A DNA stretch of 64,000 bases. It comes from a bacterium (GTDB taxonomy: Bacteria > CG2-30-53-67 > CG2-30-70-394). A program made the position numbers and the translations under genes. The stretch covers positions 14,405 through 78,404 of the forward strand of contig DASWHD010000135.1 of NCBI GenBank assembly GCA_036393335.1, in the 5' to 3' direction. Numbering within the stretch: position 1 is the first letter of the stretch; each line of letters begins with the position of its first letter. Positions 1 to 64,000 of the stretch are shown here, piece after piece. Under the pieces are notes generated by a model. The model searched no databases. It had not been told where the DNA came from and saw nothing but the letters and a program-made list of their open reading frames with translations.

Positions 1-99
1 CCACCCCGGTCTACGTCCTCTCCGCGGGCCCGGACGGGGTCCTCCAGACCTCCGCAGGCGGGTTGCTCTCGGGGGACGACATCGGCTTCCGGATCCAGT
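1..99 (+). CDS. 3' end of an upstream gene (partial; ...DDIGFRIQ*)
   Basis: Open frame from the window edge to TAA at 97-99; its GC3-rich codon usage is continuous with the following genes. No domain can be assigned from 32 aa. Confidence 0.3.
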
Positions 100-112
100 A
101 AAGGGGGGAGAC

Positions 113-1819
113 GTGGGCCGGCGCCCGGCGGGACCAACGCCTCGTCCCGACAAGCCTCTCGCGACCGGGCCGTCGCTGCCGCTCGGGGAGCGGTTGGTCG
201 AGGCGGGTCACATCACCCGCGCGCAGCTCGCGGTCGCGCTGCGCGAGCAGCGGCGCACCGGGGATCTGCTTGGCAAGGTCCTGATCAACCTGGGCTTTGT
301 CACCGAGGAGGGCATCGAGACCAGCCTGGCCCAGGAGGCGGGGAGCATCCGCCGCCGGTTGGAGTTTCTCGACCTCGACCCGGCGGTGGTGCGACTGGTC
401 CCGGAAGAGATCGCGCGACGCTACACCCTCCTGCCGGTCGGGATGGAGGACGGGGTGTTGCAGGTGGCGATGGCGGACACCTTCGACGTGGTGGCCATCG
501 GCGCGGTGGAGCACGCCACCAGCCTGCCGGTCGACGTGGTGTCGGCGGCGCGCCGGGAGATCGAAATCGCCCTCGATCGCTACTTCCAGAGGGAGGTCTC
601 GCTGGAGGAGGTCACCGAGGAGGTCCTGAGCTACATCGCCCGCGATCAGGAGGCCGTCGAGCAGGGCACGGTCACGCCGCTGATCCGCCTGGTCGACCAG
701 CTCCTGCACAGCGCCATCGACAGTCGCGCCACCGACATCCACGTCGAGCCCGAGGCGCGCGTGTTGCGGGTGCGCTATCGCAATGACGGCCTGTTGCGGC
801 AGGTGGCGGTGCTGCCGGCGCAGATCAGCCGCGGTGTCGTCGCGCGGCTGAAGATCCTCGCCGATCTCAACATCGCCGAGTGCCGCCTGCCCCAGGACGG
901 GCGCATCTCGATCCCGATCGCGGGACGCAACGTGGACCTGCGGGTCTCGACGCTGCCGACCATTTATGGCGAGAACGTGGTGATCCGCATCCTCGACCAG
1001 TCGGGGGTGGTGCTGTCGCTCGACCAGCTCGGTCTCAGCCCGGATCACATGCGGGTGTTCGAGGAATTGATTGCGCGTCCGAACGGCATCCTCCTGGTGA
1101 CCGGCCCGACGGGCTCCGGCAAGACCACCACCCTGTACACGGCGCTCAACGCCCTCAACTCGATGGAGCGGTCGATCGCCACCCTGGAAGATCCAGTGGA
1201 ATATCGCCTGCCCATCGTGCGCCAGACCCAGGTTAATCCAACGGTCGGCATGACCTTCGGCGCCGGCTTGCGCGCCGTCCTGCGCCAGGACCCGGACGTC
1301 ATCCTGGTCGGCGAGATGCGCGATCAGGAGACCGCCGAGCTGGCGGTCAGGGCCGCGCTCACCGGCCACGCGGTCTTTTCCTCGCTGCACACCAACGACG
1401 CCGCGGGCGCCCTACCGCGGATCATCGACATGGGCATCGCGCCGTACCTGGTCGCCTCCTCGGTGAACGGCGTCATCGCCCAGCGCTTGGTGCGCCTGAC
1501 CTGCAACCACTGCAAGGAGCCGTACGAGATGCGCCGGGAGGAGCTGGCGCCCTTCGGCCTGGAGGACGCCGCCGGGTTTACCTTCTATCGCGGTGTCGGC
1601 TGTGACGCGTGTCACGGCAGCGGCTACCGCGGCCGGGCGGCGATCTTCGAGCTGTTGGTGGTGGACGATGGCATCCGCGCCTTGGTGCACGAGCAGGCGA
1701 GCAGCGCCCAGATCCGCAAGGCGGCGGAGGAGGCCGGCATGGCGGTGATGCGCCAGGATGGGATGCAGAAGGCCCTGGTCGGAATGACCACCCTGGAAGA
1801 GGTCTTCCGCGTGACGTAA
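113..1819 (+). CDS. gspE: Type II secretion / type IV pilus assembly ATPase (GspE/PilB family)
   Basis: GTG start preceded by the RBS AAGGGGGGAG. N-terminal T2SSE_N-like domain, Walker A GPTGSGKTTT, Asp/His boxes, and a C-terminal tetracysteine pair (CNHC...CDAC) typical of GspE/PilB. Confidence 0.9.
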   Translation: MGRRPAGPTPRPDKPLATGPSLPLGERLVEAGHITRAQLAVALREQRRTGDLLGKVLINLGFVTEEGIETSLAQEAGSIRRRLEFLDLDPAVVRLVPEEIARRYTLLPVGMEDGVLQVAMADTFDVVAIGAVEHATSLPVDVVSAARREIEIALDRYFQREVSLEEVTEEVLSYIARDQEAVEQGTVTPLIRLVDQLLHSAIDSRATDIHVEPEARVLRVRYRNDGLLRQVAVLPAQISRGVVARLKILADLNIAECRLPQDGRISIPIAGRNVDLRVSTLPTIYGENVVIRILDQSGVVLSLDQLGLSPDHMRVFEELIARPNGILLVTGPTGSGKTTTLYTALNALNSMERSIATLEDPVEYRLPIVRQTQVNPTVGMTFGAGLRAVLRQDPDVILVGEMRDQETAELAVRAALTGHAVFSSLHTNDAAGALPRIIDMGIAPYLVASSVNGVIAQRLVRLTCNHCKEPYEMRREELAPFGLEDAAGFTFYRGVGCDACHGSGYRGRAAIFELLVVDDGIRALVHEQASSAQIRKAAEEAGMAVMRQDGMQKALVGMTTLEEVFRVT

Positions 1820-1903
1820 GGCGCGAAGCTCGCAGCTCGATCGAAAACAACGGAATCATTAGTCCGACGAGCGAATTGTTAACCGCTGACCGCTATCCCA
1901 TCC

Positions 1904-3097
1904 ATGGCTTACTTTCAGTATCAGGCGACCTCTCTGGATGGCCAGACCCGGCAAGGCCTCATGGAGGCCAACGACGAGGGCGAGCTCTATCGGCGTCTGC
2001 GCGAGGCGGACCTGTTTCTCCTCCGGGCCCGGCCCGCCAGAGCCAAGCGGATCGACCGCTCCGTGCGGCTGAATCGCAAGGAGCGGCTGGAGATCAGCCA
2101 CCACCTCGCGACGGTGCTCGTTGCCGGCATCGGCATCCTCACGGCCCTGGAGGACTTGGCGAACCACGTGGCGCCCCGCCATCGCCAGATGGTCGCGACC
2201 CTGGCGGATCGGGTGCGCGGGGGCGACGATCTGTCCGCCGCCATGAACCTGTTCCCCGACGCCTTCCCCGAGACCTTCGTCCGGGTGATCGAGGCGGGGG
2301 AGGCGACCGGCAGCCTGGCCGAGCGCTTCCAGGATCTGGTGGCGGACCTGGAGTGGCAAGTCGAGCTGCGCCGCCTGGTGCGTAAGGCGACCGTCTATCC
2401 CATCACCGTGGTGGTGGCGTTGGTCGGGCTGGTGGCCCTGATTCTCACGGTGGTGGTGCCGCAGTTCGCGTCGGTGTTCGAGCAAGTGGGGGTAGAGCTG
2501 CCGCTCCCGACCCGGGTGGTGATGGTCACCAGCCGCTTTGTCGCCGGTCACGCGACAATCCTGGGCGGCGGCGTCGCGGCATTGGTCGTCGGGGTGTGGA
2601 TGCTGCGGCGTTTCAGCCGCGGGCGGTACCTGCTCGACCGGCTTCTCTTGTCGTTACCCGTGCTCGGTGGGTTGCGGGCGAAACTGGCGGTGGCGATGGC
2701 GGCCCATCTCCTCGGCCTCCTGTATCGCGCCGGTGTGGGCTTATTGAAGGCGCTCCAGATCACCTCAGGGGTGGTCGCGTCGCCGGTCTATCAGTCGGCG
2801 TTGCGGCGTGCGGGAGAGCGGGTGCGGGAGGGGGCGACCCTGTCCGAGGCCCTGGGCAGCAGCGGCTGCTTCCCGTCGCTGTTTCTGCGCATGGTGCAGG
2901 TGGGCGAGAGTACCGGCGACCTCGATACCACCCTGGCGCGCGTCAATCGCTACTTCCGTGCCGAGGTGCCACGGACGGTGGAGATGTCCCTGGCCGTGCT
3001 CCAGCCGACATTGTTGGCGATCCTCGGTGCCGTGGTCGGGGGCGTGGCCCTGTCGGTCTTTTTGCCGATGTACCGCATGATGGACGTGATCCAATGA
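1904..3097 (+). CDS. gspF: Inner-membrane platform protein GspF/PilC family
   Basis: 397 aa with two T2SS-F domains (repeated GE(A/S)TG motif) and three predicted TM segments; directly downstream of the ATPase. Confidence 0.9.
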   Translation: MAYFQYQATSLDGQTRQGLMEANDEGELYRRLREADLFLLRARPARAKRIDRSVRLNRKERLEISHHLATVLVAGIGILTALEDLANHVAPRHRQMVATLADRVRGGDDLSAAMNLFPDAFPETFVRVIEAGEATGSLAERFQDLVADLEWQVELRRLVRKATVYPITVVVALVGLVALILTVVVPQFASVFEQVGVELPLPTRVVMVTSRFVAGHATILGGGVAALVVGVWMLRRFSRGRYLLDRLLLSLPVLGGLRAKLAVAMAAHLLGLLYRAGVGLLKALQITSGVVASPVYQSALRRAGERVREGATLSEALGSSGCFPSLFLRMVQVGESTGDLDTTLARVNRYFRAEVPRTVEMSLAVLQPTLLAILGAVVGGVALSVFLPMYRMMDVIQ

Positions 3098-4686
3098 GCG
3101 CCGTCCGGCGGTCTACCGGCCGCCTCGTACGGCGCCAGAGATCCGCATACCACCTGAGCGTGGTGGTGACCCGGGGTCGGGGCCTGATTGCCGAGCTGGA
3201 GATCGGCGCCCGCGGCCCACGGCCGGTACGGGCGGTGCCCTTCCTCTTCGCCAAGGACGACTGGCAATCGCTCCGCGCGGCGCTGCACGACGCGGTCCGC
3301 GGTGGCGGCTGGCGTGCCCGGCAGGTCTCCTTCGCCCTCGGTGGCGATGGCGTGCGCCACGGCGTGGTGGAGGTGCCGTTGTTGCCCGACAGTAAGTTGG
3401 ACCGCCTCTTGACCCACGAGGCGGCGGCATTGGCCGGGGCCACGGAGGAGGCGGCGCCCATCACCGGCTACACGTGGGGCTACCACCGCTATCCGTCCGC
3501 AGGGGGCGCGCAACAGGTGTTGCTCGCCCTCGCCGACCGGCAATTGGTTGACGCAGCGGTCGCCGCCGTGGTCGACGCGGGCCTCATGCCGGCGCGCGCT
3601 ACGACCATCGAGATCGCCGGCCTGCAACGCCTCCTGCGAGACGATGTGTTTGCCGAGAGCGGTCTGGTGGCACACGTGGCCGTCGACGACGAGGAGACAT
3701 CGTTCACCGTCTTCGACGGGGAGCGCCTGGTTTTCAACCGCGCCCTCCTGCGCGGTTTCCGACCCATGGGGGGAGCGAGCGGCACGGTGGGGCCGGAGGA
3801 GAGGGCGGCCCTGGAACGACTGGCGCTGGAGCTGCAGCGCACCACCCTGTACATCAAGCGGGAGATGCGCCGTCCCGTGGAGTTGATGGTCATCGGCGGC
3901 ATCCCGCGCGCGGCCCAGGCGGCACGGGAGGTGATCGCGGAGCACCTGCGGCTGCCGCTCGCGTGGGAGAGCCTGCCGCCGGAAGGCATGCAGGCGGAAG
4001 CCGCCGCCGAAGTGCTCTACCTGGCGGCCGTCGGCGCCGCCCTCTCGGGGAGGTCCATCGTCGCCATCGATCTGCTCCCACACCGCTCCTTCGACGAACG
4101 CCACCCATGGGTCGGCTGGGAGGCGGTCGCGGCCGGGGTGGCGCTCTGGGTTGGCGCCGGGGCATGGGTTGGTGGGGAGCTTGCGGCGCTTCGGGGTCAG
4201 ACCACGGTGGCGGCGGCGCGGCTTGCCGGGCTGCAGGAGCGTTACCAACCGACGTCGCGGGTGATCGACGGGGCGTATCGTGAATTGCAGGACCGTCGCG
4301 CGGAGATCGACCGCTACCTGCGGGCCGCCGGACCCAGCCACGCTCCCCTAACCCCCACCGCGGCGATGGCGATTCTCGGCGCCGGATTGCCGGGTGACGT
4401 GGTGCTCCTCGACTGCCTGCTGGAACGGGTTGGCCAGGCGTGGTGGTGCACCCTGCGCGGGGCACTGGTGGTCGCCAGTCGTGCCGCCGCCGAACGGAGC
4501 TACCAGAATCTCCTCACCCACCTGGAACGCTCTCCCTACGTCACCTTGGAGATAACCGGGCGGGAGCGCGTGCCGCCCACCTCCGGGCGTGCCGGCAAGG
4601 TTAATCTGGCCCGGGACGTCGATGGCGGCTCCATCTACCCCTTCGAGATCACTTGCCATCTGGCGGTGCCGGGAGAGGGGCGATGA
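3094..4686 (+). CDS. GspL-like protein: a fusion of PilM-like (actin-like, cytoplasmic), a TM helix and a PilN-like periplasmic domain
   Basis: ATGA overlap with gspF. The N-terminal ~340 aa resemble PilM/GspL-cyto. A single TM segment (WEAVAAGVALWVGAGAWVGG) is followed by a periplasmic domain. The real start is the internal Met of the 696-aa ORF. Confidence 0.65.
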   Translation: MSAVRRSTGRLVRRQRSAYHLSVVVTRGRGLIAELEIGARGPRPVRAVPFLFAKDDWQSLRAALHDAVRGGGWRARQVSFALGGDGVRHGVVEVPLLPDSKLDRLLTHEAAALAGATEEAAPITGYTWGYHRYPSAGGAQQVLLALADRQLVDAAVAAVVDAGLMPARATTIEIAGLQRLLRDDVFAESGLVAHVAVDDEETSFTVFDGERLVFNRALLRGFRPMGGASGTVGPEERAALERLALELQRTTLYIKREMRRPVELMVIGGIPRAAQAAREVIAEHLRLPLAWESLPPEGMQAEAAAEVLYLAAVGAALSGRSIVAIDLLPHRSFDERHPWVGWEAVAAGVALWVGAGAWVGGELAALRGQTTVAAARLAGLQERYQPTSRVIDGAYRELQDRRAEIDRYLRAAGPSHAPLTPTAAMAILGAGLPGDVVLLDCLLERVGQAWWCTLRGALVVASRAAAERSYQNLLTHLERSPYVTLEITGRERVPPTSGRAGKVNLARDVDGGSIYPFEITCHLAVPGEGR

Positions 4687-5264
4687 TCACCCTGCGTATA
4701 CCCGCGCTGCGCCGCCGTTGGGTGAGGCTCGTCGTGGCGGCAACGCTCCCCTGTCTCCTGGCCGGAACGTTCTACGGTCTGGCCGTCCAGCCGGTCATCC
4801 ACGGCGGCAAGCGGGTGATGGCGAGCTGGAATGGCATCGTCGACGCGTTAGGGGGGACGGTCCAACGCAGCCACGCAATCGCAGGCGGCAGCCTCAGGGA
4901 GGTGGCAGTCTGCGCCAAGTGGATCGAACAACGGGTGCCGGCGACCGTGGCGCCGGCGGCCTTCCTGGAGGAGCTGCGAGAGATCGGCGCCGAGTTGGGA
5001 ATCGAGCGCTTCGAGTACCACAGCGGCACCGCCAGGGCGATCGGCGACACGGGTTACCGGGCCGATCCGATCGAGGTGCGCATCGTCGCACCGTACGCGG
5101 TGCTCCTCGCCTTCTGGCAGCGCATCGAACCCATGGACCGGCCGCTGGCGTGGACGACCTTGCGCCTGCGCCGCTACGGTGGCGGCGTCGCCGCGACCTT
5201 CGTCATCGAGCTCTTGTCGCGCCCCGCGGTCGCCGCGGACGGTCCCGCCGGAGGGGTGAGGTGA
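4683..5264 (+). CDS. PilO/GspM-like bitopic membrane protein
   Basis: ATGA overlap with the upstream gene; N-terminal TM segment (LVVAATLPCLLAGTFYGLAV) followed by a ~150 aa periplasmic domain. The assignment rests on position in the cluster. Confidence 0.45.
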   Translation: MITLRIPALRRRWVRLVVAATLPCLLAGTFYGLAVQPVIHGGKRVMASWNGIVDALGGTVQRSHAIAGGSLREVAVCAKWIEQRVPATVAPAAFLEELREIGAELGIERFEYHSGTARAIGDTGYRADPIEVRIVAPYAVLLAFWQRIEPMDRPLAWTTLRLRRYGGGVAATFVIELLSRPAVAADGPAGGVR

Positions 5265-5824
5265 GCGGCATTCCGCGCCCGGTGGTTATTGCCGCACTGG
5301 TGGCACTCGCCACCGCCGCAGTGGTGCGTAACGTGATCTTCTTCGGGGGCTACGGGAGCGACCGCGTGAGGCCGGCGAGCTCGACCGATGGTTCGCTGGC
5401 CGCGGTGGTTGTACCGAAGGTGGGGAGCGGGGTGGCGATACAGGGAGGGGCCGGGGGACCCCCGTCGGCTACGCCACCCGAGCGACGCCTCGCGGCGTTG
5501 CTGCGGAGTGCGCCAGTCGTGCCGGCGGATGCGGCATCGGCGCGGGACCCCTTCCACCTACCGCCACCCCCGCCACCGGCGCGACCCCAGGAGATCGCCA
5601 CCCCACCTAAACCGGGGACGCCCGAGTTGCGCATCCTCCTGACCTCGGAGAAGCGTCAGGTCGCGATGGTCGACGGGCACATCGTAGCGCCGGGCGATCG
5701 GGTCCGAGGCCGGCGGGTCGCCGAGATCACCGCCGAGGGCCTGCGCCTCGTTGGCAGGGGCGGGGAGACGCGGATTGAGTTGCCACTCCTGCCAACCGAT
5801 CTAGCGGACGATGAACAACGTTGA
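5261..5824 (+). CDS. PilP/GspC-like protein (N-terminal TM/lipo segment, Pro-rich linker, C-terminal PilP/HR-type beta domain)
   Basis: GTGA overlap start. The C-terminus (ILLTSEKRQVAMVDGHIVAPGDRVRGRRVAEITAEGLRLV) matches the PilP / GspC HR domain pattern. It sits directly upstream of the secretin. Confidence 0.5.
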   Translation: MSGIPRPVVIAALVALATAAVVRNVIFFGGYGSDRVRPASSTDGSLAAVVVPKVGSGVAIQGGAGGPPSATPPERRLAALLRSAPVVPADAASARDPFHLPPPPPPARPQEIATPPKPGTPELRILLTSEKRQVAMVDGHIVAPGDRVRGRRVAEITAEGLRLVGRGGETRIELPLLPTDLADDEQR

Positions 5825-7424
5825 AGCCATACGGGTGACATTTGTCACCCTCGCCGCCGGTGCGGTGCTGGCAGCATGCGCGCATGGCCCGGCCGGGCCG
5901 GCCCCGGCGCTTCCGGTGTTGGCGCCGCCGCACGTCGAACCGCAGGTATTGCAGGTGATCGACGTCGTCGCGGTCGAGCCAGAGCCCGGGCCGGAGCGGT
6001 TCACCCTGGCGGTGACGGACGCGGACCTCGCCGAGGTGCTGATGGTCCTGGCGAAGGATGCATCGTTCTCCGTCACCCTCGCCCCCGGCGTGCACGGGCG
6101 GGTGACCGGCGACCTCAAGGCGGTGACCCTCAGCGAGGCCCTGGACGCCCTGCTCGAGCCCTTGGGGTATGCCTACCGCATCGCGGGGGAACGGGTGCAC
6201 GTGTTCCCGCCCGGCGTGATGACCCGCACCTTCTATCTCGACTATCTGAACGCCAAGCGCGGCGGCAACACGACCCTGACCATCAGCGCCGGGGCGGGCG
6301 ACGGTGTGGGCGTGGGCGGACATGCGAGCTCTTCCATCAGCCGCAGCGTCGACGTCGACCTCTGGGACGAGGTGGCAACGGGGTTACAGACGGTGATCAC
6401 CTCGGGAGGGACGGCGGCCGGTGCTGTGACCCAGGTGGTGATCAATCGCCAGGCCGGCACCCTTCTGGTGACGGCGCACCCGCCGGTGATGGAGCGGGTC
6501 GCCGCGTACCTGGACGAGATCCAGCGCTCCATCGTTCGGCAGGTGATGATCGAGGCGAAGATCATCGAGGTGCAGCTCTCCGACGGCTTCAAGATGGGGG
6601 TGGACTGGGCGGCCATCCCGGGCATGGCCGGGGGGTTCACCGGCAACCTTACCGGTGGGATCGCCGACAGCCTCGGCCTGCGGCCCAGCCTCAGTCAGGA
6701 CCTCGGCGGTAGCAACACGGCGTTTCGCTTTGGCGCCACCTCCCACGACCTCACCCTTCTCCTGGATGCCATCGCTACCCAGGGACAGGTGCGGGTCCTG
6801 TCGAGCCCGCGTATCGCGGCGCTGAACAACCAGCCCGCAGTGATCAAGGTGGCACAGGAGCAGACCTTCTTCTCCGTAGACCGCCAGACCAACATCGATG
6901 CCGGGGTGCAGCAGGACAATTTCAGCGTGGACAAGGAGAAGTTTACCATTGGCATCGTGCTCGACATCCTGCCGCGCATCGCGGCGGACGGCACGGTGGT
7001 GATGAACGTCCACCCGAGCGTCACGGAGTTCGTCGCGGAGAAGGTGTTCCCACCCACTGCCAGGGGCGATCAGGTGCTCGCCAATGCCCCCATCCTCGAC
7101 GTGCGGGAGATGGACACCGTGGTCCGCGTGCACGATGGCGAGACTCTGGTGATCGCCGGCCTGATGCGCGAGGAGGATCACGAGCAGATCAGCGCCGTAC
7201 CAGTGCTGGGAGCGATCCCGTTTCTCGGCACCCTGTTTCGCAACACGGACCAGCAGCGCCGTAACTCGGAGCTGGTGATCTTCCTCACGCCGCACGTGAT
7301 CGACGAGGCGACCGACCTCGCGGCGGCGTCGCCGCTCAGCGAGCGGCGGTCGAGCTACCACCTGGGCGGCAAGGCGACGCGCTTCGGGGTGGAGGCGGAG
7401 ACCGAGCTGCGGGGGTGGCGATGA
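5811..7424 (+). CDS. Secretin (PilQ/GspD family), predicted lipoprotein
   Basis: Lipobox LAAC near the N-terminus; secretin_N-like repeats; conserved C-terminal secretin domain (LLDAIATQGQVRVLSSPRIAALNNQPAVIKV...LVIFLTPHVI). Confidence 0.85.
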   Translation: MNNVEAIRVTFVTLAAGAVLAACAHGPAGPAPALPVLAPPHVEPQVLQVIDVVAVEPEPGPERFTLAVTDADLAEVLMVLAKDASFSVTLAPGVHGRVTGDLKAVTLSEALDALLEPLGYAYRIAGERVHVFPPGVMTRTFYLDYLNAKRGGNTTLTISAGAGDGVGVGGHASSSISRSVDVDLWDEVATGLQTVITSGGTAAGAVTQVVINRQAGTLLVTAHPPVMERVAAYLDEIQRSIVRQVMIEAKIIEVQLSDGFKMGVDWAAIPGMAGGFTGNLTGGIADSLGLRPSLSQDLGGSNTAFRFGATSHDLTLLLDAIATQGQVRVLSSPRIAALNNQPAVIKVAQEQTFFSVDRQTNIDAGVQQDNFSVDKEKFTIGIVLDILPRIAADGTVVMNVHPSVTEFVAEKVFPPTARGDQVLANAPILDVREMDTVVRVHDGETLVIAGLMREEDHEQISAVPVLGAIPFLGTLFRNTDQQRRNSELVIFLTPHVIDEATDLAAASPLSERRSSYHLGGKATRFGVEAETELRGWR

Positions 7425-8422
7425 CGACGGCCCGCGAATATCCCAAAAGGATGATCCGGAGTACTCGACAGACCCTGCTGGCTGGGGCGGTCTTCGCATC
7501 TGTTGGGTGGTCCGGGCCAATCGCGGCCGGAGGCGTGGCCGGTGACCTGGACGCCCTGGTCGAGGAGTTGCAAGCCGGCAACCGGTCCGCATACGAGGTG
7601 TTTCCGCCGTTACCGCCGGTCCGCGAAGTTGAACGGTCACCCGCCGGGGGCAAGGTGGTGGCGCCCACCGAAGGCACCGCCGGGACCATGCAGCCCATTG
7701 TCACAGGCGCTGGCAGCGAGCCGGCTGCAAGTAGCCGGCCGACGGTTCGTGCTCGAGTCTTCAGGAATGGCGAGGCGAGTGGCAGCAAGGCCCTGGCGGC
7801 GGACCTCATCCGTCGCGGTACTGAGGCCCTGGACGCCGGGGCGAACGAGCGCGCCGTGCGTCTGCTGCGGGAGGGAGTGAAGCTCGACCCGGGCCATGTT
7901 CCGGGCTACACGAACCTCGGCGCGGCGTTGTTGCAGGCGGGTCGACCCGGGGAGGCGGTCGCGACCCTGGAGACGGCGGTGGCCCTGGATCCCGACCAGG
8001 CGGCGGGTTGGAACAATCTCGCCGTGGCCGAATGGCGCAGCGGTTCGTTCGCTGCGGCGCGCGAGCACTTTCTTCGTGCCGCGGCATTGGACCCCGGTGC
8101 GGCGTCGGCGCTGGTGAACCTCGCCCTTCTGCAATCCCAGCACGGCGATCGCGAGGGCTCGCTGCTCACGCTCCGGCGCGCCCTGGCACGGCCCAACGTG
8201 CCACCCCAGGCCCACCTGCAGTTGGCATTCGCCCTGGAGAGGGCCGGACGCCCGACGGAGGCGGCGTCCCATCTGGAAATCTATCTTGCGACGGCGGTGC
8301 TCCCGGAGCCCGGGCTTGGGAAACGCCTCCAGGCCCATCTGCGAGAGCTACGCACGGCGCCCATGGAGTCCCCCCTCGCGGGCGATCGCCTGCGCAGCCG
8401 GGGCATAGTGAGCGACGATTGA
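7421..8422 (+). CDS. TPR-repeat protein with signal peptide (candidate pilotin/PilF-like accessory)
   Basis: Overlaps the secretin stop. Signal-like N-terminus, then >=4 TPR units (e.g. LGAALLQAGRPGEAVATLETAVALDP). Start could be GTG 7415, ATG 7421 or ATG 7451. Confidence 0.65.
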   Translation: MTTAREYPKRMIRSTRQTLLAGAVFASVGWSGPIAAGGVAGDLDALVEELQAGNRSAYEVFPPLPPVREVERSPAGGKVVAPTEGTAGTMQPIVTGAGSEPAASSRPTVRARVFRNGEASGSKALAADLIRRGTEALDAGANERAVRLLREGVKLDPGHVPGYTNLGAALLQAGRPGEAVATLETAVALDPDQAAGWNNLAVAEWRSGSFAAAREHFLRAAALDPGAASALVNLALLQSQHGDREGSLLTLRRALARPNVPPQAHLQLAFALERAGRPTEAASHLEIYLATAVLPEPGLGKRLQAHLRELRTAPMESPLAGDRLRSRGIVSDD

Positions 8423-8534
8423 CGCCCCTCCACCCCTCTCCCCTGCATTTCTCGGCCACGGTGAGCAGGACGGTTTCGTCCCCGCGACGTACCGTCGCGG
8501 TAGGTCCGCGGTGGGGCTCCCGCCCGGGCGTGGG

Positions 8535-8768
8535 CTACGCGAGCTGCAGCTCCTCCCGTGCCTTCTCCAGCACGTGGTCGAGCTCGCCCTTCAGGCGTTC
8601 CACCTCGGCCTGGAGCTCGTCGATGTCGTGGCACTCCGGGCAGATGAGGTTGTACCCCTGGGCATCGACGTGCACCGGGTTGACGTAAATGCTCGCCGTT
8701 GGATCCCCCCAGGTGGCGCCTTCGTGACGTTTGGAGATGACTAGGTGGAGGTTGTGGGACATGGCCAT
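8535..8768 (-). CDS. Small hypothetical protein (77 aa; one CPEC motif, C-terminal coiled coil)
   Basis: GC3-biased ORF in an otherwise empty gap; no recognisable family. Confidence 0.35.
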   Translation of the reverse strand: MAMSHNLHLVISKRHEGATWGDPTASIYVNPVHVDAQGYNLICPECHDIDELQAEVERLKGELDHVLEKAREELQLA

Positions 8769-8910
8769 CCTCTCTCGGTTGTCTCAGCAAAAGTATAGCC
8801 GGAGCGGGACGTCCCTCTTGCGCCGGTGGGTGACCAGCCAGCCGGGATCTGTTGAGGCCACCGGCGCGGGTCAGCGGGCGACGCGGAGAATGGCTGGCGG
8901 CCGAATGCGA

Positions 8911-9282
8911 TCAGCGCCCGGAAGACAATCCCGCAACCAGTCGCGGCAGATGCGCGGAGAGCTCGGACCGGGCGACCACCTTGTCGGCGCCGAGGGCGAG
9001 GGCGCGGCGAATGCCCTCGACGTTACCGTGGTTCGTGTAGGCGAGGACCGGTACCCGCACCTCGGGGTCTCCTTTCAGGCGCTCGATGATCTGCATGGCG
9101 TCGATGCGGCCGTTGTCGAGGTCGATGACCAGGCAGGCCGGCGTCCCATCGGCGAGCGCAGCGAAGATCTCCGCCGCGCTGCCCAGCTTCACCACGGTGT
9201 AGCCGTGTGGCTTCAGGGAGGCCTGAATCTTGGCGACAAAGAAAAGATCGGCGATGGCGGTGAGGACGACGGGGGCAGACAC
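8911..9282 (-). CDS. Single-domain response regulator (REC domain only)
   Basis: REC fold signatures are present (phospho-acceptor D in LVIDLDNG, T in AYTNHG, K in ADKVV). The N-terminal acidic pair is degenerate (AIAD). Confidence 0.7.
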   Translation of the reverse strand: MSAPVVLTAIADLFFVAKIQASLKPHGYTVVKLGSAAEIFAALADGTPACLVIDLDNGRIDAMQIIERLKGDPEVRVPVLAYTNHGNVEGIRRALALGADKVVARSELSAHLPRLVAGLSSGR

Positions 9283-9430
9283 GACTGGGCACCGGCGAGA
9301 TCGAGGGGGTACGCTAGGCAGGGCGGCGAATCAACGCAAGGCTGATGTCGGCCGACGCGCGTCGGGGTGTCTGGCCTGGTTTGGGCCGGGCATTCCACTG
9401 CCAGAGAGACGCTGCCACGCCACCCGCGTG

Positions 9431-10948
9431 TCACCGCTGGCGATCCAGGACCTTCCGGATCGCCTCGGTCATCTGCCGGATGCGATACGGCTTTTTCAGA
9501 AAGCCGATGGGGCCATGCGGGGTATCCGGTAGCTCCACGGTGCCGTGACTGGCGGAGAACAGAAATCGTACCGAGGGCGCGATGCAGCCCATCTCCCTGC
9601 AAAGATGGTCGCCGTCGATCCCCGGTGAGGAGAGGTCGAGGAGGACCAGGTCGATGGCGTCGTGGTGCGCGCGGAATAGTTGCAGTGCTTCGGTGGTATT
9701 ACAGGTGGCGATCGAGTTATATCCGGCCTGACCGAGGATCTTCTGGACCGTCTTACACACCACCTCATCCTCGTCCACGATGAGGATCGTTTCGCTGCCG
9801 CCGACCAAGCGCGAGGAGATTGACGGCGGGGGCGCGCTGGCCGGTGTCATCGGCCCGTTAGCGGCGGCCGGGAAAAGTAGCGTGAACGTTGTTCCTTCTT
9901 CTTCCTGGGTGAAGACGTCGACCGTGCCGCCGTGGTTTTCCACGACGGAACGCACCATGGCGAGACCGAGGCCGGTGCCGGCCGCCAGCGGCTTGGTGGT
10001 GAAGAATGGATCGAAGATCTTGCCCACCACCTCCTCGGAGATGCCCACGCCATTGTCCGAGATCGCAATCTCGATGTAGCGTCCCGGCTCCAGACCCTCT
10101 GCATTGTCGTCGGGCAGATACAGGGGACGGGTGGCGAACCCGAGCTTGCCGCCGTCGGGCATCGCCTCGCCCGCGTTGAGGGCGAGGCTGAGGATGACCT
10201 GGTGCAGTTGGCCTAGGTTGCCCTCGATCCGGGGTAGGTCTCGTGCGAGGTTGGTATCGATCTGAATCCGCGGTCCCAGGAGGCGCGGGATCTGGGCGGC
10301 CACTTCCCGTATCACCTGATTGAAGTCGATGGTGTGTCGGCGCGGGATGCGGCTCTCGGAGGCGGTACCGAGGAGCGCCCCGGTGAGCTCCGACGCGGAG
10401 GGTTGGGCCTGACGGTTCGGATCGTGGGCATGAGCCTTCTCCGTGGTGCGCATCGGATTGAGCAGCAGTGCACCGCGCTGCACCACGGTTTGGACCTGGT
10501 GGTGACCGTCGGTGAGCGCCGCCGCGGCCAGCCGGGCAAGCTCGGCGGCGTGACGGAATGCGGCGGCCTCCCGCCGTGCCTCGGCTAGCTCGGCGAGGAG
10601 CGGTGGTAGGAGCACCTTGCGCACCCCCGTGATGAACAGGCTACCGAGCCAGAATGCGCTCGCCAGGAGGAGGGCCGCCAGGACCCCTCCGGAAGGGAGC
10701 GGGGTGCCCAACTGTCGGCAGACGACGGGTAAGGTCACCAGGAGCACCGCGGTGAGGCAGCAGCCCAGGGCCGCACCGCGAGTGAGCAGTCGCGCCACTG
10801 GACGGGGGAGTTGGTCGTCGGGTAAGCGGCCGTCCATTGTCGATTTGCCAGTTGCCTGGGTTGACCCGTGTTCGAGAAAGCGCGGTAACAACGCTGCGAG
10901 GTCGGGATCGTCGGTCTGGAAATGAGCTGCCCGATGTCCTGCCAACAA
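9431..10948 (-). CDS. Membrane-anchored hybrid sensor histidine kinase (2 TM, HATPase_c, C-terminal REC)
   Basis: Two TM helices; G1/G2 boxes (DNGVGI, GTGLGLAMV); C-terminal receiver (ILIVDEDE...LLDLSSPGIDG...KKPY). Start may be the internal Met at 10837. Confidence 0.8.
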   Translation of the reverse strand: MLAGHRAAHFQTDDPDLAALLPRFLEHGSTQATGKSTMDGRLPDDQLPRPVARLLTRGAALGCCLTAVLLVTLPVVCRQLGTPLPSGGVLAALLLASAFWLGSLFITGVRKVLLPPLLAELAEARREAAAFRHAAELARLAAAALTDGHHQVQTVVQRGALLLNPMRTTEKAHAHDPNRQAQPSASELTGALLGTASESRIPRRHTIDFNQVIREVAAQIPRLLGPRIQIDTNLARDLPRIEGNLGQLHQVILSLALNAGEAMPDGGKLGFATRPLYLPDDNAEGLEPGRYIEIAISDNGVGISEEVVGKIFDPFFTTKPLAAGTGLGLAMVRSVVENHGGTVDVFTQEEEGTTFTLLFPAAANGPMTPASAPPPSISSRLVGGSETILIVDEDEVVCKTVQKILGQAGYNSIATCNTTEALQLFRAHHDAIDLVLLDLSSPGIDGDHLCREMGCIAPSVRFLFSASHGTVELPDTPHGPIGFLKKPYRIRQMTEAIRKVLDRQR

Positions 10949-11005
10949 GAGCCGAAGAAGGACTAGCCCGACGTCACCCGCGTACCCGCCGATGGAGGGT
11001 GGTTG

Positions 11006-11284
11006 CTAGTCCGATTGGGTCTTACGCAACTCCTCGTTTTCGCGCTTGGTTGCCTCGAGATCGAACAGCAGGTACTTGATGCCGAGTTGCAGGTTACCGA
11101 GCTGCCCGAGGGCCTGTGCGGTCGCCTTGCGCATCTGTTTGTGCAGGCGTTCGGTGGCATCCGCCAGCTGCTCCAGCTCCGCGCGCTTCTCTTCTGGGAG
11201 ACACTGGATCTCCTTGCGCAACAGGGCCAACTTGTCCTCGAAATCGCTTGGCCTGTTGTCGTTGTCCGGATTATGGGGCTCCAT
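11006..11284 (-). CDS. Small coiled-coil hypothetical protein (92 aa)
   Basis: Strong GC3 codon bias and heptad-like charged sequence; no family recognised. Confidence 0.4.
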   Translation of the reverse strand: MEPHNPDNDNRPSDFEDKLALLRKEIQCLPEEKRAELEQLADATERLHKQMRKATAQALGQLGNLQLGIKYLLFDLEATKRENEELRKTQSD

Positions 11285-11586
11285 GGCGCGCTCCTGGGGC
11301 AGGGTCGGTAGGTGGCATCGTCGGAATGGAATCGCTTGCGGCGCCCGTGAGCTGCGCTGACGCAGGCGTTGTCTCTAGGGAACTTCCTCTCAATTCGCGT
11401 GCCACCTGGCCCTGATTGCCTTGATGGATGTAACTAATTGAAAATGCGTACTATGCGTTTTGCTGCTGCATTTTTGTCTGACCCAGTTTGAGACGCCGAA
11501 TGGCAGTCAGGGTTCTCAATTTGAAACGATTACGATATCGATGGTTATAGCCAGAAGGTCATGTTGACTCTAATTGGAATCACGGC

Positions 11587-12345
11587 ATGCTTTTTATCCC
11601 CGCAATCGATCTCAAAGAGGGCCGCTGCGTGCGCCTGCTGCAGGGCCGGATGGATCAGGCCACGGTCTTTTCCGACGACCCGGCTGGTCAGGCCGTCACC
11701 TGGATGGAGGCGGGTGCACCCTATCTCCACTTGGTCGATCTCGACGGTGCCGTCGAGGGGGTGCCGCGTAACCTGGATGCGGTGCGCCAGATTCTTGCCA
11801 CCGTCTCCATCCCGGTGGAGCTGGGTGGAGGGATCCGCGACCTCGACCGGATCGAGGCCCTCCTCGCCGAGGGTCTTGATCGGGTGATTCTCGGGACCGT
11901 CGCGGCGCGGGAGCCGCACTTGGTGCGTGCCGCGTGCCGCGCCTTCCCAGGCCGTATCGCCGTGAGTATCGATGCCCGGGACGGTCGGGTCGCGGTGCGC
12001 GGCTGGGTGGAGGTGACCGATCTGGACGCCGTGGAGCTGGCCAAGCGACTCGCGGACGCCGGAGTGAGCGCGTTCATCTACACGGACATCAACCGTGACG
12101 GCATGATGCAGGGGCACAACGTCGCGGCCACGGAGGCGTTTGCCGCCGCCATCGGCGTCGGGGTGATCGCGTCGGGAGGGATCGCCTCGCTGGACGATGT
12201 GCGTGCGATCCTGCCCCTGGCGAAGGTTGGGGTGGTAGGGATGATCTCCGGTCGCGCGCTGTATGATGGCGCCCTCGACGTGCGCATGGCGGTGGACGTG
12301 TGCCGGGTGGTCTCGGGGGTGCAGAAATCGGCTGGAGGGGTGTAG
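11587..12345 (+). CDS. hisA: ProFAR isomerase HisA
   Basis: [17 protein letters not shown]... with the HisA (beta/alpha)8 signature; follows a ~300 bp AT-richer promoter region. Confidence 0.9.
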
Positions 12346-12418
12346 AAGGAGGCCTGCGGGTGAGCGACGGGCTGGGGTCGCCGATCATCGGAGTCTTTGC
12401 GTACGGCTGGAGCAGGAC

Positions 12419-13195
12419 ATGCTGAACAAACGGATTATCCCGTGTCTCGACGTGACCAACGGACGCGTAGTCAAGGGGGTGAACTTCGTCGATCTGCGGG
12501 ATGCGGGGGACCCGGTCGAGGTGGCGGAGCGCTACGACGCGGAGGGGGCGGACGAACTGACCTTTCTCGACATCACGGCGACTCACGAGGGACGGGACAC
12601 CATCTTGGAGATCATCGAGGCGACCGCGGAGCGGGTCTTCATGCCTCTCACCGTGGGTGGCGGCGTGCGCAACTTGGACGACATCCGCGCCTTGCTCCAG
12701 GCGGGGGCGGACAAGGTGTCGATCAACTCGGCGGCGGTGCGCAATCCCGACTTCATCCGAGCGGCGGCGGAACGGTTCGGCTCCCAGTGCATCGTCGTGG
12801 CCATCGACGCAAAGCGGGTGAGCGATACTCCGCCGCGCTGGGAGATCTTTACCCACGGGGGGCGGCGGCCTACCGGGATCGATGCCCTGGAGTGGGCGGA
12901 ACGCATGGAGGCCTACGGTGCCGGGGAGTTCCTGGTCACGAGCATGGACCGGGATGGGACCAAGATCGGCTACGACAACGAGCTCAACCACGCGATCTCC
13001 AGCCGCGCGCGGGTGCCCCTGATCGCATCGGGGGGGGCGGGCAACCTGGAGCATCTCTATGACGGCTTCGTTGAGGGGGGCGCCGATGCGGTGCTCGCCG
13101 CCTCGATCTTCCATTACCAGCAATACACCATCGGCGAGGCCAAGGCCTACCTGGCGGAGCGCGGAGTCCCGGTTCGTATTTTGGAGCAACGATGA
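12419..13195 (+). CDS. hisF: Imidazole glycerol phosphate synthase cyclase subunit HisF
   Basis: [23 protein letters not shown]... is the canonical HisF N-terminus; start is the internal ATG of the longer ORF. Confidence 0.9.
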
Positions 13196-13902
13196 GTTGG
13201 CTTGATGCGGTGAAATTCAACGCCCAGGGGCTGGTGCCAGCGATCGTTCAAGACGCGGACAATGGTGAGGTCCTGATGCTTGCCTACTGCAACCGCGAGG
13301 CGGCGGAGCTCACCGCCGATACTGGCTTCACTCACTTCTACTCCCGCTCCCGGCAGAAGCTGTGGAAGAAGGGGGAGTCCTCGGGTCACCTCCAGGCGGT
13401 ACGCGAGATCCGCTACGACTGTGACGCGGATACCCTGCTCTTCCGGGTCGAGCAGGCGGTCGCCGCCTGCCACACCGGCCGCCGGAGCTGTTTCTTCAAC
13501 CGGGTCACGGACGGACAGGCCGAGGCGGTCGGAGAGTCGCTATTCGATCCGGTGCAGGTGTACGGCGGGGCGCCGGCGCCTGGGGAGGTGCTGGATGCCT
13601 TGGCGCGGGTGATCGCCGATCGCCGCGCCGCGGACCCGGCATCATCCTACGTCGCCAGCCTATTTTCCGGGGGTGCCAATACCATCGGTGCCAAGCTCCG
13701 TGAAGAGGCGGCAGAGCTGGCGGAGGCGGTCGCACAAGGCGATGAGGTCGCCATGGTGCACGAAGCCGCGGACCTCCTGTTTCACGCCTTGGTCGCGCTC
13801 GGCAGCCGGGGACTCGATCTGCAGTCGGTGCTGGCGGAGCTCAGTGGACGGTTTGGGACGTCGGGCCAGGCGGAGAAGGCCGCACGTGCTCCCGGCGAAT
13901 AG
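13192..13902 (+). CDS. hisI: Bifunctional phosphoribosyl-AMP cyclohydrolase / phosphoribosyl-ATP pyrophosphatase HisIE
   Basis: ATGA overlap with hisF. The N-terminal HisI domain (VPAIVQD...CHTG) is followed by a HisE domain ([11 protein letters not shown]...HEAADLLFH). Confidence 0.9.
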
Positions 13903-14035
13903 CCGGTCGGCGCGTCACCGTGATGGGTGGCATGGGAAGGATGGAGATTCGCCGGTGCTCGCCGAAAAGGGGAGAGGGGCCGTGTGCCTGGCGGGGCACG
14001 GGCGGGATCCGGTGGCAACGGATCAGGAAGGCTCA

Positions 14036-14485
14036 ATGGGCGGCACCGTGACGGGGAAGCGCATTCTTGTGGTGGACGACAACCGGGGGAATGCCGCGCT
14101 GCTCGCGACCTACCTGCGCAAGTCGGGGCACCGCGTATCCCTGGCCTACGATGGCTCCGCGGCCCTCGATGCCCTGCGCGAGAGTCCTCCCGACTTGATG
14201 ATCCTCGACGTGCGGATGCCCGGAATGAGTGGCTATGAGGTGCTCGAGGCGATCAACGCCGAGCCCGCCATCGGCTCCCGGCCGGTCCTGATGTTGACCG
14301 CGCTCAATCAGCCCCACAATCGGCAGCGTGCCGTGGAGCTCGGGGTCGATGACTTCCTCAGCAAACCGGTGAGCAAGCTCGACTTTCTCCACCGGGTGGA
14401 AGCGCTGCTCGAGGTCGCGGAGCTACCCAGTGGTCTTCAACGCACCCTCGCGTATTGCGAGGCGTTGGACCGACTCCGCGCATAG
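14036..14485 (+). CDS. CheY-like single-domain response regulator
   Basis: KRILVVDDN...LMILDVRMPGMSGYEV...LTALNQ...KP are the canonical REC motifs; start is the internal ATG of the 270-aa ORF. Confidence 0.8.
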   Translation: MGGTVTGKRILVVDDNRGNAALLATYLRKSGHRVSLAYDGSAALDALRESPPDLMILDVRMPGMSGYEVLEAINAEPAIGSRPVLMLTALNQPHNRQRAVELGVDDFLSKPVSKLDFLHRVEALLEVAELPSGLQRTLAYCEALDRLRA

Positions 14486-14648
14486 TCAGGCTTCCTCCAA
14501 AGTGGGTCTGGCGAGCGCGACAGCGATCCACACCGTCGAACGAGCCCCTCGCCATGCCGCCGCGTGCCTATCCGGACCGTCTTGCCGCTGAGCCGGCAAC
14601 TCCGCAGCACCGGCTCTCGCGACCGCCACCGGTGAGCGACGAGGTGAG

Positions 14649-15575
14649 CTACAGCGTCACGTCACCGAACAGGCTTGCCAGCATCGGCGCCGCGTCGTCC
14701 ATCGCCTCCTCGACGGCGGCGAAGCTCGCCTCGTCCGACATGAGGTGGCGGTACGTGCGGAGGTCTCCCTCTTGGGCGGTGGCCGTGGACAGCATGAGGC
14801 GGCGCTCCGAGCAGCGGTCCGCGATCTGTACCACCAATGGCAGAATGTCCGTAGCCGGCGGCTGGGGCACAACCTCATGAGGATCCCCACCCATCCATGT
14901 GGCCATCGGGCTGCGTCGCGGCTCTTGATGGTGGCCGGAGATCACGGCTTTCTGTTCGTCGGATAGCCGCCACTGTGTGGCGAGGGAACGCCCGAGGATG
15001 GTGTGGTCGACCCCGAAGCGTTCTCGTTCAAGCTGACAGAGGGGACGACTCGCCGGGAGAAGGGGCGTCTGCCCATCCAGGTTCTCCGCGGCGCCCTCCA
15101 TCAGCAACATGCCGATGTCATGCAGCAGACCGGCGGTGAAGGCGTCACCCTCGCGTGCCGGCTCATGCTGCTTCATCAGGTATGCGGCGCCGAACGCAGT
15201 CTCCAGGCCATGGAGACAGAAGGTAATGCCTTTGACGCCGTACACCACCATTTCCTCTTTGGCGGCCTTGGTAAAGAAGGCCTGGGCGAGGGCCAGGGCA
15301 CGAATCCGGCTGAGGCCGAGCAACGGCACAGCGCGACTGATGTCCGATACCGGCGACGGTAAGGCAAAGATTGCCGAGTTGACCCACTGGAGCACCTGGG
15401 CGGCGAGCGCCGGCTCGCTACCCAGAATGCTGGCGATCTGCTTCGAGGGGACCTCCAATTGCGGATCGGAGGTAAGGTCGAGGAGGCGGCGCGCCGCAGC
15501 GGACGGGGCCATCAGATGGGCCTGGCGTTCCACGAGGCGATCGATCTGGGCAGGGGAGAGGAGGGTGGCAGGCAT
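14649..15575 (-). CDS. HDOD domain protein
   Basis: HDOD signatures (LPSPVSDISRAVPLLG, LLHDIGMLLM, VDHTILGRSL). The ORF upstream of MPATLL is Arg-rich overlap with the next gene, so the start is set at MPATLL. The start coordinate is +/-1 nt uncertain: my reading of the homopolymer near 15598-15601 disagrees with the ORF track frame. Confidence 0.65.
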   Translation of the reverse strand: MPATLLSPAQIDRLVERQAHLMAPSAAARRLLDLTSDPQLEVPSKQIASILGSEPALAAQVLQWVNSAIFALPSPVSDISRAVPLLGLSRIRALALAQAFFTKAAKEEMVVYGVKGITFCLHGLETAFGAAYLMKQHEPAREGDAFTAGLLHDIGMLLMEGAAENLDGQTPLLPASRPLCQLERERFGVDHTILGRSLATQWRLSDEQKAVISGHHQEPRRSPMATWMGGDPHEVVPQPPATDILPLVVQIADRCSERRLMLSTATAQEGDLRTYRHLMSDEASFAAVEEAMDDAAPMLASLFGDVTL

Positions 15576-15631
15576 GGCTCTCTTCCAGAAGAAAATGATT
15601 TGCTTGTCTGTTCGGTCTCTTGCCGGCGTAG

Positions 15632-16576
15632 CTAAATCCATGCGGGCAAGAATGGGTCGACCGGGCAACCCTTGGTGACCGAGGTCACCGGCTGTGCCGT
15701 TCGCTCTCTCGTATCGGTAACGGCTGCGAACCGGCCAACGGGCCGTCCCCTTTGCGTGAGATCCTCGTGCCAGGCAGGGAGTCGACGGCGCAGGAATTCG
15801 ATGGCACCGGCATCGGCGCCCGTGAAGCGCACGTCGATCCGGCCGTCGCTGGCCGTCAGAGTGCTTTCCAATGTACCGAGGGCCGCCAGCACAAGGTGCA
15901 GCCTCACGCTTGTCCTCTCCCGCCCGGCACGCCCGTCGCCCTTGCGGCGATCGACGGCGATTTGCACCTGCACGAAGGGGTCCCGGGCAGGGAGGGGCAC
16001 GACCTGGGGTGGAGGGGTCGTGGACGAGGCGTCGTGGGTCGGCACGACGGTGGGTGGCGCGGGAGGGCGTTCCGCCGTCTCTCTTCCCATGGTCGCAGCC
16101 TCTGGACCGCGATCCAATGATGGGCCGGGCGGCGGAGTCGCCGGTGATGGTGTGGCCGGGCGGCTGGTGCGCGTCGGTCCAGCACCCGGTGCAGGGGCGC
16201 CACGGTGCTCCGCCGACATCCGTAGTGGTGGCATGTTCGGGGATCTTCTGGCCTGGCTGGATCGCGAGTCGGGCGCCACACCCCGGCGCACCGGCGCCTC
16301 CGGCCGCACCAGGCGTAGCTGAAGTCGTGGCCACCGGCGCGTCACCTCTACCTCGATCTCCGCCGTTCGTGGGGCCGGTCCATCCCACCGGGCGCGCACC
16401 ACTACCTCCCCGATCTCCAGCAGGAGCTCCTGCCGCGGGAGGACCTGTACCACCCGGGCGAGCCAGCGGGTGCCGACCGCGAGGTCGGCAAGCGTCGTCT
16501 CTCCGGCGGGCACGGCCTGCGTGGCCGGGACGGCTGCCCAGTGCAAACACTTCACGGCGGGGGGGATACCGGCCAT
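15632..16576 (-). CDS. FliK-like flagellar hook-length control protein (Pro-rich linker plus C-terminal Flg_hook-like domain)
   Basis: The C-terminus (VRLHLVLAALGTLESTLTASDGRIDVRFTGADAGAIEFLRRRLPAWHEDLTQRG) matches the Flg_hook pattern L.L.P..LG...V....DG...V.F.......L...LP.L...L...G. The central Pro/Thr/Ser-rich region and the location beside the flagellar genes agree. Confidence 0.5.
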   Translation of the reverse strand: MAGIPPAVKCLHWAAVPATQAVPAGETTLADLAVGTRWLARVVQVLPRQELLLEIGEVVVRARWDGPAPRTAEIEVEVTRRWPRLQLRLVRPEAPVRRGVAPDSRSSQARRSPNMPPLRMSAEHRGAPAPGAGPTRTSRPATPSPATPPPGPSLDRGPEAATMGRETAERPPAPPTVVPTHDASSTTPPPQVVPLPARDPFVQVQIAVDRRKGDGRAGRERTSVRLHLVLAALGTLESTLTASDGRIDVRFTGADAGAIEFLRRRLPAWHEDLTQRGRPVGRFAAVTDTRERTAQPVTSVTKGCPVDPFLPAWI

Positions 16577-16716
16577 CCCTCTCTTATCGCCGTTCCGACG
16601 GATTTCTCATCCGTGGGCCACCCGAAAAAAAGAGGGAAATTTGACGCGCCGCCGGGAGGGGCGACAGGAAATCGACTCCCCCGCCCTTCCCCGCGGGGCG
16701 CTTCTTGCCGTGGAGG

Positions 16717-16735
16717 GCCGGCAAGAGTTGCCGGC
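16717..16735. promoter_or_regulatory. Perfect palindrome GCCGGCAA-gag-TTGCCGGC in the divergent fliK-like / flgF intergenic region
   Basis: 8-bp arms with a 3-bp spacer, ~100 bp upstream of the sigma-54 promoter; a candidate dimeric regulator site (e.g. for an enhancer-binding protein). Confidence 0.35.
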
Positions 16736-16832
16736 GGCTTGGCCACAGCGGGTGGGTAACTCCCTGTCGTATCGGAGAGAAACCCATTGGAGGTCCGATG
16801 GATCTCGGGCCCGTGTGGCGGTTTTTTTGGTA

Positions 16833-16848
16833 TGGCATAACGCTTGCT
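16833..16848 (+). promoter_or_regulatory. Sigma-54 (RpoN) -24/-12 promoter: TGGCAT-N5-TTGCT
   Basis: TGGCATAACGCTTGCT fits the TGGCAC-N5-TTGCW consensus with correct GG-N10-GC spacing; it lies ~55 bp upstream of the flgF start. Confidence 0.5.
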
Positions 16849-16902
16849 CCAAGGCGACGACAGGCGCTGCCTCGTCGTGCATCCGTCGCCTCGGATTTCT
16901 CT

Positions 16903-17619
16903 ATGAACGCCATCTTCCTCGGACTCACCGGTGCCTCTGCCAGAGAGCGGCAGGTCGAGGTCATGGCCAACAACCTGGCGAACGTCTCCACCAGCGGCTT
17001 TAAGGGCGATCGTCTCCGGTTCGAGTCGGTCCTGCTTGCTGAGGAGGGTGCCGCCGGGGTGAAGGTCGCGGCGACCGTCCCCGACCTCAGCGACGGATCG
17101 TTGATCGCCACCGGCCGAGCCCTGGACGTCGCCCTTCAGGGCGGCGGGCTGATGGCGGTCCGCGGGCCGGCAGGGGAGCGGTTCGTGCGCGGCGGCTCGT
17201 TGATGATCGACACCGACGGTAAGCTCGCCCTCACCACGGGGGAGGTGGTGATCGCGGAGACCGGCCGGTCCCTGGAGGTGGGACGGGGCAATGAGGAGCG
17301 GGTGGCGTACACCGGCGACGGTGAAGTGCTGGTCGACGGGGTCTCCGTGGGGCGCCTGCGCCTGCGTATCTTCGCCGAGCCGGAGGCCCTGGTGCGGGAG
17401 GGCGCCGGGCGGTTCCGCGCACCACCCGAGGCGGGTGCGCAGAAAGGTACGGTGCACGTGCACGGCGCCACCCTCGAGCGCGCCAACACCGACGTGACCC
17501 GGGGCCTGGTGGAGATGATCCGCCTGCAACGCGCCTACGAGGTGCAGGTCGAGGCCATGCATCAGCGAGACGGGATCACCCGCACCACGATCGAGGAAGT
17601 AGGCCAGATCGGCCGTTAG
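16903..17619 (+). CDS. flgF: Flagellar basal-body rod protein FlgF
   Basis: N-terminal rod motif (MANNLANVSTSGFK) and C-terminal rod motif (RLQRAYEVQ); ~240 aa; precedes flgG. Confidence 0.8.
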   Translation: MNAIFLGLTGASARERQVEVMANNLANVSTSGFKGDRLRFESVLLAEEGAAGVKVAATVPDLSDGSLIATGRALDVALQGGGLMAVRGPAGERFVRGGSLMIDTDGKLALTTGEVVIAETGRSLEVGRGNEERVAYTGDGEVLVDGVSVGRLRLRIFAEPEALVREGAGRFRAPPEAGAQKGTVHVHGATLERANTDVTRGLVEMIRLQRAYEVQVEAMHQRDGITRTTIEEVGQIGR

Positions 17620-17639
17620 CCGCAAGGTAAGGAGCCACG

Positions 17640-18428
17640 ATGATCCGCGCGCTATTCACCGCCGCCACCGGCATGGAGGCACAGCAGCTCAATATCGACA
17701 CCATCGCCCACAACCTGGCGAACGCCAACACCACCGGGTTCAAGCGCGGGCGCGCCGACTTTCAAGACCTCCTCTACCAGACGGTCACCGCACCGGGCAC
17801 CGCTTCCTCCGCGTCGACGGAGGTGCCGGCCGGTCTGCAGGTCGGCCTCGGGGTGAAGCCGGCGGCGGTGGGTAAGATCTTCGCCCAGGGAGACTTTCGC
17901 AACACCGGCGGCGACCTCGACCTGGCCATCGAGGGGGATGGCTTCTTTCAGGTGGTGCAGCCGAACGGGGAGATCGCCTACAGCCGCGCCGGCGCCCTGA
18001 AGCGCGATAGCACCGGCCAGCTCGTCACCAGCAACGGCTACCTGTTGGAGCCCGCGATCACCCTGCCGGATGACGCCACCTCCGTGACCATCGCCTCCGA
18101 CGGGACGGTCTCGGTCCTCCAGGGCGGGTCGACGACCACCACCATAGTCGGCACGATCGAGCTGGCGGTGTTCCCCAACCCCCAGGGGCTGAACGCGATC
18201 GGTCGCAACCTGTTCGTCGCGAGCGACAGCTCCGGCGATGCCATCACCGGCGTGCCCGGCGAGTCGGGTATCGGCACCCTGAGCCAGGGCTTTCTTGAGA
18301 TCTCCAACGTGTCGATCGCCGAGGAGCTGGTGAACATGATCATGAGTCAGCGCGCCTTCGAGGTGAACTCCAAGTCGATCCAGGCGGCGAACGAAATGCT
18401 GCAGACCACCAACAATCTGATCCGGTAG
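17640..18428 (+). CDS. flgG: Flagellar distal rod protein FlgG
   Basis: [36 protein letters not shown]...[13 protein letters not shown] is the canonical FlgG; 262 aa; RBS AAGGTAAGGAG. Confidence 0.9.
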
Positions 18429-18434
18429 CCGATC

Positions 18435-19190
18435 ATGGCCAGTGCGATCCCTCCTACGATCAGACCCAAGTGGGCCATGGTGGTGACGCTGGTGGCCACG
18501 CTCGTCACGACCGTGGGTGGGCCATGGCCCGCACTCGGTGCCGATGGCGTGCGGGGCCTCGCGGCGGCGGAGGTCCGCAAGCTGGTAGAGCGTTACGTCG
18601 ACGAGCGGCTTGCCGGCTCGGACGACCGCTGGCGGGTGGGCGCGATCCGGGTGAGCGGTGATCCGCAGGTGCCGACGGGTCCGCTGACGATGTCCGTCTC
18701 CCACGGCCGTGGCGTGGAGCTCGTCGGCCCCACGGTCCTGCACCTGGTGGTAAAGGGCCCAGGGGGCTACCAGCGCCGCTTGCGGGTCACGACGGTGATC
18801 GATCGCGACACCCGGGTGCTGGTGGCACGGCGTGATCTGGAGCGCGGCGCCGTGCTCGATAAAGAGGACGTGGGCACCGACTATCGGCCACTGCGTTCCC
18901 TGCCCAACGACGCCACCGCAACGCCGGATGCGGTGATCGCCAAGCAGCTCATCCGCCCGGTGTCGGCGGGCGCCGTGCTGCGGGCCAGTCTGCTCACCAC
19001 CGTACCGGTCGTCAGCCGTGGCGCCCAGGTCTCCCTGGTCGCGAGGCGTGGTGCCCTGCGCATCACGACCCCCGGGATCGTCCGGAAAGACGGCGGTGCC
19101 GGAGAGATGGTGTCGGTGGTCAACCCGGCATCGGGCCAGGTGGTCAACGGACGGGTTGTGGACGGTAAGACCGTGGAGGTGATGTTTTGA
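18435..19190 (+). CDS. flgA: Flagellar P-ring assembly chaperone FlgA
   Basis: Signal peptide plus a C-terminal SAF/FlgA domain (RPVSAGAVLRASLL...GEMVSVVNPASGQVVNGRVV); position between flgG and flgH. Confidence 0.75.
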   Translation: MASAIPPTIRPKWAMVVTLVATLVTTVGGPWPALGADGVRGLAAAEVRKLVERYVDERLAGSDDRWRVGAIRVSGDPQVPTGPLTMSVSHGRGVELVGPTVLHLVVKGPGGYQRRLRVTTVIDRDTRVLVARRDLERGAVLDKEDVGTDYRPLRSLPNDATATPDAVIAKQLIRPVSAGAVLRASLLTTVPVVSRGAQVSLVARRGALRITTPGIVRKDGGAGEMVSVVNPASGQVVNGRVVDGKTVEVMF

Positions 19191-19213
19191 TCGGGTTGTC
19201 GAAGGCGTGGCCA

Positions 19214-19993
19214 ATGGCTACCAACAGGGGGGCGACGCGTGGCAAAGGGCGACACCTCCTGCTGCCGCTCTTCGCAAGCGCCGTGTTCGGCGTCGTCGGG
19301 ATCGGTTGTGCCGGCCACCACCGCGGGCTTCCCAAGCCGCTGCCACCGGACATCACCCCGCAGGCGGAGGTGGTGCCCCCCGCCGAGCCACCACCGCTCA
19401 TCGGCTCCCTATGGACCCAGGGGCGTAGCAGCCTGTTCACCGATTACCGTGCCCGTGTGGCGGGCGACATCGTAACGATCAAGATCACGGAGAACGCCAA
19501 GGCATCGAAGTCGGCGAAGACCGACCTCACCAAGAAGGACGACGTAAAGTTCGGTATCCCTTCGCTGTTCGGCCTGGAGACCGCCGCCGATGCCCGCAGG
19601 GACCGGGTGGAGGCCGCCAACGCCGCGGGCGCTGCGGCCATCGGCCTCGACCTGAGCTCGATCCTCGCGGCCTCCAGCGAGAAGAACTTTGCCGGCGACG
19701 GCTCCACCGAGCGTAGCGGCAAGCTGGAGGCGACGCTCACTGCCGTGGTGACCCGCGTGCTCCCCAGCGGCAATCTGTTTATCGAGGGCCGGCGGCGTAT
19801 CAATCTGAACGAAGAGAACCAGTACCTGCTCCTCACGGGAATTGTGCGCCCTGAGGATATCGCGCCAGACAACACGGTGCCGTCGTCGATGATCGCCGAC
19901 GCCTCCATCAGTTACTACGGTGAGGGGCGGGTCGCGGATCAACAGCGGCAGGGGTGGTTCATCACCCTGATGGACAAGGCATGGCCCTTCTAA
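19214..19993 (+). CDS. flgH: Flagellar L-ring lipoprotein FlgH
   Basis: Lipobox GIGCAG; FlgH core (GSLW...SLFTDYRARVAGDIVTIKI...LTAVVTRVLPSGNLFIEGRR). Alternative TTG starts at 19187/19196. Confidence 0.85.
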   Translation: MATNRGATRGKGRHLLLPLFASAVFGVVGIGCAGHHRGLPKPLPPDITPQAEVVPPAEPPPLIGSLWTQGRSSLFTDYRARVAGDIVTIKITENAKASKSAKTDLTKKDDVKFGIPSLFGLETAADARRDRVEAANAAGAAAIGLDLSSILAASSEKNFAGDGSTERSGKLEATLTAVVTRVLPSGNLFIEGRRRINLNEENQYLLLTGIVRPEDIAPDNTVPSSMIADASISYYGEGRVADQQRQGWFITLMDKAWPF

Positions 19994-21195
19994 CAATCGA
20001 TTCTCCCCGTAGGGGAGTCCTCAGGGGCTCTCTCCCTCTGGGACCGGGACGGGGTGAGGGTGTGTGGCACCATCGCCGGTCTCCACTTCGTCTCGCCCGG
20101 ACCGCCGTGGTAGGTTTCCTCCTCCTCTCCCTGGCCGCGGCGGCCCGGAGTGAGGCGACGCGGTTGAAGGACTTGGCCGACCTCACCGGCGTGCGCAACA
20201 ACCAGTTGATCGGTTACGGCCTGGTCGTCGGCCTGGACGGCACCGGCGACGGCGTGAAGAGCACCTTCACGCGCCAGAGCCTGACCTCGATGCTGCGGCG
20301 GGTGGGGGTGACCGTGGATGCCGAGGCGTTGAAGGTGGAGAACATTGCCGCGGTGGTGGTGACCGCGACCCTGCCGCCATTCGCGCGCCAGGGCAGCCGC
20401 GTGGACGTGACGGTCGCCAGCATCGGCGACAGCGAGAGCCTGCTCGGTGGAGTCCTGCTGATGACGCCGCTCGCGGGGATCGATGGCGAGGTGTACGCGG
20501 TTGCCCAGGGGCCGGTCTCGATCGGTGGCTTCTCGTTTGGCGGACGCGGCGGGGGAGGGGTACAGAAGAATCACCCGACCTCCGGCCGGATCGCCAACGG
20601 TGGATTGGTGGAGCGCGAGGTGCCGGTCGAGTTCGCGGCACTGGAGCAGTTTCGCTATGCCCTGCACGAGCCGGACTTCACCACCGCGCAACGCACCGCC
20701 ATCGCGATCAACGAGCACTTCGGCATCGAGGTGGCACACCCGACCGATGCCGGCACCATCGAGGTCGAGGTCCCCGCCGACTACCGCGCGCAGCCGGTAC
20801 TCTTTGCCGCGGCCCTGGAGTCCATCGACGTCCACCAGGATCGCGCCGCTCGGGTGGTGCTCAACGAGCGTACCGGCACCGTGATCATGGGCCAGGACGT
20901 GCGCCTCTCCACCGTCGCCATCTCCCACGGTGGCCTATCGATCACCATTACCGAGACCCCTGTCGTGTCGCAGCCCAATCCCCTGTCGCGGGGCGGGCAG
21001 ACGGTGGTGGAGACCCAGTCGCAGGTCGAGGTGACGCAGGAGGAGCGGCGCCTGATCATGGTGGAAGAGGGCGTCAGCCTGGCCGAGGTGGTCCGGGCAT
21101 TGAACGCCCTCGGTGTCGGCCCGGGCGACTTGATCGCTATCCTGCAGGCGGCGAAGGCGGCCGGCGCACTGCACGCCGAGCTGGAGCTCATCTGA
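19981..21195 (+). CDS. flgI: Flagellar P-ring protein FlgI
   Basis: Signal peptide then RLKDLADLTGVRNNQLIGYGLVVGLDGTGD... (FlgI). Start could also be GTG 20063; ATG 19981 overlaps the flgH end. Confidence 0.85.
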   Translation: MALLTIDSPRRGVLRGSLPLGPGRGEGVWHHRRSPLRLARTAVVGFLLLSLAAAARSEATRLKDLADLTGVRNNQLIGYGLVVGLDGTGDGVKSTFTRQSLTSMLRRVGVTVDAEALKVENIAAVVVTATLPPFARQGSRVDVTVASIGDSESLLGGVLLMTPLAGIDGEVYAVAQGPVSIGGFSFGGRGGGGVQKNHPTSGRIANGGLVEREVPVEFAALEQFRYALHEPDFTTAQRTAIAINEHFGIEVAHPTDAGTIEVEVPADYRAQPVLFAAALESIDVHQDRAARVVLNERTGTVIMGQDVRLSTVAISHGGLSITITETPVVSQPNPLSRGGQTVVETQSQVEVTQEERRLIMVEEGVSLAEVVRALNALGVGPGDLIAILQAAKAAGALHAELELI

Positions 21196-21530
21196 TGCAT
21201 CCGATCCTCGTGCCGTCGCTGCTGACCCAGCCGCTCGATCCCTCGCCGGCCGCGGCCCAGCGGCGCGACTCCCCACAGGCCCTGCACAAGGCGGCGCAGG
21301 ACTTCGAGTCCCTCTTCATTCACATGATGTTGAAGGCCGGTCGGGAGAGCGTCGGGGATGGCGGGATCGTGCCGCGCGGGAGCGGCGAGCGGTTCTTCAC
21401 CGATGTGCTCGACCAGGAGTTGGGCCGGCTCGCGGCCCAGCAAGGGGGATTTGGGATCGCACGGCAACTGGAAGAACAGTGGAAAGGAGCGGTAACCCAT
21501 GACGGCAACGGTCCAAGCTCTGCCCCATGA
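21195..21530 (+). CDS. flgJ: Rod-binding protein (FlgJ N-terminal domain only; no muramidase domain)
   Basis: AAQDFESLFIHMMLKAGRES is the Rod_binding/FlgJ-N signature; only 111 aa. Confidence 0.7.
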   Translation: MHPILVPSLLTQPLDPSPAAAQRRDSPQALHKAAQDFESLFIHMMLKAGRESVGDGGIVPRGSGERFFTDVLDQELGRLAAQQGGFGIARQLEEQWKGAVTHDGNGPSSAP

Positions 21531-22035
21531 TGCGCTGGCGTCGTTCAACGCCCTGCTGCGCCGGATGGAAGAGGAGGCACGGCTGTTCGAGCGGCTGGCG
21601 GGGCTCCTCGATAGCGAGCGCGACGTCCTTCGCAACCTGCGTGCCCCGGGGCTCAAAGAACTCAACGCCGAGAAGGAGCGGGTCCTGATCCTCATTGACC
21701 GGGTGGCTGCGGCGCGGGCGGATACCCTGGAGGAGCTCACCGAACGGCTGGGTCTGAAGAGCGAATCGCCGCACCTGGCGGAGCTCCTCGATCGTTTGCC
21801 GGCGGTCGAGACCCGGTGCCTGGATGAGGCGCGGCGCCGGCTGCTGCGGGTCGCAGAAATGGTGCGCGCGCGGGGCGAGGTCTCGGAGCGGCTGCTCTCG
21901 GTATCGCTCGACGCGATTCATGAAATACTTCAGTTGCTGCGCAAAGAGAACGAGGAGTCTGCACAGACATACGGCGACCAAGGTGCCGTGACGGCGCCGC
22001 GGGGCACCGGCATGGTCGTGCGTCAGACGGCTTGA
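21499..22035 (+). CDS. FlgN-like flagellar export chaperone
   Basis: All-helical 178 aa with a FlgN-like leucine-heptad pattern; directly upstream of flgK-flgL, the usual FlgN clients. Confidence 0.45.
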   Translation: MTATVQALPHDALASFNALLRRMEEEARLFERLAGLLDSERDVLRNLRAPGLKELNAEKERVLILIDRVAAARADTLEELTERLGLKSESPHLAELLDRLPAVETRCLDEARRRLLRVAEMVRARGEVSERLLSVSLDAIHEILQLLRKENEESAQTYGDQGAVTAPRGTGMVVRQTA

Positions 22036-22047
22036 ACGAGAGGCAAT

Positions 22048-23712
22048 ATGGGCATCTCCGGCATTCTCGACATGGGGCGACGAGCCCTCGAGATGGCCCA
22101 GATGCGCGTGCAGACCACCGCGCACAACATCTCGAATGCCGCCACCGACAGCTATAGCCGGCAGATCGTGCTCTCGCAGACGACCCGGCCCCAGCTTGTC
22201 CAAGGAGGCCTGCTCGGCACCGGCGTCCAGCCGGACACGGTCGAGCGGATCACCTCGCGATTTCTGGAAAATCAGCTCCTCGCGGAGCGCCAGGTGAAGG
22301 GACAGCTCGACCTGCTGGCCACCGCCTTCAGCCACGTCGAGGAGGTGTTCAGCGAGTCGCAGGTCGGCGGGTTGTCCGAGGCGATGTCGGCGTTTTTTGC
22401 CTCCTGGCAGGACCTGGCCACCAACCCGGAAGGGGTGGCGGAGCGCCAGGTGCTGGTCTCCCAGGCCGGGGCCCTGACCCGGCAGTTCTCCCTCTATGCC
22501 CAGGGATTGGCGCGCGTGAGCACGGACATGCTCGCCGATCTCAAGAGCTCGGTCGCGACCGTCAACGAGATCACCCTACGGATCACGGAGACCAACAAGG
22601 CGATCGTCTCCGCCGAGGCGGGTGGGCAACCCGCCAACGACCTGCGGGATAGTCGCGACCGGCTCCTCAACGAGCTGGCCAACCTCACGGAGTTTTCCGT
22701 GATCGATAACGGGGAGGTGAACGACTTCACCGTGCAGGTGCGGGGCCAGACCCTCGTGCAGGGGGTGCGGCGGCAGTCGATCACCGTCGTGGATGACGGC
22801 TCCGGCTCGCCATCGCTCGCGGTCGAGCAAGGCGCGGGCTGGCGGACCTTCTTCGCTCTGCCGGAGCTGGGTAGGATCGGCGGCGCCCTGTCGGTGCTGC
22901 GCGAGTCGCTGCCCGCGGCGGAAGAGGGACTCAATGAGGTCGCAGTATTCCTGGCGGCCAACGTCAACGCCTACCACCGGCAGGGCTATGCGATCGATGG
23001 CACGACCGGCCTCAATTTCTTTCTCAGCCCGATGCAGGGAGCACCGAATCCGGCGAACACCGGCGGCGCGATGATCACATCCACGCCAGTGGTCGATGGC
23101 ACGCAGTTCACCGCCCATCGCTACGAGATATCGTTCGTGGCCGCCGACAGTTACCAGGTCACTGACGTCGACACCGGCGCAGTGGTGGTGCCGGCAGCGC
23201 CGGCAAACTACGTGAGCGGCAATCCCATCCTCTTCGACGGCGTGTCCGCGACGATCACCAATGGCGGCGGTCCCCCGGCGGCCGGGGATCTCTTCGTGGT
23301 GGACATCAACCCCAGTTATTTCAGCTCGATCGCGGTCGATTCAGCCATCGAGACCAACCCCCAGCGCGTGGCCGCGGCCTTGTCGTTGACCGGTCTTCCG
23401 GCAGACAACGAAAATGCCCTGAGGATCGCCTCCCTGGACAGTCAGGCGATCATGTCCGGTGGCACCGGCACGCTGATCGACTCGCTCTCCAGCCTGGTGT
23501 CGCAGGCGGGTATCGACTCCAGCCGCGCCACCGTGGGGCTAGAACGGCAGTCCTTGGTGGTCGATCAGGTCCTCGCCCAGCGCGAGGCGGTCTCCGGCGT
23601 GTCCATCGACGAGGAGGCCGCCAATCTCGTCGAGTTCCAGCGCTCCTATCAAGCCGCGGCCAGGGTCATTACCACGGTCGACCGGATGTTGGAGACCCTC
23701 CTGAACACGTAG
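22048..23712 (+). CDS. flgK: Flagellar hook-associated protein 1 FlgK
   Basis: N-terminus GISGILDMGRRALEMAQMRVQTTAHNISNAATDSYSRQ and C-terminal flagellin-like helix; 554 aa. Confidence 0.85.
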   Translation: MGISGILDMGRRALEMAQMRVQTTAHNISNAATDSYSRQIVLSQTTRPQLVQGGLLGTGVQPDTVERITSRFLENQLLAERQVKGQLDLLATAFSHVEEVFSESQVGGLSEAMSAFFASWQDLATNPEGVAERQVLVSQAGALTRQFSLYAQGLARVSTDMLADLKSSVATVNEITLRITETNKAIVSAEAGGQPANDLRDSRDRLLNELANLTEFSVIDNGEVNDFTVQVRGQTLVQGVRRQSITVVDDGSGSPSLAVEQGAGWRTFFALPELGRIGGALSVLRESLPAAEEGLNEVAVFLAANVNAYHRQGYAIDGTTGLNFFLSPMQGAPNPANTGGAMITSTPVVDGTQFTAHRYEISFVAADSYQVTDVDTGAVVVPAAPANYVSGNPILFDGVSATITNGGGPPAAGDLFVVDINPSYFSSIAVDSAIETNPQRVAAALSLTGLPADNENALRIASLDSQAIMSGGTGTLIDSLSSLVSQAGIDSSRATVGLERQSLVVDQVLAQREAVSGVSIDEEAANLVEFQRSYQAAARVITTVDRMLETLLNT

Positions 23713-23816
23713 CCTCGATCAGCCGATACGGTTGATGGGCAGCCACGGATCTCGAGCGCCGAGACGGCCTGTCCCAGGGCCAGGCAAGAAGCACAGTTGG
23801 GTCGGTGGATTAGCCG

Positions 23817-24989
23817 ATGATTCGCGTCACACAGACCGTTTTCTTGAACAACATCCGCAGCCAGCTCGCGCGCAACGGGCGGCGGTTGGCGATCGCGCAG
23901 GAGCAGGTCGCTACCGGCAAGCAGGTCAACCGCCCGTCCGACAACCCTACCGGCGCCTTTCGCGTTCTCAGCCTCAAGCAGCTCACGGCAGCGAACGACC
24001 AATTTGAGCGCAACCTCGACTCATTGGAGGCGAATCTGGGGGTTGCAGAGAATGTCCTGGGGCAGACCCAGGAGGTTCTCTATCGCACGCTGGAGCTGGC
24101 GATCCAGGCGGCCAATGCATCGGTGGACCGCAGCCAACGCGCCGTGATCGCGACCGAGGTGTCGCAGCAGCTCGACGAGGTCAAACGCCTAGGGAACACG
24201 CAGCTCGGCGCGCGCCACCTCTTCGCTGGCTATCTCAGCGACAAACCGCCCTTCATCCGTGACCTGCAGATTTCTGCCAGTGCCGGCAACACGGGCACCG
24301 GTACCATTGCGGTGGGTATTTTCGACGGAGACGCCGTCGGGGGGTCACGCTACGAGATTCGCTTCACCGATCCCGCCACCTACGAAGTCTTCGAGGCCGG
24401 CACGGGCCTGACGGTGGCCAGTGGTACGTACACCACCGGTGCGCCGATTGACTTCGATGGCAACGGCAACGAGGTCGTGATCGACGGCGCACCGGCGGCG
24501 GGGGACAGCTTCCGCATCGTGCCGCGCATGGTCTACCGGGGGGACAGCAACGAGATCATGGTGCCGGTGGGCGAGGGCCAAAGGGTGGCGGCGAACGTGC
24601 GCGGCCATCAACTCTACCTAGGCGACGGTAACCTCGATGGCACCGCCGACGCGGGGCGTGTGAGTGTCTTCGCGGCGCTGGAGGACCTTAAGTTCGCTCT
24701 GGAGGACGACGATCAGGCGGCCATTCAAGCGGTCATCGATCAACTCGATGGGGCCGTCGGACAGATGAGCGAGGGGCGCGGTATCATCGGAGGCCGGCTG
24801 AACTTGGTCGACTCCGCCAAGCAAGATCTTTCCCAACGGAATTTGACGATCGAGGGGCTGCGGTCCGAGATTGAAGACGCCGACATGGCAGAGGCGATCA
24901 CGCGCCTGACGCAAGTGGAATCGGTCTTTCAGGCGACCCTGGGTACGGCCGCCAGAGTCCTACAGCGATCGCTCTTGGATTACCTATAG
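23817..24989 (+). CDS. flgL: Flagellar hook-associated protein 3 FlgL
   Basis: Flagellin-like N-terminus (MIRVTQTVFLNNIRSQLARN...RPSDNPTGA) and C-terminus; follows flgK. Confidence 0.8.
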   Translation: MIRVTQTVFLNNIRSQLARNGRRLAIAQEQVATGKQVNRPSDNPTGAFRVLSLKQLTAANDQFERNLDSLEANLGVAENVLGQTQEVLYRTLELAIQAANASVDRSQRAVIATEVSQQLDEVKRLGNTQLGARHLFAGYLSDKPPFIRDLQISASAGNTGTGTIAVGIFDGDAVGGSRYEIRFTDPATYEVFEAGTGLTVASGTYTTGAPIDFDGNGNEVVIDGAPAAGDSFRIVPRMVYRGDSNEIMVPVGEGQRVAANVRGHQLYLGDGNLDGTADAGRVSVFAALEDLKFALEDDDQAAIQAVIDQLDGAVGQMSEGRGIIGGRLNLVDSAKQDLSQRNLTIEGLRSEIEDADMAEAITRLTQVESVFQATLGTAARVLQRSLLDYL

Positions 24990-25053
24990 CTCGGAAATGG
25001 ATTTCCCATACGGTATCCATAAATGGCGCCTACGGTGATCCGGAAAGGAGCGC

Positions 25054-25302
25054 ATGTTAATTCTGACAAGGAAGTCAGGACAGACGATCGTCATCGGCGG
25101 AGGGGTGCAGATCAAGATCCTGGAGATTCGGGGAAAGCAGGTCCGCATCGGGATCGACGCGGCGCCCGAGGTGGCCGTCTACCGGGGTGAGCTCTTCGAG
25201 CTGATGCAGGAAGAGAATCGGCGCGCTGCCAAGAGTCAAAAGAGCGGCCTGGCAGGTCTCGTGCAGAGTATGAAGCCACGGGGGAAGAAAACCGATGGCT
25301 GA
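25054..25302 (+). CDS. csrA: Carbon storage regulator CsrA
   Basis: MLILTRKSGQTIVIGGGVQIKILEIRGKQVRIGIDAAPEVAVYRGELF is the canonical CsrA; RBS GGAAAGGAG. Confidence 0.9.
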   Translation: MLILTRKSGQTIVIGGGVQIKILEIRGKQVRIGIDAAPEVAVYRGELFELMQEENRRAAKSQKSGLAGLVQSMKPRGKKTDG

Positions 25303-25327
25303 CGCGCGACCGCAGGGGGAGGAGCAG

Positions 25328-25780
25328 ATGAGGCGAATACGGAGCAACCAGCTCGGTGACATCGCGGTGGCCGACGAGGCGGTGATCCACTTCCTTGAAG
25401 GGATCCCCGGGTTCGAGGAGTGCCACGACTTCGTCCTCATTGAGGACGAAGAGATAACCCCCTTTCGCTGGCTCCAATCCCTGGACGACGGCGCGATCGC
25501 CTTCATCGTCGTCGATCCGGTCATCATCTTCCCCGGCTACCAGGTAAAACTCGGGCCCGCCGAGACGGCGGCGATCCGCCTCACCGACGCCAAGCGTGCC
25601 CAGGTACAGGTCATCCTTACGATCAGCGAGGACCCGGAGAAGACTACCGCCAACTTGCAGGGGCCTCTGCTGATCAACGCCGAGAAAAACCTCGGCTGCC
25701 AGGTCCTCCTCACCCGCTCCCTGTACGAGACGCGCTACCCGGTCATGCAGGGACTCGCCGCCGCAGGCCGCACCCGCTAG
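25328..25780 (+). CDS. fliW: Flagellar assembly factor FliW
   Basis: IHFLEGIPGFEECHDFVLI...PFRWLQSLDDGAIAFIVVDP is the FliW signature; start at the internal ATG (MRRIRSNQLG). Confidence 0.85.
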   Translation: MRRIRSNQLGDIAVADEAVIHFLEGIPGFEECHDFVLIEDEEITPFRWLQSLDDGAIAFIVVDPVIIFPGYQVKLGPAETAAIRLTDAKRAQVQVILTISEDPEKTTANLQGPLLINAEKNLGCQVLLTRSLYETRYPVMQGLAAAGRTR

Positions 25781-25883
25781 CAGCCGCCACACGGGGAGCG
25801 ACGGTACGGCCGACTTTAGCCTCTTCTTGATGCCTCGGCGTTGTAGCGCTCTTGGGACTGCCCGCGCCCCCGGCTAGGGTTAG

Positions 25884-26759
25884 TCATCCTGCCATCTGTA
25901 GCCGTAGTGCCTGGAGGGTATTCTCGAGCAGGCATGCGTTGGTGATGGCGCCGATGCCGCCGGGAACCGGCGTGATGTGTGACGCTTTCTCCATCACCGC
26001 GGCGGTGTCCACATCACCGACGGTGCGGCCTTGCTGGGTGCCGGCTTCATCGACGTACTCCTCCCAGTTGATCCCCACGTCGATCACCACGGCCCCGTTG
26101 CCGACGTGATCGGCGGTGACGAAGTGCGGGCGACCGATGGCGGCGATCAGCACGTCGGCGCGGCGGGTGTGGAAGAGAAGGTCGCGGGTGCGGGAGTGGA
26201 GGGTGGTCACCGTGGCATGACGTGCCATACACAGCAGCCCCACGGGCTTGCCGACGGTGGCACTGCGTCCGACCACTACCACTTCCTTGCCCTTGAGCTC
26301 GATGCCCGCCGCATCGAGGGCGACCATGCAGGCGCGGGCCGTAGAGGGGACGAGGCGCGGGACGTCGAGGAGGAGGCGGCCGAGGTTGTTTGGGTGGAAG
26401 CCGTCGATGTCCTTGGAGGGCGGGAGACACTGGATGACCGCGTCGTCGCTGACCCCTTTCGGGAAGGGACGCAGAGGGAGGATACCGTGAACGGAGGCGT
26501 CGTCGGCGAGCTCGCGCACATGCGCCTGGATGGATGGGAGGTCGGCGTTGGCCGGCAGGCGAGCGTCCACGTAGCGGTAACCCATGCCGGTGGCGAGGCG
26601 CTCGATCTGGCCGCGGTACTGGGCGGCGCCGTAGTCATCGCCCACCAGGAGGGTGGCGAGGCACGGTGTGCTCTCCTCGGGGAGGGCCATCATTTCCTGG
26701 GCAAGTCGCTCCTTGATCTGTGCGGCGATCGCCTTGCCATCGATGATCTGCGCCCGCAT
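25884..26759 (-). CDS. folD: Bifunctional methylene-THF dehydrogenase / methenyl-THF cyclohydrolase FolD
   Basis: MRAQIIDGKAIAAQIKERL...VVVGRSATVGKPVGLLC...TPVPGGIGAITNACLLENT. Confidence 0.9.
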   Translation of the reverse strand: MRAQIIDGKAIAAQIKERLAQEMMALPEESTPCLATLLVGDDYGAAQYRGQIERLATGMGYRYVDARLPANADLPSIQAHVRELADDASVHGILPLRPFPKGVSDDAVIQCLPPSKDIDGFHPNNLGRLLLDVPRLVPSTARACMVALDAAGIELKGKEVVVVGRSATVGKPVGLLCMARHATVTTLHSRTRDLLFHTRRADVLIAAIGRPHFVTADHVGNGAVVIDVGINWEEYVDEAGTQQGRTVGDVDTAAVMEKASHITPVPGGIGAITNACLLENTLQALRLQMAG

Positions 26760-26836
26760 TCCTTACTCCCGATCTGCTGCGGGTGCACATCTACCCGCAT
26801 CTTCCGGCCGTGGGTGCAGGCTGCGGGCGGCCGTCA

Positions 26837-27466
26837 TCAGGCGAGCCTCCCGTAGACGATCTCCAGTATCTTCTGGCGCTCCTCGGCGGCGGCGATCGCC
26901 AGGACCTGACCCTCGCTCCACAGCTCTTCCGCCCGGTCACGATCGGCGAGGCTGTCGGCGTTGATCTTCACGGTGATTAGCGCTGCCTGCAGGCCCGCCT
27001 CGGCAAAGGCGACGGCGCATCCGGCATCGCTGACCAGCATCGGGTTGCCGCGTTCGGCGGTGGCGCGGCACAGGGGGATTACCTCAGAGCAGGCACGGCA
27101 GATGTCCAGCGATGCCTCGCCGGCTGTGTCGAGGGCCAACTGCAACGCTTGTTTGCGGGTCGCCTTGTCCGCGTCGCTCTCCTTGGGCATGCGATAGCAC
27201 GCCATCACCTGGTCGAAGGCCTCGGTGTCGCGGTCCATTAAGTTGAGCAGCGCGGCGCGCAGCCGCTCCGCATCGGCGACGATCTCCTGCATCTCTCCCT
27301 CGACGGCGGCGAATTTCTCCTTGCCGACCGTGAGGTTGGCGACCATGGCGGCAAGGGCCGCGCCCAGGGCACCGACCAAGCCGGCGGCCGCTCCGCCCCC
27401 CGGCGTGGACGCCTTGGAGGCGAGGCGGGCGGAAAAGGCGTCGAGGGTGTCGGTGGTGTAGGACAT
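26837..27466 (-). CDS. fchA: Cyclodeaminase/cyclohydrolase family protein (FtcD C-domain / FchA-like, methenyl-THF cyclohydrolase)
   Basis: LDAFSARLASKASTPGGGAAAGLVGALGAALAAMVANLTVGKEKF is the FTCD_C signature. Confidence 0.8.
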   Translation of the reverse strand: MSYTTDTLDAFSARLASKASTPGGGAAAGLVGALGAALAAMVANLTVGKEKFAAVEGEMQEIVADAERLRAALLNLMDRDTEAFDQVMACYRMPKESDADKATRKQALQLALDTAGEASLDICRACSEVIPLCRATAERGNPMLVSDAGCAVAFAEAGLQAALITVKINADSLADRDRAEELWSEGQVLAIAAAEERQKILEIVYGRLA

Positions 27467-27593
27467 GCTGAGATAGGGGATAGGGGGTTGCGGGGAGGAG
27501 GTGGTGGTAGTGAGGGTAGGAGAGGGACGGGAAGGTCCACTGCCAGCCCCCAGGGCTCGCGGCCGTTTCCTAGTCCCGAACCCCCTGCCCGCG

Positions 27594-28217
27594 TTACCAG
27601 TACACCAGCAGTCGGCCGTTCTCCACCTTGTTCTCGAACTGTTTGAGCGGCCGTTTCCCTACCTTGATGCATTTGCCCGTGCAGATGTCGAACTCCCAGT
27701 GGTGCTTCGGGCAGGTGAGGGTGTTGCCGTCCAGCTCCAGGGGGATGTCGGTGGACTGGTGGGGGCAGTGGGAGTCAAAGACCAGGAAGCCATCGCCGTT
27801 GCGGTGGACGAGGAGCTTGCGGCCGTCGGCCTCGGTGCGCACCGTCGCGCCGGACGCGACGTCGCCGCCGGCGACCACGTCGTGCCACGCGGGCTTCGTG
27901 CCGAGCATGACCGGTTGGAACTCCGGGATCTCCATGTCGAGGATGATGTCGAAGGCCCAGACGATCTTCGCCAGGCCGAGGGCCGGGAAGGCGAACAGGA
28001 TCGCGTCGATCACCTCGTCGGCGGTCGCACCCTCGCGCAGGGCCCGCGGCAGGTACTGGCGCAGCCCGCCCTCGGTCTGGACCGCGATCTTGGTGATCAC
28101 CGAGATCAGGGCGGCGGTCTTCTTGTCCAGGTGGGTGGCCGACTTCTTGAGGAAGTCGAAGTAGGCGGTCATCGCCTCGGGGCGGGTCTGGATCAGGTAG
28201 TCGAGGGATTTGCTCAT
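27594..28217 (-). CDS. Fusion protein: carboxymuconolactone decarboxylase (AhpD-like) domain plus C-terminal Rieske [2Fe-2S] domain
   Basis: N-terminal CMD-like region (KKTAALISVITKIAV); C-terminal Rieske boxes CPHQ...(17 aa)...CPKHHW. The real start is MSKSLDYLIQ (207 aa); the upstream 360 aa of the ORF are Arg-rich junk. Confidence 0.6.
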   Translation of the reverse strand: MSKSLDYLIQTRPEAMTAYFDFLKKSATHLDKKTAALISVITKIAVQTEGGLRQYLPRALREGATADEVIDAILFAFPALGLAKIVWAFDIILDMEIPEFQPVMLGTKPAWHDVVAGGDVASGATVRTEADGRKLLVHRNGDGFLVFDSHCPHQSTDIPLELDGNTLTCPKHHWEFDICTGKCIKVGKRPLKQFENKVENGRLLVYW

Positions 28218-28460
28218 TGTTCTGGCTCCATTCGTCACAGGGTATCGCCGGCGGTCCGGAGCGTCGCCCGCGACGATGGCGCGACGGCGCAGCGGACTCC
28301 CGAGGAGGAGAAAAATTACCGGAAGCTGCCGCCCTCCACAACGCGCCCTTTCCTGGTGGAGTGGTCCGCGGGCGGTTACATAACGAGGGAGCGAGGCGGG
28401 CTCGCGCCTTGCCGCACCATCGCGGCGGTCCATGATGGATAAGAATGAGGAACCCAATCC

Positions 28461-29165
28461 ATGAGTGAACAGCCCTTGCACTTTGGCCTCGCCGGTCCGG
28501 AGTCCATGCCGGACCACGGCCAGCCGGCCGACTCCCCCCAGCGCCAGCGCGCCGCACTCCAGCGGGGCCTGAAATTCGTCGGTCCGGATCAACCGGCCCG
28601 CCGGGCCGAGCTGCTGGTGGCCCTCGGCAGGGTAGAAAACGAGCTCGGCAATTCCCCCGCGGCGTGGGAGGCGGCACGCTACGCCTTCGCGATCTGTGCG
28701 GGGATCGAGAACTGGGTCGGAGCGGTGGAGGCGTGCGACGCCCTGTTCGAGTCGGGCCAGCCCGAGGCACTCAAGGCCCTGGCCCACGGCCTGTGGCTCG
28801 CCGTCACCTATCCCATCGATCCGGAGCTCTCCGTCGGCCTCCTCGGCCACTTGGTGGAGGAGGCGGCCCACGACGACATCGGCGCGGTGGCCGCGACTAC
28901 GGCCAACTACGTGGCACAGATGCGCGCCCCCGCGGGAGAGGCCGGGGAGCGGGTGCAGGAGAAGGCCGCACGCATGCTCAACGCGGTGGCGTGGACCCAC
29001 GGCAAGGTGCACGACGAGCGCGATTTTGAGATCTGGTACAAGACCAATCAACTCGACGACCCGGGCGTCTTCCTCCCCATCCTCTCCCAGGCATTGGACA
29101 AGATGGTGGACGGGGAGTGGTGGATCGATCGCGACGCGCTGCGGGCGAAGCTGCCGGCCGAGTGA
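28461..29165 (+). CDS. Hypothetical alpha-helical protein (234 aa)
   Basis: Strong GC3 bias and a clean intergenic context; no family recognised. Confidence 0.4.
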   Translation: MSEQPLHFGLAGPESMPDHGQPADSPQRQRAALQRGLKFVGPDQPARRAELLVALGRVENELGNSPAAWEAARYAFAICAGIENWVGAVEACDALFESGQPEALKALAHGLWLAVTYPIDPELSVGLLGHLVEEAAHDDIGAVAATTANYVAQMRAPAGEAGERVQEKAARMLNAVAWTHGKVHDERDFEIWYKTNQLDDPGVFLPILSQALDKMVDGEWWIDRDALRAKLPAE

Positions 29166-29244
29166 CGTGGCCGCCGGTGGGATCGAGCGGCGGCGCTCTC
29201 CCCATGGTATAGTTCGCCTCCGTTCATCGCGCCGCCCGTCCGCC

Positions 29245-30060
29245 ATGTCCACCACCGTACCCGAACTCCTCCAGCGCGCCCGGGAGGGGCGGCGTCTGGT
29301 GATCCTCACCGCCTACGACTACGGCGGCGCGCGGCTCGTGGCCGCCGCGGGGGTCGACACGATCATGGTCGGCGACTCCCTCGGCATGGTGGTGCAGGGG
29401 CGAGCCAATACCCTCGGTGTGACCCTCGACCAGATGGTCTACCACTGCGAGATGGTGAGCCGTGGGGCGCCGTACGCCCTGGTGATCGGCGATCTGCCGT
29501 TCATGAGCTATCAGGAGGGCCCAGCCCAGGCGGTGCGCAGCGCCGGTCGGCTCGTGAAGGAGGGCGGCTGTGGCTGTGTGAAGCTGGAGGGCGGGATGCG
29601 TATGGCGGAGCAGATCGCGGCGATCGTGCGCGCCGACATCCCGGTGATGGCCCACATCGGTCTCACCCCCCAGTCGATTCACCAACTCGGCGGTTATCGG
29701 GTGCAGCGCGATGCCGACCGACTCCTCGCCGATGCCCTGGCGGTGCAGGAGGCGGGGGCGTGGTCGGTGGTCTTGGAATGTGTGCCGCGGGAGGTCGCAG
29801 AGCAGATCACCGACCGCCTGACGATCCCCACCATCGGCATCGGGGCAGGACCCGACTGCTCCGGGCAGGTCCTTGTTTTTCACGATATTTTGGGTCTTTC
29901 TGACGGAAAGCCGATGCGCTTCGTGAAGCGCTACGCCGACCTTCAGGCGGGCGTGACCGCGGCGGTGCGGGCGTACAAGGACGAGGTCGAGGCGGGTCTC
30001 TTCCCGGCCGCCGAGCACTGCTTCACCGCCGGTGGATCCGGCTCGCAGGGGGAACGCTGA
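29245..30060 (+). CDS. panB: 3-methyl-2-oxobutanoate hydroxymethyltransferase PanB
   Basis: [32 protein letters not shown]...IGIGAG is the PanB signature; internal ATG start. Confidence 0.9.
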
Positions 30061-30503
30061 TGCTGGCCGTCGGCGCCGATCACGGCGGCGTGCATCTCAA
30101 GGAGGTCGTGGTGCGCGCCCTGGAACGGCGCGGTATCCCGTTCGTCGACCTCGGAACCAACGATGTGGCCTCGGTTGACTACCCGGACTTTGCCGCCAAG
30201 GTGGCGAGCGGGGTCGCCAACGGCGACTACGATCGCGGCATCCTGATCTGCGGCACCGGCATCGGCATGTCGATCGCCGCCAACAAGTTCTTCGGGGTGC
30301 GCGCGGCCCTGTGTCACGACACCTACACCGCGCGCATGTCCCGCCTGCACAACGACGCCAACATCCTGGTCCTGGGGGAACGGGTCACCGGCCCCGGGGT
30401 CGCGGAAGAGATCGTCGAGGTGTGGCTCGACACATCCTTCGAGGGGGGGCGCCACACCGTCCGTGTGGAGAAGATCCACCGGCACGAAAACCGACACCGG
30501 TGA
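30060..30503 (+). CDS. rpiB: Ribose-5-phosphate isomerase B (RpiB/LacAB family)
   Basis: [10 protein letters not shown]...[28 protein letters not shown]. Confidence 0.85.
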
Positions 30504-30546
30504 GCCGCGGTACCCGTTTTGGCACCGCGGACGCATTCCTCTGCAA

Positions 30547-30619
30547 GGAAAGCAGGAAGGCAGGAAATCCTTCTCTCATGGGTTGCCGACTCTTCCCTCT
30601 TCCTGCTTTCCTGCCTTCC
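30547..30619. repeat. GCAGGAA-unit hairpin (family A) between rpiB and glyA
   Basis: GGAAAGCAGGAAGGCAGGAAA pairs with CTTCCTGCTTTCCTGCCTTCC across a ~30 nt loop. It is preceded by a 7-bp stem CCGCGGT/ACCGCGG at the rpiB stop. Confidence 0.5.
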
Positions 30620-30675
30620 TTAGAGGATTGTGCGACGTCGTAGCTGTCAGACCGTCGCGGATTGGAGAGTCATCT

Positions 30676-31935
30676 ATGCTCAAGCTTGCCAATACCACCG
30701 ATGCCCTCCGCGCAGTCGATCCCGAGGTCGCGGCCGCCCTGGATGCCGAGCGCGAGCGAGAGAACGACACCCTGGTCCTGATCGCCAGCGAGAACTACGC
30801 CTCGGAGGCGGTGCTCGCGGCCCAGGGGTCATTGCTCACCAACAAGTACGCCGAGGGCTACCCGGGCAAGCGCTACTATGCCGGCTGCGAGAACGCCGAC
30901 ACGGTGGAGGCCCTGGCCATCGAGCGTGCCAAGCGGCTCTTCAAGGTGGACCACGCGAACGTTCAGCCGCACTCGGGCAGCTCCGCGAACATGACCGCCT
31001 ACCTGGCGGTATTGAAGCCGGGCGACAAGATCCTCGGTATGTCCCTGGCGCATGGCGGGCACCTCACCCACGGTGCCAAGGTGAGCTTTTCCGGCAAGCT
31101 CTTTTCGTCGTTCTTCTACGGTGTCGACGTGGCTACCGGACGGATCGACATGGCGGAGGTGGCGCGCATCGCGGCCATCGTCCAGCCGCGGATGATCGTC
31201 ACCGGCGCCTCCGCCTACCCGCGCTTCTTCGACTGGCAGGCCTTCCACGACATCGCCAATGAGCACAAGGCGTACCTGATGGCGGACATCGCGCACATCG
31301 CCGGACCGGTGGCCGCCGGTCTCCATCCCAGCCCGGTGGGGTATGCCGACTTCGTCACGACCACGACCCACAAGACCCTGCGCGGACCGCGCGGTGGCAT
31401 GGTGATGTGCACCGCGGAGCACGCCAAGGCGGTGGACAAGATCCTCTTCCCCGGGCTCCAGGGGGGACCACTGGTCCACACCATCGCGGCCAAGGCGGTG
31501 GCCTTGCACGAGGCCCTGCAGCCCGCCTTCGTCGACTACCAACGGCAGGTGTTGGCCAACGCCCGGGCCCTGGGCGAGCGCCTCGTGGCGCACGGCTTCG
31601 ACCTCATCTCCGGCGGCACCGACAACCACCTGGTGCTGGTCGACCTGCGTAACAAGGGGGTGACCGGCGCCGATGCCGAGGCCGCCCTGCACGCGGCGGG
31701 CCTCACCTGCAACAAGAACGGTATCCCCAACGATCCGCAGCCGCCGGTGGTGACCAGTGGCGTCCGTCTCGGCACGCCGGTGATGACCACCCGCGGCATG
31801 GGCACCGAGGAGGCGCTACAGGTCGCCGACTGGATCGACAAGATCCTGCGCGACCCGGGCGACACGGCGGTGCAGCGCCGGGTGCGCGGCGAGGTTACCG
31901 CGCTGTGCCGCCGCTTCCCGGCGTACAGCGAGTAG
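30676..31935 (+). CDS. glyA: Serine hydroxymethyltransferase GlyA
   Basis: ENYASEAVLAAQGS...VTTTTHKTLRGPRGG (PLP-lysine region); 419 aa. Confidence 0.95.
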   Translation: MLKLANTTDALRAVDPEVAAALDAERERENDTLVLIASENYASEAVLAAQGSLLTNKYAEGYPGKRYYAGCENADTVEALAIERAKRLFKVDHANVQPHSGSSANMTAYLAVLKPGDKILGMSLAHGGHLTHGAKVSFSGKLFSSFFYGVDVATGRIDMAEVARIAAIVQPRMIVTGASAYPRFFDWQAFHDIANEHKAYLMADIAHIAGPVAAGLHPSPVGYADFVTTTTHKTLRGPRGGMVMCTAEHAKAVDKILFPGLQGGPLVHTIAAKAVALHEALQPAFVDYQRQVLANARALGERLVAHGFDLISGGTDNHLVLVDLRNKGVTGADAEAALHAAGLTCNKNGIPNDPQPPVVTSGVRLGTPVMTTRGMGTEEALQVADWIDKILRDPGDTAVQRRVRGEVTALCRRFPAYSE

Positions 31936-32088
31936 GCGCCTGCGAACCGCGCCGCGTTGCGGCGGTCGGTGACCGTGGGCGCTCGCCGGTATCGAGTGGT
32001 GGAGCGGCGGAGAGTGCGTGGGCGATCCCGAGACGACCATCGCCGCGTTTCTGAGCCAGTACCTCCTCTCACCGACTGGCTCAGTCCG

Positions 32089-32127
32089 CAGGCCGGCCCT
32101 CTCCCACACCGGCCTGTCTTTTTTTTT
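32089..32127 (+). terminator. Rho-independent terminator (GC stem CAGGCCGG/CCGGCCTG plus T9), preceded by a second hairpin at 32052-32082
   Basis: The stem-loop is immediately followed by TCTTTTTTTTT, downstream of the glyA stop. Confidence 0.6.
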
Positions 32128-32143
32128 GCGGGCAGGCTGCTGG

Positions 32144-32932
32144 CTACCGCCCGTACCGATCGAGGACGCCATCCACGCCGAGACCGAAGGTCAGAACGAA
32201 ATACACGAGATCCCAGCGCTGGCCATCATCGAGGCTGTCCTCAAACGACGGCATCGGGGTGCCGTTCAGGCCGGTGGTGAAGGTCCGGTAGATGTCCGCC
32301 GGCGTGGCGCCGCCCTCGATCAACTCGGGATTCGTGAGATCCGCCGGCGGGCTCGGATTGCCGCGGTGGTCCTTGAGACCGGGGGCCGAGGGGCCGTCGC
32401 CGCGGCCGTCCGGACCGTGGCAATGCCAGCACTGGACCTTCTGCCAGAGCTCCTTGCCCCGCTCGATCGCCTCGCGGGTGGCGGGCGGTGGTTCGGGGAT
32501 GGTAATAGGCTCGGCGTGTTCCTCCGGGTCGCCCCAGCGCGGCGAGAAGGTCTTGAGGTAGTGCACCAGGGCCCAGCGCTTCTTGGAGGAGAGATCCTTG
32601 AAGGGGCGCATGTTCTTCGCCGACTCCATGGAGAGGCGGATCCCCTTGGTGAGGGTGCGGTACAGGTCCTCGTCCGCCGGCAGATAACCCGACGGCGTGG
32701 TGCGGAACTCGAAGATCGCCTCGGTGAAGTCGCGGCACACCATCCCCAGCGACTGCGCCGCCGGCCCCAGACCCTTGCCGTCCTCGCCGTGGCACTCGGC
32801 GCAGTACTGGGAGTAGAGCTTGGCCCCCTCCTTCAGGAGCTTGGGGGTGGCCTCGTAGGTCTTTTCCGCCCCCAGGGTGGGCGGGACGAAGAGGAGCATC
32901 ACGGCGGGAATCAAGGCATTCGCGGCGCGCAT
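32144..32932 (-). CDS. Periplasmic diheme c-type cytochrome (c4-like)
   Basis: Signal peptide MRAANALIPAVMLLFVPPTLGA; two CXXCH motifs (CAECH, CWHCH). The start is the internal ATG; the upstream ORF part is Arg-rich junk. Confidence 0.8.
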   Translation of the reverse strand: MRAANALIPAVMLLFVPPTLGAEKTYEATPKLLKEGAKLYSQYCAECHGEDGKGLGPAAQSLGMVCRDFTEAIFEFRTTPSGYLPADEDLYRTLTKGIRLSMESAKNMRPFKDLSSKKRWALVHYLKTFSPRWGDPEEHAEPITIPEPPPATREAIERGKELWQKVQCWHCHGPDGRGDGPSAPGLKDHRGNPSPPADLTNPELIEGGATPADIYRTFTTGLNGTPMPSFEDSLDDGQRWDLVYFVLTFGLGVDGVLDRYGR

Positions 32933-32950
32933 GGCGGACCTCGCGAGGTG

Positions 32951-32981
32951 AAAAAAAAGGGGCGGGGCATCGCCCCGCCCC
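32951..32981 (-). terminator. Intrinsic-terminator-like hairpin (GGGGCGGGGC-atc-GCCCCGCCCC followed by U8 on the minus strand)
   Basis: Perfect 10-bp GC stem; the plus-strand A8 run sits 5' of it, which becomes a U-run after the stem on the minus strand. It lies between the OMP gene stop and the cytochrome gene start. Confidence 0.5.
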
Positions 32982-33006
32982 CTGGAATGAAAGACCGGCG
33001 GGACGC

Positions 33007-34149
33007 TTAGAAGCCGAAGCGGGCGATCAGGCGGCCCTTGATCGCCTCGTCTTCGTCGTCGGCACCCGAAGAGCTCTCTTCGAAGTCGAGGAAGCGGAGC
33101 TCGGCGCCGAGCTGGACATTGGGGCGGGTGTACCAGGAGGCGTGGAGGGTCCACTGCTCGAAGTCACCGTCACCGGTAAACCCGTCGTCGCTGAGCTTGT
33201 CCCAACGGGCGCCGACCACGAAGTCGCCCACCGGGTAGAGGAGCTCGACGAGGATGTCGTCACCCTCCAGATCGTCGCCGCCGGAGGGTCCGTCCATGGT
33301 CGCGTCGAACCAGGCGAGGGTCAGAATCGCGCCGGCACCGTGGAGCTCGGCGGCGATCGACCAGCGGTCGATGTCGGCCTCGTCACCGGCGTGATGCTGG
33401 TAGTGGGCCCCGAGGGTCTGCTCCATGAAGGTCAGCTCGACGGTGCCGTAGACGCTCTCAGAAAGGTCGCTCTCGTTGCCGGGGGCACCCGCGTCGTTGT
33501 CCAGGGTGTAGCCCAGGGCATAGCGAACGGTCAGCCCCTCGTCCTCCGGCAGGATCTGACCGTTGGCCTCCAACCCGACGGCGGTGCCGAAGAAGCCCAG
33601 GTCCTCGGCGGCGTAGCCGTCGAAGACGATGGAGCGGGCGGGGGAGAGGAAGCTAAAGTCGACGTCGTAGGCGCCGGCGCGCAGGTTGAGCTGGGCCTCG
33701 CCCACCAGGTCGTTGTACTGGATGAAGACCGGCCCCAGGTCCGCGCCCTCGCCGCGCTCGAGGATGATCTCGCCGAAGGTGGAGATGCGCGGCCCGAGGG
33801 TGGTGCCCCAGAAGACCTCGACCTCCGGTTGCATGATGGTGAGGGAGTCCTCACCGCGTTCATCCTTGTCGAAATCGTCCCACTCCACCTCGATCTCGGC
33901 GAGGGCGGCGACCGGCCACGCCGGGATGTCCCAGACGTCCGTCCCCTTGGTGCCCTGGAGGCGATAACCGTTGTTTTTGAAGGTGATGCCGAACTCGTTG
34001 AGCTTCGGGAAGGCGACGTGACAGTAGGTGCACTTCTGTTTCGTTTGCCGGGCGAAGGCGGGGATCGCCTCCGCATCGTCGGGGGCGAGCAGGACGCTCA
34101 GGGGCAGCGCCAGGGCTGCCAGGAGGGGAACGAGAATGAAGCGTTTCAT
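33007..34149 (-). CDS. Outer-membrane beta-barrel protein with an N-terminal monoheme CXXCH motif (Cyc2-like fused cytochrome-porin)
   Basis: Signal peptide; CTYCH ~10 aa after the predicted cleavage site; alternating amphipathic beta-strand pattern rich in D/E/G; C-terminal ...ARFGF (aromatic terminal residue typical of OM barrels). Confidence 0.65.
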   Translation of the reverse strand: MKRFILVPLLAALALPLSVLLAPDDAEAIPAFARQTKQKCTYCHVAFPKLNEFGITFKNNGYRLQGTKGTDVWDIPAWPVAALAEIEVEWDDFDKDERGEDSLTIMQPEVEVFWGTTLGPRISTFGEIILERGEGADLGPVFIQYNDLVGEAQLNLRAGAYDVDFSFLSPARSIVFDGYAAEDLGFFGTAVGLEANGQILPEDEGLTVRYALGYTLDNDAGAPGNESDLSESVYGTVELTFMEQTLGAHYQHHAGDEADIDRWSIAAELHGAGAILTLAWFDATMDGPSGGDDLEGDDILVELLYPVGDFVVGARWDKLSDDGFTGDGDFEQWTLHASWYTRPNVQLGAELRFLDFEESSSGADDEDEAIKGRLIARFGF

Positions 34150-34267
34150 AGGAGATCCTCCATGACCGGGGGTGGTGTGCCCACGGCGCGCGACGCCGTG
34201 AACGGTGGGATGTGCCCTGCAACGCCGGGAGGTTGGCTAAATTTCATCGAATAGGTCAACAACAAGT

Positions 34268-35176
34268 TTACTGCGACGGCACGGGCATTCGGTCGGATGA
34301 TTCCGAGGTTTGCGAGAGGTCCACGGCAAACGCGGTAGTCCGCCCCGCGACGATCCCCATCCGTTGCTGGACCGCAGGGTGTGGGGGAAGCTCAAGGCGC
34401 ACCTCGTGCACCCCCGATGGCAGGTCGATGTGGAAGGGGGTGGTGCCGTAGTAGGCGCCGTCGATATACACCTGCGCCCCCGCCGGCGTGGTGTCGATCT
34501 GCAGCCCCCCCGTGGGGGGAGTGACGGGGGCAGAAGGCCGGGTACCGAGGGCGCGGAGCAGCTCGTTCCACAGGCCATCGATATCTTCCTGCATGAGCAG
34601 GGTGAGATGGGCCATGGCGGTGCCGCCGACCCCGGTGAACTGGGTGTGATCCCGGCGCGCGGTCTGCTGCCACTCCGGCGAGGCTGAGTCGGCCCGGTGG
34701 AGCGCCAAAGACAAGGCCGTGGTGAACCGATCCTCGGTCCCGGCAGCGAGCTCCAGCTCAGCGACGGTTGGCTGGAGCCACACCGCCGGCGGCGGGGTAC
34801 CGGCCGCCAGGACCCGCGCGGTCAGGCCGTGGACGGCAAGGATCGCCACCAGGCGCTCGGTCGCCCACTCTGTCACGGGTCGATCGAGACGCACCGCCCG
34901 CCGGCCGCTGCCGACGTTGTTACGGCGCCATCCCAAGGCCCGTGGATCGCTGGCCGCCGCTCCATCACCATCGCGGCCATCGATCGCCGGCGCCACCCAC
35001 ACTATGCCGCCGTCGCGCAACGCCGCCGGGGGCTCCGGCGCGGGGGCCTGGACCACCACGGCGCGATGGCCGCAGGCGATGATGAGCAGCGGGAGGAGAG
35101 ACGGGAGTAGACCGCGGCGCACAAACTCCTCGGCGTGGGAGGGTAGGTAAGCTGACCGGTCACCTAGCAGATGCAT
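34268..35176 (-). CDS. PEGA-domain lipoprotein
   Basis: Lipobox LLIIACG; C-terminal PEGA domain (LQIDTTPAGAQVYIDGAYYGTTPFHIDLPSGVHEVRLEL). Start at the internal MHLLG. Confidence 0.55.
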   Translation of the reverse strand: MHLLGDRSAYLPSHAEEFVRRGLLPSLLPLLIIACGHRAVVVQAPAPEPPAALRDGGIVWVAPAIDGRDGDGAAASDPRALGWRRNNVGSGRRAVRLDRPVTEWATERLVAILAVHGLTARVLAAGTPPPAVWLQPTVAELELAAGTEDRFTTALSLALHRADSASPEWQQTARRDHTQFTGVGGTAMAHLTLLMQEDIDGLWNELLRALGTRPSAPVTPPTGGLQIDTTPAGAQVYIDGAYYGTTPFHIDLPSGVHEVRLELPPHPAVQQRMGIVAGRTTAFAVDLSQTSESSDRMPVPSQ

Positions 35177-35364
35177 CGATCTGCGGCAAGAGGTGGCTTC
35201 CCGGGTCACCGCCGCTCCGGCACCGCCTGCCTGCCGCCATCGGCCGGGGATGGTTCCTGCTCCGGCTTGCGTTGGCGCGCTGCGCAAAATGTGGTGTGAT
35301 CCCCGGAGCGGCGGAGCAGTCGGCGTAGGCTGAACGCGGTGACCGCCACCGACCGACAGACACC

Positions 35365-36078
35365 ATGCGTCCCGATCTTCCTGCAGCCGAGACCCGCCGG
35401 GCGTTGCTCAAGGCGGTGTCGATGGCGGTGGTGCTGATGCTCCTGATCTACGGTGTGCGGCGCTCACCGTTGTCGGTCTATCTCGACCCAGAAAACCTGG
35501 CACCGTGGCAGGAGTTGGTCGGGGATGCCGGGACGTGGGCGAAGCCGCTGTTCATCGCGGTGGGCACGGTGGTCATCTCGGTGGGTGTGCCGCGCACCGT
35601 GGTGAGCCTGGCGGGCGGCATGCTGTTCGGCATCGCCATGGGACTGGTCACGGCCATGGCCGCCACCATGTTCTCCGCCATGCTGACGTTCTACATCGGA
35701 CGATGGGCGGGGCATCGCTATGTGCGGCGGCGTTTTGGTGAACGGATCGGTGAGGTGCGGCGCATGATGCGACAGCACGGCGTCGTGGCGATGATCTTGA
35801 TCCGCCAGCTACCCATCACCGCGCTGGCCAGCAACCTCCTGTGCTCGGTGAGCGGGGTGCGGGCGCGCCACTACTTTTTCGGATCCCTGATCGGGCTGTT
35901 GCCCGGTGCGATCATCTTCGTCGTCTTCGGCGCCGGGGTGCGGCGCGACTTTGGCCTGCGCGCGACGGCCGCCAGCCTGCTGTTGGTCGGCGTTACCTTC
36001 GTCGCCCTCTGGGTAGTGAATCGTACCCCGTGGCTACAGCCCTTGCGTGAGATGTTGCAGAAGGAAGACAAGGGTTGA
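35365..36078 (+). CDS. DedA / TVP38-TMEM64 family membrane protein
   Basis: Multi-TM protein with the SNARE-associated motif (GVPRTVVSLAGGMLFG...FYIGRWAG...RQLPITALASN). Confidence 0.8.
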   Translation: MRPDLPAAETRRALLKAVSMAVVLMLLIYGVRRSPLSVYLDPENLAPWQELVGDAGTWAKPLFIAVGTVVISVGVPRTVVSLAGGMLFGIAMGLVTAMAATMFSAMLTFYIGRWAGHRYVRRRFGERIGEVRRMMRQHGVVAMILIRQLPITALASNLLCSVSGVRARHYFFGSLIGLLPGAIIFVVFGAGVRRDFGLRATAASLLLVGVTFVALWVVNRTPWLQPLREMLQKEDKG

Positions 36079-36242
36079 GACGTGGCATTTGGGCAGCGTG
36101 ACAGGAGACCATCGGCGCCGGGCGTGGCTAGCGGGCCCCAGGACGCCGGGGCATGGGCAGCGTTGGGTTCTGTGAATCGGCGATGCCGCTCACGTCACCG
36201 CCCAGCGTGCGGCAGGTAGCCGGGAGAGCACGGGTGAGGCCA

Positions 36243-38489
36243 ATGGAGTCCTCGCGCTTCGACGGCCGCCTGCAAAGAGGGGTGGAAGAGCTCTTTGCGC
36301 GCTGGACCGTTGTCCTGATGCGGCGGCCCCGACGGTGGTGGTGGTGGGTGGGTCTGCTCTCTGTCCTGCTTCTTGCCGGCCTGCCGCGCTTGCAGTTGGA
36401 CGTGCGCCTCGACGCCTTCCTCGTGGAGGATGACCCGGACTTTCTCGCCTTCCAGGCATTGCGCGAGCGCTTCGACAATGACGAGCTGCTCCTGGCGGTG
36501 GTCGCACCGCCGGTGGGTATTTCTCTGCTGGATCCGGTGATGGTGGACGGCCTGCGTGCGGTGCACGACGGCGCCACCGGGATTGATTCGGTGGCGTGGG
36601 TAAGCAGTCTGGCGCGGGCGCGCCGTTTGCAGGTCGGGCCCCAGACCCTTTCCTGGGAGTTGTGGCTGCCACCGGCGGCGACCCCTACCCACACCGCGGC
36701 GATCCTCCAGGAGCAGACTCTACGTGGCCGGCTGCTGGGGCGGGATGGCGAGACCCTCATCCTGCGCCTCGGTCTCGAGAACAGTGACTCGATCGAGCTG
36801 GTGCCGACGCTGGAGGCATTGTTGCGTGCCCAAATGCCCCCCGGGAGCCGCTGGTGGATGGTCGGGACGCCGGTGGTCAAAGAGGCCCTCCGCGAATCCC
36901 TGCGCACAGACGGATTGCGTGTCGGTCCTGCCGCGGCGGTGGTGTGCTTCTGCCTGCTTGCCCTTGCCCTGCGCTCCCTGCGCCACGCCTTGATCACGGT
37001 GGGGGCAGCACTATTGGCGACGCTCTGGACCCTCGGGCTCATGGGGTGGGTGGGGGCGCCCCTGACCATCGTGTCGGTCATCGTCCCGACCCTGATCCTG
37101 GTCATCGGCCTCACCGACGGGGTCCATCTCCTCACGGCCGCCGGTCACGGCGGTGTCGTGCACGCCTTGAAACGGGTCGGACCGGCATGCGTGTGGACCT
37201 CGGTGACCACCATCGCCGGTTTTCTCGGCCTCAGCTTCATGGGGGTCCCCGCCCTGCGGGACACCGGCACCTGGACGGCGGTAGGAATCACCATCGCCTT
37301 TCTCCACGCGGTCGTGACGTTGCCCTTGCTGCTGCGGCGCTTTCCCTATCGCCCCGCCGTGGAGCTGGAAAAGGTGGGGCGAACCGGGTGGTGGGGTGCC
37401 CACACGGCGCGGCCAACGGTCACCATCGCCCTGCTGGCGTTTGTGGTCCTCGCTCCCGGGATCCGGCAAATCGAGTCGGAGACCGACCTCGTGCGCTACT
37501 TCGCGGTCGATGACCCTCTCCGTATCGGTTACCGCCAGGCCGAGGCGGCCCTCGGCGGTTCCACACCGCTCAGCCTGTTGGTGGAGCGGCGCGACGGTGG
37601 CTCGATGATCGACGAGGAGCCGTTGGTGGTCGTGGAGCGGCTGCGTGCCGCATGTCTGAATCATCCGCTGGTCCTGTCGGTGGACGCCATTCCTGGCCTC
37701 CTCCACGAGCTCCAGGGGGATGCGCCCGACAGTCGCACGAGGATCGACCGGGGACAGGCGGCGCAGCTCCTCCTCCTGGCCGAGCTGGCCGGGGCCAGCG
37801 GTCCCGCCAATGCCCTGCTCAGCAACGACCGGCAGGTGGCGCGGCTCCTCCTCTTTCTTCCGGAGCTGAGCTCGCGGAGGATGGTCGAGATGGCCGACTG
37901 GCTACGCCGGACGGCGACCGAGGCGGTGGGACTGCAGTACCATGTAAGCCTGGCCGGGAATGCTCTGCATCAGGCCAACACGATGAATGCCCTCGACTAT
38001 GGTCTGCCGTGCGGCGTAATCGTCACCTTGGTCTTGATCGCGGTGTTGTTCCGTGCCCTTTTCGGCTCCTGGAGTTGGAGTGGCATGGCCCTGCTGCCCA
38101 ACCTGCTGCCCGTGGTCGGCGTGCTGGGCACGATGGGTTGGCTGCGTATTCCCCTCGACCTGTCGACCGCCATGACCGGCTCCGTCGCCCTCGGCTTGGC
38201 CGTGGACGACACGATTCACATGGCCCTCGGTTACCGCCACCATCGCGAGCGCCGGCTGGGGATCGAGGACGCGATGGCGGCGACCCTGGCGACCAGCGGC
38301 CGTGCGCTGTGGCTCACAACGAGCGTGTTGATGGCCGGCTTCGGTCTTCTCGTGCTCTCCTCGTTTGCGCCCACCCGCCGCTTCGGGCTCCTTACCTGCC
38401 TTACCCTTGCCCTCGCGCTGGCCGCGGATCTGGTGGTGCTGCCGGCCCTCATCCGCTTGTGGGAGGGGCGGCGCCGGGCGGCCGGCTGA
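36243..38489 (+). CDS. MMPL/RND-superfamily exporter (two TM bundles, SSD-like; HpnN-like)
   Basis: ~750 aa; two 6-TM bundles, each followed by a periplasmic loop. Start placed at MESSRFDG; the ORF begins 90 nt earlier. Confidence 0.75.
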   Translation: MESSRFDGRLQRGVEELFARWTVVLMRRPRRWWWWVGLLSVLLLAGLPRLQLDVRLDAFLVEDDPDFLAFQALRERFDNDELLLAVVAPPVGISLLDPVMVDGLRAVHDGATGIDSVAWVSSLARARRLQVGPQTLSWELWLPPAATPTHTAAILQEQTLRGRLLGRDGETLILRLGLENSDSIELVPTLEALLRAQMPPGSRWWMVGTPVVKEALRESLRTDGLRVGPAAAVVCFCLLALALRSLRHALITVGAALLATLWTLGLMGWVGAPLTIVSVIVPTLILVIGLTDGVHLLTAAGHGGVVHALKRVGPACVWTSVTTIAGFLGLSFMGVPALRDTGTWTAVGITIAFLHAVVTLPLLLRRFPYRPAVELEKVGRTGWWGAHTARPTVTIALLAFVVLAPGIRQIESETDLVRYFAVDDPLRIGYRQAEAALGGSTPLSLLVERRDGGSMIDEEPLVVVERLRAACLNHPLVLSVDAIPGLLHELQGDAPDSRTRIDRGQAAQLLLLAELAGASGPANALLSNDRQVARLLLFLPELSSRRMVEMADWLRRTATEAVGLQYHVSLAGNALHQANTMNALDYGLPCGVIVTLVLIAVLFRALFGSWSWSGMALLPNLLPVVGVLGTMGWLRIPLDLSTAMTGSVALGLAVDDTIHMALGYRHHRERRLGIEDAMAATLATSGRALWLTTSVLMAGFGLLVLSSFAPTRRFGLLTCLTLALALAADLVVLPALIRLWEGRRRAAG

Positions 38490-38550
38490 CCGGCGGCGCA
38501 CGCACGGGCGCCGCCTTGACCCGTCGCCGTGACCGCGGAGAGACTGGCCC

Positions 38551-38838
38551 ATGAGGCTGTCAGATCTACAGGAGGAGTTGGAGCAGGTGGCAGAGCGCCT
38601 CGGAGTGACCGTACGCTACGAGCGTGCGACCTTCACCGGCGGCTCGTGTACCCTGCGCGGCGAGGCCCTGATCATCGTCAACAGCAGGCTGACGCTACGA
38701 GAGAAGGTGCGTGCCCTGGCCAAGGAGGTGTCGCGCCTGCCACTCGACGACATGTTCATCCGGCCCGAGGTGCGGCGCCACCTCGAGGGGATCGGTCCCT
38801 TACCGCTGGCCACCGACCGCGACACACCTCATTCGTAG
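38551..38838 (+). CDS. Small hypothetical protein (95 aa)
   Basis: GC3-biased ORF filling the gap before the pseudouridine synthase gene; no family recognised. Confidence 0.3.
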   Translation: MRLSDLQEELEQVAERLGVTVRYERATFTGGSCTLRGEALIIVNSRLTLREKVRALAKEVSRLPLDDMFIRPEVRRHLEGIGPLPLATDRDTPHS

Positions 38839-38845
38839 GCAATCC

Positions 38846-39592
38846 GTGCAGTCCATCCCCCGAGTCCGACTACAGAAGTTTCTCGCCGACGCCGGGTTGT
38901 GTTCGCGGCGCGAGGCGGAGGAGTGGATCCTCGACGGCCGCGTGGAGGTCAATGGCAAGCCGATCCTACGCCTCGGCGTGGCGATCGACCCCGACGCCGA
39001 CCACGTGCGTTGTGACGGCCAGCGGGTGCGGGTGCGGAGACGCTATCACTACCTCGTGCTGCACAAGCCGCGACGTGTGGTGTGCACGGTGAAGGATGAT
39101 CGCGAGCGGCCAACGGTGATGGACTGTTTGCCGGCCAACACCCCGCGCCTGTTTCCCGTGGGGCGCCTCGACTACGACACCGAGGGGTTGCTGTTGCTCA
39201 CCGACGACGGCGACCTCGCGGCGCGTCTCACCCATCCGCGCTACGGGGTGGAGAAGGTGTACCACGCCCGGATCAGTCGCCACCCGACACCCCAGGAGGT
39301 GGCCAAGCTGCGTCGCGGGCTACGCCTGGAGGACGGACCGGCGCGGCCGACCCGGGTCCGTCTCCTGAGGAAGAACCCGCAGAGCGCCTGGCTGGAGATC
39401 GCCTTTCGCGAGGGGCGCAACCGCCTGGTGCGGCGCTATGTGCAACGGTGCGGCCTGCTGGTGGAGCGGCTCATCCGGGTAGGGGAGGGGCCCCTCGCCT
39501 TGGGTGAGCTGGCACCGGGCGCCTACCGCCCCCTGACCCGCCAGGAGGTGGCGAGCCTGCGGCGGGCGGTGGCGCCGAGGGAACGGCCATAG
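38846..39592 (+). CDS. rluB: RsuA/RluB-family 16S/23S rRNA pseudouridine synthase (S4 domain plus PseudoU_synth_2)
   Basis: S4 motif (RLQKFLADAGLCSRREAEEWILDGRVEVNGK), catalytic VGRLDYDTEGLLLLTDDG. GTG start inferred. Confidence 0.8.
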   Translation: MQSIPRVRLQKFLADAGLCSRREAEEWILDGRVEVNGKPILRLGVAIDPDADHVRCDGQRVRVRRRYHYLVLHKPRRVVCTVKDDRERPTVMDCLPANTPRLFPVGRLDYDTEGLLLLTDDGDLAARLTHPRYGVEKVYHARISRHPTPQEVAKLRRGLRLEDGPARPTRVRLLRKNPQSAWLEIAFREGRNRLVRRYVQRCGLLVERLIRVGEGPLALGELAPGAYRPLTRQEVASLRRAVAPRERP

Positions 39593-39610
39593 CCGGACGC
39601 GGCCCGGTAG

Positions 39611-39638
39611 GTAGGGGCATGGCATGCCGTGCCCCTAC
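39611..39638 (+). terminator. GC-rich stem-loop downstream of rluB (GTAGGGGCA...GTGCCCCTAC), no U-tract
   Basis: 9-10 bp stem with a palindromic loop GGCATGCC, 19 nt after the rluB stop. Confidence 0.3.
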
Positions 39639-39816
39639 GGTGCGGACTCTTCCGCCGCCGCTGCTCGACCAGGGCTGTCCTTGGCAGTCGGCCGAGCGTG
39701 GGCTATAAACTCCGCCCACTTTGAAGTCTGTCCTCCACCACTGCGTTGCTGCTGGTACCGACCTTCACGCCCGCGCCACGGCGTTCCTCGCGCGCCATCC
39801 AGATCCCGTCACCCGA

Positions 39817-42117
39817 ATGAAGGTTCTCCTTGCGGCGGCGGTGGTCTGTCTGGTGCTGGTGGCGTCCATCCAGGAGTCGTACTCCGACTCGCCGGAAGGC
39901 AAGCAGGTGGTCTCCATCGAGGTGGTGGGCAATCACCGGGTCGATAATGCGACGATTCTGTCCAAGCTCCTCACCCGACCGGGCAAGCCGTACTCCGGCT
40001 ACTTGTTGCGCAATGACATAGCCACCCTCTTCAAGCTCGGTCAGTTCGACGACATCCAGGTCGACTCGACGGAGGTGCCGGGGGGGATCGCCCTCACCTT
40101 TCGGGTGGTGGAGAAGCCGGCGGTGGTCGCGGTCTCCCACCGGGGCAACGACAAGATCCGCGACGACCTCATCGACCCGGAGGTGCACGTCAAGGTCGGC
40201 GACGTCTACGACGCACGGCGGGTGGAAGAGGACCGGAAGCGGATCCTGGAGCTGTACAAGAAGGACGGTTACGTCTTCGCCGAGGTCACGCCCCAGGTGG
40301 AACGACCGCAGGCGGGCGGGGTGGAGATCACCTACGCCATCGATGAGGGCGCCAAGGTGTCGGTGCGGGAGATCGTCTTCTCCGGCAACACCCACTTCAA
40401 GGAACGCGAGATCCGCAAGGTGATGGCGACCAAGAAGCACAACATGTTCTCCTGGCTCACCGGTTCCGGGGTCTACAATCTGGAGGTGGCCAAGGTCGAC
40501 ATGGACCGGATCCGCGCCCTGTACCACAACGCGGGGTTCATCGAGGCCAAGGTCGGGGGACCCGAGGTACGGCTCTCCGAGGACCGCAAGGAGGCGACGG
40601 TGGTTTTCTCCATCGTCGAGGGGGCGCAGTACACCGTGCGTTCTCTGGCCCTACGCGGCAACGAGCACATCGCCACGGACAAGCTGTTGGAGGGGCTCAA
40701 TACGGTGGTCGGCGAGCTGTACAGCCGGGAGAACGTGCGCAAGGACATCGCCAAGCTCTCGGAGCGGTATGGCGACGAGGGGTATTTTTTCGTCGACATC
40801 GTGCCCCGCACCCAACCGGACGCCGAGACCCACGAGGTCGACCTGGTGTTCGACCTCGAAGAGGGGGAGAAGGCGTACCTCGGTCACATCCAGATCACCG
40901 GCAACGACCGGACCCGTGACAAGGTGATCCGTCGCGAGCTGCGCTTCGACGAGGGCGACCTATACAACAGCAGCAAGATGCGCCGTTCGTTCGAGCGCAT
41001 CAACAACCTCGGCTACTTCGAAAACGTCGAGCTCATCCCCAATCGGCGGGTCGGGAGCAACGTCCTGGACATGGAGATCCGGGTAAAGGAGCGACCGACC
41101 GGCTCGCTCACCATGGGCGCCGGTTGGGGCTCGGCGGACGGCTTCGTCGGCACCTTCTCGATCAGTGAGGCCAACCTGTTCGGTACCGGCCGCAAGCTCA
41201 ACCTTTCCCTGGAGCTCGGGGAGGAGCGATCGCGTATCAACCTGCGCTACCTGGAGCCTTACCTGTTCGGCTACGACATGACCGGGCGGGTGGACATCTT
41301 CAACACCGTCCAGCAATACGACGATTTCGACCGCAAGAGCAGGGGTGGCGCCCTGACCGTGTCCAAGGCATTTGGCGAGTATTACAGCGGTCAGGCCGGC
41401 TACCGCCTCGACTCCCTGGAGATCGACGACGTCAATCCGGACGACGAAGAGGATCTGGCGACGGATACGGTCTCGAGCAGCGTCATCCTCGGCTGGACGC
41501 GCAACACCGTGGACAGCATCTTCGACCCGGCTCGCGGTTCACGGTTGGAGCTAAGCAGTGAGTACGCGGGTGGACCGCTCGCGGGCGACAACGACTTCCT
41601 CAAGCTCTCCGCCGAGCACAACTGGTTCCATCCCCTGTTCTGGAAATCGGTCTTTGGGTTCCACTTCCGCACCGGTTACCTGGCCGACTTCGAGAGCGAT
41701 GACGACGCCAAGGAGGACATCTACCGGCTAGAGGGCTTCTACCTCGGGGGGATCAACTCCCTGCGCGGCTTCGCGCCGCGCTCGGTCGGCCCCAAGTCGG
41801 GGGATTTTACCGGCAATCCGGGGGCGGGTATCGACCTCGGCGGTAACTTCATGCTCCTCGCCAATTTCGAGGTGACCTTTCCCCTGGTGGAGGCGGCGGG
41901 GCTCAAGGGTGTGGTGTTCCTCGACATGGGGGATGCATGGAGTCGCCTGGAGCCGGTGGTGCTCGACGACCTGAAGGTCTCCTCCGGCTTCGGCCTGCGC
42001 TGGCTCTCGCCCCTCGGCCCGCTGCGCCTCGAATGGGGCTACAAGATCACCGATTCGGATGACCTAAGCGATTCGGAGAACTCGCGCTTCGAGTTCTCCA
42101 TCGGCACCTTCTTCTAA
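39817..42117 (+). CDS. bamA: Outer-membrane protein assembly factor BamA
   Basis: Signal peptide; POTRA repeats; C-terminal Omp85 barrel ending ...RFEFSIGTFF; followed by skp-lpxD-fabZ-lpxA as in the canonical locus. Confidence 0.9.
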   Translation: MKVLLAAAVVCLVLVASIQESYSDSPEGKQVVSIEVVGNHRVDNATILSKLLTRPGKPYSGYLLRNDIATLFKLGQFDDIQVDSTEVPGGIALTFRVVEKPAVVAVSHRGNDKIRDDLIDPEVHVKVGDVYDARRVEEDRKRILELYKKDGYVFAEVTPQVERPQAGGVEITYAIDEGAKVSVREIVFSGNTHFKEREIRKVMATKKHNMFSWLTGSGVYNLEVAKVDMDRIRALYHNAGFIEAKVGGPEVRLSEDRKEATVVFSIVEGAQYTVRSLALRGNEHIATDKLLEGLNTVVGELYSRENVRKDIAKLSERYGDEGYFFVDIVPRTQPDAETHEVDLVFDLEEGEKAYLGHIQITGNDRTRDKVIRRELRFDEGDLYNSSKMRRSFERINNLGYFENVELIPNRRVGSNVLDMEIRVKERPTGSLTMGAGWGSADGFVGTFSISEANLFGTGRKLNLSLELGEERSRINLRYLEPYLFGYDMTGRVDIFNTVQQYDDFDRKSRGGALTVSKAFGEYYSGQAGYRLDSLEIDDVNPDDEEDLATDTVSSSVILGWTRNTVDSIFDPARGSRLELSSEYAGGPLAGDNDFLKLSAEHNWFHPLFWKSVFGFHFRTGYLADFESDDDAKEDIYRLEGFYLGGINSLRGFAPRSVGPKSGDFTGNPGAGIDLGGNFMLLANFEVTFPLVEAAGLKGVVFLDMGDAWSRLEPVVLDDLKVSSGFGLRWLSPLGPLRLEWGYKITDSDDLSDSENSRFEFSIGTFF

Positions 42118-42195
42118 GTCGGTGGAGCCACCTCCGCGTAGCGGCCGGGCTGGGACATCACTGTCCATTTCCCTCTCAGGAGAGCAGGAGGTTTA

Positions 42196-42265
42196 GGAAC
42201 GCAGGAAGGGGGGAACGCGCGCCGTAGCTGGGGAAGTCGTTCCTGCCTTCCTGCTGCTTTCCTGG
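42196..42265. repeat. GCAGGAA-unit hairpin (family B) between bamA and the palindromic element
   Basis: GGAACGCAGGAAGG ... GTTCCTGCCTTCCTGC; same arm units as the hairpin at 30547-30619. Confidence 0.45.
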
Positions 42266-42272
42266 ATTCTTT

Positions 42273-42473
42273 AGCCCGCATTTCTCACCAGGGATCGTGG
42301 CGAGACCGTGCAAACGCGCGTAGACCCTGGCCGGCCCGCGGTAGGAGCCGATTCTATCGGCGACCCCATGTGGCAGATCGCCGAAGGGATTCGGCTCCTA
42401 CCCCGGACGAGGACCCGGCTAGGAGATGCGGGCGGTTGCGCGGTCGCAGCAGAGTCATGGTGAGAAATGCGGG
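42273..42473. repeat. Palindromic repeat element copy 1 (~200 bp, 16-22 bp terminal inverted repeats CCCGCATTTCTCACCA / TGGTGAGAAATGCGGG; MITE-like or structured RNA)
   Basis: Roughly 75 bp at the 5' end and 50 bp at the 3' end are near-identical to the element at 58276-58502. The internal sequence is an extended imperfect palindrome. Confidence 0.65.
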
Positions 42474-42615
42474 TTAGAGGGGCTGCCAGTCGGCTCGTCA
42501 TCAGGGATTACCCGATGCGCCACCCGCTGGTGGCCGGTGGTCGCGGTTCCGCCTTTCTCCTGGCGGTCGGGTGCCGGATAATGGTCTCTTCACGCAGACA
42601 ACGAAGGAGAGGTCG

Positions 42616-43137
42616 ATGAGGAAGATGTGCTTGGCGATGATGGTTGCGATGTTGGCGGCGGCGGCGGTCGCGCGGGCCGATGCCAAGATCGCCGTAGTGG
42701 ACGTGCAGCGGGTGATCGACGATTCGGAGAAAGGCAAACAGGCGCGCGAACTGTTGAAACGGAAATTCGAGCAAGAGAAGGCCGTTCTGGAGAAACAGGG
42801 CAAGGAGATCTCCGTGCTCAAGGAGGACCTGGACAAGCAGGCGCCGGTGCTCACGCCAGAAAAGCGTGAGGAACGGGAGGTGGACCTACGCCAGCGGATC
42901 AAGGACTTCAACCGGCTGAAGAAGGACAGACAGGACGAGTTTAACGCCAAGCAGATGGAGGTGCTCCGGCAGGTGATGACCAAGGTCATGGAGGTCATTG
43001 CCGAGATCGGCAAGGAGGGTGGCTACACCGCCGTCCTCGATGGCACCAACGGGCCCGTCCTGTATGCCGCCGAAGGGGTGGACATCACCGATATGGTGAT
43101 CCAGCGTTTCAACCAGGCATCCGCCGGCAAGCCGTAG
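42616..43137 (+). CDS. skp: Periplasmic chaperone Skp (OmpH)
   Basis: Signal peptide MRKMCLAMMVAMLAAAAVARA then IAVVDVQRVI... coiled-coil OmpH domain; start at the internal ATG. Confidence 0.85.
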   Translation: MRKMCLAMMVAMLAAAAVARADAKIAVVDVQRVIDDSEKGKQARELLKRKFEQEKAVLEKQGKEISVLKEDLDKQAPVLTPEKREEREVDLRQRIKDFNRLKKDRQDEFNAKQMEVLRQVMTKVMEVIAEIGKEGGYTAVLDGTNGPVLYAAEGVDITDMVIQRFNQASAGKP

Positions 43138-43189
43138 CCCCGTTTTCCCGGAGGACACGGTCCGAGCACGGTGTCAGGGCGTCCAGGGG

Positions 43190-44242
43190 ATGGTAATGGA
43201 AAAGAGCCTGCAAGAGCTCGCACAGCAGATCGACGCGACGGTGGAGGGTGATGCGGCGGTGCGAGTGCAGGGCATGGCGACCATCGAGAGCGCCGGCCCT
43301 CACGACCTCACCTTCGTGGCCAACCGCCGTTACCTGAAACATTTGCAGACGACCCGCGCCGGTGCGGTGATCCTTGGCCCGGGCATCGCGTGCGACCGGC
43401 TGCCCGTGCTGCGTTGCGGCGACCCGTACCTCGGCTTCGCCCGAGCGATGCGTCTGTTCCACCCGTGGACCCACGCGGCGGCCGGCATCTCCCCCGCCGC
43501 GGTGGTCCATCCAGATGCCACTATCGGCGCGGAGCCGAATTTCATGGCCGGTTGCCACGTGGCGATGGGAGCGCGTATCGGCGATCGTGTCACCCTGTCG
43601 CCGGGCGTGTACGTCGGTCAGGGCTCGGTGATCGGTGACGACTGTTACCTCTACCCCAACGTCGTGATTCGCGAGGGGGTCACCCTGGGCAAGCGATGCA
43701 TCATTCAGCCCGGTGCGGTGCTCGGTGGCGACGGCTTCGGCTACGCCCAAGAAGCGGGCGGTGCTCTGAAAATTCCCCAGGTCGGCGGTGTGCGCCTTGG
43801 CGACGACGTGGAGATCGGCTGCAACACCACGATCGATCGCGGTGCCCTCGGGGACACGGTGATCGGCAACGGGGTGAAGATCGATAATCTGGTGCAGGTC
43901 GCCCACAACGTGCAGATCGGTGACCACACCATCATCACCGCCATGGTCGGCATTGCCGGTTCCACGGAGATCGGTGCCGGCGTGGCGATCGGCGGCCACA
44001 CGGCGATCGCTGGCCACATCCACATCGGCAACGGGGTATCCATTGCGGCCATGAGCGGTGTGCCTGGTAACCTGGAGGCGGGTAAGGTGTACGCCGGCAT
44101 ACCCGCCCAGGAGCACCACGAGTGGCGCCGCGTGATCGGCACGGTGCCGCGCCTCCCCGCGATGCGGAAAGAGCTCGCCGGTCTCCGTAAACAGGTCGAC
44201 GCGCTTACCCAGGCCCTGCGATCCCTATCCAGCGAGACGTGA
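43190..44242 (+). CDS. lpxD: UDP-3-O-acylglucosamine N-acyltransferase LpxD
   Basis: N-terminal LpxD domain plus left-handed beta-helix hexapeptide repeats; position before fabZ. Confidence 0.9.
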   Translation: MVMEKSLQELAQQIDATVEGDAAVRVQGMATIESAGPHDLTFVANRRYLKHLQTTRAGAVILGPGIACDRLPVLRCGDPYLGFARAMRLFHPWTHAAAGISPAAVVHPDATIGAEPNFMAGCHVAMGARIGDRVTLSPGVYVGQGSVIGDDCYLYPNVVIREGVTLGKRCIIQPGAVLGGDGFGYAQEAGGALKIPQVGGVRLGDDVEIGCNTTIDRGALGDTVIGNGVKIDNLVQVAHNVQIGDHTIITAMVGIAGSTEIGAGVAIGGHTAIAGHIHIGNGVSIAAMSGVPGNLEAGKVYAGIPAQEHHEWRRVIGTVPRLPAMRKELAGLRKQVDALTQALRSLSSET

Positions 44243-44249
44243 GGTTCTC

Positions 44250-44699
44250 ATGCTCGATATCAATGAGATCATGGCCATTCTGCCCCACCGGTACCCGTTC
44301 CTGTTGCTGGATCGGATCACCGCCATCGACGGTCACCAGGCGGCCGAGGGATACAAAAACGTCACCATCAACGAGCCGTTCTTCCAGGGACACTTCCCTG
44401 GCCACCCGATCATGCCCGGGGTGTTGATCATCGAGGGGATGGCACAGCTTGCCGGTGCCCTGGCATTGACCACCGTGGACGACCCATCGACCAAGGTCAT
44501 CTACTTCATGTCCATCGACCAGGCGAAGTTTCGCCGGCCGGTCTTGCCGGGTGATACCCTGCGCTACCGCGTCGAGCTGGTGAAGCAGCGCTCCAACATC
44601 TGGATGATGGCGGCTAAGGCCCACGTCGGGGAGGATCTGGTGACCGAGGCGCATTTCAAGGCGATGGTGGTGGATCGCCAAAAAGCAATTAGCGGTTAG
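44250..44699 (+). CDS. fabZ: 3-hydroxyacyl-ACP dehydratase FabZ
   Basis: ILPHRYPFLLLDRI...FFQGHFPGHPIMPGVLIIEGMAQ. Confidence 0.95.
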   Translation: MLDINEIMAILPHRYPFLLLDRITAIDGHQAAEGYKNVTINEPFFQGHFPGHPIMPGVLIIEGMAQLAGALALTTVDDPSTKVIYFMSIDQAKFRRPVLPGDTLRYRVELVKQRSNIWMMAAKAHVGEDLVTEAHFKAMVVDRQKAISG

Positions 44700-44731
44700 C
44701 TATTAGCCATCAGCTGACGGCGAGGAAAACC

Positions 44732-45523
44732 ATGGTGAAGATCCATCCTACCGCCATCGTGGAGGAGGGGGCCCAGATCGCCGACGGTGTCGAGGTCGGC
44801 CCATTCGCGATCATCGGCCCCCAGGTGCGGATCGGCGAACGCACCGTCGTGGGTCCCTACACCGTGATCCAGGGACGCACCGAGATCGGCGCGGACAACC
44901 GCATCCACCAGTCGGTGTCCATCGGCGACGTCCCCCAGGACTTGAAGTACGAGGGTGAGGAGTCGGCGGTGCGCATCGGGAATCGCAACACCGTGCGCGA
45001 GTTCGTCACCATCCACCGCGGCACCCAGGGCGACCAGATGGTCACCGTGGTGGGCGACGGCAACCTGCTGATGGTCGGAGTGCACCTCGCCCATGACGTG
45101 GTGGTGGGCAACCACGCGATCCTGGCCAACACCGTCGCCCTGGCGGGGCACGTGCATGTGGGCGACCACGCGATCATCGGCGGCCTGTCTGCGGTCCACC
45201 AGTTTGTGCGCATCGGTGACCACGCGATGATTGGCGGCGCCTCGGCGGTAGCCAACGACGTGCCGCCGTTCCTCACGGTGCTCGGCAACCGGGCCGTGGC
45301 CCAGGGGCTCAACCTGGTGGGGCTGCGGCGGCGCAAGTTCTCGCGCGAAGCGATCAACACCATCCGCGAGGCGTTCGAGATCCTCTACCGCTCCCAGCTC
45401 CCACAGAGCGAAGCCCTGGAACGGGTGCGCAAGGAGCTGCCGGACATCCCGGAGATCCGCACCTTCCTCACCTTCATCGAGCAGTCGGAGCGCGGCATCG
45501 TTCGCTGCGTGGACTGTGTGTAG
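44732..45523 (+). CDS. lpxA: Acyl-ACP--UDP-GlcNAc O-acyltransferase LpxA
   Basis: MVKIHPTAIVEEGAQIADGVEVGPFAIIG...hexapeptide repeats...FLTFIEQSERGI. Confidence 0.95.
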   Translation: MVKIHPTAIVEEGAQIADGVEVGPFAIIGPQVRIGERTVVGPYTVIQGRTEIGADNRIHQSVSIGDVPQDLKYEGEESAVRIGNRNTVREFVTIHRGTQGDQMVTVVGDGNLLMVGVHLAHDVVVGNHAILANTVALAGHVHVGDHAIIGGLSAVHQFVRIGDHAMIGGASAVANDVPPFLTVLGNRAVAQGLNLVGLRRRKFSREAINTIREAFEILYRSQLPQSEALERVRKELPDIPEIRTFLTFIEQSERGIVRCVDCV

Positions 45524-45640
45524 GGGAGAGGGTAAGAGCCGACTCCGATCGGCGATTCACGCCCGCGGAGCGTGGCACGGCAAGCGCTGGACAGCACAAG
45601 AATGGTCGCCGATGGGAATCGGCTCCTACCTTTATTGAAG

Positions 45641-46225
45641 ATGCTTGACGCCATCCGCCAGCAATTCCTCGCCAGTGCCGCCGTCCAGCAGGAGGCGGCG
45701 CGAACCCTGGCCGAACCGGTCGCGGCGGCCGCCGAGAAGGTCATTGCCGCCCTCCGCGCGGGTCGCAAGGTGCTGCTGTGCGGTAACGGCGGCTCTGCCG
45801 CCGACGCGCAACATATCGCCGCGGAGCTGGTGGGGCGCTACGCTCGCGAGCGACGCGGCTTGCCCGCCGTGGCCCTGACCACCGACACCTCGGCCCTCAC
45901 GGCCATCGGCAACGATTATGGCTTCGACCGGATCTTCGCGCGCCAGGTCGAGGCCCTGGCCCAGGCCGGGGACGTGCTCATCGCCATCTCCACCAGCGGC
46001 AACTCGCCCAACGTCTTGCAGGCGGTGGAGACGGCGCGGCAGCTGGGCGTGGGCACCATCGGCCTCGCGGGCCGCGGTGGCGGTGCCCTGCGCGCGCTGG
46101 TCGACCTCTGCCTCGTCGCCCCCCATGAGGAGACCGCGCGCATACAGGAGCTGCACATCACCATCGGGCATATCCTGTGTGACTTGGTGGAGGCGGCCCT
46201 GGTGTCAGAAGAGGGTGCGGGGTGA
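45641..46225 (+). CDS. gmhA: SIS-domain phosphoheptose isomerase (GmhA/DiaA family)
   Basis: LLCGNGGSAADAQHIAAELVGRY...DVLIAISTSGNSPNV (SIS). Start could be 45572. Confidence 0.7.
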   Translation: MLDAIRQQFLASAAVQQEAARTLAEPVAAAAEKVIAALRAGRKVLLCGNGGSAADAQHIAAELVGRYARERRGLPAVALTTDTSALTAIGNDYGFDRIFARQVEALAQAGDVLIAISTSGNSPNVLQAVETARQLGVGTIGLAGRGGGALRALVDLCLVAPHEETARIQELHITIGHILCDLVEAALVSEEGAG

Positions 46226-46227
46226 CA

Positions 46228-46336
46228 AGTAGACAACAGTAGGTAGTAGACAGTAGACAGTAGACAGCAGGGCTCGACTCCGGGCCTGAGGCCGGCTCCC
46301 CTCTGTCTACTGTCTACTCCCTACTGTCTACTCTCC
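46228..46336. repeat. Long imperfect hairpin built from tandem GTAGACA heptamers
   Basis: The 5' arm AGTAGACAACAGTAGGTAGTAGACAGTAGACAGTAGACAG is mirrored by the 3' arm CTGTCTACTGTCTACTCCCTACTGTCTACT around a GC-rich loop. It ends 4 nt before the ATG at 46341. Confidence 0.6.
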
Positions 46337-46340
46337 CCTC

Positions 46341-47282
46341 ATGCCCTTTCCCCAGATCGACCTCGCCAAGGGCAAGACCCGTCCCTTGGCGGAGCGGCCG
46401 AACAAGGTCAACACCGGCCACTTCGCGGCGCCGGTCACAGGCGTCCCGGACATCGCCGCCTTCATCGACGGCCTGCCCAAAATCCTCGCGGCCGATGACC
46501 TGCGCTCCCTGATCGACGCCATCGTCACGGCCCGGCAGCGCGGGCGCCCAGTAGTCCTGGCCATGGGCGCCCACGTCCTTAAGACCGGTCTCACTCCGCT
46601 GTTGCTCCACGCCCTTGACCGGGGGGTCGTCACGGCATTCGCCTTGAACTCCGCCGGCTCTATCCACGACCTGGAGATCGCCCTGATCGGCGCGACCTCC
46701 GAGGACGTGGCGGTGGGGATCGAGGATGGCTCGTTCGGCATGTGGCAGGAGACCGGCGCATGGATCCACCGCGCGGTCCAGGCCGGATTACAGGACGGCC
46801 TCGGCTATGGCGAGGCCGTGGGACGGGCGATCCTGCGCGATGCACCCCACCCTGAGTATTCGTTGCTCGCCCGCTGCGCCGAGCGCCAGGTCCCCGCCAC
46901 GGTCCACGTAGCGATTGGTACCGACATCGTCCACATGCACCCGGAGATGAACGGCGCCACCCTCGGCGAGGCGAGCTTCGTCGACTTCAAGATCATCAGC
47001 CGGGTGGTGGCCGACCTGGAGGGCGGCGGGGTGTGGATCAACTGCGGCAGCTCGGTGATCCTGCCGGAGGTGTTCCTCAAGGCGGTGACCCTCTGTCGCA
47101 ACCAGGGCTACCCGGTAGCCGACATCGTCACCGCTAACCTCGACATGATCCGCCACTACCGTCCCCACGAAAACGTGCTCGCCCGTCCCACCAGCCGCGG
47201 CGGTCGCTCCTACCAGCTCATCGGCCACCACGAGATCATGGTGCCCCTGTTACTGCACGGCTGCTTCGCGCGACTCGTCTGA
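46341..47282 (+). CDS. Conserved hypothetical protein, possibly deoxyhypusine-synthase-like (DS family) fold
   Basis: Weak pattern resemblance to DHS (...AMGAHVLKTGLTPLLLHALDRGVVTAFALNSAGSIHDLEIAL...). Not confident. Confidence 0.35.
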   Translation: MPFPQIDLAKGKTRPLAERPNKVNTGHFAAPVTGVPDIAAFIDGLPKILAADDLRSLIDAIVTARQRGRPVVLAMGAHVLKTGLTPLLLHALDRGVVTAFALNSAGSIHDLEIALIGATSEDVAVGIEDGSFGMWQETGAWIHRAVQAGLQDGLGYGEAVGRAILRDAPHPEYSLLARCAERQVPATVHVAIGTDIVHMHPEMNGATLGEASFVDFKIISRVVADLEGGGVWINCGSSVILPEVFLKAVTLCRNQGYPVADIVTANLDMIRHYRPHENVLARPTSRGGRSYQLIGHHEIMVPLLLHGCFARLV

Positions 47283-47333
47283 CTTAGACGGTATGACTCC
47301 CGCAGCGGGAATCATCCTGTCTCAGCATCCAAG

Positions 47334-50300
47334 ATGAGCCTCATCACCACCTCCGTGGAGCGCCAGGTCTCGGTCACCGTCGGGGTGGCGCTGGTGGTGC
47401 TATTCGGGGTGATCTCCCTGGTGCGTACCCCAGTGCAGCTCACCCCCGAGGTGTCGCGGCCGGAGATCACGGTGGAGACCGTGTGGATCGGTGCCAGCCC
47501 CGAGGAGGTGGAGACGGAGATCGTCCAGCGCCAGGAGGACCAGCTCAAGAGCGTCGAGGGCGTGGTGGAGATGAAGTCCGAGTCCCAGGACAGCCTGGGA
47601 CGGGTGGTCCTCACCTTCGAGCCCGGCACGGACATGGACGCCGCCCTGCTCAAGGCGAGCAACCGCCTCAATCAGGTGAAGGACATCCCGCTGGACGCCG
47701 ACCGCCCGGTCCTGTCTACGGTGAACACCGGCGACCAGGCGATCGCCTGGTTCATCCTCAAGCCTAAGCCGGGCAACACGCGGCCGATCTACACCTATCA
47801 GGAATTCACGGAGGACAACGTCAAGGCGCGCTTCGAGCGCGTGCCGGGGGTGGCCCGGAGCAACGTCCTCGGCGGGCGGGAGCGGGAGCTCCAGGTGGTG
47901 GTGGACCCGGCCAAGCTCGCCGCGTACGGCATCACCCTCGGCGAGCTGATCCACTCCCTCGACGCCGAGAACGTCAACATCTCCGCAGGCAGCTTCGACG
48001 AGGGCAAACGGCGCTACGTGGTGCGTACGGTGGCGGAGCTGGTGGCCCCGGAGGAGGTGGAGAAGATCGCCCTCAAGACCGCCTCCGGCGAGCGCATCTT
48101 CGTGCGCGACGTGGCTACCGCCCGCTTCGGCTACAAGACGCAGACCATCGCGGTGCGCCAGAACGGCGAGCCGGCGATGGCGGTCAACGCCCTGCGCGAG
48201 TCGGGGTCGAACGTCCTGGAGGTGATGGCCGGCCTGAAGGCCGCGTTGCAGGAGCTGAACGACGGCGTGGTCGGCGCCGAGGGGCTCTACCTCACCCAGG
48301 TCTACGACGAGACCGAGTACATCACCTCGGCCATCGACCTGGTGCAGCAGAACCTGTGGGTCGGCGGGACGCTCGCGGTGCTGGTGCTGCTGCTCTTCCT
48401 GCGCACCCTTTCGCCCACGGTGATCATTGCCACGACGATCCCCATCTCGGTGGTCGGGACCTTCATCGTCATGCGCCTGATGGGCCGCACCATCAACGTC
48501 GTCTCCCTTGCGGGCCTGGCGTTCGCCGTCGGCATGGTGGTGGACAACGCGATCGTCGTGCTGGAGAACATCTTTCGCCACCTGCAGATGGGCAAGGGGC
48601 GCAGGCAGGCGGCCATCGATGGCGCCCGGGAGGTGTGGGGGGCGGTGCTCTCCTCCACCCTGACCACCATCGCGGTCTTCCTGCCGATCCTGTTCATCGT
48701 CGAGGAAGCGGGCCAGCTCTTCCGCGACATCGCCATCGCGATCTGCGGGGCGGTGGGGCTGTCGCTGCTGGTCTCCGTGTCTGTGATCCCGTCGTTCGCC
48801 GCCCGGGTCCTGGGTGATGCGACGCTCGCGGCCGAGGCGCAGCACGGCCGGAACCTGCGCGGGCTGTTCGGCCTGGTGGCGCTGGCGGAGCGGTTCACCG
48901 ACTGGCTCGCCGAGCTTGCCTACCGCATCAGCCGCAGCCTCGTGCTCAAGCTGCTGGTGATCGCCGGCCTGACGGGTGCGTCGCTTGCCGCCGCCTGGTT
49001 TCTCGCACCCAAGCCCGAGTACCTGCCCACCGGCAACCGCAACCTGATCATCGGTCTCCTCCTGCCGCCGCCGGGCTACAACGTGGAGGAGTTCAATCGC
49101 ATCGGCGGGGAGCTGGAGGCACAGCTAGCCCCGCTGTGGGAGCGGGAGAGCACCGGGCCCGACGAACCGCCGGCGATCAAGAACTTCTTCTACGTGGCCC
49201 GCGGCCGGCAGATCTTCATGGGGGTGAGGGCCAGGGACTCGCGGCGCATCCGCGAGCTGATCCCGTACATGCAGCAGCGCCTGGCGCAGGTGCCGGGGAT
49301 GATCGCCGTCGTCACCCAGACCTCGCTCTTCGATCGCTCGCTCTCCGGCGGCCGCACCATCAGCGTAGAATTCTCGGGCGACGACATTACGCGCCTGGTG
49401 GCGGTGGGCGGACGCGCCTTCGGGGCGATTACCCAGGCGATCCCGGGCGCGCAGATCCGGCCGGTGCCGAGCCTCGACCTCGCCAATCCGGAGATCCGTG
49501 TCCTCCCGGATCGCGTGCGGCTCGCCGATCTCGGCCTCACGGCCCACGAGCTGGGGATCGCCGTCGACGCCCTGCTGGACGGCACCAAGGCGAGCACGGT
49601 GAACGTCGGTGGCAACGAGCTGGACCTGACGGTGATGGGCGGGGAGGAATTTGCCAGCCGCACCCAGGACTTCGCGGGCCTCCTGATCCGCGCGCCGGGG
49701 GGCCAGACCCTGCCCCTCGGCGCCCTGGCGCAGGTCCGTCTCATGGCGGGACCGGAACAGATCAACCACTCGGAGCGCCAGCGCACCATCAGCCTCGACG
49801 TGCGTCCCCCGGAGGAGACCCCTTTGGAGGCGGCGATGGAGACGATCCTGGAGAAGGTGATCGCTCCCATGGAGACGGAAGGGGTGGTGGGCAAGGACGT
49901 ACGGGTGCGGCTGGCCGGCACCGCCGACAAGCTGCGCACCACCTTCAACGTCCTGCAATGGAACTTTCTCCTCGCCCTGGCGATCACCTACCTGCTGATG
50001 GCCGCCCTGTTCGAGAGCTTCTTCTATCCCCTGGTGATCATGTTCTCCGTCCCCATGGCGATGGCGGGCGGCTTCCTCGGCCTATGGCTGGTGAACGTCT
50101 TCATCGCCTACCAGGCCCTGGATGTGCTTACCATGCTCGGCTTCATCATTCTGGTGGGGACGGTGGTCAACAACGCGATCCTGATCGTCCACCAGGCGCT
50201 CAACTTCATGCGCGACGCCGGCATGGAGAGCCACGCGGCCCTGCGCGAGTCGGTGCGTACCCGCGTGCGTCCGATCTCCATGTCGGTGGGTACGTCGGTC

Positions 50301-50495
50301 TTCGGTATGCTGCCGCTGGTGCTCTTCCCCGGCGCGGGGAGCGAACTCTACCGCGGACTGGGGTCCGTGGTCGTCGGCGGCCTCGCCCTCTCCGCCGCCT
50401 TCACCCTGCTGCTCGTCCCCGCCATGTTCAGCCTCGCCATCGACGTGCGCCACGCCCTCACCGGCCGCGCCGCCAAGGGCACCAAGCCGGAGTAG
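47334..50495 (+). CDS. RND efflux transporter permease (AcrB/HAE1 family)
   Basis: 1053 aa; 12 TM segments with two large periplasmic loops; conserved TM4 region (GLAFAVGMVVDNAIVVLENIFRH). Confidence 0.9.
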   Translation: MSLITTSVERQVSVTVGVALVVLFGVISLVRTPVQLTPEVSRPEITVETVWIGASPEEVETEIVQRQEDQLKSVEGVVEMKSESQDSLGRVVLTFEPGTDMDAALLKASNRLNQVKDIPLDADRPVLSTVNTGDQAIAWFILKPKPGNTRPIYTYQEFTEDNVKARFERVPGVARSNVLGGRERELQVVVDPAKLAAYGITLGELIHSLDAENVNISAGSFDEGKRRYVVRTVAELVAPEEVEKIALKTASGERIFVRDVATARFGYKTQTIAVRQNGEPAMAVNALRESGSNVLEVMAGLKAALQELNDGVVGAEGLYLTQVYDETEYITSAIDLVQQNLWVGGTLAVLVLLLFLRTLSPTVIIATTIPISVVGTFIVMRLMGRTINVVSLAGLAFAVGMVVDNAIVVLENIFRHLQMGKGRRQAAIDGAREVWGAVLSSTLTTIAVFLPILFIVEEAGQLFRDIAIAICGAVGLSLLVSVSVIPSFAARVLGDATLAAEAQHGRNLRGLFGLVALAERFTDWLAELAYRISRSLVLKLLVIAGLTGASLAAAWFLAPKPEYLPTGNRNLIIGLLLPPPGYNVEEFNRIGGELEAQLAPLWERESTGPDEPPAIKNFFYVARGRQIFMGVRARDSRRIRELIPYMQQRLAQVPGMIAVVTQTSLFDRSLSGGRTISVEFSGDDITRLVAVGGRAFGAITQAIPGAQIRPVPSLDLANPEIRVLPDRVRLADLGLTAHELGIAVDALLDGTKASTVNVGGNELDLTVMGGEEFASRTQDFAGLLIRAPGGQTLPLGALAQVRLMAGPEQINHSERQRTISLDVRPPEETPLEAAMETILEKVIAPMETEGVVGKDVRVRLAGTADKLRTTFNVLQWNFLLALAITYLLMAALFESFFYPLVIMFSVPMAMAGGFLGLWLVNVFIAYQALDVLTMLGFIILVGTVVNNAILIVHQALNFMRDAGMESHAALRESVRTRVRPISMSVGTSVFGMLPLVLFPGAGSELYRGLGSVVVGGLALSAAFTLLLVPAMFSLAIDVRHALTGRAAKGTKPE

Positions 50496-50575
50496 CCCAT
50501 CCCACAGGAAACCGCTGTGCCGCCCCCTCTGCGCCTGCGCGCGAGAACCTTCAAGACTCCGTAGAAGGAAGCAGG

Positions 50576-50647
50576 GTGGTTGCTGTAGGCGGATCCTATC
50601 TGCGTTCATTCGCGTCCATACGCGGCTCAACCCGATTCGCACGGTGG
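50576..50647. repeat. ~65-70 nt conserved motif U (direct repeat partner at 52231-52299)
   Basis: GTTGCTG...GCGTCCATACGCGGCTCAACCC...ACGGTGG versus GTTGCTG...GCGTCCACGCGCGGATCAACCC...ACGGTGG. Confidence 0.45.
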
Positions 50648-50856
50648 TTGACGCTTCCCCCTTTCGCCTGCGTGTTTTGGCGCCATTGAGTCAAGCAGTT
50701 GCCGGCTCACCCGTGCTGGTCCTCCCGGCGTGCGGCCGGTTCCGGTACGATGGGTCCCCGGGTGTGGCGATGATGCGTTCGATCCTACTGGCTGGGGCGG
50801 GTGCTGTGATCGTGGTGGGCATCGTTCGTGCGACGGAATGACGAGGAGCGGGGACC

Positions 50857-52128
50857 ATGAGCCTGATTCCGTATACCCTGGTGACCGTCTTCCTGCGCGA
50901 GGGGCGGGACAACCCCCGCGACCTGGTGGAGAAGGTCCGCCGCCTCGGTCTCTGCGCCCGCTGCCTGGTCACCCCGGCGAGTGAGGGGTGCTTCGAGAAC
51001 GGGGAGGTGGCGACCACCAAGATCCTCGTCCTCTCCACCGCGCTCCCCAAAAAGGTGGAGATCATCGTGCCGGAGGCCGACACCCAGGCGGTCCTCGACC
51101 TCCTCGACCGCGAGGTGGTCGACGGCATCGTCACGGTGGCGCCGGCGCCGGTGGTCGTGCACCGCACCGCCAAGCGGCTGATTCCCAACCACCTGCAGGT
51201 GCGCCACGTGATGAACCCGTCGGTCACCGTGGCGACGCCGGAGCTGGGTCTGGATGAGGCCGCCCGCCGTCTCGTGGCCGGCGGCCTCGTTGCCCTGCCG
51301 GTGGTCGACGAGGGGCGGCGGGTGGTGGGGGTGCTCAGCCAGCGCGATCTCTTCCAGCAGGGCTACCTGTCATTGCGTGCCGGGCTGTTCGCGATCCTCA
51401 ACGAGGAGGATGCCCGGGAGGTCCTTGCGCCCCTCTCCGGCAAGTGGGCACGGGACGTCATGACCACGCCGGCGGACACGGTACGTGACGATACCTACCT
51501 TCCGGATGCGGTGCGGTTGCTGGAAGAGACGGGGCACAAGCGCCTGCCCGCGGTGGATGAGGAGGGGCGCCTCACCGGCCTCTTCGCCCGCCTCGACATC
51601 CTCAAGGCGATCACCCACCACACCCCCGGGTGGTACGCCAAGGGTGCGGAGCACGTCGACCTGATGCGGGCGCGGACCGTCGCCGACGCCATGCGCCCAC
51701 GCCCGGAGGCGGTGCGCACCGATGGTTCCTTGAGCGACCTCCTGGAACTCTTCCTCGCGACCGGCCGCTGCTGTGTCCCGGTCCTGGACAACGGGGACCA
51801 CTTCCTGGGCCTGGTCTTCGACCGCACCCTGGTGGGCCATCTTGCCGGCCACGGCCGCGGCCTCTGGGAGCTCGTCACCGGCAAGGTCTCCCTCCATGGC
51901 CTCGCCACCCGCCACCGCAGCCTGGCGGAGGCACTTCAGCAGACCAGCGCCGAGGCGCTCCTGGACCGGCAGGTGACGACCATCCGCCCCGAGGCCCCCA
52001 TCGAGGAGGCGGTGCGCCTCATCGCAGCGACCGGCTACCGCTATCTGCCGGTGGTCGATGGCGATGGCCGGCTGGTGGGGTTGGTGGGCCGCACCGACCT
52101 CCTCACCGCCGAGGTGGCTGGCGGGTGA
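50857..52128 (+). CDS. DUF190 (PII-like) plus tandem CBS-domain protein
   Basis: N-terminal MSLIPYTLVTVFLREG...KILVLSTALPKKVEIIVPEA (PII-like/DUF190 pattern), then four CBS motifs (e.g. GLVALPVVDEGRRVVGVLSQRDL; YRYLPVVDGDGRLVGLVGRTDL). Confidence 0.7.
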   Translation: MSLIPYTLVTVFLREGRDNPRDLVEKVRRLGLCARCLVTPASEGCFENGEVATTKILVLSTALPKKVEIIVPEADTQAVLDLLDREVVDGIVTVAPAPVVVHRTAKRLIPNHLQVRHVMNPSVTVATPELGLDEAARRLVAGGLVALPVVDEGRRVVGVLSQRDLFQQGYLSLRAGLFAILNEEDAREVLAPLSGKWARDVMTTPADTVRDDTYLPDAVRLLEETGHKRLPAVDEEGRLTGLFARLDILKAITHHTPGWYAKGAEHVDLMRARTVADAMRPRPEAVRTDGSLSDLLELFLATGRCCVPVLDNGDHFLGLVFDRTLVGHLAGHGRGLWELVTGKVSLHGLATRHRSLAEALQQTSAEALLDRQVTTIRPEAPIEEAVRLIAATGYRYLPVVDGDGRLVGLVGRTDLLTAEVAGG

Positions 52129-52230
52129 CGGCGGGCCAGGGGAGGCCGGCAGGTCCGTGCATCGGTACGCCATCGGCACGATCCCCGGCGCGAAGTGCTG
52201 GTGGAACACACCGCGGAAGGCCGCGGTATG

Positions 52231-52299
52231 GTCGTTGCTGGCGGAGTCGACTCGCGTGCCTTTGCGTCCACGCGCGGATCAACCCCTCTCCTACGGTGG
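52231..52299. repeat. ~65-70 nt conserved motif D (partner of 50576-50647)
   Basis: See motif U; located between the convergent CBS and PAP2 genes. Confidence 0.45.
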
Positions 52300-52337
52300 C
52301 GGCTGGAAGCGCCGCATTGCCCGCTGCCTCTCCGCGG

Positions 52338-53138
52338 TCAGTGCGGCCGGCGGAAAAGGAGGGGGCGGGAGCGTTGGTAGGCGGTGAGGCAGGAGGCGAC
52401 GCCGATCATCAGGAGGGGCCAGCGCCAGCTATCCGGGACCATCTTGGTCTTGAACGCCTGCCAGGTGAGGAGCAGGCCGATCAAGAACAGGAGGAGGGCG
52501 TGGAGGATGTGGCCGCGGGGTTGGCTGCGGTGCAGGCGCAGGCGTGACCACAAGCGATCGAGCACCGGCCGGGCGGCGTCTACGGCGAGGCCGATAGCAC
52601 TGCCCAGCAGGCAGCCGGCTACCATGTCGATGGGAAAGTGGACGCCATTGTAGACGCGGCTGAAGGCCACGAGGCCGGCCAGGGCTAACAACGGTACTGC
52701 GACGGCGGGAAATCTCTTCGCGAGCACCCACGCCACCGCCACCGCCGTGGTGGTGTGTCCCGAGGGGAAGGAAAAGTTCCTCAGGTAGGGGCCGAGAACC
52801 CGTAGCCCCTCGACCAGGGCGGGTGGCCGTGGGTGTGCGAAGAGGTGCTTGAACAGGGCGACCGTGACGGCGGTGAGGGCCAGGGTGACCAGGGCGTCGC
52901 CGACGAATGGGCGCCGCACGACAAGCGCCGCCCAGAGGAGCAGGGTGAGGATCAGGGCGGCGTCGCCCAGGAGGGTGAGGTGGAGGAAGATGGCATCGAG
53001 CCACGTCACTCGCAGGTGGCGCTGGACGAAGAGCAAGACCGCCCGGTCGATGGCCAGGACCGGCGCGGTGGTGGCCATGGATCCGAGGGCAACCAGAGCC
53101 GCCACTAGCAAGGTGATGACGAGGACTCGCCCCTTCAT
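52338..53138 (-). CDS. PAP2-family phosphatase (BcrC/PgpB-like, candidate undecaprenyl-diphosphate phosphatase)
   Basis: The three PAP2 motifs are present: KHLFAHPRP, PSGHT, SRVYNGVHFPIDMVAG; 6 TM helices. Start at the internal MKGRVLV. Confidence 0.8.
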   Translation of the reverse strand: MKGRVLVITLLVAALVALGSMATTAPVLAIDRAVLLFVQRHLRVTWLDAIFLHLTLLGDAALILTLLLWAALVVRRPFVGDALVTLALTAVTVALFKHLFAHPRPPALVEGLRVLGPYLRNFSFPSGHTTTAVAVAWVLAKRFPAVAVPLLALAGLVAFSRVYNGVHFPIDMVAGCLLGSAIGLAVDAARPVLDRLWSRLRLHRSQPRGHILHALLLFLIGLLLTWQAFKTKMVPDSWRWPLLMIGVASCLTAYQRSRPLLFRRPH

Positions 53139-53283
53139 GTGGTCTCCACGGGCGAGGGCAGTAAGCGCGGGAAAGCCGGTCTCAACCGACCAGCAGGCGT
53201 GGTGGGCGAACGGTGTCCCTCGGGCTGTAGCCTGTATTATGAAGGGGGGCTTCAGCGACAGGCGCGGTGCGGGTGCCGCGCGC

Positions 53284-54606
53284 CTACTTGCCCCCCTCCA
53301 TGCCGCACGGTCGGCCAATGCTGCGATACTTGAAGCCGATCTCGGTGACCCGTTTGGGGTGGTATACGTTGCGCAGGTCGATGAAGGTTGGGGTGCGCAT
53401 GCTGCTCTTGAGCCGCTCCAGGTCGAGATTGCGGAACACATTCCACTCGGTCGCCAGCACCAGACAGTCGCTGCCCTCGGCTGCATCGTACGCGTCGTTG
53501 CAATAGACGATGTTCGACAGCTCGGCCTTGGACGTTTCCATCGCCGCCGGATCGTAGGCGCGCACTGTCACCCCGGCCTGTTGCAGGCCGCGGACGATCA
53601 CCAGGGTAGGGGATTCGCGCATGTCGTCGGTGTTGGGCTTGAAGGCGAGGCCGAGCAACGCGACGGTCTTGCCCTGGGGCTCTCCCAGCTCCTCCAGCAC
53701 CAAGTCGAGGGCGCGTTGTTTCTGCCGCTCGTTGACCTCGACCACGCTCTCCACGATCTGAAAACGATAGTCGTGGTCGCGAGCGATGCGGGTCAGGGCG
53801 AGGGTGTCCTTGGGGAAGCACGAGCCGCCATAGCCGGGGCCCGGATGGAGAAACTTCGCGCCGATGCGGCCGTCCAGTCCCATGCCTTTGGCCACGTCCT
53901 GGACATTGGCTCCCACCCGATCGCAGAGGTTGGCGCACTCGTTGATGAAGCTGATCTTGGTGGCGAGGAAGGCGTTCGCCGCGTATTTGATGAACTCGGC
54001 AGTCTCCAGATTGGTGATTACCATCGGCGTCTCGATGAGATAGAGCGGACGATAGAGGTCCTTGAGGATCGCCACCGCGTGCTCGTCGTCGGCGCCGAGG
54101 ATGACCCGGTTGGGACGCATGAAATCTTCGATGGCGCTGCCCTCACGGAGGAACTCCGGGTTGGAGGCGACGTCGAAGCGGTGACGACCCTGGAGGACCT
54201 CCTCCATGATCTTCTGCACGCGCCGCGCCGTGCCCACGGGCACGGTCGACTTGTTGACGATCACCTTGTAACCGTCCATCACCTCGGCGACTTGGCGGGC
54301 GACCGCCTCGACGTATTGCAGGTCGGCGGAACCGTCCTCACCGGGTGGGGTGCCGACGGCAACGAAGATCACCAGCGAGCTGTGGACGCCTTCCGCGAGG
54401 TCGGTGGTGAAGTGGAGCCGGCCTTCCGCCACGTTCTTGGCCACCAGGCGGTCGAGGCCCGGCTCGTAGATCGGGATCTCGCCGCGCTTCAGGGCCGCGA
54501 TCTTGGCCACGTTGTTGTCCACGCAGGTGACATGGACGCCGAACTCGGCAAAACAGGTTCCGGTTACCAGACCGACGTAACCGCTTCCGATCACACAGAT
54601 ATTCAT
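53284..54606 (-). CDS. ugd: UDP-glucose 6-dehydrogenase
   Basis: MNICVIGSGYVGLVTG... (NAD Rossmann), catalytic GGSCFPKD; 440 aa. Confidence 0.9.
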   Translation of the reverse strand: MNICVIGSGYVGLVTGTCFAEFGVHVTCVDNNVAKIAALKRGEIPIYEPGLDRLVAKNVAEGRLHFTTDLAEGVHSSLVIFVAVGTPPGEDGSADLQYVEAVARQVAEVMDGYKVIVNKSTVPVGTARRVQKIMEEVLQGRHRFDVASNPEFLREGSAIEDFMRPNRVILGADDEHAVAILKDLYRPLYLIETPMVITNLETAEFIKYAANAFLATKISFINECANLCDRVGANVQDVAKGMGLDGRIGAKFLHPGPGYGGSCFPKDTLALTRIARDHDYRFQIVESVVEVNERQKQRALDLVLEELGEPQGKTVALLGLAFKPNTDDMRESPTLVIVRGLQQAGVTVRAYDPAAMETSKAELSNIVYCNDAYDAAEGSDCLVLATEWNVFRNLDLERLKSSMRTPTFIDLRNVYHPKRVTEIGFKYRSIGRPCGMEGGK

Positions 54607-54800
54607 GTCTATATCCCGCGAAGTGGAGGTGGAACGGCACGAGCCGTCAGGGCCGCGTAGATGGATTCTCGGGGCACGACGGTCCGCGCGGCAAGCGCCG
54701 TGGAGCGATCCCCGTTAGGAGCACGGGAGGCGCGAAAAGGTTTCGCCGCGGTGACCGCGTGGCGCGCCTCTGGCTGCCGGCCACGCAGCCAGGGGACGGA

Positions 54801-55958
54801 TCACACCCGGGCGGCGAGGCGTCCCCGGGCCGCGCGGCGCGCCCATTCATCCACGGCCAGGACCTCCGGCAGGGAGGTCGGATCGCCGCCGTCGTGGTCC
54901 GCCATCACCTCCTCGATCACCTCGGCAATGGCGGCAAAGGGGATGCGGCCGGCGAGGAAGGCGGCCACCGCCTCCTCGTTGGCCGCGTTGAGGACGCAGG
55001 GCAGGCCGCCACCCTCTTGGAGGGCCTGGTAGCCGAGGCGCAAACAGGGGAAGCGCTCCAAGTCGGGTGGGTGAAAATCGAGCCGGCCGATCGCGAGCAG
55101 ATCGAGCGGTCGCATGGCGTCCGCTAGCCGCTCGGGATACGCCAGGGCGTAGGCGATCGGACCTCGCATATCGGGCATGCCGAGCTGGGCGATGAGCTGG
55201 CCGTCACAGAACTCGACCAGGGAATGGACGATCGACTGGGGATGGATTACCACCTCGATCGCCTCGGCCCCATGCGCGAAGAGAAAGTGGGCCTCGATGA
55301 CCTCCAGCCCCTTGTTCATCAAGGTGGCGGAGTCGATGGTAATCTTCGCTCCCATCGACCAGTTGGGATGGTCGAGGGCCTGCTCGCGGGTGACCCGGCG
55401 GAGATCCTCTTCGGGACGGGCGAAGAACGGCCCGCCCGAGGCCGTCAAGATGATGCGGCGCACGTCGTCATGTCGCTGGCCTGCCAGACATTGAAAGATG
55501 GCGGAGTGCTCGGAATCGATCGGTAGAAGGCGACCGCCACCGGCGTGGAGCTCGCCGACGAACAGGTTACCCGCCATCACCAGCGTCTCCTTGTTGGCCA
55601 GGCCGATGGTCTTGCCGGCGCGCGCCGCGGCCAGTGTCGGCACGAGGCCGGCGGCCCCGACGATCGCCGCCACCACCATTTCCACCTCGTCGTGGGTGGC
55701 GACCGCGCATAGACCCTCCTCTCCTGCCAGGAGCTCGGTGGAGGTCCGTCCCACCAGGGCGCGCAGCTCGGGCAGCAACGCGGGGTCGGAGACCGCCGCC
55801 ACCGCGGGCTGGAACTCCCGGATCTGCTCCGCGAGCAGGTCGATGCGCCGGTGGGCGGTGAGGCCACGGACGGTGAATCGCTCCCGGTTGCGCCGGATCA
55901 GGTCACAGGTCGAGCGGCCGATGGAGCCCGTGGCTCCTAGGATCGACAGGGTCTTCAT
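54801..55958 (-). CDS. dxr: 1-deoxy-D-xylulose 5-phosphate reductoisomerase Dxr
   Basis: LSILGATGSIGRST...LANKE...NAANEEAV are the canonical Dxr motifs. Confidence 0.9.
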   Translation of the reverse strand: MKTLSILGATGSIGRSTCDLIRRNRERFTVRGLTAHRRIDLLAEQIREFQPAVAAVSDPALLPELRALVGRTSTELLAGEEGLCAVATHDEVEMVVAAIVGAAGLVPTLAAARAGKTIGLANKETLVMAGNLFVGELHAGGGRLLPIDSEHSAIFQCLAGQRHDDVRRIILTASGGPFFARPEEDLRRVTREQALDHPNWSMGAKITIDSATLMNKGLEVIEAHFLFAHGAEAIEVVIHPQSIVHSLVEFCDGQLIAQLGMPDMRGPIAYALAYPERLADAMRPLDLLAIGRLDFHPPDLERFPCLRLGYQALQEGGGLPCVLNAANEEAVAAFLAGRIPFAAIAEVIEEVMADHDGGDPTSLPEVLAVDEWARRAARGRLAARV

Positions 55959-56146
55959 GTTGCGCGTGCATCATACCATCGCTTGCGGGAGCCGTTGAGC
56001 AGCCCTTGCGTGACGTCGGCGGGGCCAGCTCCGGACGGACTATAAGTAATCAACCCCCGGCCCATGACCGTCGATAAGAGAAAACACCGGCCGGACAAAT
56101 TCGGCGGTGCGTTTATTCTCGACGACTTTCTCCCAAGGAGCACGCC

Positions 56147-58255
56147 TTGTTCGGTTTTGGGAACCGCGAGCCGGCTGACACTACCGAGTCCCTCGTTGCC
56201 GTGCGCAAGACCGGTTTTATGGCCTTCTTGAAGCGGCGCATTAACCCGATCGCCGCAGATCGGGCGGAGAAATACGCCCGTTTAGAGGCGCGGGTGGCCA
56301 GTGACACGGCGACCGGTGAGCATTTCAACCAGCTCGGGGACATGAAACGGGAGAAGGGGCTCCTGGAGGACGCCCTGGACCTGTACAAACGCGCCTGCGA
56401 TCAATTCATCGAGGAGGACTTGATCGTCAAGGCGATTGCGGTGGCGAAAAAAATCCTCAAGCAGTTCCCTGAGGATCCTTGCGTCACGGAGATGTACGTC
56501 CGGTTGGGCGAGCTCAACCAGCAACGCGGCATGATCGCCAACGCCAAGGAGGCGTACCTGGTCGCGGCGCAGCGTTACCAGGAGGCGAGCGCCATCCCGG
56601 ACGCCCTGCGCGTCTTCCAACGGCTCGCGGATCTCCTCCCGGACAACATCGACCTGAATGCCGACCTGGCACGCATGTACGTCAAGGAAGGCATGGGCGA
56701 TGAGGCGTCGAACCAGTTCGCTCGCACGGCAACCCGGCTGTTGAAGACCGGGGACTACAAGTTGGCCAAGGAGCTCAGCCTGGCGAGCCTCGGCCAGAAG
56801 GCCGGCAACCGGGAGGCATTGCAGGGCCTCCTCCAGATCGCCTTCTACGAGCAGGACTACAAGGAGGCGGACGCCTACGTGAGCCACCTCGGCCCCTATA
56901 TGGAGTCCGATTGGGGGCTATTGAAGGCGTACGGTGATCTCCTGGTCCGTCAGGAGCGGCATGACGAGGCGCTCGTCCAGTACGAGAAGGCGGTCACCAT
57001 CAATCCCATGAATCAGGAGCTTGCCGCGGTCGTGGAGAGGTTGCGGCGAGCCGAGGTAGACCGCCCGTTGGCGACGCGCGGGGCAGGGCCGGCTACCTCC
57101 GCAGAGCCGCCGGTATTCGACCTCAACGAAGTGGAAGCAGCGGATTTTGACCCTGCCGAGGTGCTCGCCGGTGCGAGCGGGGTTGGAGCCGCGCCGCAAG
57201 ACGCCACCGAGCACGACACGATTGCGACGACCGATGCCGAGGCAACGCGCGCTGGAACGGTGAATCTCGATGACTTTACGTCGCTGTTCGATGGCGTGGC
57301 CGACGCGGCCGGTAGGGCTGCCACCGGCACGGCTGACTCGGAGCCCCCTGCCACAGGGCCAGCGACGCCCCTGGTCGATCCGGACTTCCAGAAGCGGCTC
57401 ACCGAGGCCCGGTTCTACGAAGAACTCGGGATGGATGACGAGGCCAATGAGGTCTACCTGGCCCTGCTAGCTGACCATCCGGACCATCCCGCCCTGGTCC
57501 AGATCGCCGGTCGTCTCGGTCGCAAGGCGTCAGGATCAATGGCAGAACGTGGCGGCCAAGGTGAGGGAGCGGTTGCTCCGGCGGTCACGCCACCGACGCC
57601 GCCGGCCGCCGGCCATGCGACGGGCGCCGGGACGGATGCGGCGCTGGCCGATCTCCTCGCGGAAGCGGAGATTTATCTCGCCGGCACCCTGTTCGATGAC
57701 GCGATCGCCGTCTACCAGAAAATTTTGACGGATCAGCCGAACCATCCGGGTGCCCTTGCCGGGCTCGCCACGGCTCGCGAGCTCTCCGGCGACCCGCAGG
57801 TCCACCGGCAGGAACAAGACTTTGAAGAGGGAATCGAGACGCAGATGACCCACCTCCTCGCCAACCTCGTGGGAGAGGTCGAGACGGACGAGGAAGACCC
57901 CGCACTGCATTTGGAGATGGCCTGGTCGTATCTGGAGATGAACATGGTGGACGAGGCCTTGGTCGAGTTGCAGAGGGTAATGGCGGCCCCGGTCCCACCC
58001 GCGGACCTACACCTGGCCCTGGCCCGGTGTCATGTCATGCGTCGCGCGCAAGAGGACGCCGTACGCAGCTACCAGGCCTATTTGGAATGCTCGCCAGACG
58101 TCGCCCGCGCACAAGACGCTCGTTACGAGCTGGCGCTCATCCTGTTGGAGCGCGGCGAGTGGTCGGCGGCACGCCACCACCTGCAGGTGGTGGTCCAGGC
58201 GGATCCCGTCTTTCGTGATGCCCAGGAGCTACTGAACGGGATCGTGGTGGAGTAG
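56147..58255 (+). CDS. Large TPR-repeat protein (702 aa) with an acidic low-complexity central region
   Basis: Multiple TPR-like units at both ends (e.g. YKRACDQFIEEDLIVKAIAVAKKIL; AIAVYQKILTDQPNHPGALAGLA). The N-terminus is uncertain: TTG 56147 or ATG 56219. Confidence 0.55.
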   Translation: MFGFGNREPADTTESLVAVRKTGFMAFLKRRINPIAADRAEKYARLEARVASDTATGEHFNQLGDMKREKGLLEDALDLYKRACDQFIEEDLIVKAIAVAKKILKQFPEDPCVTEMYVRLGELNQQRGMIANAKEAYLVAAQRYQEASAIPDALRVFQRLADLLPDNIDLNADLARMYVKEGMGDEASNQFARTATRLLKTGDYKLAKELSLASLGQKAGNREALQGLLQIAFYEQDYKEADAYVSHLGPYMESDWGLLKAYGDLLVRQERHDEALVQYEKAVTINPMNQELAAVVERLRRAEVDRPLATRGAGPATSAEPPVFDLNEVEAADFDPAEVLAGASGVGAAPQDATEHDTIATTDAEATRAGTVNLDDFTSLFDGVADAAGRAATGTADSEPPATGPATPLVDPDFQKRLTEARFYEELGMDDEANEVYLALLADHPDHPALVQIAGRLGRKASGSMAERGGQGEGAVAPAVTPPTPPAAGHATGAGTDAALADLLAEAEIYLAGTLFDDAIAVYQKILTDQPNHPGALAGLATARELSGDPQVHRQEQDFEEGIETQMTHLLANLVGEVETDEEDPALHLEMAWSYLEMNMVDEALVELQRVMAAPVPPADLHLALARCHVMRRAQEDAVRSYQAYLECSPDVARAQDARYELALILLERGEWSAARHHLQVVVQADPVFRDAQELLNGIVVE

Positions 58256-58275
58256 CTAGCCCCATCCTCCACGCT

Positions 58276-58502
58276 AGCCCGCATTTCTCACCAGGGATCG
58301 TGGCGAGACCGTGCAAACGCGCGTAGATCCTGGCTGGCCCGCGGTAGGAGCCGAATCCCTGCGGCGACCCAGGCCCGTAGGGCCTGCTGCGTGGATCGCC
58401 GGTGCAACCGGCTCCTACCCCTGTCGAGGACTCGGATGAGGACCCGGCCAGGAGATGCGGGTGGTTGCGCGGGCGCAGCAGATTCATGGTGAGAAATGCG
58501 CG
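58276..58502. repeat. Palindromic repeat element copy 2 (~225 bp; TIR GCTAGCCCGCATTTCTCACC / GGTGAGAAATGCGCGCTAGC)
   Basis: Shares the terminal ~75/~50 bp with copy 1 and carries an extra ~25 bp internally. Its distal GCTAGC overlaps the TAG stop of the hydrogenase small-subunit gene. Confidence 0.65.
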
Positions 58503-59255
58503 CTAGCGACGGCCGAGTAGCCGCAGGAGGCCATCGAGGATGGTGAACGGGTGGGGTGGGCAGCCCGGGACGAACAGGTCGACCGGCACCACTGCATCGG
58601 CCCCATTCAGCACCTCCGGATGGTCGATGAATGGTCCACCGGCGATGGCGCATGCGCCCACCGCGATCACGAGCTTGGGTGTGGGCACCGCGTCGTAGGT
58701 GAGACGCACGGCCTCGGCCATGTTGCCGGTCACGGGACCGGTGATGACCAGGGCATCGGCGTGGCGCGGTGAAGCGACCACCTGGATGCCAAACCGGCCG
58801 AGGTCGAAGCCGATGGTGCCCAGGACGTTGAAGTCCGCCTCGCACCCGTTGCACCCGCCGGCGCTCACCTCGCGGATGCGCAGGGCGCGGCCGTAGAGGG
58901 CGCGGATCTTGTCGGAAAGCGCGGTAGCGAGCGGCAAATCGTGGCCATCGGTGAGCAGGCCGTCCCGCGCCCGTGTCGCCAGCCGGTAATCCTGGGAGAA
59001 GACGATCGCCCCGTCCAGGCAGGCGTCGCTACAGGCGGTGCAGAAGAGGCAGCGCCCCAGGTCGATCCGCACGTCGCCGTCCAGCCGGATGGCGTCCGTA
59101 GGGCAGGCCGCCGCACACCGCTGGCAACCGTCCGGGCACTTTGTCGCGTCGACCACCGGCAGGCCGCGGAAACGGTCCGGGAGCAGTGGCTCCGCGCGCG
59201 GAAAGGCGCTGGTGCGATACCCCTGGCGGAGACGGGTGCCCAGGATTTTCAGCAT
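58503..59255 (-). CDS. Hydrogenase/complex-I-like small subunit (NuoB/HycG fold) fused to an N-terminal 2x[4Fe-4S] ferredoxin domain
   Basis: N-terminal ferredoxin motifs (CPDGCQRCAAACP, CLFCTACSDAC); NuoB/HycG cysteines (GGCNGCE ... GACAIAGG ... PGCPP). Confidence 0.8.
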   Translation of the reverse strand: MLKILGTRLRQGYRTSAFPRAEPLLPDRFRGLPVVDATKCPDGCQRCAAACPTDAIRLDGDVRIDLGRCLFCTACSDACLDGAIVFSQDYRLATRARDGLLTDGHDLPLATALSDKIRALYGRALRIREVSAGGCNGCEADFNVLGTIGFDLGRFGIQVVASPRHADALVITGPVTGNMAEAVRLTYDAVPTPKLVIAVGACAIAGGPFIDHPEVLNGADAVVPVDLFVPGCPPHPFTILDGLLRLLGRR

Positions 59256-59439
59256 GGTCGTAGGAACTGGGTGCGCCGTGCGCGTCGGGGTGCGAGATGG
59301 GGGATGAGGGTTGGGGGGATGGATGGCCGCTTCGCGGCCAGACGGTTTCTTTCGCGACGAGTCTTCAGCATCGTTTTACTCCGCCCGCAGAGCCATCCTT
59401 TCCCCCACTCCCCATCGCCCGACCCCCATCCCTCCCGCC

Positions 59440-60963
59440 TCACAGGTCGTGGCCGCAGTAGGAGAGGTTGAAGCTCTTGTTGCATAGCGGAAAGTCGGAG
59501 ATCTGCTGGTCACGCAGGGCCATGGCCAGGCCGGGCCAGTTGTGGAACGACGGATCGACGATCTTGTAACGAGCGAAGCACCCCGTGGCGTCGGTGATCG
59601 CTACGTGGCACACCTCACCGCGCCATCCCTCGACCAGGGATAGCGCGAGGCTGTTCGGGGCGAGGGGGAGCAAGGGGGTGCTCGGCGCATCATCCGGCAG
59701 CTCGTGGACCTGGCGGCGGATGAAGTCGGTGGAGGTACGGATCTCTTGCCACCGCACCCGCGCCCGCGCGTAGACATCGCCGGTCGATTCGCGGGCGGGC
59801 GTCACCGGTTTGTCCGCGTAGGCGCCGGTGGGGAACTCGGCGCGCACGTCCCGCGCCATGCCACACGCGCGCGCCGCCACGCCGACCAGGCCAAGGTCGG
59901 TACAGGTCTGGGCGGAGACGGCGCCCGTCCCTTCGAGCCGAGCCATCAGCGAGGGCTGATCCCACATCAGCCCGACGGCGTCGAGGGCGTCCGCCGTGGC
60001 CGCCGCCAGGACCGTGAGCAGCCGCTCCCCCCGCGGCTCGTCGAGGTCGAATCCCACGCCTCCGGGCCGGACCAGGCCACGGCCGAAGCGGCTACCACAG
60101 AGCAGGGCCGTGGCGTTCAGGTAGTCACCGCGGATGCGCCCGCAATAGGAGAGGGTCGGGAGGAAGCCCACGTCCCCGGCGATGGCGCCGAGGTCGCCGG
60201 TGTGGTTGGTGAGGCGCTCGAGCTCCAGGCCGATGGCACGGAGCCCCTGGGCGCGCGGCGATGGCTCGATGCCGGCGAGGGCCTCGACCACCTGGCAGTA
60301 GGCCATGGCGTGGCCCACGGTGGTGTCGCCCGCCACCGTCTCCATCTGATAGAGGGTGCACTTATCCGGGCCACCGACCAGACGCCGTTCCACCCCCCGG
60401 TGCTGGTAACCGAGGGCGATTTCCAGGTGGAAGACGGTCTCTCCGTGACACTGGAAGCGGAAGTGACCCGGCTCGATCACCCCGGCGTGGACCGGTCCCA
60501 CCGCGACCTCGTGCACGTCGCGCCCGGTGACTTGGAAGAAGTCGGTGACCGCCGGCGCGAGAGCGGTATCGGCCTGGCGGCCCCATGCATCCGCCCCGGT
60601 GCCGTAGCGGTGGTGGAAGCGCACCGGTTTGAGGAAAGGGTGGCCCTCCGGCACCACCCCCCATTGCTCTGCGATCTCGCGCTCGAATAGGTGGGCCTGG
60701 GGACAGTCCGGCGTCAGGGCGGGGTAGCGGTCGCCTACCGTGGTGCGCCACACGACGAGCCGTTGCTCACCCGGCGGTGCGACCAGGGCGAAGAGCTCGG
60801 TCACGTCCTGCGCCACGGGCCGGCCGAACAGGGCGATGAGTCGCCCCCCGGCGGCGATCGCCGCGGTGATCCGGGCGCGGAAGTCATCGATCGCGAGGCT
60901 CGGGATCGACGCCAGCGGGACGGCGCCGGTGTTGGCGATCGGGCAGAAGGCTGCGGCGGGCAA
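59440..60963 (-). CDS. Group-4 [NiFe]-hydrogenase large-subunit homologue (NuoC-like plus NuoD/HycE-like fusion), apparently lacking the Ni-binding cysteines
   Basis: GPVHAGVIEPGHFRF...LGYQHRGVER are HycE/NuoD hallmarks. TTG start just after the upstream stop. Where the L1 motif R-x-C-G-x-C-x-x-x-H is expected the sequence is TVAGDTTVGH (G and H retained, both Cys replaced). The C-terminus (...LCNKSFNLSYCGHDL) has no DPCxxCxxH/R motif and no cleavable extension. Confidence 0.7.
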   Translation of the reverse strand: MPAAAFCPIANTGAVPLASIPSLAIDDFRARITAAIAAGGRLIALFGRPVAQDVTELFALVAPPGEQRLVVWRTTVGDRYPALTPDCPQAHLFEREIAEQWGVVPEGHPFLKPVRFHHRYGTGADAWGRQADTALAPAVTDFFQVTGRDVHEVAVGPVHAGVIEPGHFRFQCHGETVFHLEIALGYQHRGVERRLVGGPDKCTLYQMETVAGDTTVGHAMAYCQVVEALAGIEPSPRAQGLRAIGLELERLTNHTGDLGAIAGDVGFLPTLSYCGRIRGDYLNATALLCGSRFGRGLVRPGGVGFDLDEPRGERLLTVLAAATADALDAVGLMWDQPSLMARLEGTGAVSAQTCTDLGLVGVAARACGMARDVRAEFPTGAYADKPVTPARESTGDVYARARVRWQEIRTSTDFIRRQVHELPDDAPSTPLLPLAPNSLALSLVEGWRGEVCHVAITDATGCFARYKIVDPSFHNWPGLAMALRDQQISDFPLCNKSFNLSYCGHDL

Positions 60964-60965
60964 GG

Positions 60966-62432
60966 CTAGTTCCCCCCCAGGGTTGCCGCGGTGGTGAAGA
61001 TCCGGGTGAGGGCCCCGGGGACGTAGAGGCCGAGGACAGCGGTGGCCAGCAGCAGCACCAGGGGCGGCGTGACGCTCCACACCGTCTCCCGCTGCCCCGC
61101 GGCCGTCGGGTGGGCCGACGCCCCCTGGGCCATACGCAGGGCCGTGGCGGTCATGCCGATGAACACCATGGCCAGGGCCACGAGCATGGCGACGCCGATG
61201 GCGGTGGCGCCGCCGTCGAAGGTCGCCTTGAGGATGGCGAGCTTGCTGATGAACACCCCGAACGGCGGCAGGCCGGTGATCGCCAGGACCCCGGCCACCC
61301 ACAAGGCGCCGGAGACGGGCATCTCATCGAGCACCCCACGCACCTGGTCCGTGGACTTGGTCTGGAAGCGGGTGAGGATGTTCCCGGCCACCAGGAAGAG
61401 CGCCGCCTTGGTCAGGGAGTGGTTGACCGCGTGCAGGAAGGCACCGGAGATCCCGGCGCCGCCGACGCCGATGCCGATGGCCAGCAGCCCCATGTGCTCC
61501 ACGGAGGAGTAGGCGAGCATGCGCTTGAAGTCGGCCTGGCGGACGAGAAAGATCGCCGCAATCCCCAGGGAGAGGAGGCCGAGGAGGATCAGCAGATCAC
61601 CGGCGAACTCTCGGTCCCCCGCGGCAGCGAGCACCAGGTAGCCGCGCCAGATGCCGAGGAAGGCGCAATTGAGCAGGGCGCCGGAGAGCAGTGCGGACAC
61701 CACCGACGGCGCCTCGCTGTGCGCATCCGGTAGCCAGGTGTGCATCGGCGCCAGCCCCATCTTGGTGCCGTAGCCCACGAGCAGGAAGATGAAGCCGGCG
61801 CGCAGCCACGGCCGGGAGAGATCCGCCGCATGGGCGGCGAGGGCGGGGACCAGTAGCGGCACGCCGTCCAGGGTCTGGCTGGCGATCGAGAAGGCATAGT
61901 TGCCCAGCAGGGCGAGGGCGATCCCGACCGAGCAGACGATGACGTACTTCCAGAGGGCCTCCAGCGAACGGCGGTGGCGGTGAAAAAAGATCAGCGGCGC
62001 GCTGGCCAGGGTGGTCGCCTCGATCGCCACCCACAGGAGGCCCAGGTGCTGGGCCATGGCGACGACGCTCATCGCCGCCAAGAACAGGGCCATGGCGCCG
62101 ACGAACCGGGCATCCGGGGCGTTGGCGAAGGTGAACCGCTCCTGAAAGTCCGGCCGCACGCCGGTCTGGGCCTCCTGCCGCAGGTAGCCCACCGAGTAGA
62201 CGGCGCAGGCGAGAAACAGAGTGGAGGTGAGGGTGAGGACCAGGCGGCCGACCGGGTCGAGGGCGATCCAGCCGTCCAGCAAGGCGGCGGGCGGCCGCCG
62301 CCACACGGCACCGGTGAGGGCCGCGTGGATCACCGCCGTGAGCAGGAGCAATGCCCGCTGCTGCGTCGCAGAGTGGAGGATGAAGGCGAGCAGTCCCGCC
62401 AGGACCGGCACCAGGAGGATCGCGAGGAGCAT
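60966..62432 (-). CDS. NuoN/NuoM/HyfF-like antiporter-type membrane subunit
   Basis: 488 aa; ~14 TM segments; conserved MGLAPMHTWLPDAH motif of complex-I antiporter-like subunits. Confidence 0.85.
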   Translation of the reverse strand: MLLAILLVPVLAGLLAFILHSATQQRALLLLTAVIHAALTGAVWRRPPAALLDGWIALDPVGRLVLTLTSTLFLACAVYSVGYLRQEAQTGVRPDFQERFTFANAPDARFVGAMALFLAAMSVVAMAQHLGLLWVAIEATTLASAPLIFFHRHRRSLEALWKYVIVCSVGIALALLGNYAFSIASQTLDGVPLLVPALAAHAADLSRPWLRAGFIFLLVGYGTKMGLAPMHTWLPDAHSEAPSVVSALLSGALLNCAFLGIWRGYLVLAAAGDREFAGDLLILLGLLSLGIAAIFLVRQADFKRMLAYSSVEHMGLLAIGIGVGGAGISGAFLHAVNHSLTKAALFLVAGNILTRFQTKSTDQVRGVLDEMPVSGALWVAGVLAITGLPPFGVFISKLAILKATFDGGATAIGVAMLVALAMVFIGMTATALRMAQGASAHPTAAGQRETVWSVTPPLVLLLATAVLGLYVPGALTRIFTTAATLGGN

Positions 62433-62566
62433 CGTGAGCCGTCAGCTTTCGGCAGAGTCTGTCGTTGGCCACAGAGGGCACGGAGCCGTTATTAAGAGCA
62501 CCCAAAAAAATCCTCTGTGTTCCCTGTGACCTCTGGGGCAGAAGGGGGAAAGCGATGCCCGAAAGG

Positions 62567-63214
62567 CTATCCGCGCAGCGACGTGAGCTGGTCGACGTCG
62601 ATGCGGTCGAACTCGCGGCGGATGTGGTAGACGAGGATGCCCATGATGAACAGGGCGACGAACAGGTCGAGGAGGATGCCGAGCTCGACCAGCAGATCCT
62701 CCTTGATCTTCAACCCTACGCTCAGCAGGAAAATGCCATTCTCCAGGACGATGTAACCCAGCACCTGCGACAGGGCCTTGCGGCGCGTGATCACCAGCAA
62801 CAAGCCGACGAACTGGGTGGAGAGGGCGACCGGCAGGACCAGGGGTGATTCCGGCGGCACCGGCAGGGGCAGACGCGACCAGAGCCAGAACGCATAACCG
62901 GTGAACAGCACGCCGAGGAACATCGCCGTGGAGTAGGAGATGGTCGGCGTGGCGGCGAGCCCCACGCCGGCGGCGCGCATGGCGCGAAACAAGAGCCACG
63001 GAAAGACTACGCCGCGCAACGCCAGGCCGAGGCCGGCGGTGGCGATCACCGATGGGCTGATGCCGTCACTGAAGTGGAGCAGGAAGGGCAGCAGGCCGAG
63101 CACGATTCCCTGTGCGGCAACGACCCGAATACTGACGCGGATGCGGCTCGTCCCGAGGAGCAGGAGGTCGGTGAACAACAGCAGGACCAAGAGGTGGGAG
63201 AGCATCGAGTCCAT
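62567..63214 (-). CDS. HyfE/NuoK-like small membrane subunit
   Basis: 215 aa; 6-7 TM segments; position between the NuoH-like and NuoN-like genes as in hyf/hyc-type operons. Confidence 0.7.
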   Translation of the reverse strand: MDSMLSHLLVLLLFTDLLLLGTSRIRVSIRVVAAQGIVLGLLPFLLHFSDGISPSVIATAGLGLALRGVVFPWLLFRAMRAAGVGLAATPTISYSTAMFLGVLFTGYAFWLWSRLPLPVPPESPLVLPVALSTQFVGLLLVITRRKALSQVLGYIVLENGIFLLSVGLKIKEDLLVELGILLDLFVALFIMGILVYHIRREFDRIDVDQLTSLRG

Positions 63215-63215
63215 G

Positions 63216-64000
63216 TCAGACGATCTGCAGGAGGAGGGCCATGGTCGCCACCGCGCCGGTGCCGAAGATGAGCTGGGGGATCTGCACCAGGCGCAGCCGT
63301 GCCATGGCAGACTCGACCAACCCCACCACCACGCCTACCGCCACGGTCCCGATCGCCCAGATTACGACCCCTGGCCAGCCGGTGACAGCCAAGGCGGAGA
63401 TCGCGATGCCGACCAGGAGCTGGATGAAGAGCCACAGCTTGAGGGCCTGGGCGTACTCGATGAAGGCGAGGTCCGGGCCCCCGTGGTCGAGCACCATCAC
63501 CTCGTGGATCATGGTCAGCTCCAGGTGGGTCGTGGGGTCATCGATCGGCATGCGGGCGTTCTCGATCAGGAGCACGACGAACAGGACAAACGCCAAGAGC
63601 GTGACGACCTCCGGGGACCGTTCCCACCCCACCGCCAGCCCGCCGCAGTAGATCAACGACAAGGAGTAGCCGCCGGCCACGAGGCCGAGGCTTACCAGCC
63701 CCAGCAGGAGCACCGGCTCCACCAGGGCCGAGTAGGCGGCCTCGCGGCTCGCCCCCATCGCCTCGAAGCTGGAGCCGACGTCCAGGGCCGCGAGGATGGT
63801 CGCAAGCCGGCCGAGAGCGAGCACGTACGCAAACAGCACTAGGTCCCCGGAGAAGTGCAGTGGCGCCGCCACCCCGGCCATCGGGACGATGGTAACGGCG
63901 ACGAGCACGGTGGCCAGACCAACGACCGGGCCGGCGCGAAACAGCCACGTGGTGGTCTGGCTGTAGACGGCACCCTTGCCGAGGAGCTTGCGCAGGTCGC
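63216..64000 (-). CDS. NuoH/HycD-like membrane subunit (5' part lies beyond the window edge)
   Basis: The open frame continues with no stop to position 64000 (…DLRKLLGKGAVYSQTTTWLFRAGPVVGLATV-LVAVTIV…); multi-TM; the ORF-track start at 63908 is a GTG inside the frame. Confidence 0.7.
   Translation of the reverse strand, partial: DLRKLLGKGAVYSQTTTWLFRAGPVVGLATVLVAVTIVPMAGVAAPLHFSGDLVLFAYVLALGRLATILAALDVGSSFEAMGASREAAYSALVEPVLLLGLVSLGLVAGGYSLSLIYCGGLAVGWERSPEVVTLLAFVLFVVLLIENARMPIDDPTTHLELTMIHEVMVLDHGGPDLAFIEYAQALKLWLFIQLLVGIAISALAVTGWPGVVIWAIGTVAVGVVVGLVESAMARLRLVQIPQLIFGTGAVATMALLLQIV

What the first reader, a model, noticed from the sequence alone, without database searches (positions are those of the whole stretch)
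113..8422. Compact T2SS/T4P-like assembly cluster with a GspL-like PilM-PilN fusion and a self-lipidated short secretin, but no pilins in view
The gene order is ATPase, platform, fused PilM-TM-PilN (GspL-like), PilO/GspM-like, PilP/GspC-like, secretin, TPR protein. It mixes T2SS and T4aP features. The secretin is only 537 aa and carries its own lipobox (the pilotin-independent 'liposecretin' type). The 530-aa PilM-N fusion is the GspL architecture. No major pilin, minor pilin/pseudopilin or prepilin peptidase is encoded in 8.4 kb downstream, so they must lie upstream of position 1 or elsewhere. This could be a non-canonical secretion or competence-type machine.
Basis: partly seen in the sequence, partly recalled or inferred. 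Interest (0 to 1): 0.5.

Follow-up and report, generated by a model that had tools for sequence, protein, structure and literature searches.

The report
MSH-like pilus machine operon, pilins upstream
This is a complete, compact gene cluster for a type IV filament (pilus-building) machine of the MSHA-like kind in an uncultivated bacterium.

Summary
All seven genes are real, co-oriented and mostly overlapping. They are:
- an assembly ATPase with an MshEN-type N-terminus
- a GspF/PilC platform
- a 530-aa PilM–TM–PilN fusion
- a PilO-like protein
- a TM-anchored protein with a GspC/PilP-type HR domain
- a 537-aa lipoprotein secretin that passes NCBI's MshL model
- a TPR protein

"No pilins in view" is a window-edge artefact. 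Bases 1-101 are the 3' end of a prepilin gene. Contigs of the same organism show a 193-aa GspG-like prepilin directly before the ATPase. Further upstream lie an HDOD protein and two larger GspG-like prepilins (268 and 428 aa).

The fused PilM-PilN, the lipidated short secretin, the TPR gene after the secretin, the single locus and the absent prepilin peptidase are all ordinary MSH-type traits. The unusual features are:
- gene order A-E-G-I-J-K-L-N
- no MshM
- GspG-like instead of MshA-like pilins
- a conserved HDOD gene
- alignment proteins too diverged for Pfam

The most likely function is a surface-adhesion filament, possibly gated by c-di-GMP. T2SS-like secretion is the main rival. I rate it a new variant of a known kind, of modest interest.

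The parts
1..101 (+). 3' end (32 codons plus TAA) of a 193-aa GspG-like prepilin gene. The rest lies upstream of the window.
   Evidence: The window is identical to L004 and L001 across this stretch. The full gene in L004/L007 reads MRNWLSRPIPPSGPTATRNG|FTLIEIVIVV.... It scores N_methyl 28.8 (cutoff 21.2) and T2SSG 28.5 (cutoff 21).
113..1819 (+). Assembly ATPase (568 aa) of the GspE/PilB/MshE class, with an N-terminal MshEN-type domain.
   Evidence: It scores T2SSE 450 bits, MshEN 62.8 bits and NF053729 c-di-GMP domain 65.2 against a cutoff of 38. Walker A is at residue 331, the Asp box at 359, Walker B at 396, the His box at 418 and the tetra-Cys motif at 464. A GGGGGAG Shine-Dalgarno lies just upstream of the GTG start. 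The best PDB matches are Thermus PilF and Geobacter PilB.
179..337 (+). Tandem 24-residue MshEN motifs in the ATPase (aa 23-46 and 52-75, with a 5-aa spacer).
   Evidence: The geometry and the LG/G/L/L core are conserved. The leading Arg is Pro in motif 1 and Leu in motif 2, and position 24 of motif 2 is Glu. Both the strict and the relaxed published patterns fail.
1904..3097 (+). Inner-membrane platform protein (397 aa, GspF/PilC/MshG class).
   Evidence: It has two T2SSF domains, 165 bits. It scores GspF 285.8 and PilC 219-222 bits, all below the curated cutoffs. Three hydrophobic segments were found.
3094..4686 (+). PilM-TM-PilN fusion (530 aa), MshI/GspL architecture. The actin-like domain spans roughly aa 20-320, the PilN-type DLLP motif is aa 326-329 (nt 4069-4080), the TM helix is about aa 339-361 (nt 4108-4176), a coiled coil follows, and the C-terminal alpha-beta domain spans aa 420-525.
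   Evidence: There is no Pfam hit. The family profile matches M. xanthus PilM at E=5.6e-4. Of 48 relatives found by its profile, 37 are PilM_2, 17 are PilN and 1 is T2SSL. The family profile matches PilM at 9e-65 and PilN at 9.6e-18. The secondary structure of the poor AF2 model fits this layout, and Foldseek's top hits are PilM.
4683..5264 (+). PilO/MshJ/GspM-like bitopic protein (193 aa), with a TM segment at aa 17-35.
   Evidence: Pfam PilO is only E=0.099. The family profile matches M. xanthus PilO (3jc8_O) at E=0.0017 over aa 23-171. The gene keeps this position in L008, L011, L012 and L014.
5261..5824 (+). PilP/MshK/GspC-like protein (187 aa): N-terminal TM helix, Pro-rich linker, DPFxLP motif and C-terminal HR beta-domain (aa ~121-175, nt 5621-5785). 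It has no Cys and therefore no lipobox.
5811..7424 (+). MshL-type lipoprotein secretin (537 aa). The lipobox LAAC ends at Cys23 (nt 5868-5879).
   Evidence: It scores Secretin 148 bits and TIGR02519 MshL 255 against a cutoff of 250.2, while the GspD and PilQ models fall below their cutoffs. PGAP names this exact protein MshL (HEX9593275.1). The lipobox is conserved in 12 of 12 relatives.
7415..8422 (+). Exported TPR protein (335 aa) in the MshN position. It is a candidate secretin-assembly factor.
   Evidence: There are many TPR hits and weak PilW and Tgl similarity. It overlaps the secretin stop by 10 nt. A 316-367-aa gene follows the secretin in L008, L011, L012, L014, L015 and L016, with TPR hits on record in four of them and none for L011 or L012.

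Best explanation
The region is the machinery part of a complete, single-locus type IV filament system of the MSH-like branch, in an uncultivated diderm, flagellated bacterium (NCBI MAG '[bacterium]'; its nearest named relatives are labelled Nitrospirota). The full locus reads: [98-aa ORF] - prepilin 268 aa - prepilin 428 aa - HDOD protein - small TM protein - GspG-like prepilin 193 aa - ATPase - platform - PilM-PilN fusion - PilO-like - HR-domain protein - MshL lipoprotein secretin - TPR protein.

Proposed mechanism. All steps below are inferred from homology unless marked as shown.
- Prepilins are cleaved by a prepilin peptidase encoded elsewhere. It is shown that none is present in the locus.
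- The hexameric ATPase docks on the cytoplasmic actin-like domain of the fusion protein and on the platform. It drives insertion of GspG-like pilins into a growing filament.
- The periplasmic PilN-like domain of the fusion pairs with the PilO-like protein.
- The HR domain of ORF5 contacts the secretin N0 domain, linking the inner-membrane complex to the outer-membrane pore.
- The secretin is lipid-anchored and probably assisted by the TPR protein.
- The MshEN-type N-terminus may make extension respond to c-di-GMP, and the conserved HDOD protein may feed into that control.

The most likely output is a surface-adhesion filament used in the switch from swimming to attachment.
For: Gene content and coupling are shown. 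The upstream pilins and HDOD gene appear in contigs that are about 99% identical to the window. The secretin passes the MshL equivalog cutoff and all named homologues are called MshL. all show the same block: a ~513-555-aa gene in the fusion position (PilM_2 on record in L012 weakly, L014 and L016), two small genes, the secretin and a ~316-367-aa gene. Canonical Colwellia MSH has I1-I2-J-K-L-M-N-E-G-F. The ORF3 N-domain gives its best cross-family pairwise hit to Colwellia MshI1, at 20.8 bits. PilM/PilN, PilO and HR-domain identities are supported. MSH loci are single-locus and lack a prepilin peptidase (PMC6668835), and neither this locus nor the relatives' loci has one. MshE binds c-di-GMP through its N-terminal domain and drives MshA pilus extension and attachment (PMC4624765; PMC5013675). 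A flagellar gene block lies 8 kb downstream. All genes are under purifying selection. BamA, OmpH, LpxD and LpxA in the window show an outer membrane.
Against: - No MshM (ExeA-like ATPase) is present in the 64-kb window or in the loci held for L007, L008, L011 and L012, which reach 10 kb upstream of the cluster. TXSScan lists mshM as mandatory.
- The pilins are GspG-like, not MshA-like.
- The ATPase is no closer to Colwellia MshE (410 bits) than to PilB/PilF in the PDB (455-492 bits). It falls below both the PilB and the GspE cutoffs.
- The MshEN motifs lack the guanine-stacking Arg in both halves, so c-di-GMP binding is unproven.
- No minor-pilin (GspH-K or PilV-X type) genes and no retraction ATPase are in view.
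- No phylogeny with reference systems could be built here.
Confidence: 0.6

Rival explanations
1. The locus is a minimal T2SS-like secretion machine. A short periplasmic pseudopilus of GspG-like subunits pushes folded substrates through the secretin, and no surface pilus is made.
For: - All three prepilins match the GspG family (T2SSG 28.5, 21.7 and 20.1 against a cutoff of 21; the best NCBIfam hit for each is GspG). They carry the DPWG...S.GPDG...DD C-terminal signature.
- The platform scores best against GspF.
- ORF5 is TM-anchored like GspC, not lipidated like PilP, and its best fold match is GspC-HR.
- The fused PilM-PilN has the GspL architecture.
- There is no retraction ATPase in the window.
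Against: - No GspH, I, J or K minor pseudopilins are present.
- The GspD, GspE, GspF and GspG equivalog models all fall below their cutoffs.
- The secretin is MshL-type, with a single N-domain region.
- The fusion's family matches PilM/PilN, not GspL.
- The ATPase N-terminus is MshEN-type, not a GspL-binding N1E domain.
- Two large modular pilins (268 and 428 aa, one with Asp-rich Ca-binding-like repeats) look like adhesin-bearing pilins.
Confidence: 0.25
2. The locus builds a DNA-uptake (competence) pilus.
For: Type IV filament machines with a secretin can serve transformation. The HofQ and ComG models give partial hits.
Against: All competence-model scores are far below their cutoffs. No ComEA, ComEC, DprA or PilT-type genes appear in the locus or among the window genes scanned. 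The neighbouring genes are flagellar and signalling genes.
Confidence: 0.05
3. The locus is a decaying or incomplete remnant. It lacks a peptidase, minor pilins and MshM, and so makes nothing.
For: Several parts that are usually needed are absent from the locus. ORF3 to ORF5 escape Pfam.
Against: All ORFs are intact and overlapping. Synteny is conserved across lineages whose secretins are 48-100% identical. dN/dS is 0.14-0.57 for every gene. MSH loci normally borrow a peptidase from elsewhere.
Confidence: 0.05

Closest known systems
MSHA (mannose-sensitive haemagglutinin) type IV pilus system of Vibrio, Shewanella and Colwellia (mshIJKLMNEGF + mshBACD...)
   Same: - The secretin is an MshL-type lipoprotein and passes TIGR02519.
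- The core order is I (PilM+PilN-like), J (PilO-like), K (small HR/PilP-like), L, then a TPR protein (N).
- The ATPase has an MshEN N-terminus.
- The system sits in a single locus without a prepilin peptidase.
   Different: - E and G precede I-J-K-L-N instead of following it.
- The I protein is one 530-aa fusion here, whereas in Colwellia it is split into two ORFs.
- There is no MshM and no MshF.
- The pilins are GspG-like, with only three of them and two unusually large.
- An HDOD gene is embedded in the locus.
- The K-like protein is TM-anchored and 187 aa.
- The MshEN motifs lack the key Arg.
Type II secretion system (Gsp)
   Same: It shares GspG-like pilins, a GspL-like fused architecture, a TM-anchored HR-domain protein like GspC, a GspF-like platform and the absence of a retraction ATPase.
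   Different: It has no GspH-K, no PDZ or coiled-coil part of GspC, and no multi-N-domain GspD. The fusion is PilM/PilN-type by sequence. All Gsp equivalog models fall below their cutoffs.
Type IVa pilus machine (PilBCMNOPQ, for example in Myxococcus xanthus; PDB 3jc8)
   Same: The best PDB sequence matches of the alignment proteins are M. xanthus PilM, PilN and PilO. The ATPase is closest to PilB/PilF. The PilN-type (N/D)LLP motif is present.
   Different: PilM and PilN are fused. The PilP analogue is not a lipoprotein. The secretin is short and self-lipidated. There is no PilT. Everything sits in one locus. The PilB and PilQ models fall below their cutoffs.
MshL-type clusters in Syntrophorhabdus and related MAGs (L014, L016)
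   Same: They share the fused 554-555-aa PilM_2 protein, two small proteins, a ~500-aa lipoprotein secretin, a TPR protein, an MshEN ATPase and a platform.
   Different: Their order is I-J-K-L-N-E-G. They are followed by a histidine kinase, a sigma-54 regulator and short (130-200 aa) pilins. Secretin identity to the window is only 34-35%.

Membership tests
MSH-type type IV filament (TXSScan / Denise et al. 2019 definition) | MshL secretin | tested here: met
   TIGR02519 scores 255 bits against a cutoff of 250.2. PGAP names the protein MshL. All named homologues are called MshL.
MSH-type type IV filament (TXSScan / Denise et al. 2019 definition) | MshE assembly ATPase with a c-di-GMP-binding MshEN domain | tested here: inconclusive
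   PF05157 and NF053729 score above their cutoffs. The domain also occurs in PilB/PilF. The Arg of both motifs is substituted. The ATPase is no closer to Colwellia MshE than to PilB.
MSH-type type IV filament (TXSScan / Denise et al. 2019 definition) | MshG platform | tested here: inconclusive
   Two T2SSF domains are present. No MshG-specific model was available. The best hit is GspF, below its cutoff.
MSH-type type IV filament (TXSScan / Denise et al. 2019 definition) | MshM (ExeA-like AAA ATPase), listed as mandatory | tested here: not met
   tblastn with Colwellia and L014 MshM finds nothing in the 64-kb window or in L007, L008, L011 and L012. No AAA_16/AAA_22 gene appears in the locus gene lists.
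MSH-type type IV filament (TXSScan / Denise et al. 2019 definition) | MshA-type major pilin | tested here: not met
   The adjacent 193-aa prepilin is GspG-like (T2SSG 28.5; the best NCBIfam hit is GspG at 56.7). No MshA-specific model was available for a direct test.
MSH-type type IV filament (TXSScan / Denise et al. 2019 definition) | Single locus with no prepilin peptidase in the locus | tested here: met
   All parts lie within about 13 kb. The gene lists show no Peptidase_A24 and no GxGD[V]K motif was found. The criterion comes from PMC6668835.
MSH-type type IV filament (TXSScan / Denise et al. 2019 definition) | MshI/J/K accessory set upstream of MshL, with the TPR protein MshN after it | tested here: met
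   ORF3 matches Colwellia MshI1 at 20.8 bits. PilM/PilN, PilO and HR-domain identities are supported. The order is the same as in L013, L014 and L016.
Type II secretion system | GspD, GspE, GspF and GspG equivalogs | tested here: not met
   Scores against cutoffs are: TIGR02517 178.8 vs 351; TIGR02533 574.7 vs 630; TIGR02120 285.8 vs 424; TIGR01710 56.7 vs 88.9.
Type II secretion system | Minor pseudopilins GspH, I, J and K | tested here: not met
   Only three prepilins are present within 10 kb upstream, all GspG-like. The GspH and GspJ hits cover only the N-terminal helix.
Type II secretion system | GspL (T2SSL / GspL_C domains) | tested here: not met
   There is no T2SSL hit. Among 48 relatives, 1 matches T2SSL against 37 for PilM_2. 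The family profile matches GspL at E=0.94.
Type IVa pilus | PilB and PilQ equivalogs, separate PilM and PilN, lipoprotein PilP, PilT retraction ATPase | tested here: not met
   PilB scores 577.8 against 675.65 and PilQ 159.6 against 284.35. PilM and PilN are fused. ORF5 has no Cys. There is no second PilT/PilB-like ATPase in the window. PilT elsewhere in the genome cannot be tested.

The most novel reading that the evidence does not exclude
This lineage may run a minimal filament machine that sits between MSH pili and T2SS and does without a conventional minor-pilin tip complex and without MshM. In this reading, two large modular GspG-like pilins (one carrying Asp-rich, Ca-binding-like repeats) prime or cap the fibre. 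An embedded HDOD protein plus an Arg-less MshEN domain would provide a control input different from classical c-di-GMP binding.
Probability: 0.12. Interest if true: 0.5.

Novelty: new variant of a known kind. Interest (0 to 1): 0.3.

Why it matters
The result extends MSH-like type IV filament machines to an uncultivated, high-GC lineage. The nearest named relatives of that lineage are labelled Nitrospirota, and no relative of the fusion protein was found in GTDB representative genomes. The locus shows a compact arrangement that mixes MSH-type machinery with GspG-type pilins. That is relevant to how MSH pili and T2SS diverged from type IVa pili. It also assigns functions to three proteins that PGAP and JGI call hypothetical (HEX9593272-74). 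It does not reveal a new kind of machine.

Tried and rejected
- Two genome-contig scans with ORF3 and with its family alignment found no relatives. No named genome could therefore be used for taxonomy or context.
- The word-indexed protein search found only 4 clusters each for ORF3 and for ORF5.
- The AF2 model of ORF3 from a 4-sequence alignment was poor (pLDDT 42.9). I used only its secondary structure and, with caution, its Foldseek PilM hits.
- The afdb50 fold library was unavailable.
- The ORF5 family profile found nothing in PDB sequences. The fold search was needed to identify it.
- The published strict and relaxed MshEN regexes fail on this ATPase, and also on the canonical Colwellia MshE. 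The regex is therefore not decisive.
- The promoter/terminator scan gave nothing above chance.
Curated HMM and PDB bit scores served as a proxy, and they are ambiguous between PilB and GspE.
- I considered and rejected the competence-pilus and decayed-remnant readings.
- An exosortase link (seen only in L012) is not conserved across the relatives.
Full report
**1. The observation**

The window is about 67% G+C. Seven + strand ORFs with coding-type GC3 (0.77-0.89) occupy 113-8422:
- ATPase, 113-1819
- platform, 1904-3097
- ORF3, 3094-4686
- ORF4, 4683-5264
- ORF5, 5261-5824
- secretin, 5811-7424
- TPR protein, 7415-8422

Apart from one 84-nt gap, every junction is a start/stop overlap. The set therefore reads as one translationally coupled operon. 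A promoter/terminator scan added nothing above chance. Against a relative whose proteins are 47-86% identical (L008), all seven genes give dN/dS of 0.14-0.57. The three ORFs without Pfam hits are therefore real genes.

**2. What each gene is**

*ATPase.* It scores T2SSE at 450 bits plus MshEN at 62.8 bits. The NCBIfam 'cyclic di-GMP-binding domain, MshE-related' model scores 65.2 against a cutoff of 38. It carries Walker A, an Asp box, Walker B, a His box and a tetra-Cys motif, as assembly ATPases do. It scores almost equally on the PilB (577.8) and GspE (574.7) equivalog models, and both scores are below the cutoffs. Its best PDB relatives are Thermus PilF and Geobacter and Myxococcus PilB.

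*Platform.* It has two T2SSF domains. It scores best against GspF, below the cutoff.

*ORF3.* It has no Pfam hit. Four lines of evidence identify it:
- A profile of its 4-member family matches M. xanthus PilM at E=5.6e-4.
- An exhaustive HMMER scan of 1.84 billion representatives finds only 93 relatives, mostly 500-570 aa and aligned end to end.
- Of 48 of these relatives, 37 match PilM_2, 17 match PilN, 38 match the Amuc_1101 PilM-like family and only 1 matches T2SSL.
- The 48-sequence profile hits PilM (9e-65, positions 1-312) and PilN (9.6e-18, positions 316-469). GspL scores E=0.94.

ORF3 also keeps the PilN-type DLLP motif (aa 326-329) before a Trp/Gly/Ala-rich hydrophobic helix. ORF3 is therefore a diverged PilM-TM-PilN fusion.

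*ORF4.* Its family profile matches PilO (3jc8_O) at E=0.0017 across nearly its whole length.

*Secretin.* It passes the MshL equivalog model (255 against 250.2) and fails the GspD and PilQ models. Its lipobox, LAAC ending at Cys23, is conserved in every relative inspected, including bona fide proteobacterial MshL.

*TPR protein.* It overlaps the secretin stop.

**3. The missing pilins**

No class-III signal peptide occurs anywhere in the 64 kb. However, window 1-101 is the last 32 codons of a prepilin gene.

Near-identical metagenome contigs (L001, L004, L006, L007) show the complete 193-aa gene directly before the ATPase. Its N-terminus reads ...RNG|FTLIEIVIVV. Its C-terminus reads DPWG...SAGPDG...DDIGF, which is GspG-like. 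It scores N_methyl 28.8 and T2SSG 28.5, both above the cutoffs.

Further upstream in L007 lie four more genes:
- a ~104-aa TM protein
- an HDOD protein (175 bits)
- two more GspG-like prepilins of 428 and 268 aa; the larger one ends in Asp-rich repeats that look like Ca-binding repeats
- a 98-aa ORF

Beyond these a giant divergent gene begins. The same layout recurs in L008 and L011, though L011 has a single 277-aa gene with no hit on record where L007/L008 carry the two large prepilins.

None of these loci encodes a prepilin peptidase, an MshM-like ATPase or a second PilB/PilT-like ATPase, and neither does the window.

**4. Comparison with known systems**

Canonical Colwellia MSH reads I1-I2-J-K-L-M-N-E-G-F. 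Syntrophorhabdus and another MAG read I(fused, 554-555 aa, PilM_2)-J-K-L-TPR-E-G-HK-sigma54 RR-pilins. L012 and L015 share the window's layout. The window's locus reads pilin-E-G-I-J-K-L-TPR. It is therefore a permutation of an MSH-like core.

Jones et al. 2015 already describe MshI as GspL/PilN-like, MshJ as PilO-like and MshN as a TPR protein. They also show that MshE is a c-di-GMP-binding extension ATPase needed for attachment (PMC4624765). Denise et al. 2019 report that MSH systems are single-locus, lack a peptidase and derive from T4aP alongside T2SS (PMC6668835).

The real departures from canonical MSH are:
- no MshM and no MshF
- GspG-like pilins, two of them large and modular
- the embedded HDOD gene
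- E-G placed first
- MshEN motifs that keep the tandem 24+5+24 geometry but replace the guanine-stacking Arg with Pro in motif 1 and Leu in motif 2

**5. Organism**

The exact proteins are NCBI HEX9593271-75 from a MAG labelled only '[bacterium]'. PGAP calls ORF3 to ORF5 hypothetical. The nearest named relatives (secretin 82% identical) are 'Nitrospirota bacterium' MAGs. Two scans of GTDB representative genomes found no relative of ORF3. The window also carries a flagellar block including the L-ring and P-ring genes flgH and flgI, and bamA-ompH-lpxD-lpxA. The host is therefore a flagellated diderm.

**6. Verdict**

This is a complete MSH-like type IV filament locus in a compact, permuted variant. 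It most likely makes an adhesion filament that may respond to c-di-GMP. A T2SS-like secretion role is the serious rival, because the pilins and several architectural details are Gsp-like. The finding is sound as an observation, but its premise of missing pilins is a window-edge artefact. I rate the novelty as modest.

Noticed in passing
window 16645-25780 (+): A flagellar gene block: FlgF- and FlgG-like rod proteins, FlgA, FlgH (L-ring), FlgI (P-ring), FlgN, FlgK, an FlgL/flagellin-like protein and FliW. It lies 8 kb downstream of the pilus locus.
   Followed up: partly
L007 2760-4947 (upstream of the window; same organism): Two paralogous large GspG-like prepilins (268 and 428 aa) share a beta-rich extension. 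The 428-aa one ends in Asp-rich DxDxDG-type repeats with many Cys residues. They may be modular adhesin pilins.
   Followed up: partly
L007 5195-6034, and window ~14645-15570 (-): An HDOD-domain protein is embedded between the prepilin genes and is conserved in L008 and L011. A second HDOD gene lies downstream on the minus strand, according to the precomputed annotation of L007. Its role is unknown.
   Followed up: partly
L007 6094-6408: A ~104-aa TM protein lies directly before the major prepilin gene and is conserved in L008 and L011. It has a pilin-like '...EG|LAFL' N-terminus but no Glu5. There are no family hits apart from a faint GspM match at E=0.04.
   Followed up: no
L007 1-1677 (-), also in L008 and L011: A giant ~2650-aa protein combines FAD-binding, acyl-CoA dehydrogenase and ETF-alpha domains. 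It is a conserved divergent neighbour of the locus in three lineages.
   Followed up: no
window 8535-10948 (-): Convergent with the operon end are a 76-aa ORF, a stand-alone receiver protein and a CckA/VirA-like hybrid histidine kinase (HATPase_c + receiver). All are conserved in L001, L002 and L007; L008's contig ends after the receiver.
   Followed up: partly
L012 706-2243 and 12861-13454: In a lineage whose secretin is 48% identical, the same pilin-E-G-I-J-K-L-TPR cassette sits next to exosortase EpsH/EpsI and a PEP-CTERM protein. This link is not seen in the other lineages.
   Followed up: no
L001 and L006 gene calls vs window 3094-5824: JGI gene calling truncates ORF3 to 508 aa and ORF5 to a 65-aa fragment. 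NCBI and Logan and 187 aa. The GTG start and the high G+C probably mislead the callers.
   Followed up: no
window 39709-45523 (+): A bamA - ompH/skp - lpxD - (short ORF) - lpxA outer-membrane biogenesis cluster confirms a diderm envelope. An AcrB-type RND pump lies at 47283-50495.
   Followed up: no

What the first reader, a model, noticed from the sequence alone, without database searches (positions are those of the whole stretch)
32144..34149. Cyc2-like fused cytochrome-porin with a downstream diheme c4-like cytochrome
The 380-aa protein at 33007-34149 has a signal peptide, a single CXXCH (CTYCH) immediately after the cleavage site, then ~340 aa with beta-barrel characteristics ending ...ARFGF. 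This is the defining layout of Cyc2, the outer-membrane monoheme cytochrome-porin that acts as Fe(II) oxidase in Acidithiobacillus and neutrophilic iron oxidisers. Immediately downstream on the same strand is a periplasmic diheme cytochrome c (CAECH, CWHCH; 32144-32932), which parallels the Cyc1 (c4) partner in the cyc2-cyc1 arrangement of the rus operon. Together they would form an outer-membrane-to-periplasm electron conduit for extracellular electron uptake or release. This is unexpected inside a block of housekeeping genes.
Basis: partly seen in the sequence, partly recalled or inferred. Interest (0 to 1): 0.75.

Follow-up and report, generated by a model that had tools for sequence, protein, structure and literature searches.

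The report
Cyc2-type cytochrome-porin with diheme partner
This is a genuine member of the known Cyc2 family, an outer-membrane pore fused to a single heme that iron-oxidising bacteria use to take electrons from dissolved iron; a dedicated two-heme periplasmic carrier is encoded next to it, in an uncultured Nitrospirota-like bacterium where databases call it only 'porin'.

Summary
The gene at 33007-34149 (-) encodes a 380-aa protein with a Sec signal peptide. It carries the full Cyc2 signature AIPAFARQT-KQK-CTYCH-VAF-PKL, which holds its only two cysteines, followed by a predicted 16-strand porin barrel ending in ...RFGF. A 262-aa periplasmic diheme cytochrome c (CAECH, CWHCH) is encoded 74 bp downstream, at 32144-32932 (-).

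A profile comparison with Mariprofundus/Zetaproteobacteria Cyc2 gives 98.6% probability. The best solved-structure matches are OprO/OprP-type 16-strand porins, the templates reported for Cyc2 of strain PV-1.

The partner is not a c4/Cyc1 homologue (A. ferrooxidans Cyc1, 1H1O: E 0.11). It belongs to the family of Kuenenia Kustc0457 (PDB 6H5L_B, E 8.5e-53). Relatives of that family sit in a cbb3 oxidase operon, are fused to CcoO, or lie beside a NosZ-like gene.

The Cyc2-like/diheme pair recurs in four different genomic contexts. In one of them it directly precedes ccoN-ccoO. A conserved terminator-like hairpin lies between the two genes.

Most likely function: an outer-membrane-to-periplasm electron-uptake conduit for Fe(II), possibly Mn(II). 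Substrate and direction are inferred, not shown.

Cyc2 homologues are already known across Nitrospirota, so this is a new member of a known kind. Interest is modest.

The parts
33007..34149 (-). cyc2-like gene: 380-aa fused monoheme cytochrome c / 16-strand outer-membrane porin
   Evidence: ORF. Cyc2 consensus motif per PMC8406198. Porin_4 hit. AF2 model with 16 strands. Foldseek porin matches. hhalign against Zetaproteobacteria Cyc2: probability 98.6, E 6.7e-16.
34066..34149 (-). signal peptide (aa 1-28, predicted cleavage AEA|IP)
   Evidence: Read directly from the sequence: n/h/c regions and an AXA site. A28 is invariant in the alignments. No SignalP run was possible.
34000..34068 (-). heme domain signature AIPAFARQT-KQK-CTYCH-VAF-PKL (aa 28-50); CTYCH lies at 34018-34032
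   Evidence: Matches AXPXFAR[Q/K][T/Y] ... CXXCH ... PXL. Invariant columns are A28 I29 P30 A31 F32 A33 R34 Q35 C40 C43 H44 P48 L50. The three-residue spacing between the motif and the first Cys is shared by the Cyc2-like ORFs listed from the 80 genome loci, including Gallionellaceae and Zetaproteobacteria.
33010..33912 (-). 16-strand beta-barrel (aa 80-380) ending in the C-terminal ...RFGF beta-signal
   Evidence: DSSP on the AF2 model gives strands 80-94, 102-117, 122-131, 135-145, 155-162, 189-199, 207-217, 230-241, 244-254, 260-271, 274-285, 294-307, 310-323, 329-342, 345-357 and 368-379. OprP 2o4v has TMq 0.63. The family profile's best PDB match is OprO 4rjw.
32949..32983 (-). intercistronic terminator-like hairpin (12-bp stem, 10 G-C pairs, 3-nt loop) followed by T8, between the cyc2-like stop codon and the diheme ATG
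   Evidence: Terminator scan. Also folds in L001, L082 and L085; a different hairpin followed by a T-rich tail is present in L087. Alignment across five relatives, including L092, shows a G-C to A-T change in L001.
32144..32932 (-). 262-aa periplasmic diheme class-I cytochrome c (CAECH at 32789-32803; CWHCH at 32417-32431), Kustc0457/CcoO-extension type
   Evidence: Pfam 2x Cytochrome_CBB3. PDB 6H5L_B at E 8.5e-53. More than 1380 family members, many fused to FixO. Orthologues follow the Cyc2-like gene in L082, L085, L086, L087 and L088.
34268..35122 (-). upstream PEGA-domain protein, a probable lipoprotein (start uncertain: GTG at 35122 gives 284 aa; the longest ORF runs to 35287). Its membership of the unit is uncertain.
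   Evidence: PEGA at E 1.7e-15. It lies upstream of the Cyc2-like gene in the close relatives L082, L083 and L085 (271-283 aa), but is absent in L086.

Best explanation
The two genes encode an outer-membrane-to-periplasm electron conduit of the Cyc2 type.

Shown by computation:
- The 380-aa protein has a Sec signal and one c-type heme site inside the complete Cyc2 signature.
- The heme domain is about 50 residues and mostly helical. It is followed by a 16-strand porin barrel with a C-terminal Phe.
- The next gene encodes a secreted diheme cytochrome c with two CXXCH sites and two conserved Met candidate ligands.
- This gene pair is kept together in unrelated genomic neighbourhoods.

Inferred from established knowledge of Cyc2 (A. 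ferrooxidans Cyc2, Leptospirillum Cyt572, M. ferrooxydans Cyc2PV-1):
- After export and heme attachment to Cys40/Cys43, with His44 as the proximal ligand, BAM inserts the barrel into the outer membrane.
- The small heme domain sits in or under the pore.
- Dissolved Fe2+ reaching the heme gives up one electron. Another soluble one-electron donor such as Mn2+ is possible.
- The electron passes to the downstream diheme cytochrome in the periplasm.

The likely onward route follows from where relatives of the diheme family are found. In other organisms they lie in a cbb3 oxidase operon, are fused to CcoO, flank a NosZ-like gene, or are bound to an HAO-like nitrite reductase. The carrier therefore most likely hands the electron to a terminal oxidase or reductase encoded elsewhere in this genome.

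The conserved hairpin plus T-tract between the genes probably lowers read-through, so that more porin-cytochrome than carrier is made. This would fit the very high cyc2:cyc1 expression ratios reported for iron oxidisers.
For: Family membership:
- The motif AIPAFARQT...CTYCH...PKL equals the published Cyc2 consensus plus PXL. It is invariant across homologues.
- A genome scan for AIPAFARQ[VTY] returned 338 stretches, of which 299 were confirmed as relatives. They include Gallionella/Gallionellaceae, Zetaproteobacteria and Mariprofundaceae.
- The N-terminal 59 aa are 47% identical to two M. ferrooxydans proteins.
- hhalign against a Zetaproteobacteria clade gives probability 98.6 and E 6.7e-16 over aa 1-127.

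Fold:
- The AF2 model has 16 strands and pTM 0.77.
- Foldseek top hits are 16-strand porins; OprP has TMq 0.63.
- The family profile's best PDB sequence hit is OprO 4rjw, with OprP 2o4v also listed. These are the templates reported for Cyc2PV-1.

Partner linkage:
- A diheme orthologue follows the Cyc2-like gene in the syntenic relatives L001, L082 and L085.
- It also does so in L086, where the Cyc2-like protein is 52% and the diheme 61% identical and the flanks are EPSP synthase and a histidine kinase.
- The same holds in L087, at 33% and 28% identity.
- In L088/L089 the order is Cyc2-like (32%, E 3e-23), diheme (37%, E 2e-60), a second diheme, CcoN, CcoO, a P-type ATPase and a Fer4 protein.

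Role of the diheme family:
- 6H5L_B is the diheme chain of a Kuenenia HAO-like complex.
- Many relatives are fused to FixO/CcoO.
- One relative lies beside NosZ-like and NosR/NosD genes.

Hairpin.

Literature:
- Cyc2 homologues occur across Nitrospirota (PMC9040806).
- One Nitrospirota Cyc2 oxidised Fe(II) when expressed in E. coli (PMC13647500).
Against: - There is no experimental data for this protein: heme loading, localisation, substrate and direction of electron flow are all inferred.
- Outside the first ~127 residues there is no detectable sequence similarity to functionally tested Cyc2s.
- In a rough NJ tree the window clade sits on its own long branch, outside the Zetaproteobacteria/Gallionellaceae group that corresponds to Cluster 1. 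The authors of the Cyc2 phylogeny state that function in divergent clusters is the least certain.
- At 380 aa the protein is shorter than most Cyc2s (most are 400 aa or more).
- No Met, and no His other than H44, lies in the ~50-residue heme domain. The sixth heme ligand is therefore unknown.
- No terminal oxidase, bc1 complex or cytochrome c maturation genes occur in the 64-kb window or in the 9 kb beyond its end.
- A strong terminator-like hairpin separates the two genes, so they could be independent transcription units.
Confidence: 0.7

Rival explanations
1. This is a Cyc2-family protein, but iron lithotrophy is not its job. It might oxidise Mn(II), as proposed for Cyc2 in Ca. Manganitrophaceae, take up electrons from other soluble or solid donors, or protect against Fe(II)/ROS. 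In these cases the diheme cytochrome would simply drain electrons to whatever terminal enzyme is available.
For: - Cyc2 homologues occur in many organisms not known to oxidise iron, including nitrifying Nitrospirales and Mn-oxidising Manganitrophaceae.
- Function in divergent clusters is described as uncertain.
- The window clade lies outside the Zetaproteobacteria/Gallionellaceae group.
- The subfamily is large and diverse: 63 clusters at E<=1e-30 and 960 at E<=1e-10.
Against: - Every Cyc2 tested biochemically so far oxidises Fe(II).
- A monoheme inside a narrow pore is argued to suit dissolved Fe2+.
- Nothing in the window points to Mn or another specific donor.
Confidence: 0.2
2. The conduit runs outward. 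Electrons from the periplasmic diheme cytochrome are passed through the porin-heme to extracellular Fe(III) or another acceptor, giving extracellular electron release rather than uptake.
For: - The architecture itself has no built-in direction.
- No oxidase lies adjacent in the window.
Against: - Relatives of the diheme family are associated with enzymes that consume electrons from periplasmic cytochromes: a cbb3 oxidase operon, a NosZ-like gene and an HAO-like nitrite reductase.
- Each heme domain carries a conserved Met candidate ligand, which would suggest high-potential hemes. That inference rests on general knowledge of class-I cytochromes.
- The Cyc2PV-1 midpoint potential is +208 mV.
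- A single buried heme cannot reach insoluble Fe(III) minerals.
Confidence: 0.05
3. This is an ordinary general porin, as NCBI annotates the near-identical protein. The heme motif would have no redox role, and the adjacent cytochrome would be an unrelated neighbour separated by its own terminator.
For: - The only Pfam hit is Porin_4.
- NCBI names the protein 'porin'.
- A terminator-like hairpin lies between the genes.
Against: - The protein's only two cysteines form CXXCH. The motif and the flanking Cyc2 signature are invariant down to 22% identity.
- All 114 full-length relatives have exactly one CXXCH.
- The gene pair is conserved in four distinct contexts.
- The family shows profile homology to Cyc2 of known iron oxidisers.
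Confidence: 0.03

Closest known systems
Cyc2 fused cytochrome-porin family (A. ferrooxidans Cyc2; M. ferrooxydans Cyc2PV-1; Leptospirillum Cyt572; Ca. Mariimomonas ferrooxydans Cyc2)
   Same: Both have a signal peptide and a single CXXCH in the AXPXFAR[Q/K][T/Y]...CXXCH...PXL signature. Both have a short heme domain fused to a 16-strand OprO/OprP-like barrel. In both, the heme domain is conserved and the barrel is highly divergent. Occurrence in Nitrospirota is already documented.
   Different: At 380 aa it is at the short end of the family. It belongs to a separate, long-branched subclade whose members have 380-420 aa and the heme-domain pattern C..CH.AFPKLNE.G..FK.NGYR. Many members of that subclade have a relaxed upstream motif. 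No functional data exist.
Cyc1 / cytochrome c4 of the A. ferrooxidans rus operon (PDB 1H1O) and Zetaproteobacteria Cyc1
   Same: It is a periplasmic diheme class-I cytochrome encoded directly after cyc2, and the presumed first acceptor of electrons from the outer-membrane heme.
   Different: It is not homologous beyond the generic heme-binding site (E 0.11 over 21 residues). It is larger (about 240 aa mature). There are no rusticyanin or cox genes adjacent.
Kustc0457-type diheme cytochromes (PDB 6H5L chain B) and the diheme extension of 'bifunctional CcoO/cytochrome c' (NCBIfam PRK14486)
   Same: Clear homology over aa 31-248 (E 8.5e-53). It has the same two-domain layout, with conserved FxFRTTxSGxLPxDxDL and TGLxGTPMPS blocks. 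Its role is that of a redox partner for a periplasm-facing terminal enzyme.
   Different: Here it is free-standing and paired with an outer-membrane Cyc2-like protein, rather than with an HAO-like enzyme, CcoN/CcoO or NosZ.
Leptospirillum Cyt572-Cyt579 pathway
   Same: It is from the same phylum. An outer-membrane Cyc2-family cytochrome passes electrons to a soluble periplasmic cytochrome and on to a cbb3 oxidase. The diheme gives a weak NCBIfam hit to cytochrome 579 (41 bits against a cutoff of 280).
   Different: The hit is far below the family cutoff. The Leptospirillum genes are reported as not clustered. This organism has about 67% GC and was recovered only from metagenomes and MAGs; nothing here indicates an acidophile.

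Membership tests
Cyc2 fused cytochrome-porin | N-terminal signal peptide | tested here: met
   MKR + 19 hydrophobic residues + AEA|IP. This is a rule-based reading only; SignalP was not available. The same layout is seen in the homologues listed.
Cyc2 fused cytochrome-porin | Exactly one CXXCH heme c site near the N-terminus | tested here: met
   CTYCH at aa 40-44. These are the only two Cys in the protein. They are invariant. All 114 full-length relatives have one CXXCH.
Cyc2 fused cytochrome-porin | AXPXFAR[Q/K][T/Y] motif just upstream of CXXCH (stated to be unique to Cyc2) | tested here: met
   AIPAFARQT lies three residues before Cys40. The criterion is from PMC8406198. The three-residue spacing is shared by the Gallionellaceae, Zetaproteobacteria and other homologues listed, and by the M. 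ferrooxydans proteins.
Cyc2 fused cytochrome-porin | PXL motif 4 residues after CXXCH | tested here: met
   CTYCH-VAF-PKL; P48 and L50 are invariant.
Cyc2 fused cytochrome-porin | Length of at least 365 aa (FeGenie/Keffer filter) | tested here: met
   380 aa. This is shorter than the 'vast majority of at least 400' noted.
Cyc2 fused cytochrome-porin | 16-strand beta-barrel porin resembling OprO/OprP | tested here: met
   AF2 model with 16 strands, pTM 0.77. Foldseek: OprP 2o4v E 9e-11 with TMq 0.63, OprO 4rjw E 3e-10. Profile against PDB sequences: best match OprO at E 0.011.
Cyc2 fused cytochrome-porin | Score above cutoff with FeGenie Cyc2 cluster 1-3 HMMs; placement in the Cyc2 tree | not testable with these tools
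   The HMMs and reference alignment are not available here. Surrogates: hhalign against the Zetaproteobacteria clade gives probability 98.6. A rough NJ tree puts the window clade outside the Zetaproteobacteria/Gallionellaceae group, but distances are saturated.
Cyc2 fused cytochrome-porin | Covalent heme, outer-membrane location, Fe(II) oxidase activity | not testable with these tools
   Requires expression, heme staining, fractionation and an anoxic Fe(II) assay.
Cytochrome c4 / Cyc1 | Sequence homology to c4-type diheme cytochromes (e.g. A. ferrooxidans Cyc41, PDB 1H1O) | tested here: not met
   1H1O_A matches at E 0.11 over 21 residues around one heme site. The best hit, 6H5L_B, has E 8.5e-53.
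Cytochrome c4 / Cyc1 | Two class-I cytochrome c domains, each with CXXCH and a Met ligand, exported to the periplasm | tested here: met
   2x PF13442/PF00034. CAECH and CWHCH are present. M108 and M227 are invariant. There is a signal peptide.
Kustc0457 / CcoO-extension-type diheme cytochrome c | Full-length homology to the family | tested here: met
   6H5L_B matches over aa 31-248 at 182.6 bits. The best NCBIfam hit is PRK14486, below the equivalog cutoff. There are more than 1380 relatives, many with FixO or EB_dh fusions.
Kustc0457 / CcoO-extension-type diheme cytochrome c | Encoded with, or fused to, a periplasm-facing terminal oxidoreductase | tested here: not met
   No oxidase or reductase is present in the window or the adjoining 9 kb. 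Relatives do show this association: L088 with cbb3 genes and L091 with a NosZ-like gene.

The most novel reading that the evidence does not exclude
The window protein and its roughly 60 full-length relative clusters may form a distinct, so far uncharacterised Cyc2 subfamily. Its members have 380-420 aa and the heme-domain pattern C..CH.AFPKLNE.G..FK.NGYR. The subfamily would have co-evolved with a dedicated Kustc0457/CcoO-extension-type diheme carrier. Together these would form a portable two-gene module that plugs an outer-membrane monoheme pore directly into cbb3-type oxidases, as laid out gene by gene in L088. In this high-GC, flagellated Nitrospirota-like lineage, the module would confer lithotrophic Fe(II) (or Mn(II)) oxidation on a group not recognised as metal oxidisers. 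Its protein is filed in databases only as 'porin'.
Probability: 0.35. Interest if true: 0.5.

Novelty: new member of a known kind. Interest (0 to 1): 0.3.

Why it matters
cyc2 is the most widely used genetic marker for microbial Fe(II) oxidation. This copy is annotated in public records only as 'porin' or 'hypothetical protein', so marker surveys that rely on annotation would miss this lineage.

The useful addition here is the partner. A Kustc0457/CcoO-extension-type diheme cytochrome travels with this Cyc2 subfamily. In one lineage it sits between cyc2 and ccoNO. This gives a concrete, testable candidate for the periplasmic step of the pathway, which differs between iron oxidisers and is poorly defined.

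The concept itself is well established: Cyc2 passes electrons to a periplasmic cytochrome, which passes them to an oxidase. Cyc2 in Nitrospirota has also been reported and tested. The finding therefore extends known biology rather than changing it.

Tried and rejected
- FeGenie Cyc2 HMMs were not available, so cluster assignment was attempted with an NJ tree of 96 sequences. Distances to everything outside the clade are 0.86-0.90, which is saturated. Only 'outside the Zetaproteobacteria/Gallionellaceae group' can be said.
- NCBIfam has no model for the Cyc2-like protein (0 hits). Pfam matches only the barrel.
- A sigma-70 promoter scan of 31800-35500 found nothing. The transcription start is unknown.
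- An Rfam scan of 31500-35600 gave only sub-threshold hits. The suhB/mmgR hit (E 0.15) is just the terminator hairpin.
- I tested whether the downstream diheme cytochromes of other Cyc2 loci (Rhodanobacter, L033, L045, L061, L074) belong to the same family as this one. They do not; similarity is only generic cytochrome c similarity at E 1e-4 to 1e-6. The specific partner is restricted to this subfamily.
- I tested whether the PEGA protein is homologous to the CarboxypepD_reg/cupredoxin-like protein upstream of the L088 cluster. Similarity is only weak (25% over 77 aa, pairwise E 7e-4). It was not used as evidence.
- The long source contig of the window protein was not returned by the exact look-up; only a 2.3-kb copy came back. 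Context was therefore taken from relatives, and from a look-up of a gene near the window end.
- I considered and rejected an MtoAB/PioAB-type porin-cytochrome complex, because there is no multiheme cytochrome and no 26-strand porin. I also rejected an alginate-export/AlgE-type barrel, because those matches are weaker, with TMq below 0.5.
Full report
**1. Observation**

Both reading frames are present at the stated coordinates on the minus strand.

The 380-aa product of 33007-34149 starts MKRFILVPLLAALALPLSVLLAPDDAEA|IPAFARQTKQKCTYCHVAFPKLNEFG... and ends ...KGRLIARFGF. A GGAGGA Shine-Dalgarno sequence precedes the ATG. The N-terminus has the n/h/c organisation of a Sec signal with an AXA cleavage site after Ala28. 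The CXXCH at aa 40-44 therefore lies in the mature protein. Cys40 and Cys43 are the only cysteines in the protein.

The 262-aa product of 32144-32932 also has a signal peptide. It contains CAECH (aa 44-48) and CWHCH (aa 168-172), within two Cytochrome_CBB3/Cytochrom_C domains.

GC3 is 0.90 for the first frame and 0.82 for the second, in a window of about 67% GC. This marks both as real genes. They are the only two c-type cytochrome genes among the likely genes of the window that have this organisation.

**2. What the 380-aa protein is**

Keffer et al. (mBio 2021, PMC8406198) define Cyc2 by these features:
- a signal peptide;
- a single CXXCH;
- an AXPXFAR[Q/K][T/Y] motif just upstream, which they call unique to Cyc2;
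- a PXL motif four residues downstream;
- a length of at least 365 aa;
- a 16-strand porin that models on OprO/OprP.

The window protein reads A-I-P-A-F-A-R-Q-T / KQK / C-T-Y-C-H / VAF / P-K-L. These positions are invariant in alignments reaching down to 21-22% overall identity.

A scan of 185,579 species-representative genomes for AIPAFARQ[VTY] found 338 stretches. Of these, 299 encode relatives of the query. They include Gallionella/Gallionellaceae, Zetaproteobacteria and Mariprofundaceae, the classical neutrophilic iron oxidisers. The ORFs listed from the 80 retained loci show the same three-residue spacing to the first Cys.

Two Mariprofundus ferrooxydans proteins align at 47% identity over residues 1-59 and not beyond. 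This matches the published description of Cyc2: a conserved heme domain and a poorly conserved barrel.

A profile-profile comparison of the window clade with a Zetaproteobacteria clade gives probability 98.6% and E 6.7e-16 over residues 1-127. That span covers the heme domain plus the first two strands.

An AlphaFold2 model (40-sequence alignment, pLDDT 75.6, pTM 0.77) has short helices at residues 31-60 and exactly 16 beta-strands between residues 80 and 379. Foldseek against the PDB returns 16-strand porins: PorB, Omp32, chitoporin, OprP 2o4v (which has the highest query TM-score, 0.63) and OprO 4rjw. The family profile's best sequence match among all PDB chains is OprO, with OprP also listed. 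Pfam sees only Porin_4 in the C-terminal half, and NCBIfam sees nothing. This explains why the near-identical public protein is named 'porin [bacterium]' (HEX9593306.1) or 'hypothetical protein'.

**3. Size and shape of the subfamily**

An exhaustive HMMER search with the window-clade profile against 1.84 billion representatives gave these counts:

| E-value threshold | Clusters |
|---|---|
| 1e-3 | 3695 |
| 1e-10 | 960 |
| 1e-30 | 63 |

About 60 clusters align over the full length.
- All 114 full-length proteins among the top hits have exactly one CXXCH, and 89 of them end in Phe.
- Many of these relatives have relaxed versions of the upstream motif (AVPSFARQ, AMPHFSRK and others). They share C..CH.AFPKLNE.G..F[KR].NG[YF]R.

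In a rough NJ tree the window clade is a long, separate branch. It lies outside the group that joins the Zetaproteobacteria and one Gallionellaceae type, which is the published Cluster 1 composition. Distances are saturated, so I do not assign a cluster.

The closest species-representative genome is a Nitrospirota MAG at 84% identity (L001). Close relatives are also labelled Nitrospirota/Nitrospirae.

**4. What the 262-aa protein is**

It is not a c4/Cyc1 homologue. A. ferrooxidans Cyc41 (1H1O) matches only at E 0.11, over 21 residues around a heme site.

Its closest solved relative is chain B of PDB 6H5L (E 8.5e-53, residues 31-248). 6H5L is the Kuenenia stuttgartiensis HAO-like octaheme enzyme. 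From my own knowledge, chain B is its diheme partner Kustc0457.

The family is large, with more than 1380 hits. Members at 40-50% identity are often fused to FixO/CcoO or to an EB_dh domain, and JGI names them 'cbb3-type subunit 2'. This agrees with the best NCBIfam hit, PRK14486 'bifunctional cbb3-type subunit II/cytochrome c'.

One free-standing relative (P0242) lies beside NosZ-like and NosR/NosD genes.

Another (P0141, 50% identical) lies immediately upstream of ccoN-ccoO, a P-type ATPase and a Fer4 protein. Directly upstream of P0141 are a paralogous diheme gene and, before that, a 409-aa Cyc2-like protein:
- The diheme is 37% identical to the window's (E 2e-60).
- The Cyc2-like protein carries AIPIFARKYNRPCYACH...PML and is 32% identical to the window protein over residues 10-170 (E 3e-23).

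This locus was reached through the cytochrome, not through the porin. It is therefore independent evidence that this diheme family connects Cyc2-type proteins to a cbb3 oxidase.

**5. Linkage of the two genes**

In close relatives (69-89% identity) the whole neighbourhood is syntenic, which says little about linkage. The pair also persists where the surroundings differ:
- In L086, EPSP synthase lies upstream and a hybrid histidine kinase downstream. The Cyc2-like protein is 52% identical and the diheme 61%.
- In L087, the identities are 33% and 28%.
- In L088/L089, the pair lies in the cbb3 cluster described above.

The upstream PEGA-domain lipoprotein is kept only in the close relatives. I list it as an uncertain part.

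Other Cyc2 loci carry different partners or none. Rhodanobacter-type loci have unrelated diheme cytochromes, and Krumholzibacteriota, Ignavibacteria and Calditrichia have 4-5-heme cytochromes upstream. The partner seen here is therefore specific to this subfamily.

**6. The hairpin**

Between the stop codon of the Cyc2-like gene and the ATG of the diheme gene lies GGGGGCGGGGCG-ATG-CCCCGCCCC followed by T8. The stem has 12 pairs, 10 of them G-C.
- The hairpin is conserved in L001, L082, L085 and L092, with a G-C to A-T exchange in L001.
- A different hairpin followed by a T-rich tail occupies the same place in L087.

I read it as a partial terminator or a 3'-stabiliser that sets a high porin:carrier ratio. 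This is consistent with, but not proven by, the much higher expression of cyc2 than cyc1 reported for Zetaproteobacteria.

**7. Mechanism**

Shown computationally: the export signals, a single conserved heme c site within the Cyc2 signature, the 16-strand barrel, the diheme partner, and conservation of the pair.

Inferred from characterised Cyc2 proteins:
- Heme attaches at Cys40/Cys43 with His44 as ligand.
- The barrel inserts into the outer membrane.
- Dissolved Fe2+ is oxidised at the buried heme.
- The electron passes to the diheme cytochrome.

Inferred from the contexts of the diheme family: onward transfer to a cbb3-type oxidase or another periplasm-facing reductase encoded elsewhere.

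Unknowns:
- The sixth heme ligand. There is no Met or second His in residues 29-80.
- The substrate. Mn(II) is a live alternative, given the Manganitrophaceae proposal.
- The terminal acceptor. None is present in the window or in the adjoining 9 kb.

**8. Comparison with what is known, and novelty**

Cyc2 homologues have been reported in several Nitrospirota lineages:
- Leptospirilla, Nitrospirales and Troglogloeales.
- A Thermodesulfovibrionia lineage, 'Ca. Mariimomonas ferrooxydans', whose Cyc2 oxidised Fe(II) when expressed in E. coli.

The scheme 'Cyc2 to periplasmic cytochrome to cbb3 oxidase' is the standard model. This locus is therefore a new member of a known kind.

What is modestly new is the identity of the partner, a Kustc0457/CcoO-extension-type diheme rather than c4, together with the portable two-gene module and its conserved intercistronic hairpin.

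**9. Verdict**

My confidence is about 0.9 that this is a Cyc2-family fused cytochrome-porin. It is about 0.7 for the conduit as described, and about 0.5 that Fe(II) specifically is the physiological donor. Interest is 0.3.

Noticed in passing
L088:1837-10870 (also L089): In an unrelated metagenomic contig, one strand carries in order: a 258-aa protein with a CarboxypepD_reg domain and a cupredoxin-like H...C-x3-H-x2-M pattern (Copper-bind only E 0.13), a Cyc2-like protein, a diheme cytochrome, a second diheme, CcoN, CcoO, two small proteins, a P-type ATPase and a Fer4 protein. This lays out a complete candidate route from outer membrane to oxidase in one cluster.
   Followed up: partly
L085:9125-10714 and L092:1164-2911: In two relatives at about 69-86% identity, an extra 402-407-aa cytochrome c plus a small ORF lies between the diheme gene and glyA, on the opposite strand. 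The cytochrome has an N-terminal CarboxypepD_reg-like region and two cytochrome c domains. The window has only about 208 bp there (31936-32143), so this gene is absent.
   Followed up: partly
window 58503-62432 and beyond the window end (L093:5555-13179): A six-gene module resembling a group-4 [NiFe]-hydrogenase or a minimal complex I. It comprises two Proton_antipo_M subunits, NuoH-like, NuoK-like, a 49-kDa large subunit, and a Fer4 protein fused to a 20-kDa subunit. This may be relevant to the organism's energy metabolism.
   Followed up: partly
window 27594-28217 (-): A 207-aa fusion of a CMD (carboxymuconolactone decarboxylase/AhpD-like) domain with a Rieske [2Fe-2S] domain. It is conserved at the same position in relatives (L082, L085, L092). 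Next to it is a conserved 234-aa protein with no Pfam match (28461-29165, +).
   Followed up: no
window 16705-25780: A flagellar gene block with basal-body-like genes, FlgK, FlgL/flagellin-like, CsrA and FliW. There are also a T2SS/T4P ATPase (113-1819) and a secretin (5811-7424). The organism is probably motile.
   Followed up: no
window 32045-32130: In the 208-bp convergent gap between glyA and the diheme gene there is a G+C-rich hairpin (GGCCGGCCCTCTCCCACACCGGCC) followed by T9 on the + strand and preceded by A9. It likely acts as a terminator for glyA and possibly in both directions. A weak sub-threshold Rfam hit (ar14, E 0.031) overlaps it.
   Followed up: no
window 34268-35287 (-): The upstream PEGA-domain protein has a lipoprotein-like N-terminus (…LLPLLIIAC). 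The longest ORF over-extends it; relatives have 271-283 aa. Its PEGA domain shows weak similarity (E 7e-4) to the beta-sandwich domain of the first gene of the L088 cluster.
   Followed up: partly

What the first reader, a model, noticed from the sequence alone, without database searches (positions are those of the whole stretch)
46226..46340. Long hairpin made of tandem GTAGACA heptamers immediately upstream of a start codon
Between the gmhA-like stop and the ATG at 46341 is a ~110-nt imperfect inverted repeat. Both arms consist of 3-4 tandem copies of the heptamer (G)TAGACA(G), separated by a GC-rich loop that is itself partly palindromic. It is not a CRISPR array (no spacers, heptamer unit) and has no U-tract. 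The 3' arm ends 4 nt from the start codon and would occlude any ribosome-binding site, so it looks like a translational or transcriptional control structure, or an array of half-sites for a DNA-binding protein with a 7-bp phase.
Basis: seen in the sequence. Interest (0 to 1): 0.6.

Follow-up and report, generated by a model that had tools for sequence, protein, structure and literature searches.

The report
Hypervariable GTAG-heptamer palindrome between two genes
The hairpin is real: it is a repeat-built palindrome that fills the whole gap between two genes, changes its repeat number between strains of one species, and belongs to a widespread but little-studied class of bacterial intergenic repeats whose function has not been tested.

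Summary
Window 46226-46340 is a 115-nt spacer made of (GTAGACA)n, a 37-nt centre and (TGTCTAC)n. It is predicted to fold into a 47-bp hairpin (-67 kcal/mol, z -5.6).

It is not unique. Eleven near-identical contigs (99.7-100% identity) carry 2, 3 or 4 copies in the 5' arm, and this 7-nt indel is the only recurrent indel in about 20 kb. A sister species (87% amino-acid identity) keeps the hairpin at 94% identity, against 65% at third codon positions. Other relatives carry different heptamer arrays at the same place.

The same architecture occurs in at least 120 metagenome contigs and 17 viral contigs. The order is always GTAG arm then CTAC arm (50:0). GTAG is conserved and the other three bases vary. 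No case lies between divergent genes.

The helix foot typically runs from the upstream stop codon to about 5 nt before the downstream start codon, which lacks a Shine-Dalgarno sequence.

Best reading: a REP/BIME-like heptamer simple-sequence-repeat palindrome that evolves by slippage. As RNA it hides the start region and probably couples translation of the downstream gene to termination at gmhA. That function is inferred, not shown.

The parts
45641..46225 (+). Upstream gene: a gmhA-like SIS-domain protein (194 aa from the ATG at 45641). Its stop codon TGA lies at 46223-46225. Its last codons and the stop codon form the 5' side of the hairpin foot.
   Evidence: Pfam SIS_2 hit, E = 1.5e-32. Gene calls on identical contigs. 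Pairing of 46216-46225 with 46332-46341.
46229..46266 (+). 5' arm: a purine-rich heptamer array. It reads GTAGACA, then ACA, then GTAGGTA, then GTAGACA three times. The number of GTAGACA units next to the centre varies between conspecific contigs (2, 3 or 4).
   Evidence: The indels are AGACAGC at 46262 and AGTAGAC at 46244.
46267..46303 (+). Unique centre: GCAGGGCTCGACTCCGGGCCTGAGGCCGGCTCCCCTC, containing the small palindrome CCGGGCC-TGA-GGCCGG (46280-46295). The central 33 nt align with no mismatch to the sister species L011; the two differences in the centre lie further 3' (GGCCGG in the window, GGCGTG in L011).
46304..46331 (+). 3' arm: a pyrimidine-rich heptamer array. It reads TGTCTAC, TGTCTAC, TCCCTAC, TGTCTAC, the reverse complement of GTAG-type units. 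It is the same in all 11 conspecific contigs.
46332..46340 (+). C-rich leader TCTCCCCTC directly before the ATG. It has no Shine-Dalgarno motif and is predicted to pair with the end of gmhA (GCGGGGTGA).
   Evidence: The same pairing is predicted in L011.
46341..47282 (+). Downstream gene: a 313-aa protein related to deoxyhypusine synthase. Its start region lies in the hairpin foot.
   Evidence: Homologues are named deoxyhypusine synthase and carry PF01916. The window protein itself has no Pfam hit at E <= 1e-3.

Best explanation
What it is (well supported). The spacer is a palindromic intergenic repeat element whose two arms are heptanucleotide simple-sequence repeats. Each unit has the form GTAG+NNN. 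The GTAG units are on the left and their complement (NNN+CTAC) is on the right, around a short unique centre. This makes it a variant of the REP/BIME kind of element (a palindrome preceded by GTAG, arranged as an inverted pair). In this variant the GTAG end is repeated every 7 nt. It also belongs to the heptameric repeats that are over-represented in bacterial intergenic DNA. Its arms gain and lose 7-nt units by slipped-strand mispairing, which gives 2-, 3- and 4-copy alleles in natural populations of one species.

How it probably works (inferred). It is probably transcribed as part of an lpxD-fabZ-lpxA-gmhA-(DHS-like) mRNA. There it would fold into a hairpin of about 47 bp that occupies the whole spacer. 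The foot of this hairpin pairs the last codons and stop codon of gmhA with the 10 nt that precede the AUG of the next gene, and with the A of that AUG. That gene has no Shine-Dalgarno sequence. A free 30S subunit therefore cannot easily start there. A ribosome terminating at the gmhA stop codon melts the foot and exposes the AUG, which the folded upper stem holds next to the stop codon. Translation of the downstream gene would then be coupled to, and limited by, translation of gmhA. The stable stem may in addition protect the upstream mRNA end or be cut by RNase III.
For: Identity
- Tandem 7-nt arrays in inverted order.
- Contigs 99.7-100% identical to the window differ by 7-nt indels in the 5' arm. 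This is the only recurrent indel in about 20 kb.
- The same unit and architecture occur in at least 120 metagenome and 17 viral contigs. One of them was typed as Pyrinomonadaceae.
- There are 50 purine-arm-then-pyrimidine-arm pairs and none in the opposite order. No such array was found in 1.17 Mb of control loci.
- Unit positions 1-4 (GTAG) are 87-95% conserved and positions 5-7 vary. The spacer between GTAGs is NCA in 71% of units.
- Gene contexts: 21 between co-oriented genes, 7 between convergent genes, 0 between divergent genes.
- REP is defined as a palindrome preceded by GTAG, and BIME as REP plus inverted REP (PMC8266576).
- Heptamer repeats that sit just after stop codons and just before start codons, vary in copy number between species and are rare between divergent genes are described in PMC4692102.

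Function
- The predicted helix spans 46216-46341, has 47 pairs, and includes the stop codon and the A of the AUG. The same foot is predicted in the sister species.
- There is no Shine-Dalgarno sequence before this gene in any of 10 relatives except possibly L017.
- In 21 hairpins of this class that lie between co-oriented genes, the stop codon is paired in 13, the foot ends a median of 5 nt before the start codon, and only 3 have a Shine-Dalgarno-like motif.
- The spacer is 94% identical to L011, against 65% at third codon positions and 54-80% in other spacers.
- Precedents: heptamer repeats abutting start codons that lack a Shine-Dalgarno sequence (PMC4679880), and a heptamer-repeat 5'-UTR hairpin that controls expression through RNase III (PMC12721329).
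Against: - No expression data exist. Co-transcription, folding in the cell and coupling are all inferred.
- The two strands fold equally well, so the structure could matter in DNA rather than RNA.
- A test for G-U versus A-C mismatches relative to the direction of transcription gave no sign of selection at the RNA level (8 versus 15). The arms mismatch freely at unit position 5.
- At least one close relative has only the start-proximal array with no 5' arm (L015), and the L018 contig ends inside its array. L017 and L142 have no array at all. The hairpin is therefore dispensable for expressing this gene.
- About half of all genes in this lineage lack a Shine-Dalgarno sequence anyway.
- Being close to both stop and start codons could simply result from insertion into a short spacer within an operon.
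- Only one GTAGACA locus was seen in the 64-kb window, and no REP-associated transposase was found.
Confidence: 0.45

Rival explanations
1. Neutral or selfish by-product. The palindrome is a slippage-prone, REP-like repeat that is merely tolerated in this spacer. It has no role in expressing either neighbouring gene.
For: - Copy number varies within the species.
- Sister species carry unrelated heptamer arrays, a different hairpin or nothing at the same site.
- The class is scattered over unrelated sites, hosts and phages.
- There is no compensatory pattern between the arms.
- Units containing TAG stop all three reading frames, so they can only expand outside genes.
- The published heptamer-repeat studies found no function (PMC4692102).
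Against: - The spacer is 94% identical to a species with near-saturated synonymous sites, higher than second codon positions (91%). This includes the central 33 nt, which align without a mismatch.
- The GTAG core is conserved across phyla.
- The arm order is 50:0.
- The geometry from stop codon to start codon recurs, and the Shine-Dalgarno sequence is displaced. The downstream gene must therefore be translated from within the element.
Confidence: 0.3
2. An RNA-end element. The hairpin acts mainly as a transcription terminator or attenuator without a U-tract, as a barrier against 3' exonucleases, or as an RNase III processing site that separates the lpx-gmhA message from the downstream genes.
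For: - It starts 3 nt after a stop codon and is very stable.
- The class is absent from spacers between divergent genes and is present between convergent genes.
- Many members in other organisms enclose a classical GC-rich stem with an A-run before it and a T-run after it.
- REP/BIME elements are known to regulate at transcriptional and post-transcriptional levels (PMC8266576).
- RNase III cuts a heptamer-repeat hairpin in H. influenzae (PMC12721329).
Against: - The window copy has no U-tract and no terminator-like site.
- No promoter-like site for the downstream gene was found in 45300-46700. Full termination would therefore silence the DHS-like and AcrB-like genes.
- The 3' arm abuts the start codon, which a pure terminator does not need.
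Confidence: 0.2
3. A DNA-level recognition array. The GTAG units are binding or cleavage sites for a sequence-specific protein, such as a REP-associated tyrosine transposase or a nucleoid protein, acting on hairpin or single-stranded DNA. The heptamer arrays would be made or maintained by that protein.
For: - GTAG is the conserved part of each unit.
- NCA precedes the next GTAG in 71% of units. TnpA-REP needs GTAG 5' of the palindrome and cuts at CT or CA dinucleotides (PMC8266576).
- The 50:0 arm order places GTAG 5' of the centre on both strands, as that enzyme requires.
- Both strands fold equally well.
Against: - No transposase-like ORF was found in about 2.4 Mb of fetched DNA. The query sequence was written from memory, so this is a weak negative.
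- Other heptamer arrays at the same locus in relatives lack GTAG (CGCTGAC, CAGCGAA).
- No tandem GTAG iteration is described for known REPs.
Confidence: 0.1
4. A contingency (phase-variation-like) locus. Changes in repeat number tune expression of the downstream gene, as in the H. influenzae hmw genes.
For: - Natural 2/3/4-copy alleles exist.
- The heptamer repeats form a hairpin arm directly upstream of a start codon.
- There is a mechanistic precedent (PMC12721329).
Against: - The variable units lie next to the loop.
- Predicted stability is almost the same in the three alleles (-68.3, -67.3 and -69.1 kcal/mol) and the foot is unchanged.
- The neighbouring genes are housekeeping genes, not surface or host-interaction genes.
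- The Xanthomonas/Nostoc heptamer study considered a phase-variation role unlikely for the same reason (PMC4692102).
Confidence: 0.1

Closest known systems
REP/BIME elements (REPIN-like inverted REP pairs) mobilised by TnpA-REP (RAYT)
   Same: - It lies outside genes.
- It is an imperfect palindrome preceded by the tetranucleotide GTAG, arranged as an inverted pair with GTAG and CTAC at the outer ends.
- It is absent between divergent genes.
- In some hosts it is present in many copies (several copies on one contig).
- The window also holds a plainer family of this type: GTAG-GA-GCCGAT-TCT-ATCGGC ... GCCGAA-GGGA-TTCGGC-TC-CTAC, three copies in 64 kb.
   Different: - Here the GTAG end is repeated in tandem every 7 nt on both sides, so the arms are simple-sequence repeats rather than a unique palindrome.
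- Copy number varies within a species.
- Only one GTAGACA locus occurs in the 64-kb window.
- No associated transposase gene was seen.
Intergenic heptanucleotide simple-sequence repeats: GGGNATC repeats of Xanthomonas/Nostoc (PMC4692102) and the tandem heptanucleotides of Calothrix cited there
   Same: - The period is 7 nt.
- They are strongly biased to non-coding DNA between co-oriented genes.
- The purine- or G-rich strand lies just after stop codons and the pyrimidine-rich strand just before start codons.
- They are rare between divergent genes.
- Length and sequence vary between close relatives at the same locus.
- Inverted pairs that can form stem-loops were noted.
- Some arrays in relatives of the window organism are of that G-rich type, for example (AGGGGAT)6 in L011.
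   Different: - The unit is GTAGNCA, which is not G-rich, so it cannot form a G-quadruplex.
- It is nearly always an inverted pair around a centre.
- The host phyla differ (Nitrospirota, Acidobacteriota).
TAACTGA direct repeats of marine Beggiatoaceae (PMC4679880)
   Same: Heptamer arrays in one fixed orientation end within a few nucleotides of start codons, where the ribosome-binding site would be. The genes behind them mostly lack a Shine-Dalgarno sequence. The same unit occurs in distant phyla.
   Different: Those are single direct arrays, with only one inverted case among 170. Here the array is one arm of a hairpin whose other arm abuts the upstream stop codon. The unit sequence also differs (TGTCTAC/TGACTAC versus TAACTGA).
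H. influenzae hmw 5'-UTR (ATCTTTC)n hairpin processed by RNase III (PMC12721329)
   Same: A heptamer repeat forms an arm of a long RNA hairpin directly upstream of a coding sequence. Repeat number is polymorphic in natural populations.
   Different: In hmw only one arm is repetitive, and copy number is large (at least 11) and inversely related to expression of a surface adhesin. Here both arms are repeats, there are 2-4 variable units, the neighbouring genes are housekeeping genes, and no expression or RNase III data exist.

Membership tests
Heptanucleotide simple-sequence repeat (SSR) array | At least 3 head-to-tail units of 7 nt | tested here: met
   Tandem Repeats Finder reports period 7 with 4.6 and 4.3 copies. 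Exact units are listed.
Heptanucleotide simple-sequence repeat (SSR) array | Unit-number polymorphism between close strains (slippage) | tested here: met
   The spacer is 108, 115 or 122 nt long in contigs 99.7-100% identical to the window. The indels are exactly 7 nt.
Heptanucleotide simple-sequence repeat (SSR) array | Published position rule (PMC4692102): between co-oriented ORFs, purine-rich strand within 50 bp after a stop codon, pyrimidine-rich strand within 50 bp before a start codon, rare between divergent ORFs | tested here: met
   Window: the 5' arm starts 3 nt after TGA, and the 3' arm ends 9 nt before ATG. For the class: 21 co-oriented, 7 convergent and 0 divergent contexts; distances are.
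REP/BIME (REPIN) | Conserved GTAG tetranucleotide 5' of a palindrome | tested here: met
   Every unit of the 5' arm, and of the complement of the 3' arm, starts with GTAG. In the wider class GTAG is 87-95% conserved and positions 5-7 vary. The definition comes from PMC8266576.
REP/BIME (REPIN) | REP and inverted REP arranged as a pair, with GTAG and CTAC at the outer ends | tested here: met
   There are 50 pairs with the GTAG arm first and the CTAC arm second, and none in the reverse order. The window element has the same order.
REP/BIME (REPIN) | Many dispersed copies within one genome | tested here: inconclusive
   Only one GTAGACA locus occurs in the 64-kb window. The rest of the genome was not available. 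In other hosts there are 2-3 separate copies on single contigs (L029, L033, L062, L108, L124, L125, L126).
REP/BIME (REPIN) | A cognate TnpA-REP (RAYT) gene in the genome | not testable with these tools
   No hit was found in about 2.4 Mb of fetched DNA, using a query sequence recalled from memory. Whole genomes could not be scanned.
Intrinsic (Rho-independent) terminator | A GC-rich stem followed by a U-tract | tested here: not met
   No terminator-like site occurs in 45300-46700. The 3' arm is followed by TCTCCCCTCATG.
CRISPR array | Direct repeats of about 23-50 nt separated by unique spacers of similar length | tested here: not met
   The units are 7 nt long, contiguous, and in inverted blocks.
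Any curated RNA family (Rfam 15) | A match at the family's gathering score | tested here: not met
   No match was found in the window. With the relaxed E-value threshold only far-sub-threshold matches to microRNA hairpin models appear. Ten related loci also gave no match.
hmw-type repeat-dependent 5'-UTR hairpin | A heptamer repeat forms an arm of a long hairpin just upstream of the coding sequence | tested here: met
   The predicted 47-bp helix reaches the AUG.
hmw-type repeat-dependent 5'-UTR hairpin | The repeat is transcribed, RNase III cuts the hairpin, and copy number changes expression | not testable with these tools
   No transcript or protein data are available for this uncultured organism.
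TAACTGA-type start-proximal repeats | Heptamer array in a fixed orientation ending a few nt before a start codon that lacks a Shine-Dalgarno sequence | tested here: met
   Window. Class: 21 of 34 start-side distances are 12 nt or less, and only 3 of 21 cases have a Shine-Dalgarno-like motif.
TAACTGA-type start-proximal repeats | Unit sequence TAACTGA | tested here: not met
   The unit is TGTCTAC here, and TGACTAC or TGGCTAC in other hosts.

The most novel reading that the evidence does not exclude
GTAG-heptamer palindromes may be a cross-phylum device that joins cistrons. The hairpin foot places the upstream stop codon, which is often the TAG of the first GTAG unit, next to an AUG that has no Shine-Dalgarno sequence. 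A terminating ribosome would then restart on the other side of the hairpin without unwinding it, in a bacterial counterpart of ribosome shunting. A separate possibility is that a GTAG-guided HUH/Y1 enzyme, rather than polymerase slippage, writes the 7-nt iteration.
Probability: 0.12. Interest if true: 0.8.

Novelty: new variant of a known kind. Interest (0 to 1): 0.5.

Why it matters
Heptamer repeats are the most over-represented long simple-sequence repeats in many bacterial genomes. After 35 years they still have no accepted function or origin.

This locus, with the family it led to, gives concrete handles on that question:
- a conserved GTAG core that links heptamer repeats to REP/BIME biology;
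- an absolute arm order (50:0);
- a recurring geometry in which the helix runs from the stop codon of one gene to the start codon of the next, and that start codon lacks a Shine-Dalgarno sequence;
- natural copy-number alleles in one population.

If the inferred coupling is real, a common class of supposedly junk repeats sets the relative output of neighbouring genes in operons of soil and sediment bacteria, and even of their phages. It would also explain how some genes without a Shine-Dalgarno sequence are translated. If it is not real, the family is still a useful strain-typing marker and a frequent cause of assembly breaks.

Tried and rejected
1. Known RNA families. Rfam gave no match in the window at gathering score. 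With the relaxed E-value threshold it gave only sub-threshold microRNA-hairpin look-alikes. Ten related loci also gave nothing.

2. Promoter and terminator consensus scan of 45300-46700: nothing found. GTAGACA contains TAGACA, one mismatch from the -35 consensus, but I saw no matching -10 element downstream by eye.

3. Strand test for RNA-level selection. I compared G-U with A-C mismatches between the arms, relative to the direction of transcription, in 21 elements between co-oriented genes. The result was 8 versus 15, so there is no support. Most mismatches sit at the free unit position 5 and depend on the alignment register.

4. Search for a REP-associated transposase in all fetched DNA, using a sequence recalled from memory: no hit. 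This is a weak negative.

5. Relation between the hairpin centre and the window's GGTAGGAGCCGA REP-like family. Only patchy similarity was found (shared CGACTCCG and CGGCTCC), so I make no claim.

6. Whether any of the 120 metagenome hits came from the window's organism: none did.

7. Literature search for the exact repeat strings: only unrelated primer sequences turned up.

8. A G-quadruplex reading was rejected for this unit because it has no G-runs.

9. A CRISPR reading was rejected because the units are 7 nt long and contiguous.
Full report
**1. The observation**

The spacer between the gmhA-like stop codon (TGA, 46223-46225) and the ATG at 46341 is 115 nt long. It reads CAA-GTAGACA-ACA-GTAGGTA-(GTAGACA)x3, then a 37-nt centre, then TGTCTAC-TGTCTAC-TCCCTAC-TGTCTAC-TCTCCCCTC.

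- Seven of the nine GTAGACA sites in the 64-kb window lie here, where 2.1 are expected. No shuffle out of 100 reached nine.
- The double unit occurs six times, all here, against 0.06 expected.
- Tandem Repeats Finder reports two period-7 arrays.
- The longest inverted repeat of the window is at this place.
- As RNA the region folds at -67.3 kcal/mol (z -5.6). The opposite strand folds at -72.4 kcal/mol (z -6.5).
- There is no U-tract, no terminator-like site and no sigma-70-like promoter. There is no Rfam family.

The description is therefore correct. One detail needs amending. The last exact heptamer ends 9 nt before the ATG. Predicted pairing, however, continues to the A of the ATG, and on the other side reaches back into the last codons of gmhA, giving 47 pairs between 46216 and 46341.

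**2. Context**

The element lies in a co-oriented gene row: bamA, ompH, lpxD, fabZ, lpxA, gmhA-like, a 313-aa deoxyhypusine-synthase-like gene, and an AcrB-type pump. Named close homologues come from uncultured Nitrospirota. G+C content is about 67%.

**3. Variation within the species**

The exact downstream protein is encoded on ten other metagenome contigs. They are 99.7-100% identical to the window over up to 21 kb. Their spacers are 108, 115 or 122 nt long.

- Six contigs have two GTAGACA units next to the centre.
- The window and three contigs have three units.
- One contig has four.

The 3' arm never changes. The 7-nt indel is the only recurrent indel in these alignments. The others are a single 1-nt indel and a single 3-nt indel. 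This is what slipped-strand mispairing in a simple-sequence repeat looks like. Predicted hairpin stability is nearly the same for the three alleles (-68.3, -67.3 and -69.1 kcal/mol), and the foot is unchanged.

**4. The same locus in related species**

- A species whose orthologue is 87% identical in amino acids (L011/L013) has the same hairpin with a different number of units.
- In one MAFFT alignment of 11 kb, this spacer is 94% identical (90 of 96 ungapped columns). Third codon positions are 65% identical, second positions 91%, and the other spacers 54-80%. Fourfold-degenerate sites are 57-65% identical.
- The central 33 nt align without a mismatch.

Other relatives carry something different at the same place:

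| Locus | Amino-acid identity | What sits before the ATG |
|---|---|---|
| L015 | 79% | (TTTCTAC)x4 only, no 5' arm |
| L018 | 85% | at least 8 copies of CCTAATCCCTAGCT running up to the ATG |
| L020 | 89% | CCCTAAT-TCCTAGT-CCCTAGC as the 3' arm of another hairpin |
| L019 | 86% | a hairpin ending in (CGCTGAC)x2 |
| L143 | 78% | (CAGCGAA)x3 |
| L016 | 88% | an unrelated hairpin, G-rich arm then C-rich arm |
| L017, L142 | 76-78% | no array |

None except possibly L017 has a Shine-Dalgarno sequence, and all have a C-rich leader. The site is thus a hotspot for period-7 arrays whose sequence turns over. The hairpin as such is not indispensable.

**5. The window and its relatives hold more such elements**

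- 30540-30625: a hairpin of AGGAAAGC octamers. The same unit forms a hairpin at a different locus in L011.
- 27467-27593: a hairpin running from the stop codon to the start codon on the minus strand. It has (CCCCTAT)x2 8 nt before an ATG that lacks a Shine-Dalgarno sequence.
- 59256-59439: a long hairpin with a G-rich arm followed by a C-rich arm.
- Three copies of a plain REP/BIME-like pair: GTAG-GA-GCCGAT-TCT-ATCGGC ... GCCGAA-GGGA-TTCGGC-TC-CTAC.
- In L011: (AGGGGAT)6 ... (ACCCCTA)11, and heptamers between fabZ and lpxA.

**6. Wider distribution**

None of them is from the window's organism.

In the 59 contigs with G+C of at least 0.6, the hit is almost always part of the same architecture:
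- (GTAG+NNN)n;
- then often GTAGAAA;
- then a centre of 20-120 nt;
- then often TTTCTAC;
- then (NNN+CTAC)n.

Several contigs carry two or three separate copies.

Counts:
- 63 GTAG runs and 64 CTAC runs;
- 50 adjacent pairs in the order GTAG then CTAC, and none in the reverse order;
- no such run in 1.17 Mb of control loci from other lineages.

Within arrays, GTAG is 87-95% conserved. Position 5 is free, position 6 is C in 57% of units, and position 7 is A in 73%. The spacer between in-phase GTAGs is NCA in 71%.

Gene contexts that could be determined were 21 co-oriented, 7 convergent and 0 divergent.

**7. Geometry**

In the 21 co-oriented cases:
- the stop codon of the upstream gene has at least 2 of its 3 nt paired in the main helix in 13;
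- in several, the stop codon is the TAG of the first GTAG unit, and TAG is the stop codon in 10 of 21;
- the helix foot ends a median of 5 nt before the downstream start codon;
- only 3 have a Shine-Dalgarno-like motif.

Over all contexts, 21 of 34 start-side distances are 12 nt or less.

The window element fits this pattern. GCGGGGUGA at the end of gmhA pairs with UCUCCCCUC(A) at the AUG. The sister species has the equivalent GUGGGG/CUCCCC foot. About half of the genes in this lineage have a Shine-Dalgarno-like motif, but those directly behind repeat arrays do not.

**8. Comparison with what is known**

[quoted passage not shown] BIMEs combine a REP and an inverted REP. TnpA-REP needs the GTAG and cuts at CT or CA next to the REP (PMC8266576). 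The element matches on the GTAG end, the inverted-pair order and the extragenic position. It differs in repeating the GTAG end every 7 nt. The cognate enzyme and the copy number in this genome could not be assessed.
- Heptameric repeats are reported as over-represented in bacterial genomes. In Xanthomonas and Nostoc they sit between co-oriented genes, with the G-rich strand just after stop codons and the C-rich strand just before start codons. They are rare between divergent genes, vary between close relatives and have no known function. A polymerase-slippage origin has been proposed (PMC4692102). All of these positional rules hold here.
- TAACTGA repeats in Beggiatoaceae end about 1 nt before start codons that lack a Shine-Dalgarno sequence. 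A translational role through S1, Csp or CsrA was proposed (PMC4679880).
- In H. influenzae, the (ATCTTTC)n repeat forms one arm of a 5'-UTR hairpin. RNase III processes it, and repeat number sets expression (PMC12721329).
- I found no paper that mentions GTAGACA or GTAGTCA arrays. The searchable library is limited.

**9. Mechanism**

Shown:
- the repeat architecture;
- the slippage alleles;
- conservation against a sister species;
- the class-wide arm order, GTAG core and gene contexts;
- the predicted helix from stop codon to start codon;
- the absence of a Shine-Dalgarno sequence.

Inferred:
- the spacer is transcribed with gmhA, since no promoter or terminator signal was found;
- the hairpin forms in the RNA;
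- its foot hides the start region;
- a ribosome terminating in the foot opens it, so translation of the downstream gene is coupled to gmhA;
- the stem may also serve as an exonuclease barrier or an RNase III site.

Against this:
- both strands fold equally well;
- there is no G-U versus A-C bias in favour of the sense RNA;
- several relatives lack the hairpin or any array;
- nearness to both codons may simply reflect insertion into a short spacer.

I therefore give the composite explanation a confidence of 0.45, with the identity part far more secure than the functional part. The rivals are a neutral by-product (0.3), an RNA-end or processing element (0.2), a DNA-level recognition array (0.1) and a contingency locus (0.1). 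They partly overlap.

**10. Verdict**

This is a real feature and more than chance. It is not a one-off riboregulator. It is one member of a widespread family of repeat-built palindromes that combines properties of REP/BIME elements and of heptamer simple-sequence repeats. Within the literature I could search, this GTAG-heptamer form, its strict arm order and its stop-to-start geometry appear to be undescribed. I rate it a new variant of a known kind, of moderate interest.

Noticed in passing
window 30540-30625; L011 5915-5991: A second repeat-built hairpin. Its arms are tandem octamers: AGGAAAGC/AGGAAGGC, then CTTCCTGC/CTGCCTTC. It lies between a stop codon at 30503 and a gene starting at 30676 that does have a Shine-Dalgarno sequence. 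The same octamer forms a hairpin at a different locus (between bamA and ompH) in the sister species, so this unit is dispersed.
   Followed up: partly
window 27467-27593 (genes on the minus strand): A hairpin fills the whole spacer between two minus-strand genes, from 4 nt after the stop codon to about 10 nt before the ATG. It has (CCCCTAT)x2 8 nt before a start codon that lacks a Shine-Dalgarno sequence. The geometry is the same as in the finding, but with a G-rich/C-rich heptamer.
   Followed up: partly
window 42340-42402, 45531-45630, 58343-58419: Three copies of a REP/BIME-like inverted pair: GGTAGGAGCCGA(T/A)TC..ATCGGCGA ... TCGCCGA..GGGA(A)TTCGGCTCCTACC. One copy sits just upstream of gmhA, and its CTAC end lies 12 nt before that gene's ATG, which has no Shine-Dalgarno sequence. 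The copies at 42320 and 58320 also share upstream flanking sequence (GTAGA(C/T)CCTGGC(C/T)GGCCCGC).
   Followed up: partly
window 59256-59439 and 39593-39640: Two further long intergenic hairpins with a purine-rich 5' arm and a pyrimidine-rich 3' arm: GGGGATGAGGG... / ...CCCTCATCCCC, and GGTAGGTAGGGGCA...TGCCCCTACGG. L016 has a hairpin of the first type at the locus between gmhA and the DHS-like gene.
   Followed up: no
L011 2084-2278: (AGGGGAT)x5.9 followed by (ACCCCTA)x10.9. The pair runs from the end of a 111-aa ORF to 8 nt before the next ATG. The unit is of the GGGGAT type described as quadruplex-forming in Nostoc and Xanthomonas.
   Followed up: no
L018 1-116: At least 8.3 copies of the 14-mer CCTAATCCCTAGCT (two heptamers) run up to 4 nt before the ATG of the DHS-like gene. 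The contig ends inside the array, so the assembly probably broke at the repeat.
   Followed up: no
L015 2035-11889: In the relative with 79% amino-acid identity, a WYL-domain gene and a complete type I-E CRISPR-Cas operon (cas3, cse1, cse2, cas7, cas5, cas6e, cas1, cas2) follow the DHS-like gene. The window has the AcrB-type pump at that position.
   Followed up: no
L024, L032, L033, L047, L062, L082, L100, L108, L126, L127, L134 and others (centres of the hairpins): At least 22 of 50 GTAG-heptamer hairpins in high-G+C contigs, one of which was typed as Pyrinomonadaceae, share an asymmetric centre of about 62 nt: GTAGAAAGAC..TTCG..GAATCGTCCGG..TGTCAGCGTCAGCGGCC..GCGCGGAGCGCTAC. Others share a terminator-like centre: GCGGCGCGTCTCAGCCTTCGGGCCGGACGCGCCGC. 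There is no Rfam match. I did not test whether the orientation of the centre follows the direction of the neighbouring genes.
   Followed up: partly
L224, L225, L226, L230 (IMGVR_UViG_3300010379_000008, 51 kb): One viral contig (G+C about 0.63) carries four separate GTAGACA hairpins with short loops. The element class therefore also occurs in phage or prophage DNA.
   Followed up: no
21 loci with co-oriented neighbouring genes among L029-L134: TAG is the stop codon of the upstream gene in 10 of 21 cases. In many of these it is the TAG of the first GTAG unit, so the repeat supplies the stop codon.
   Followed up: partly
window 46341-47282: The 313-aa downstream protein has no Pfam-A hit at E <= 1e-3. 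Yet thousands of homologues exist, some with PF01916 (deoxyhypusine synthase) and some named as such. The family is widespread in Nitrospirota, Geobacterales and Planctomycetota.
   Followed up: no
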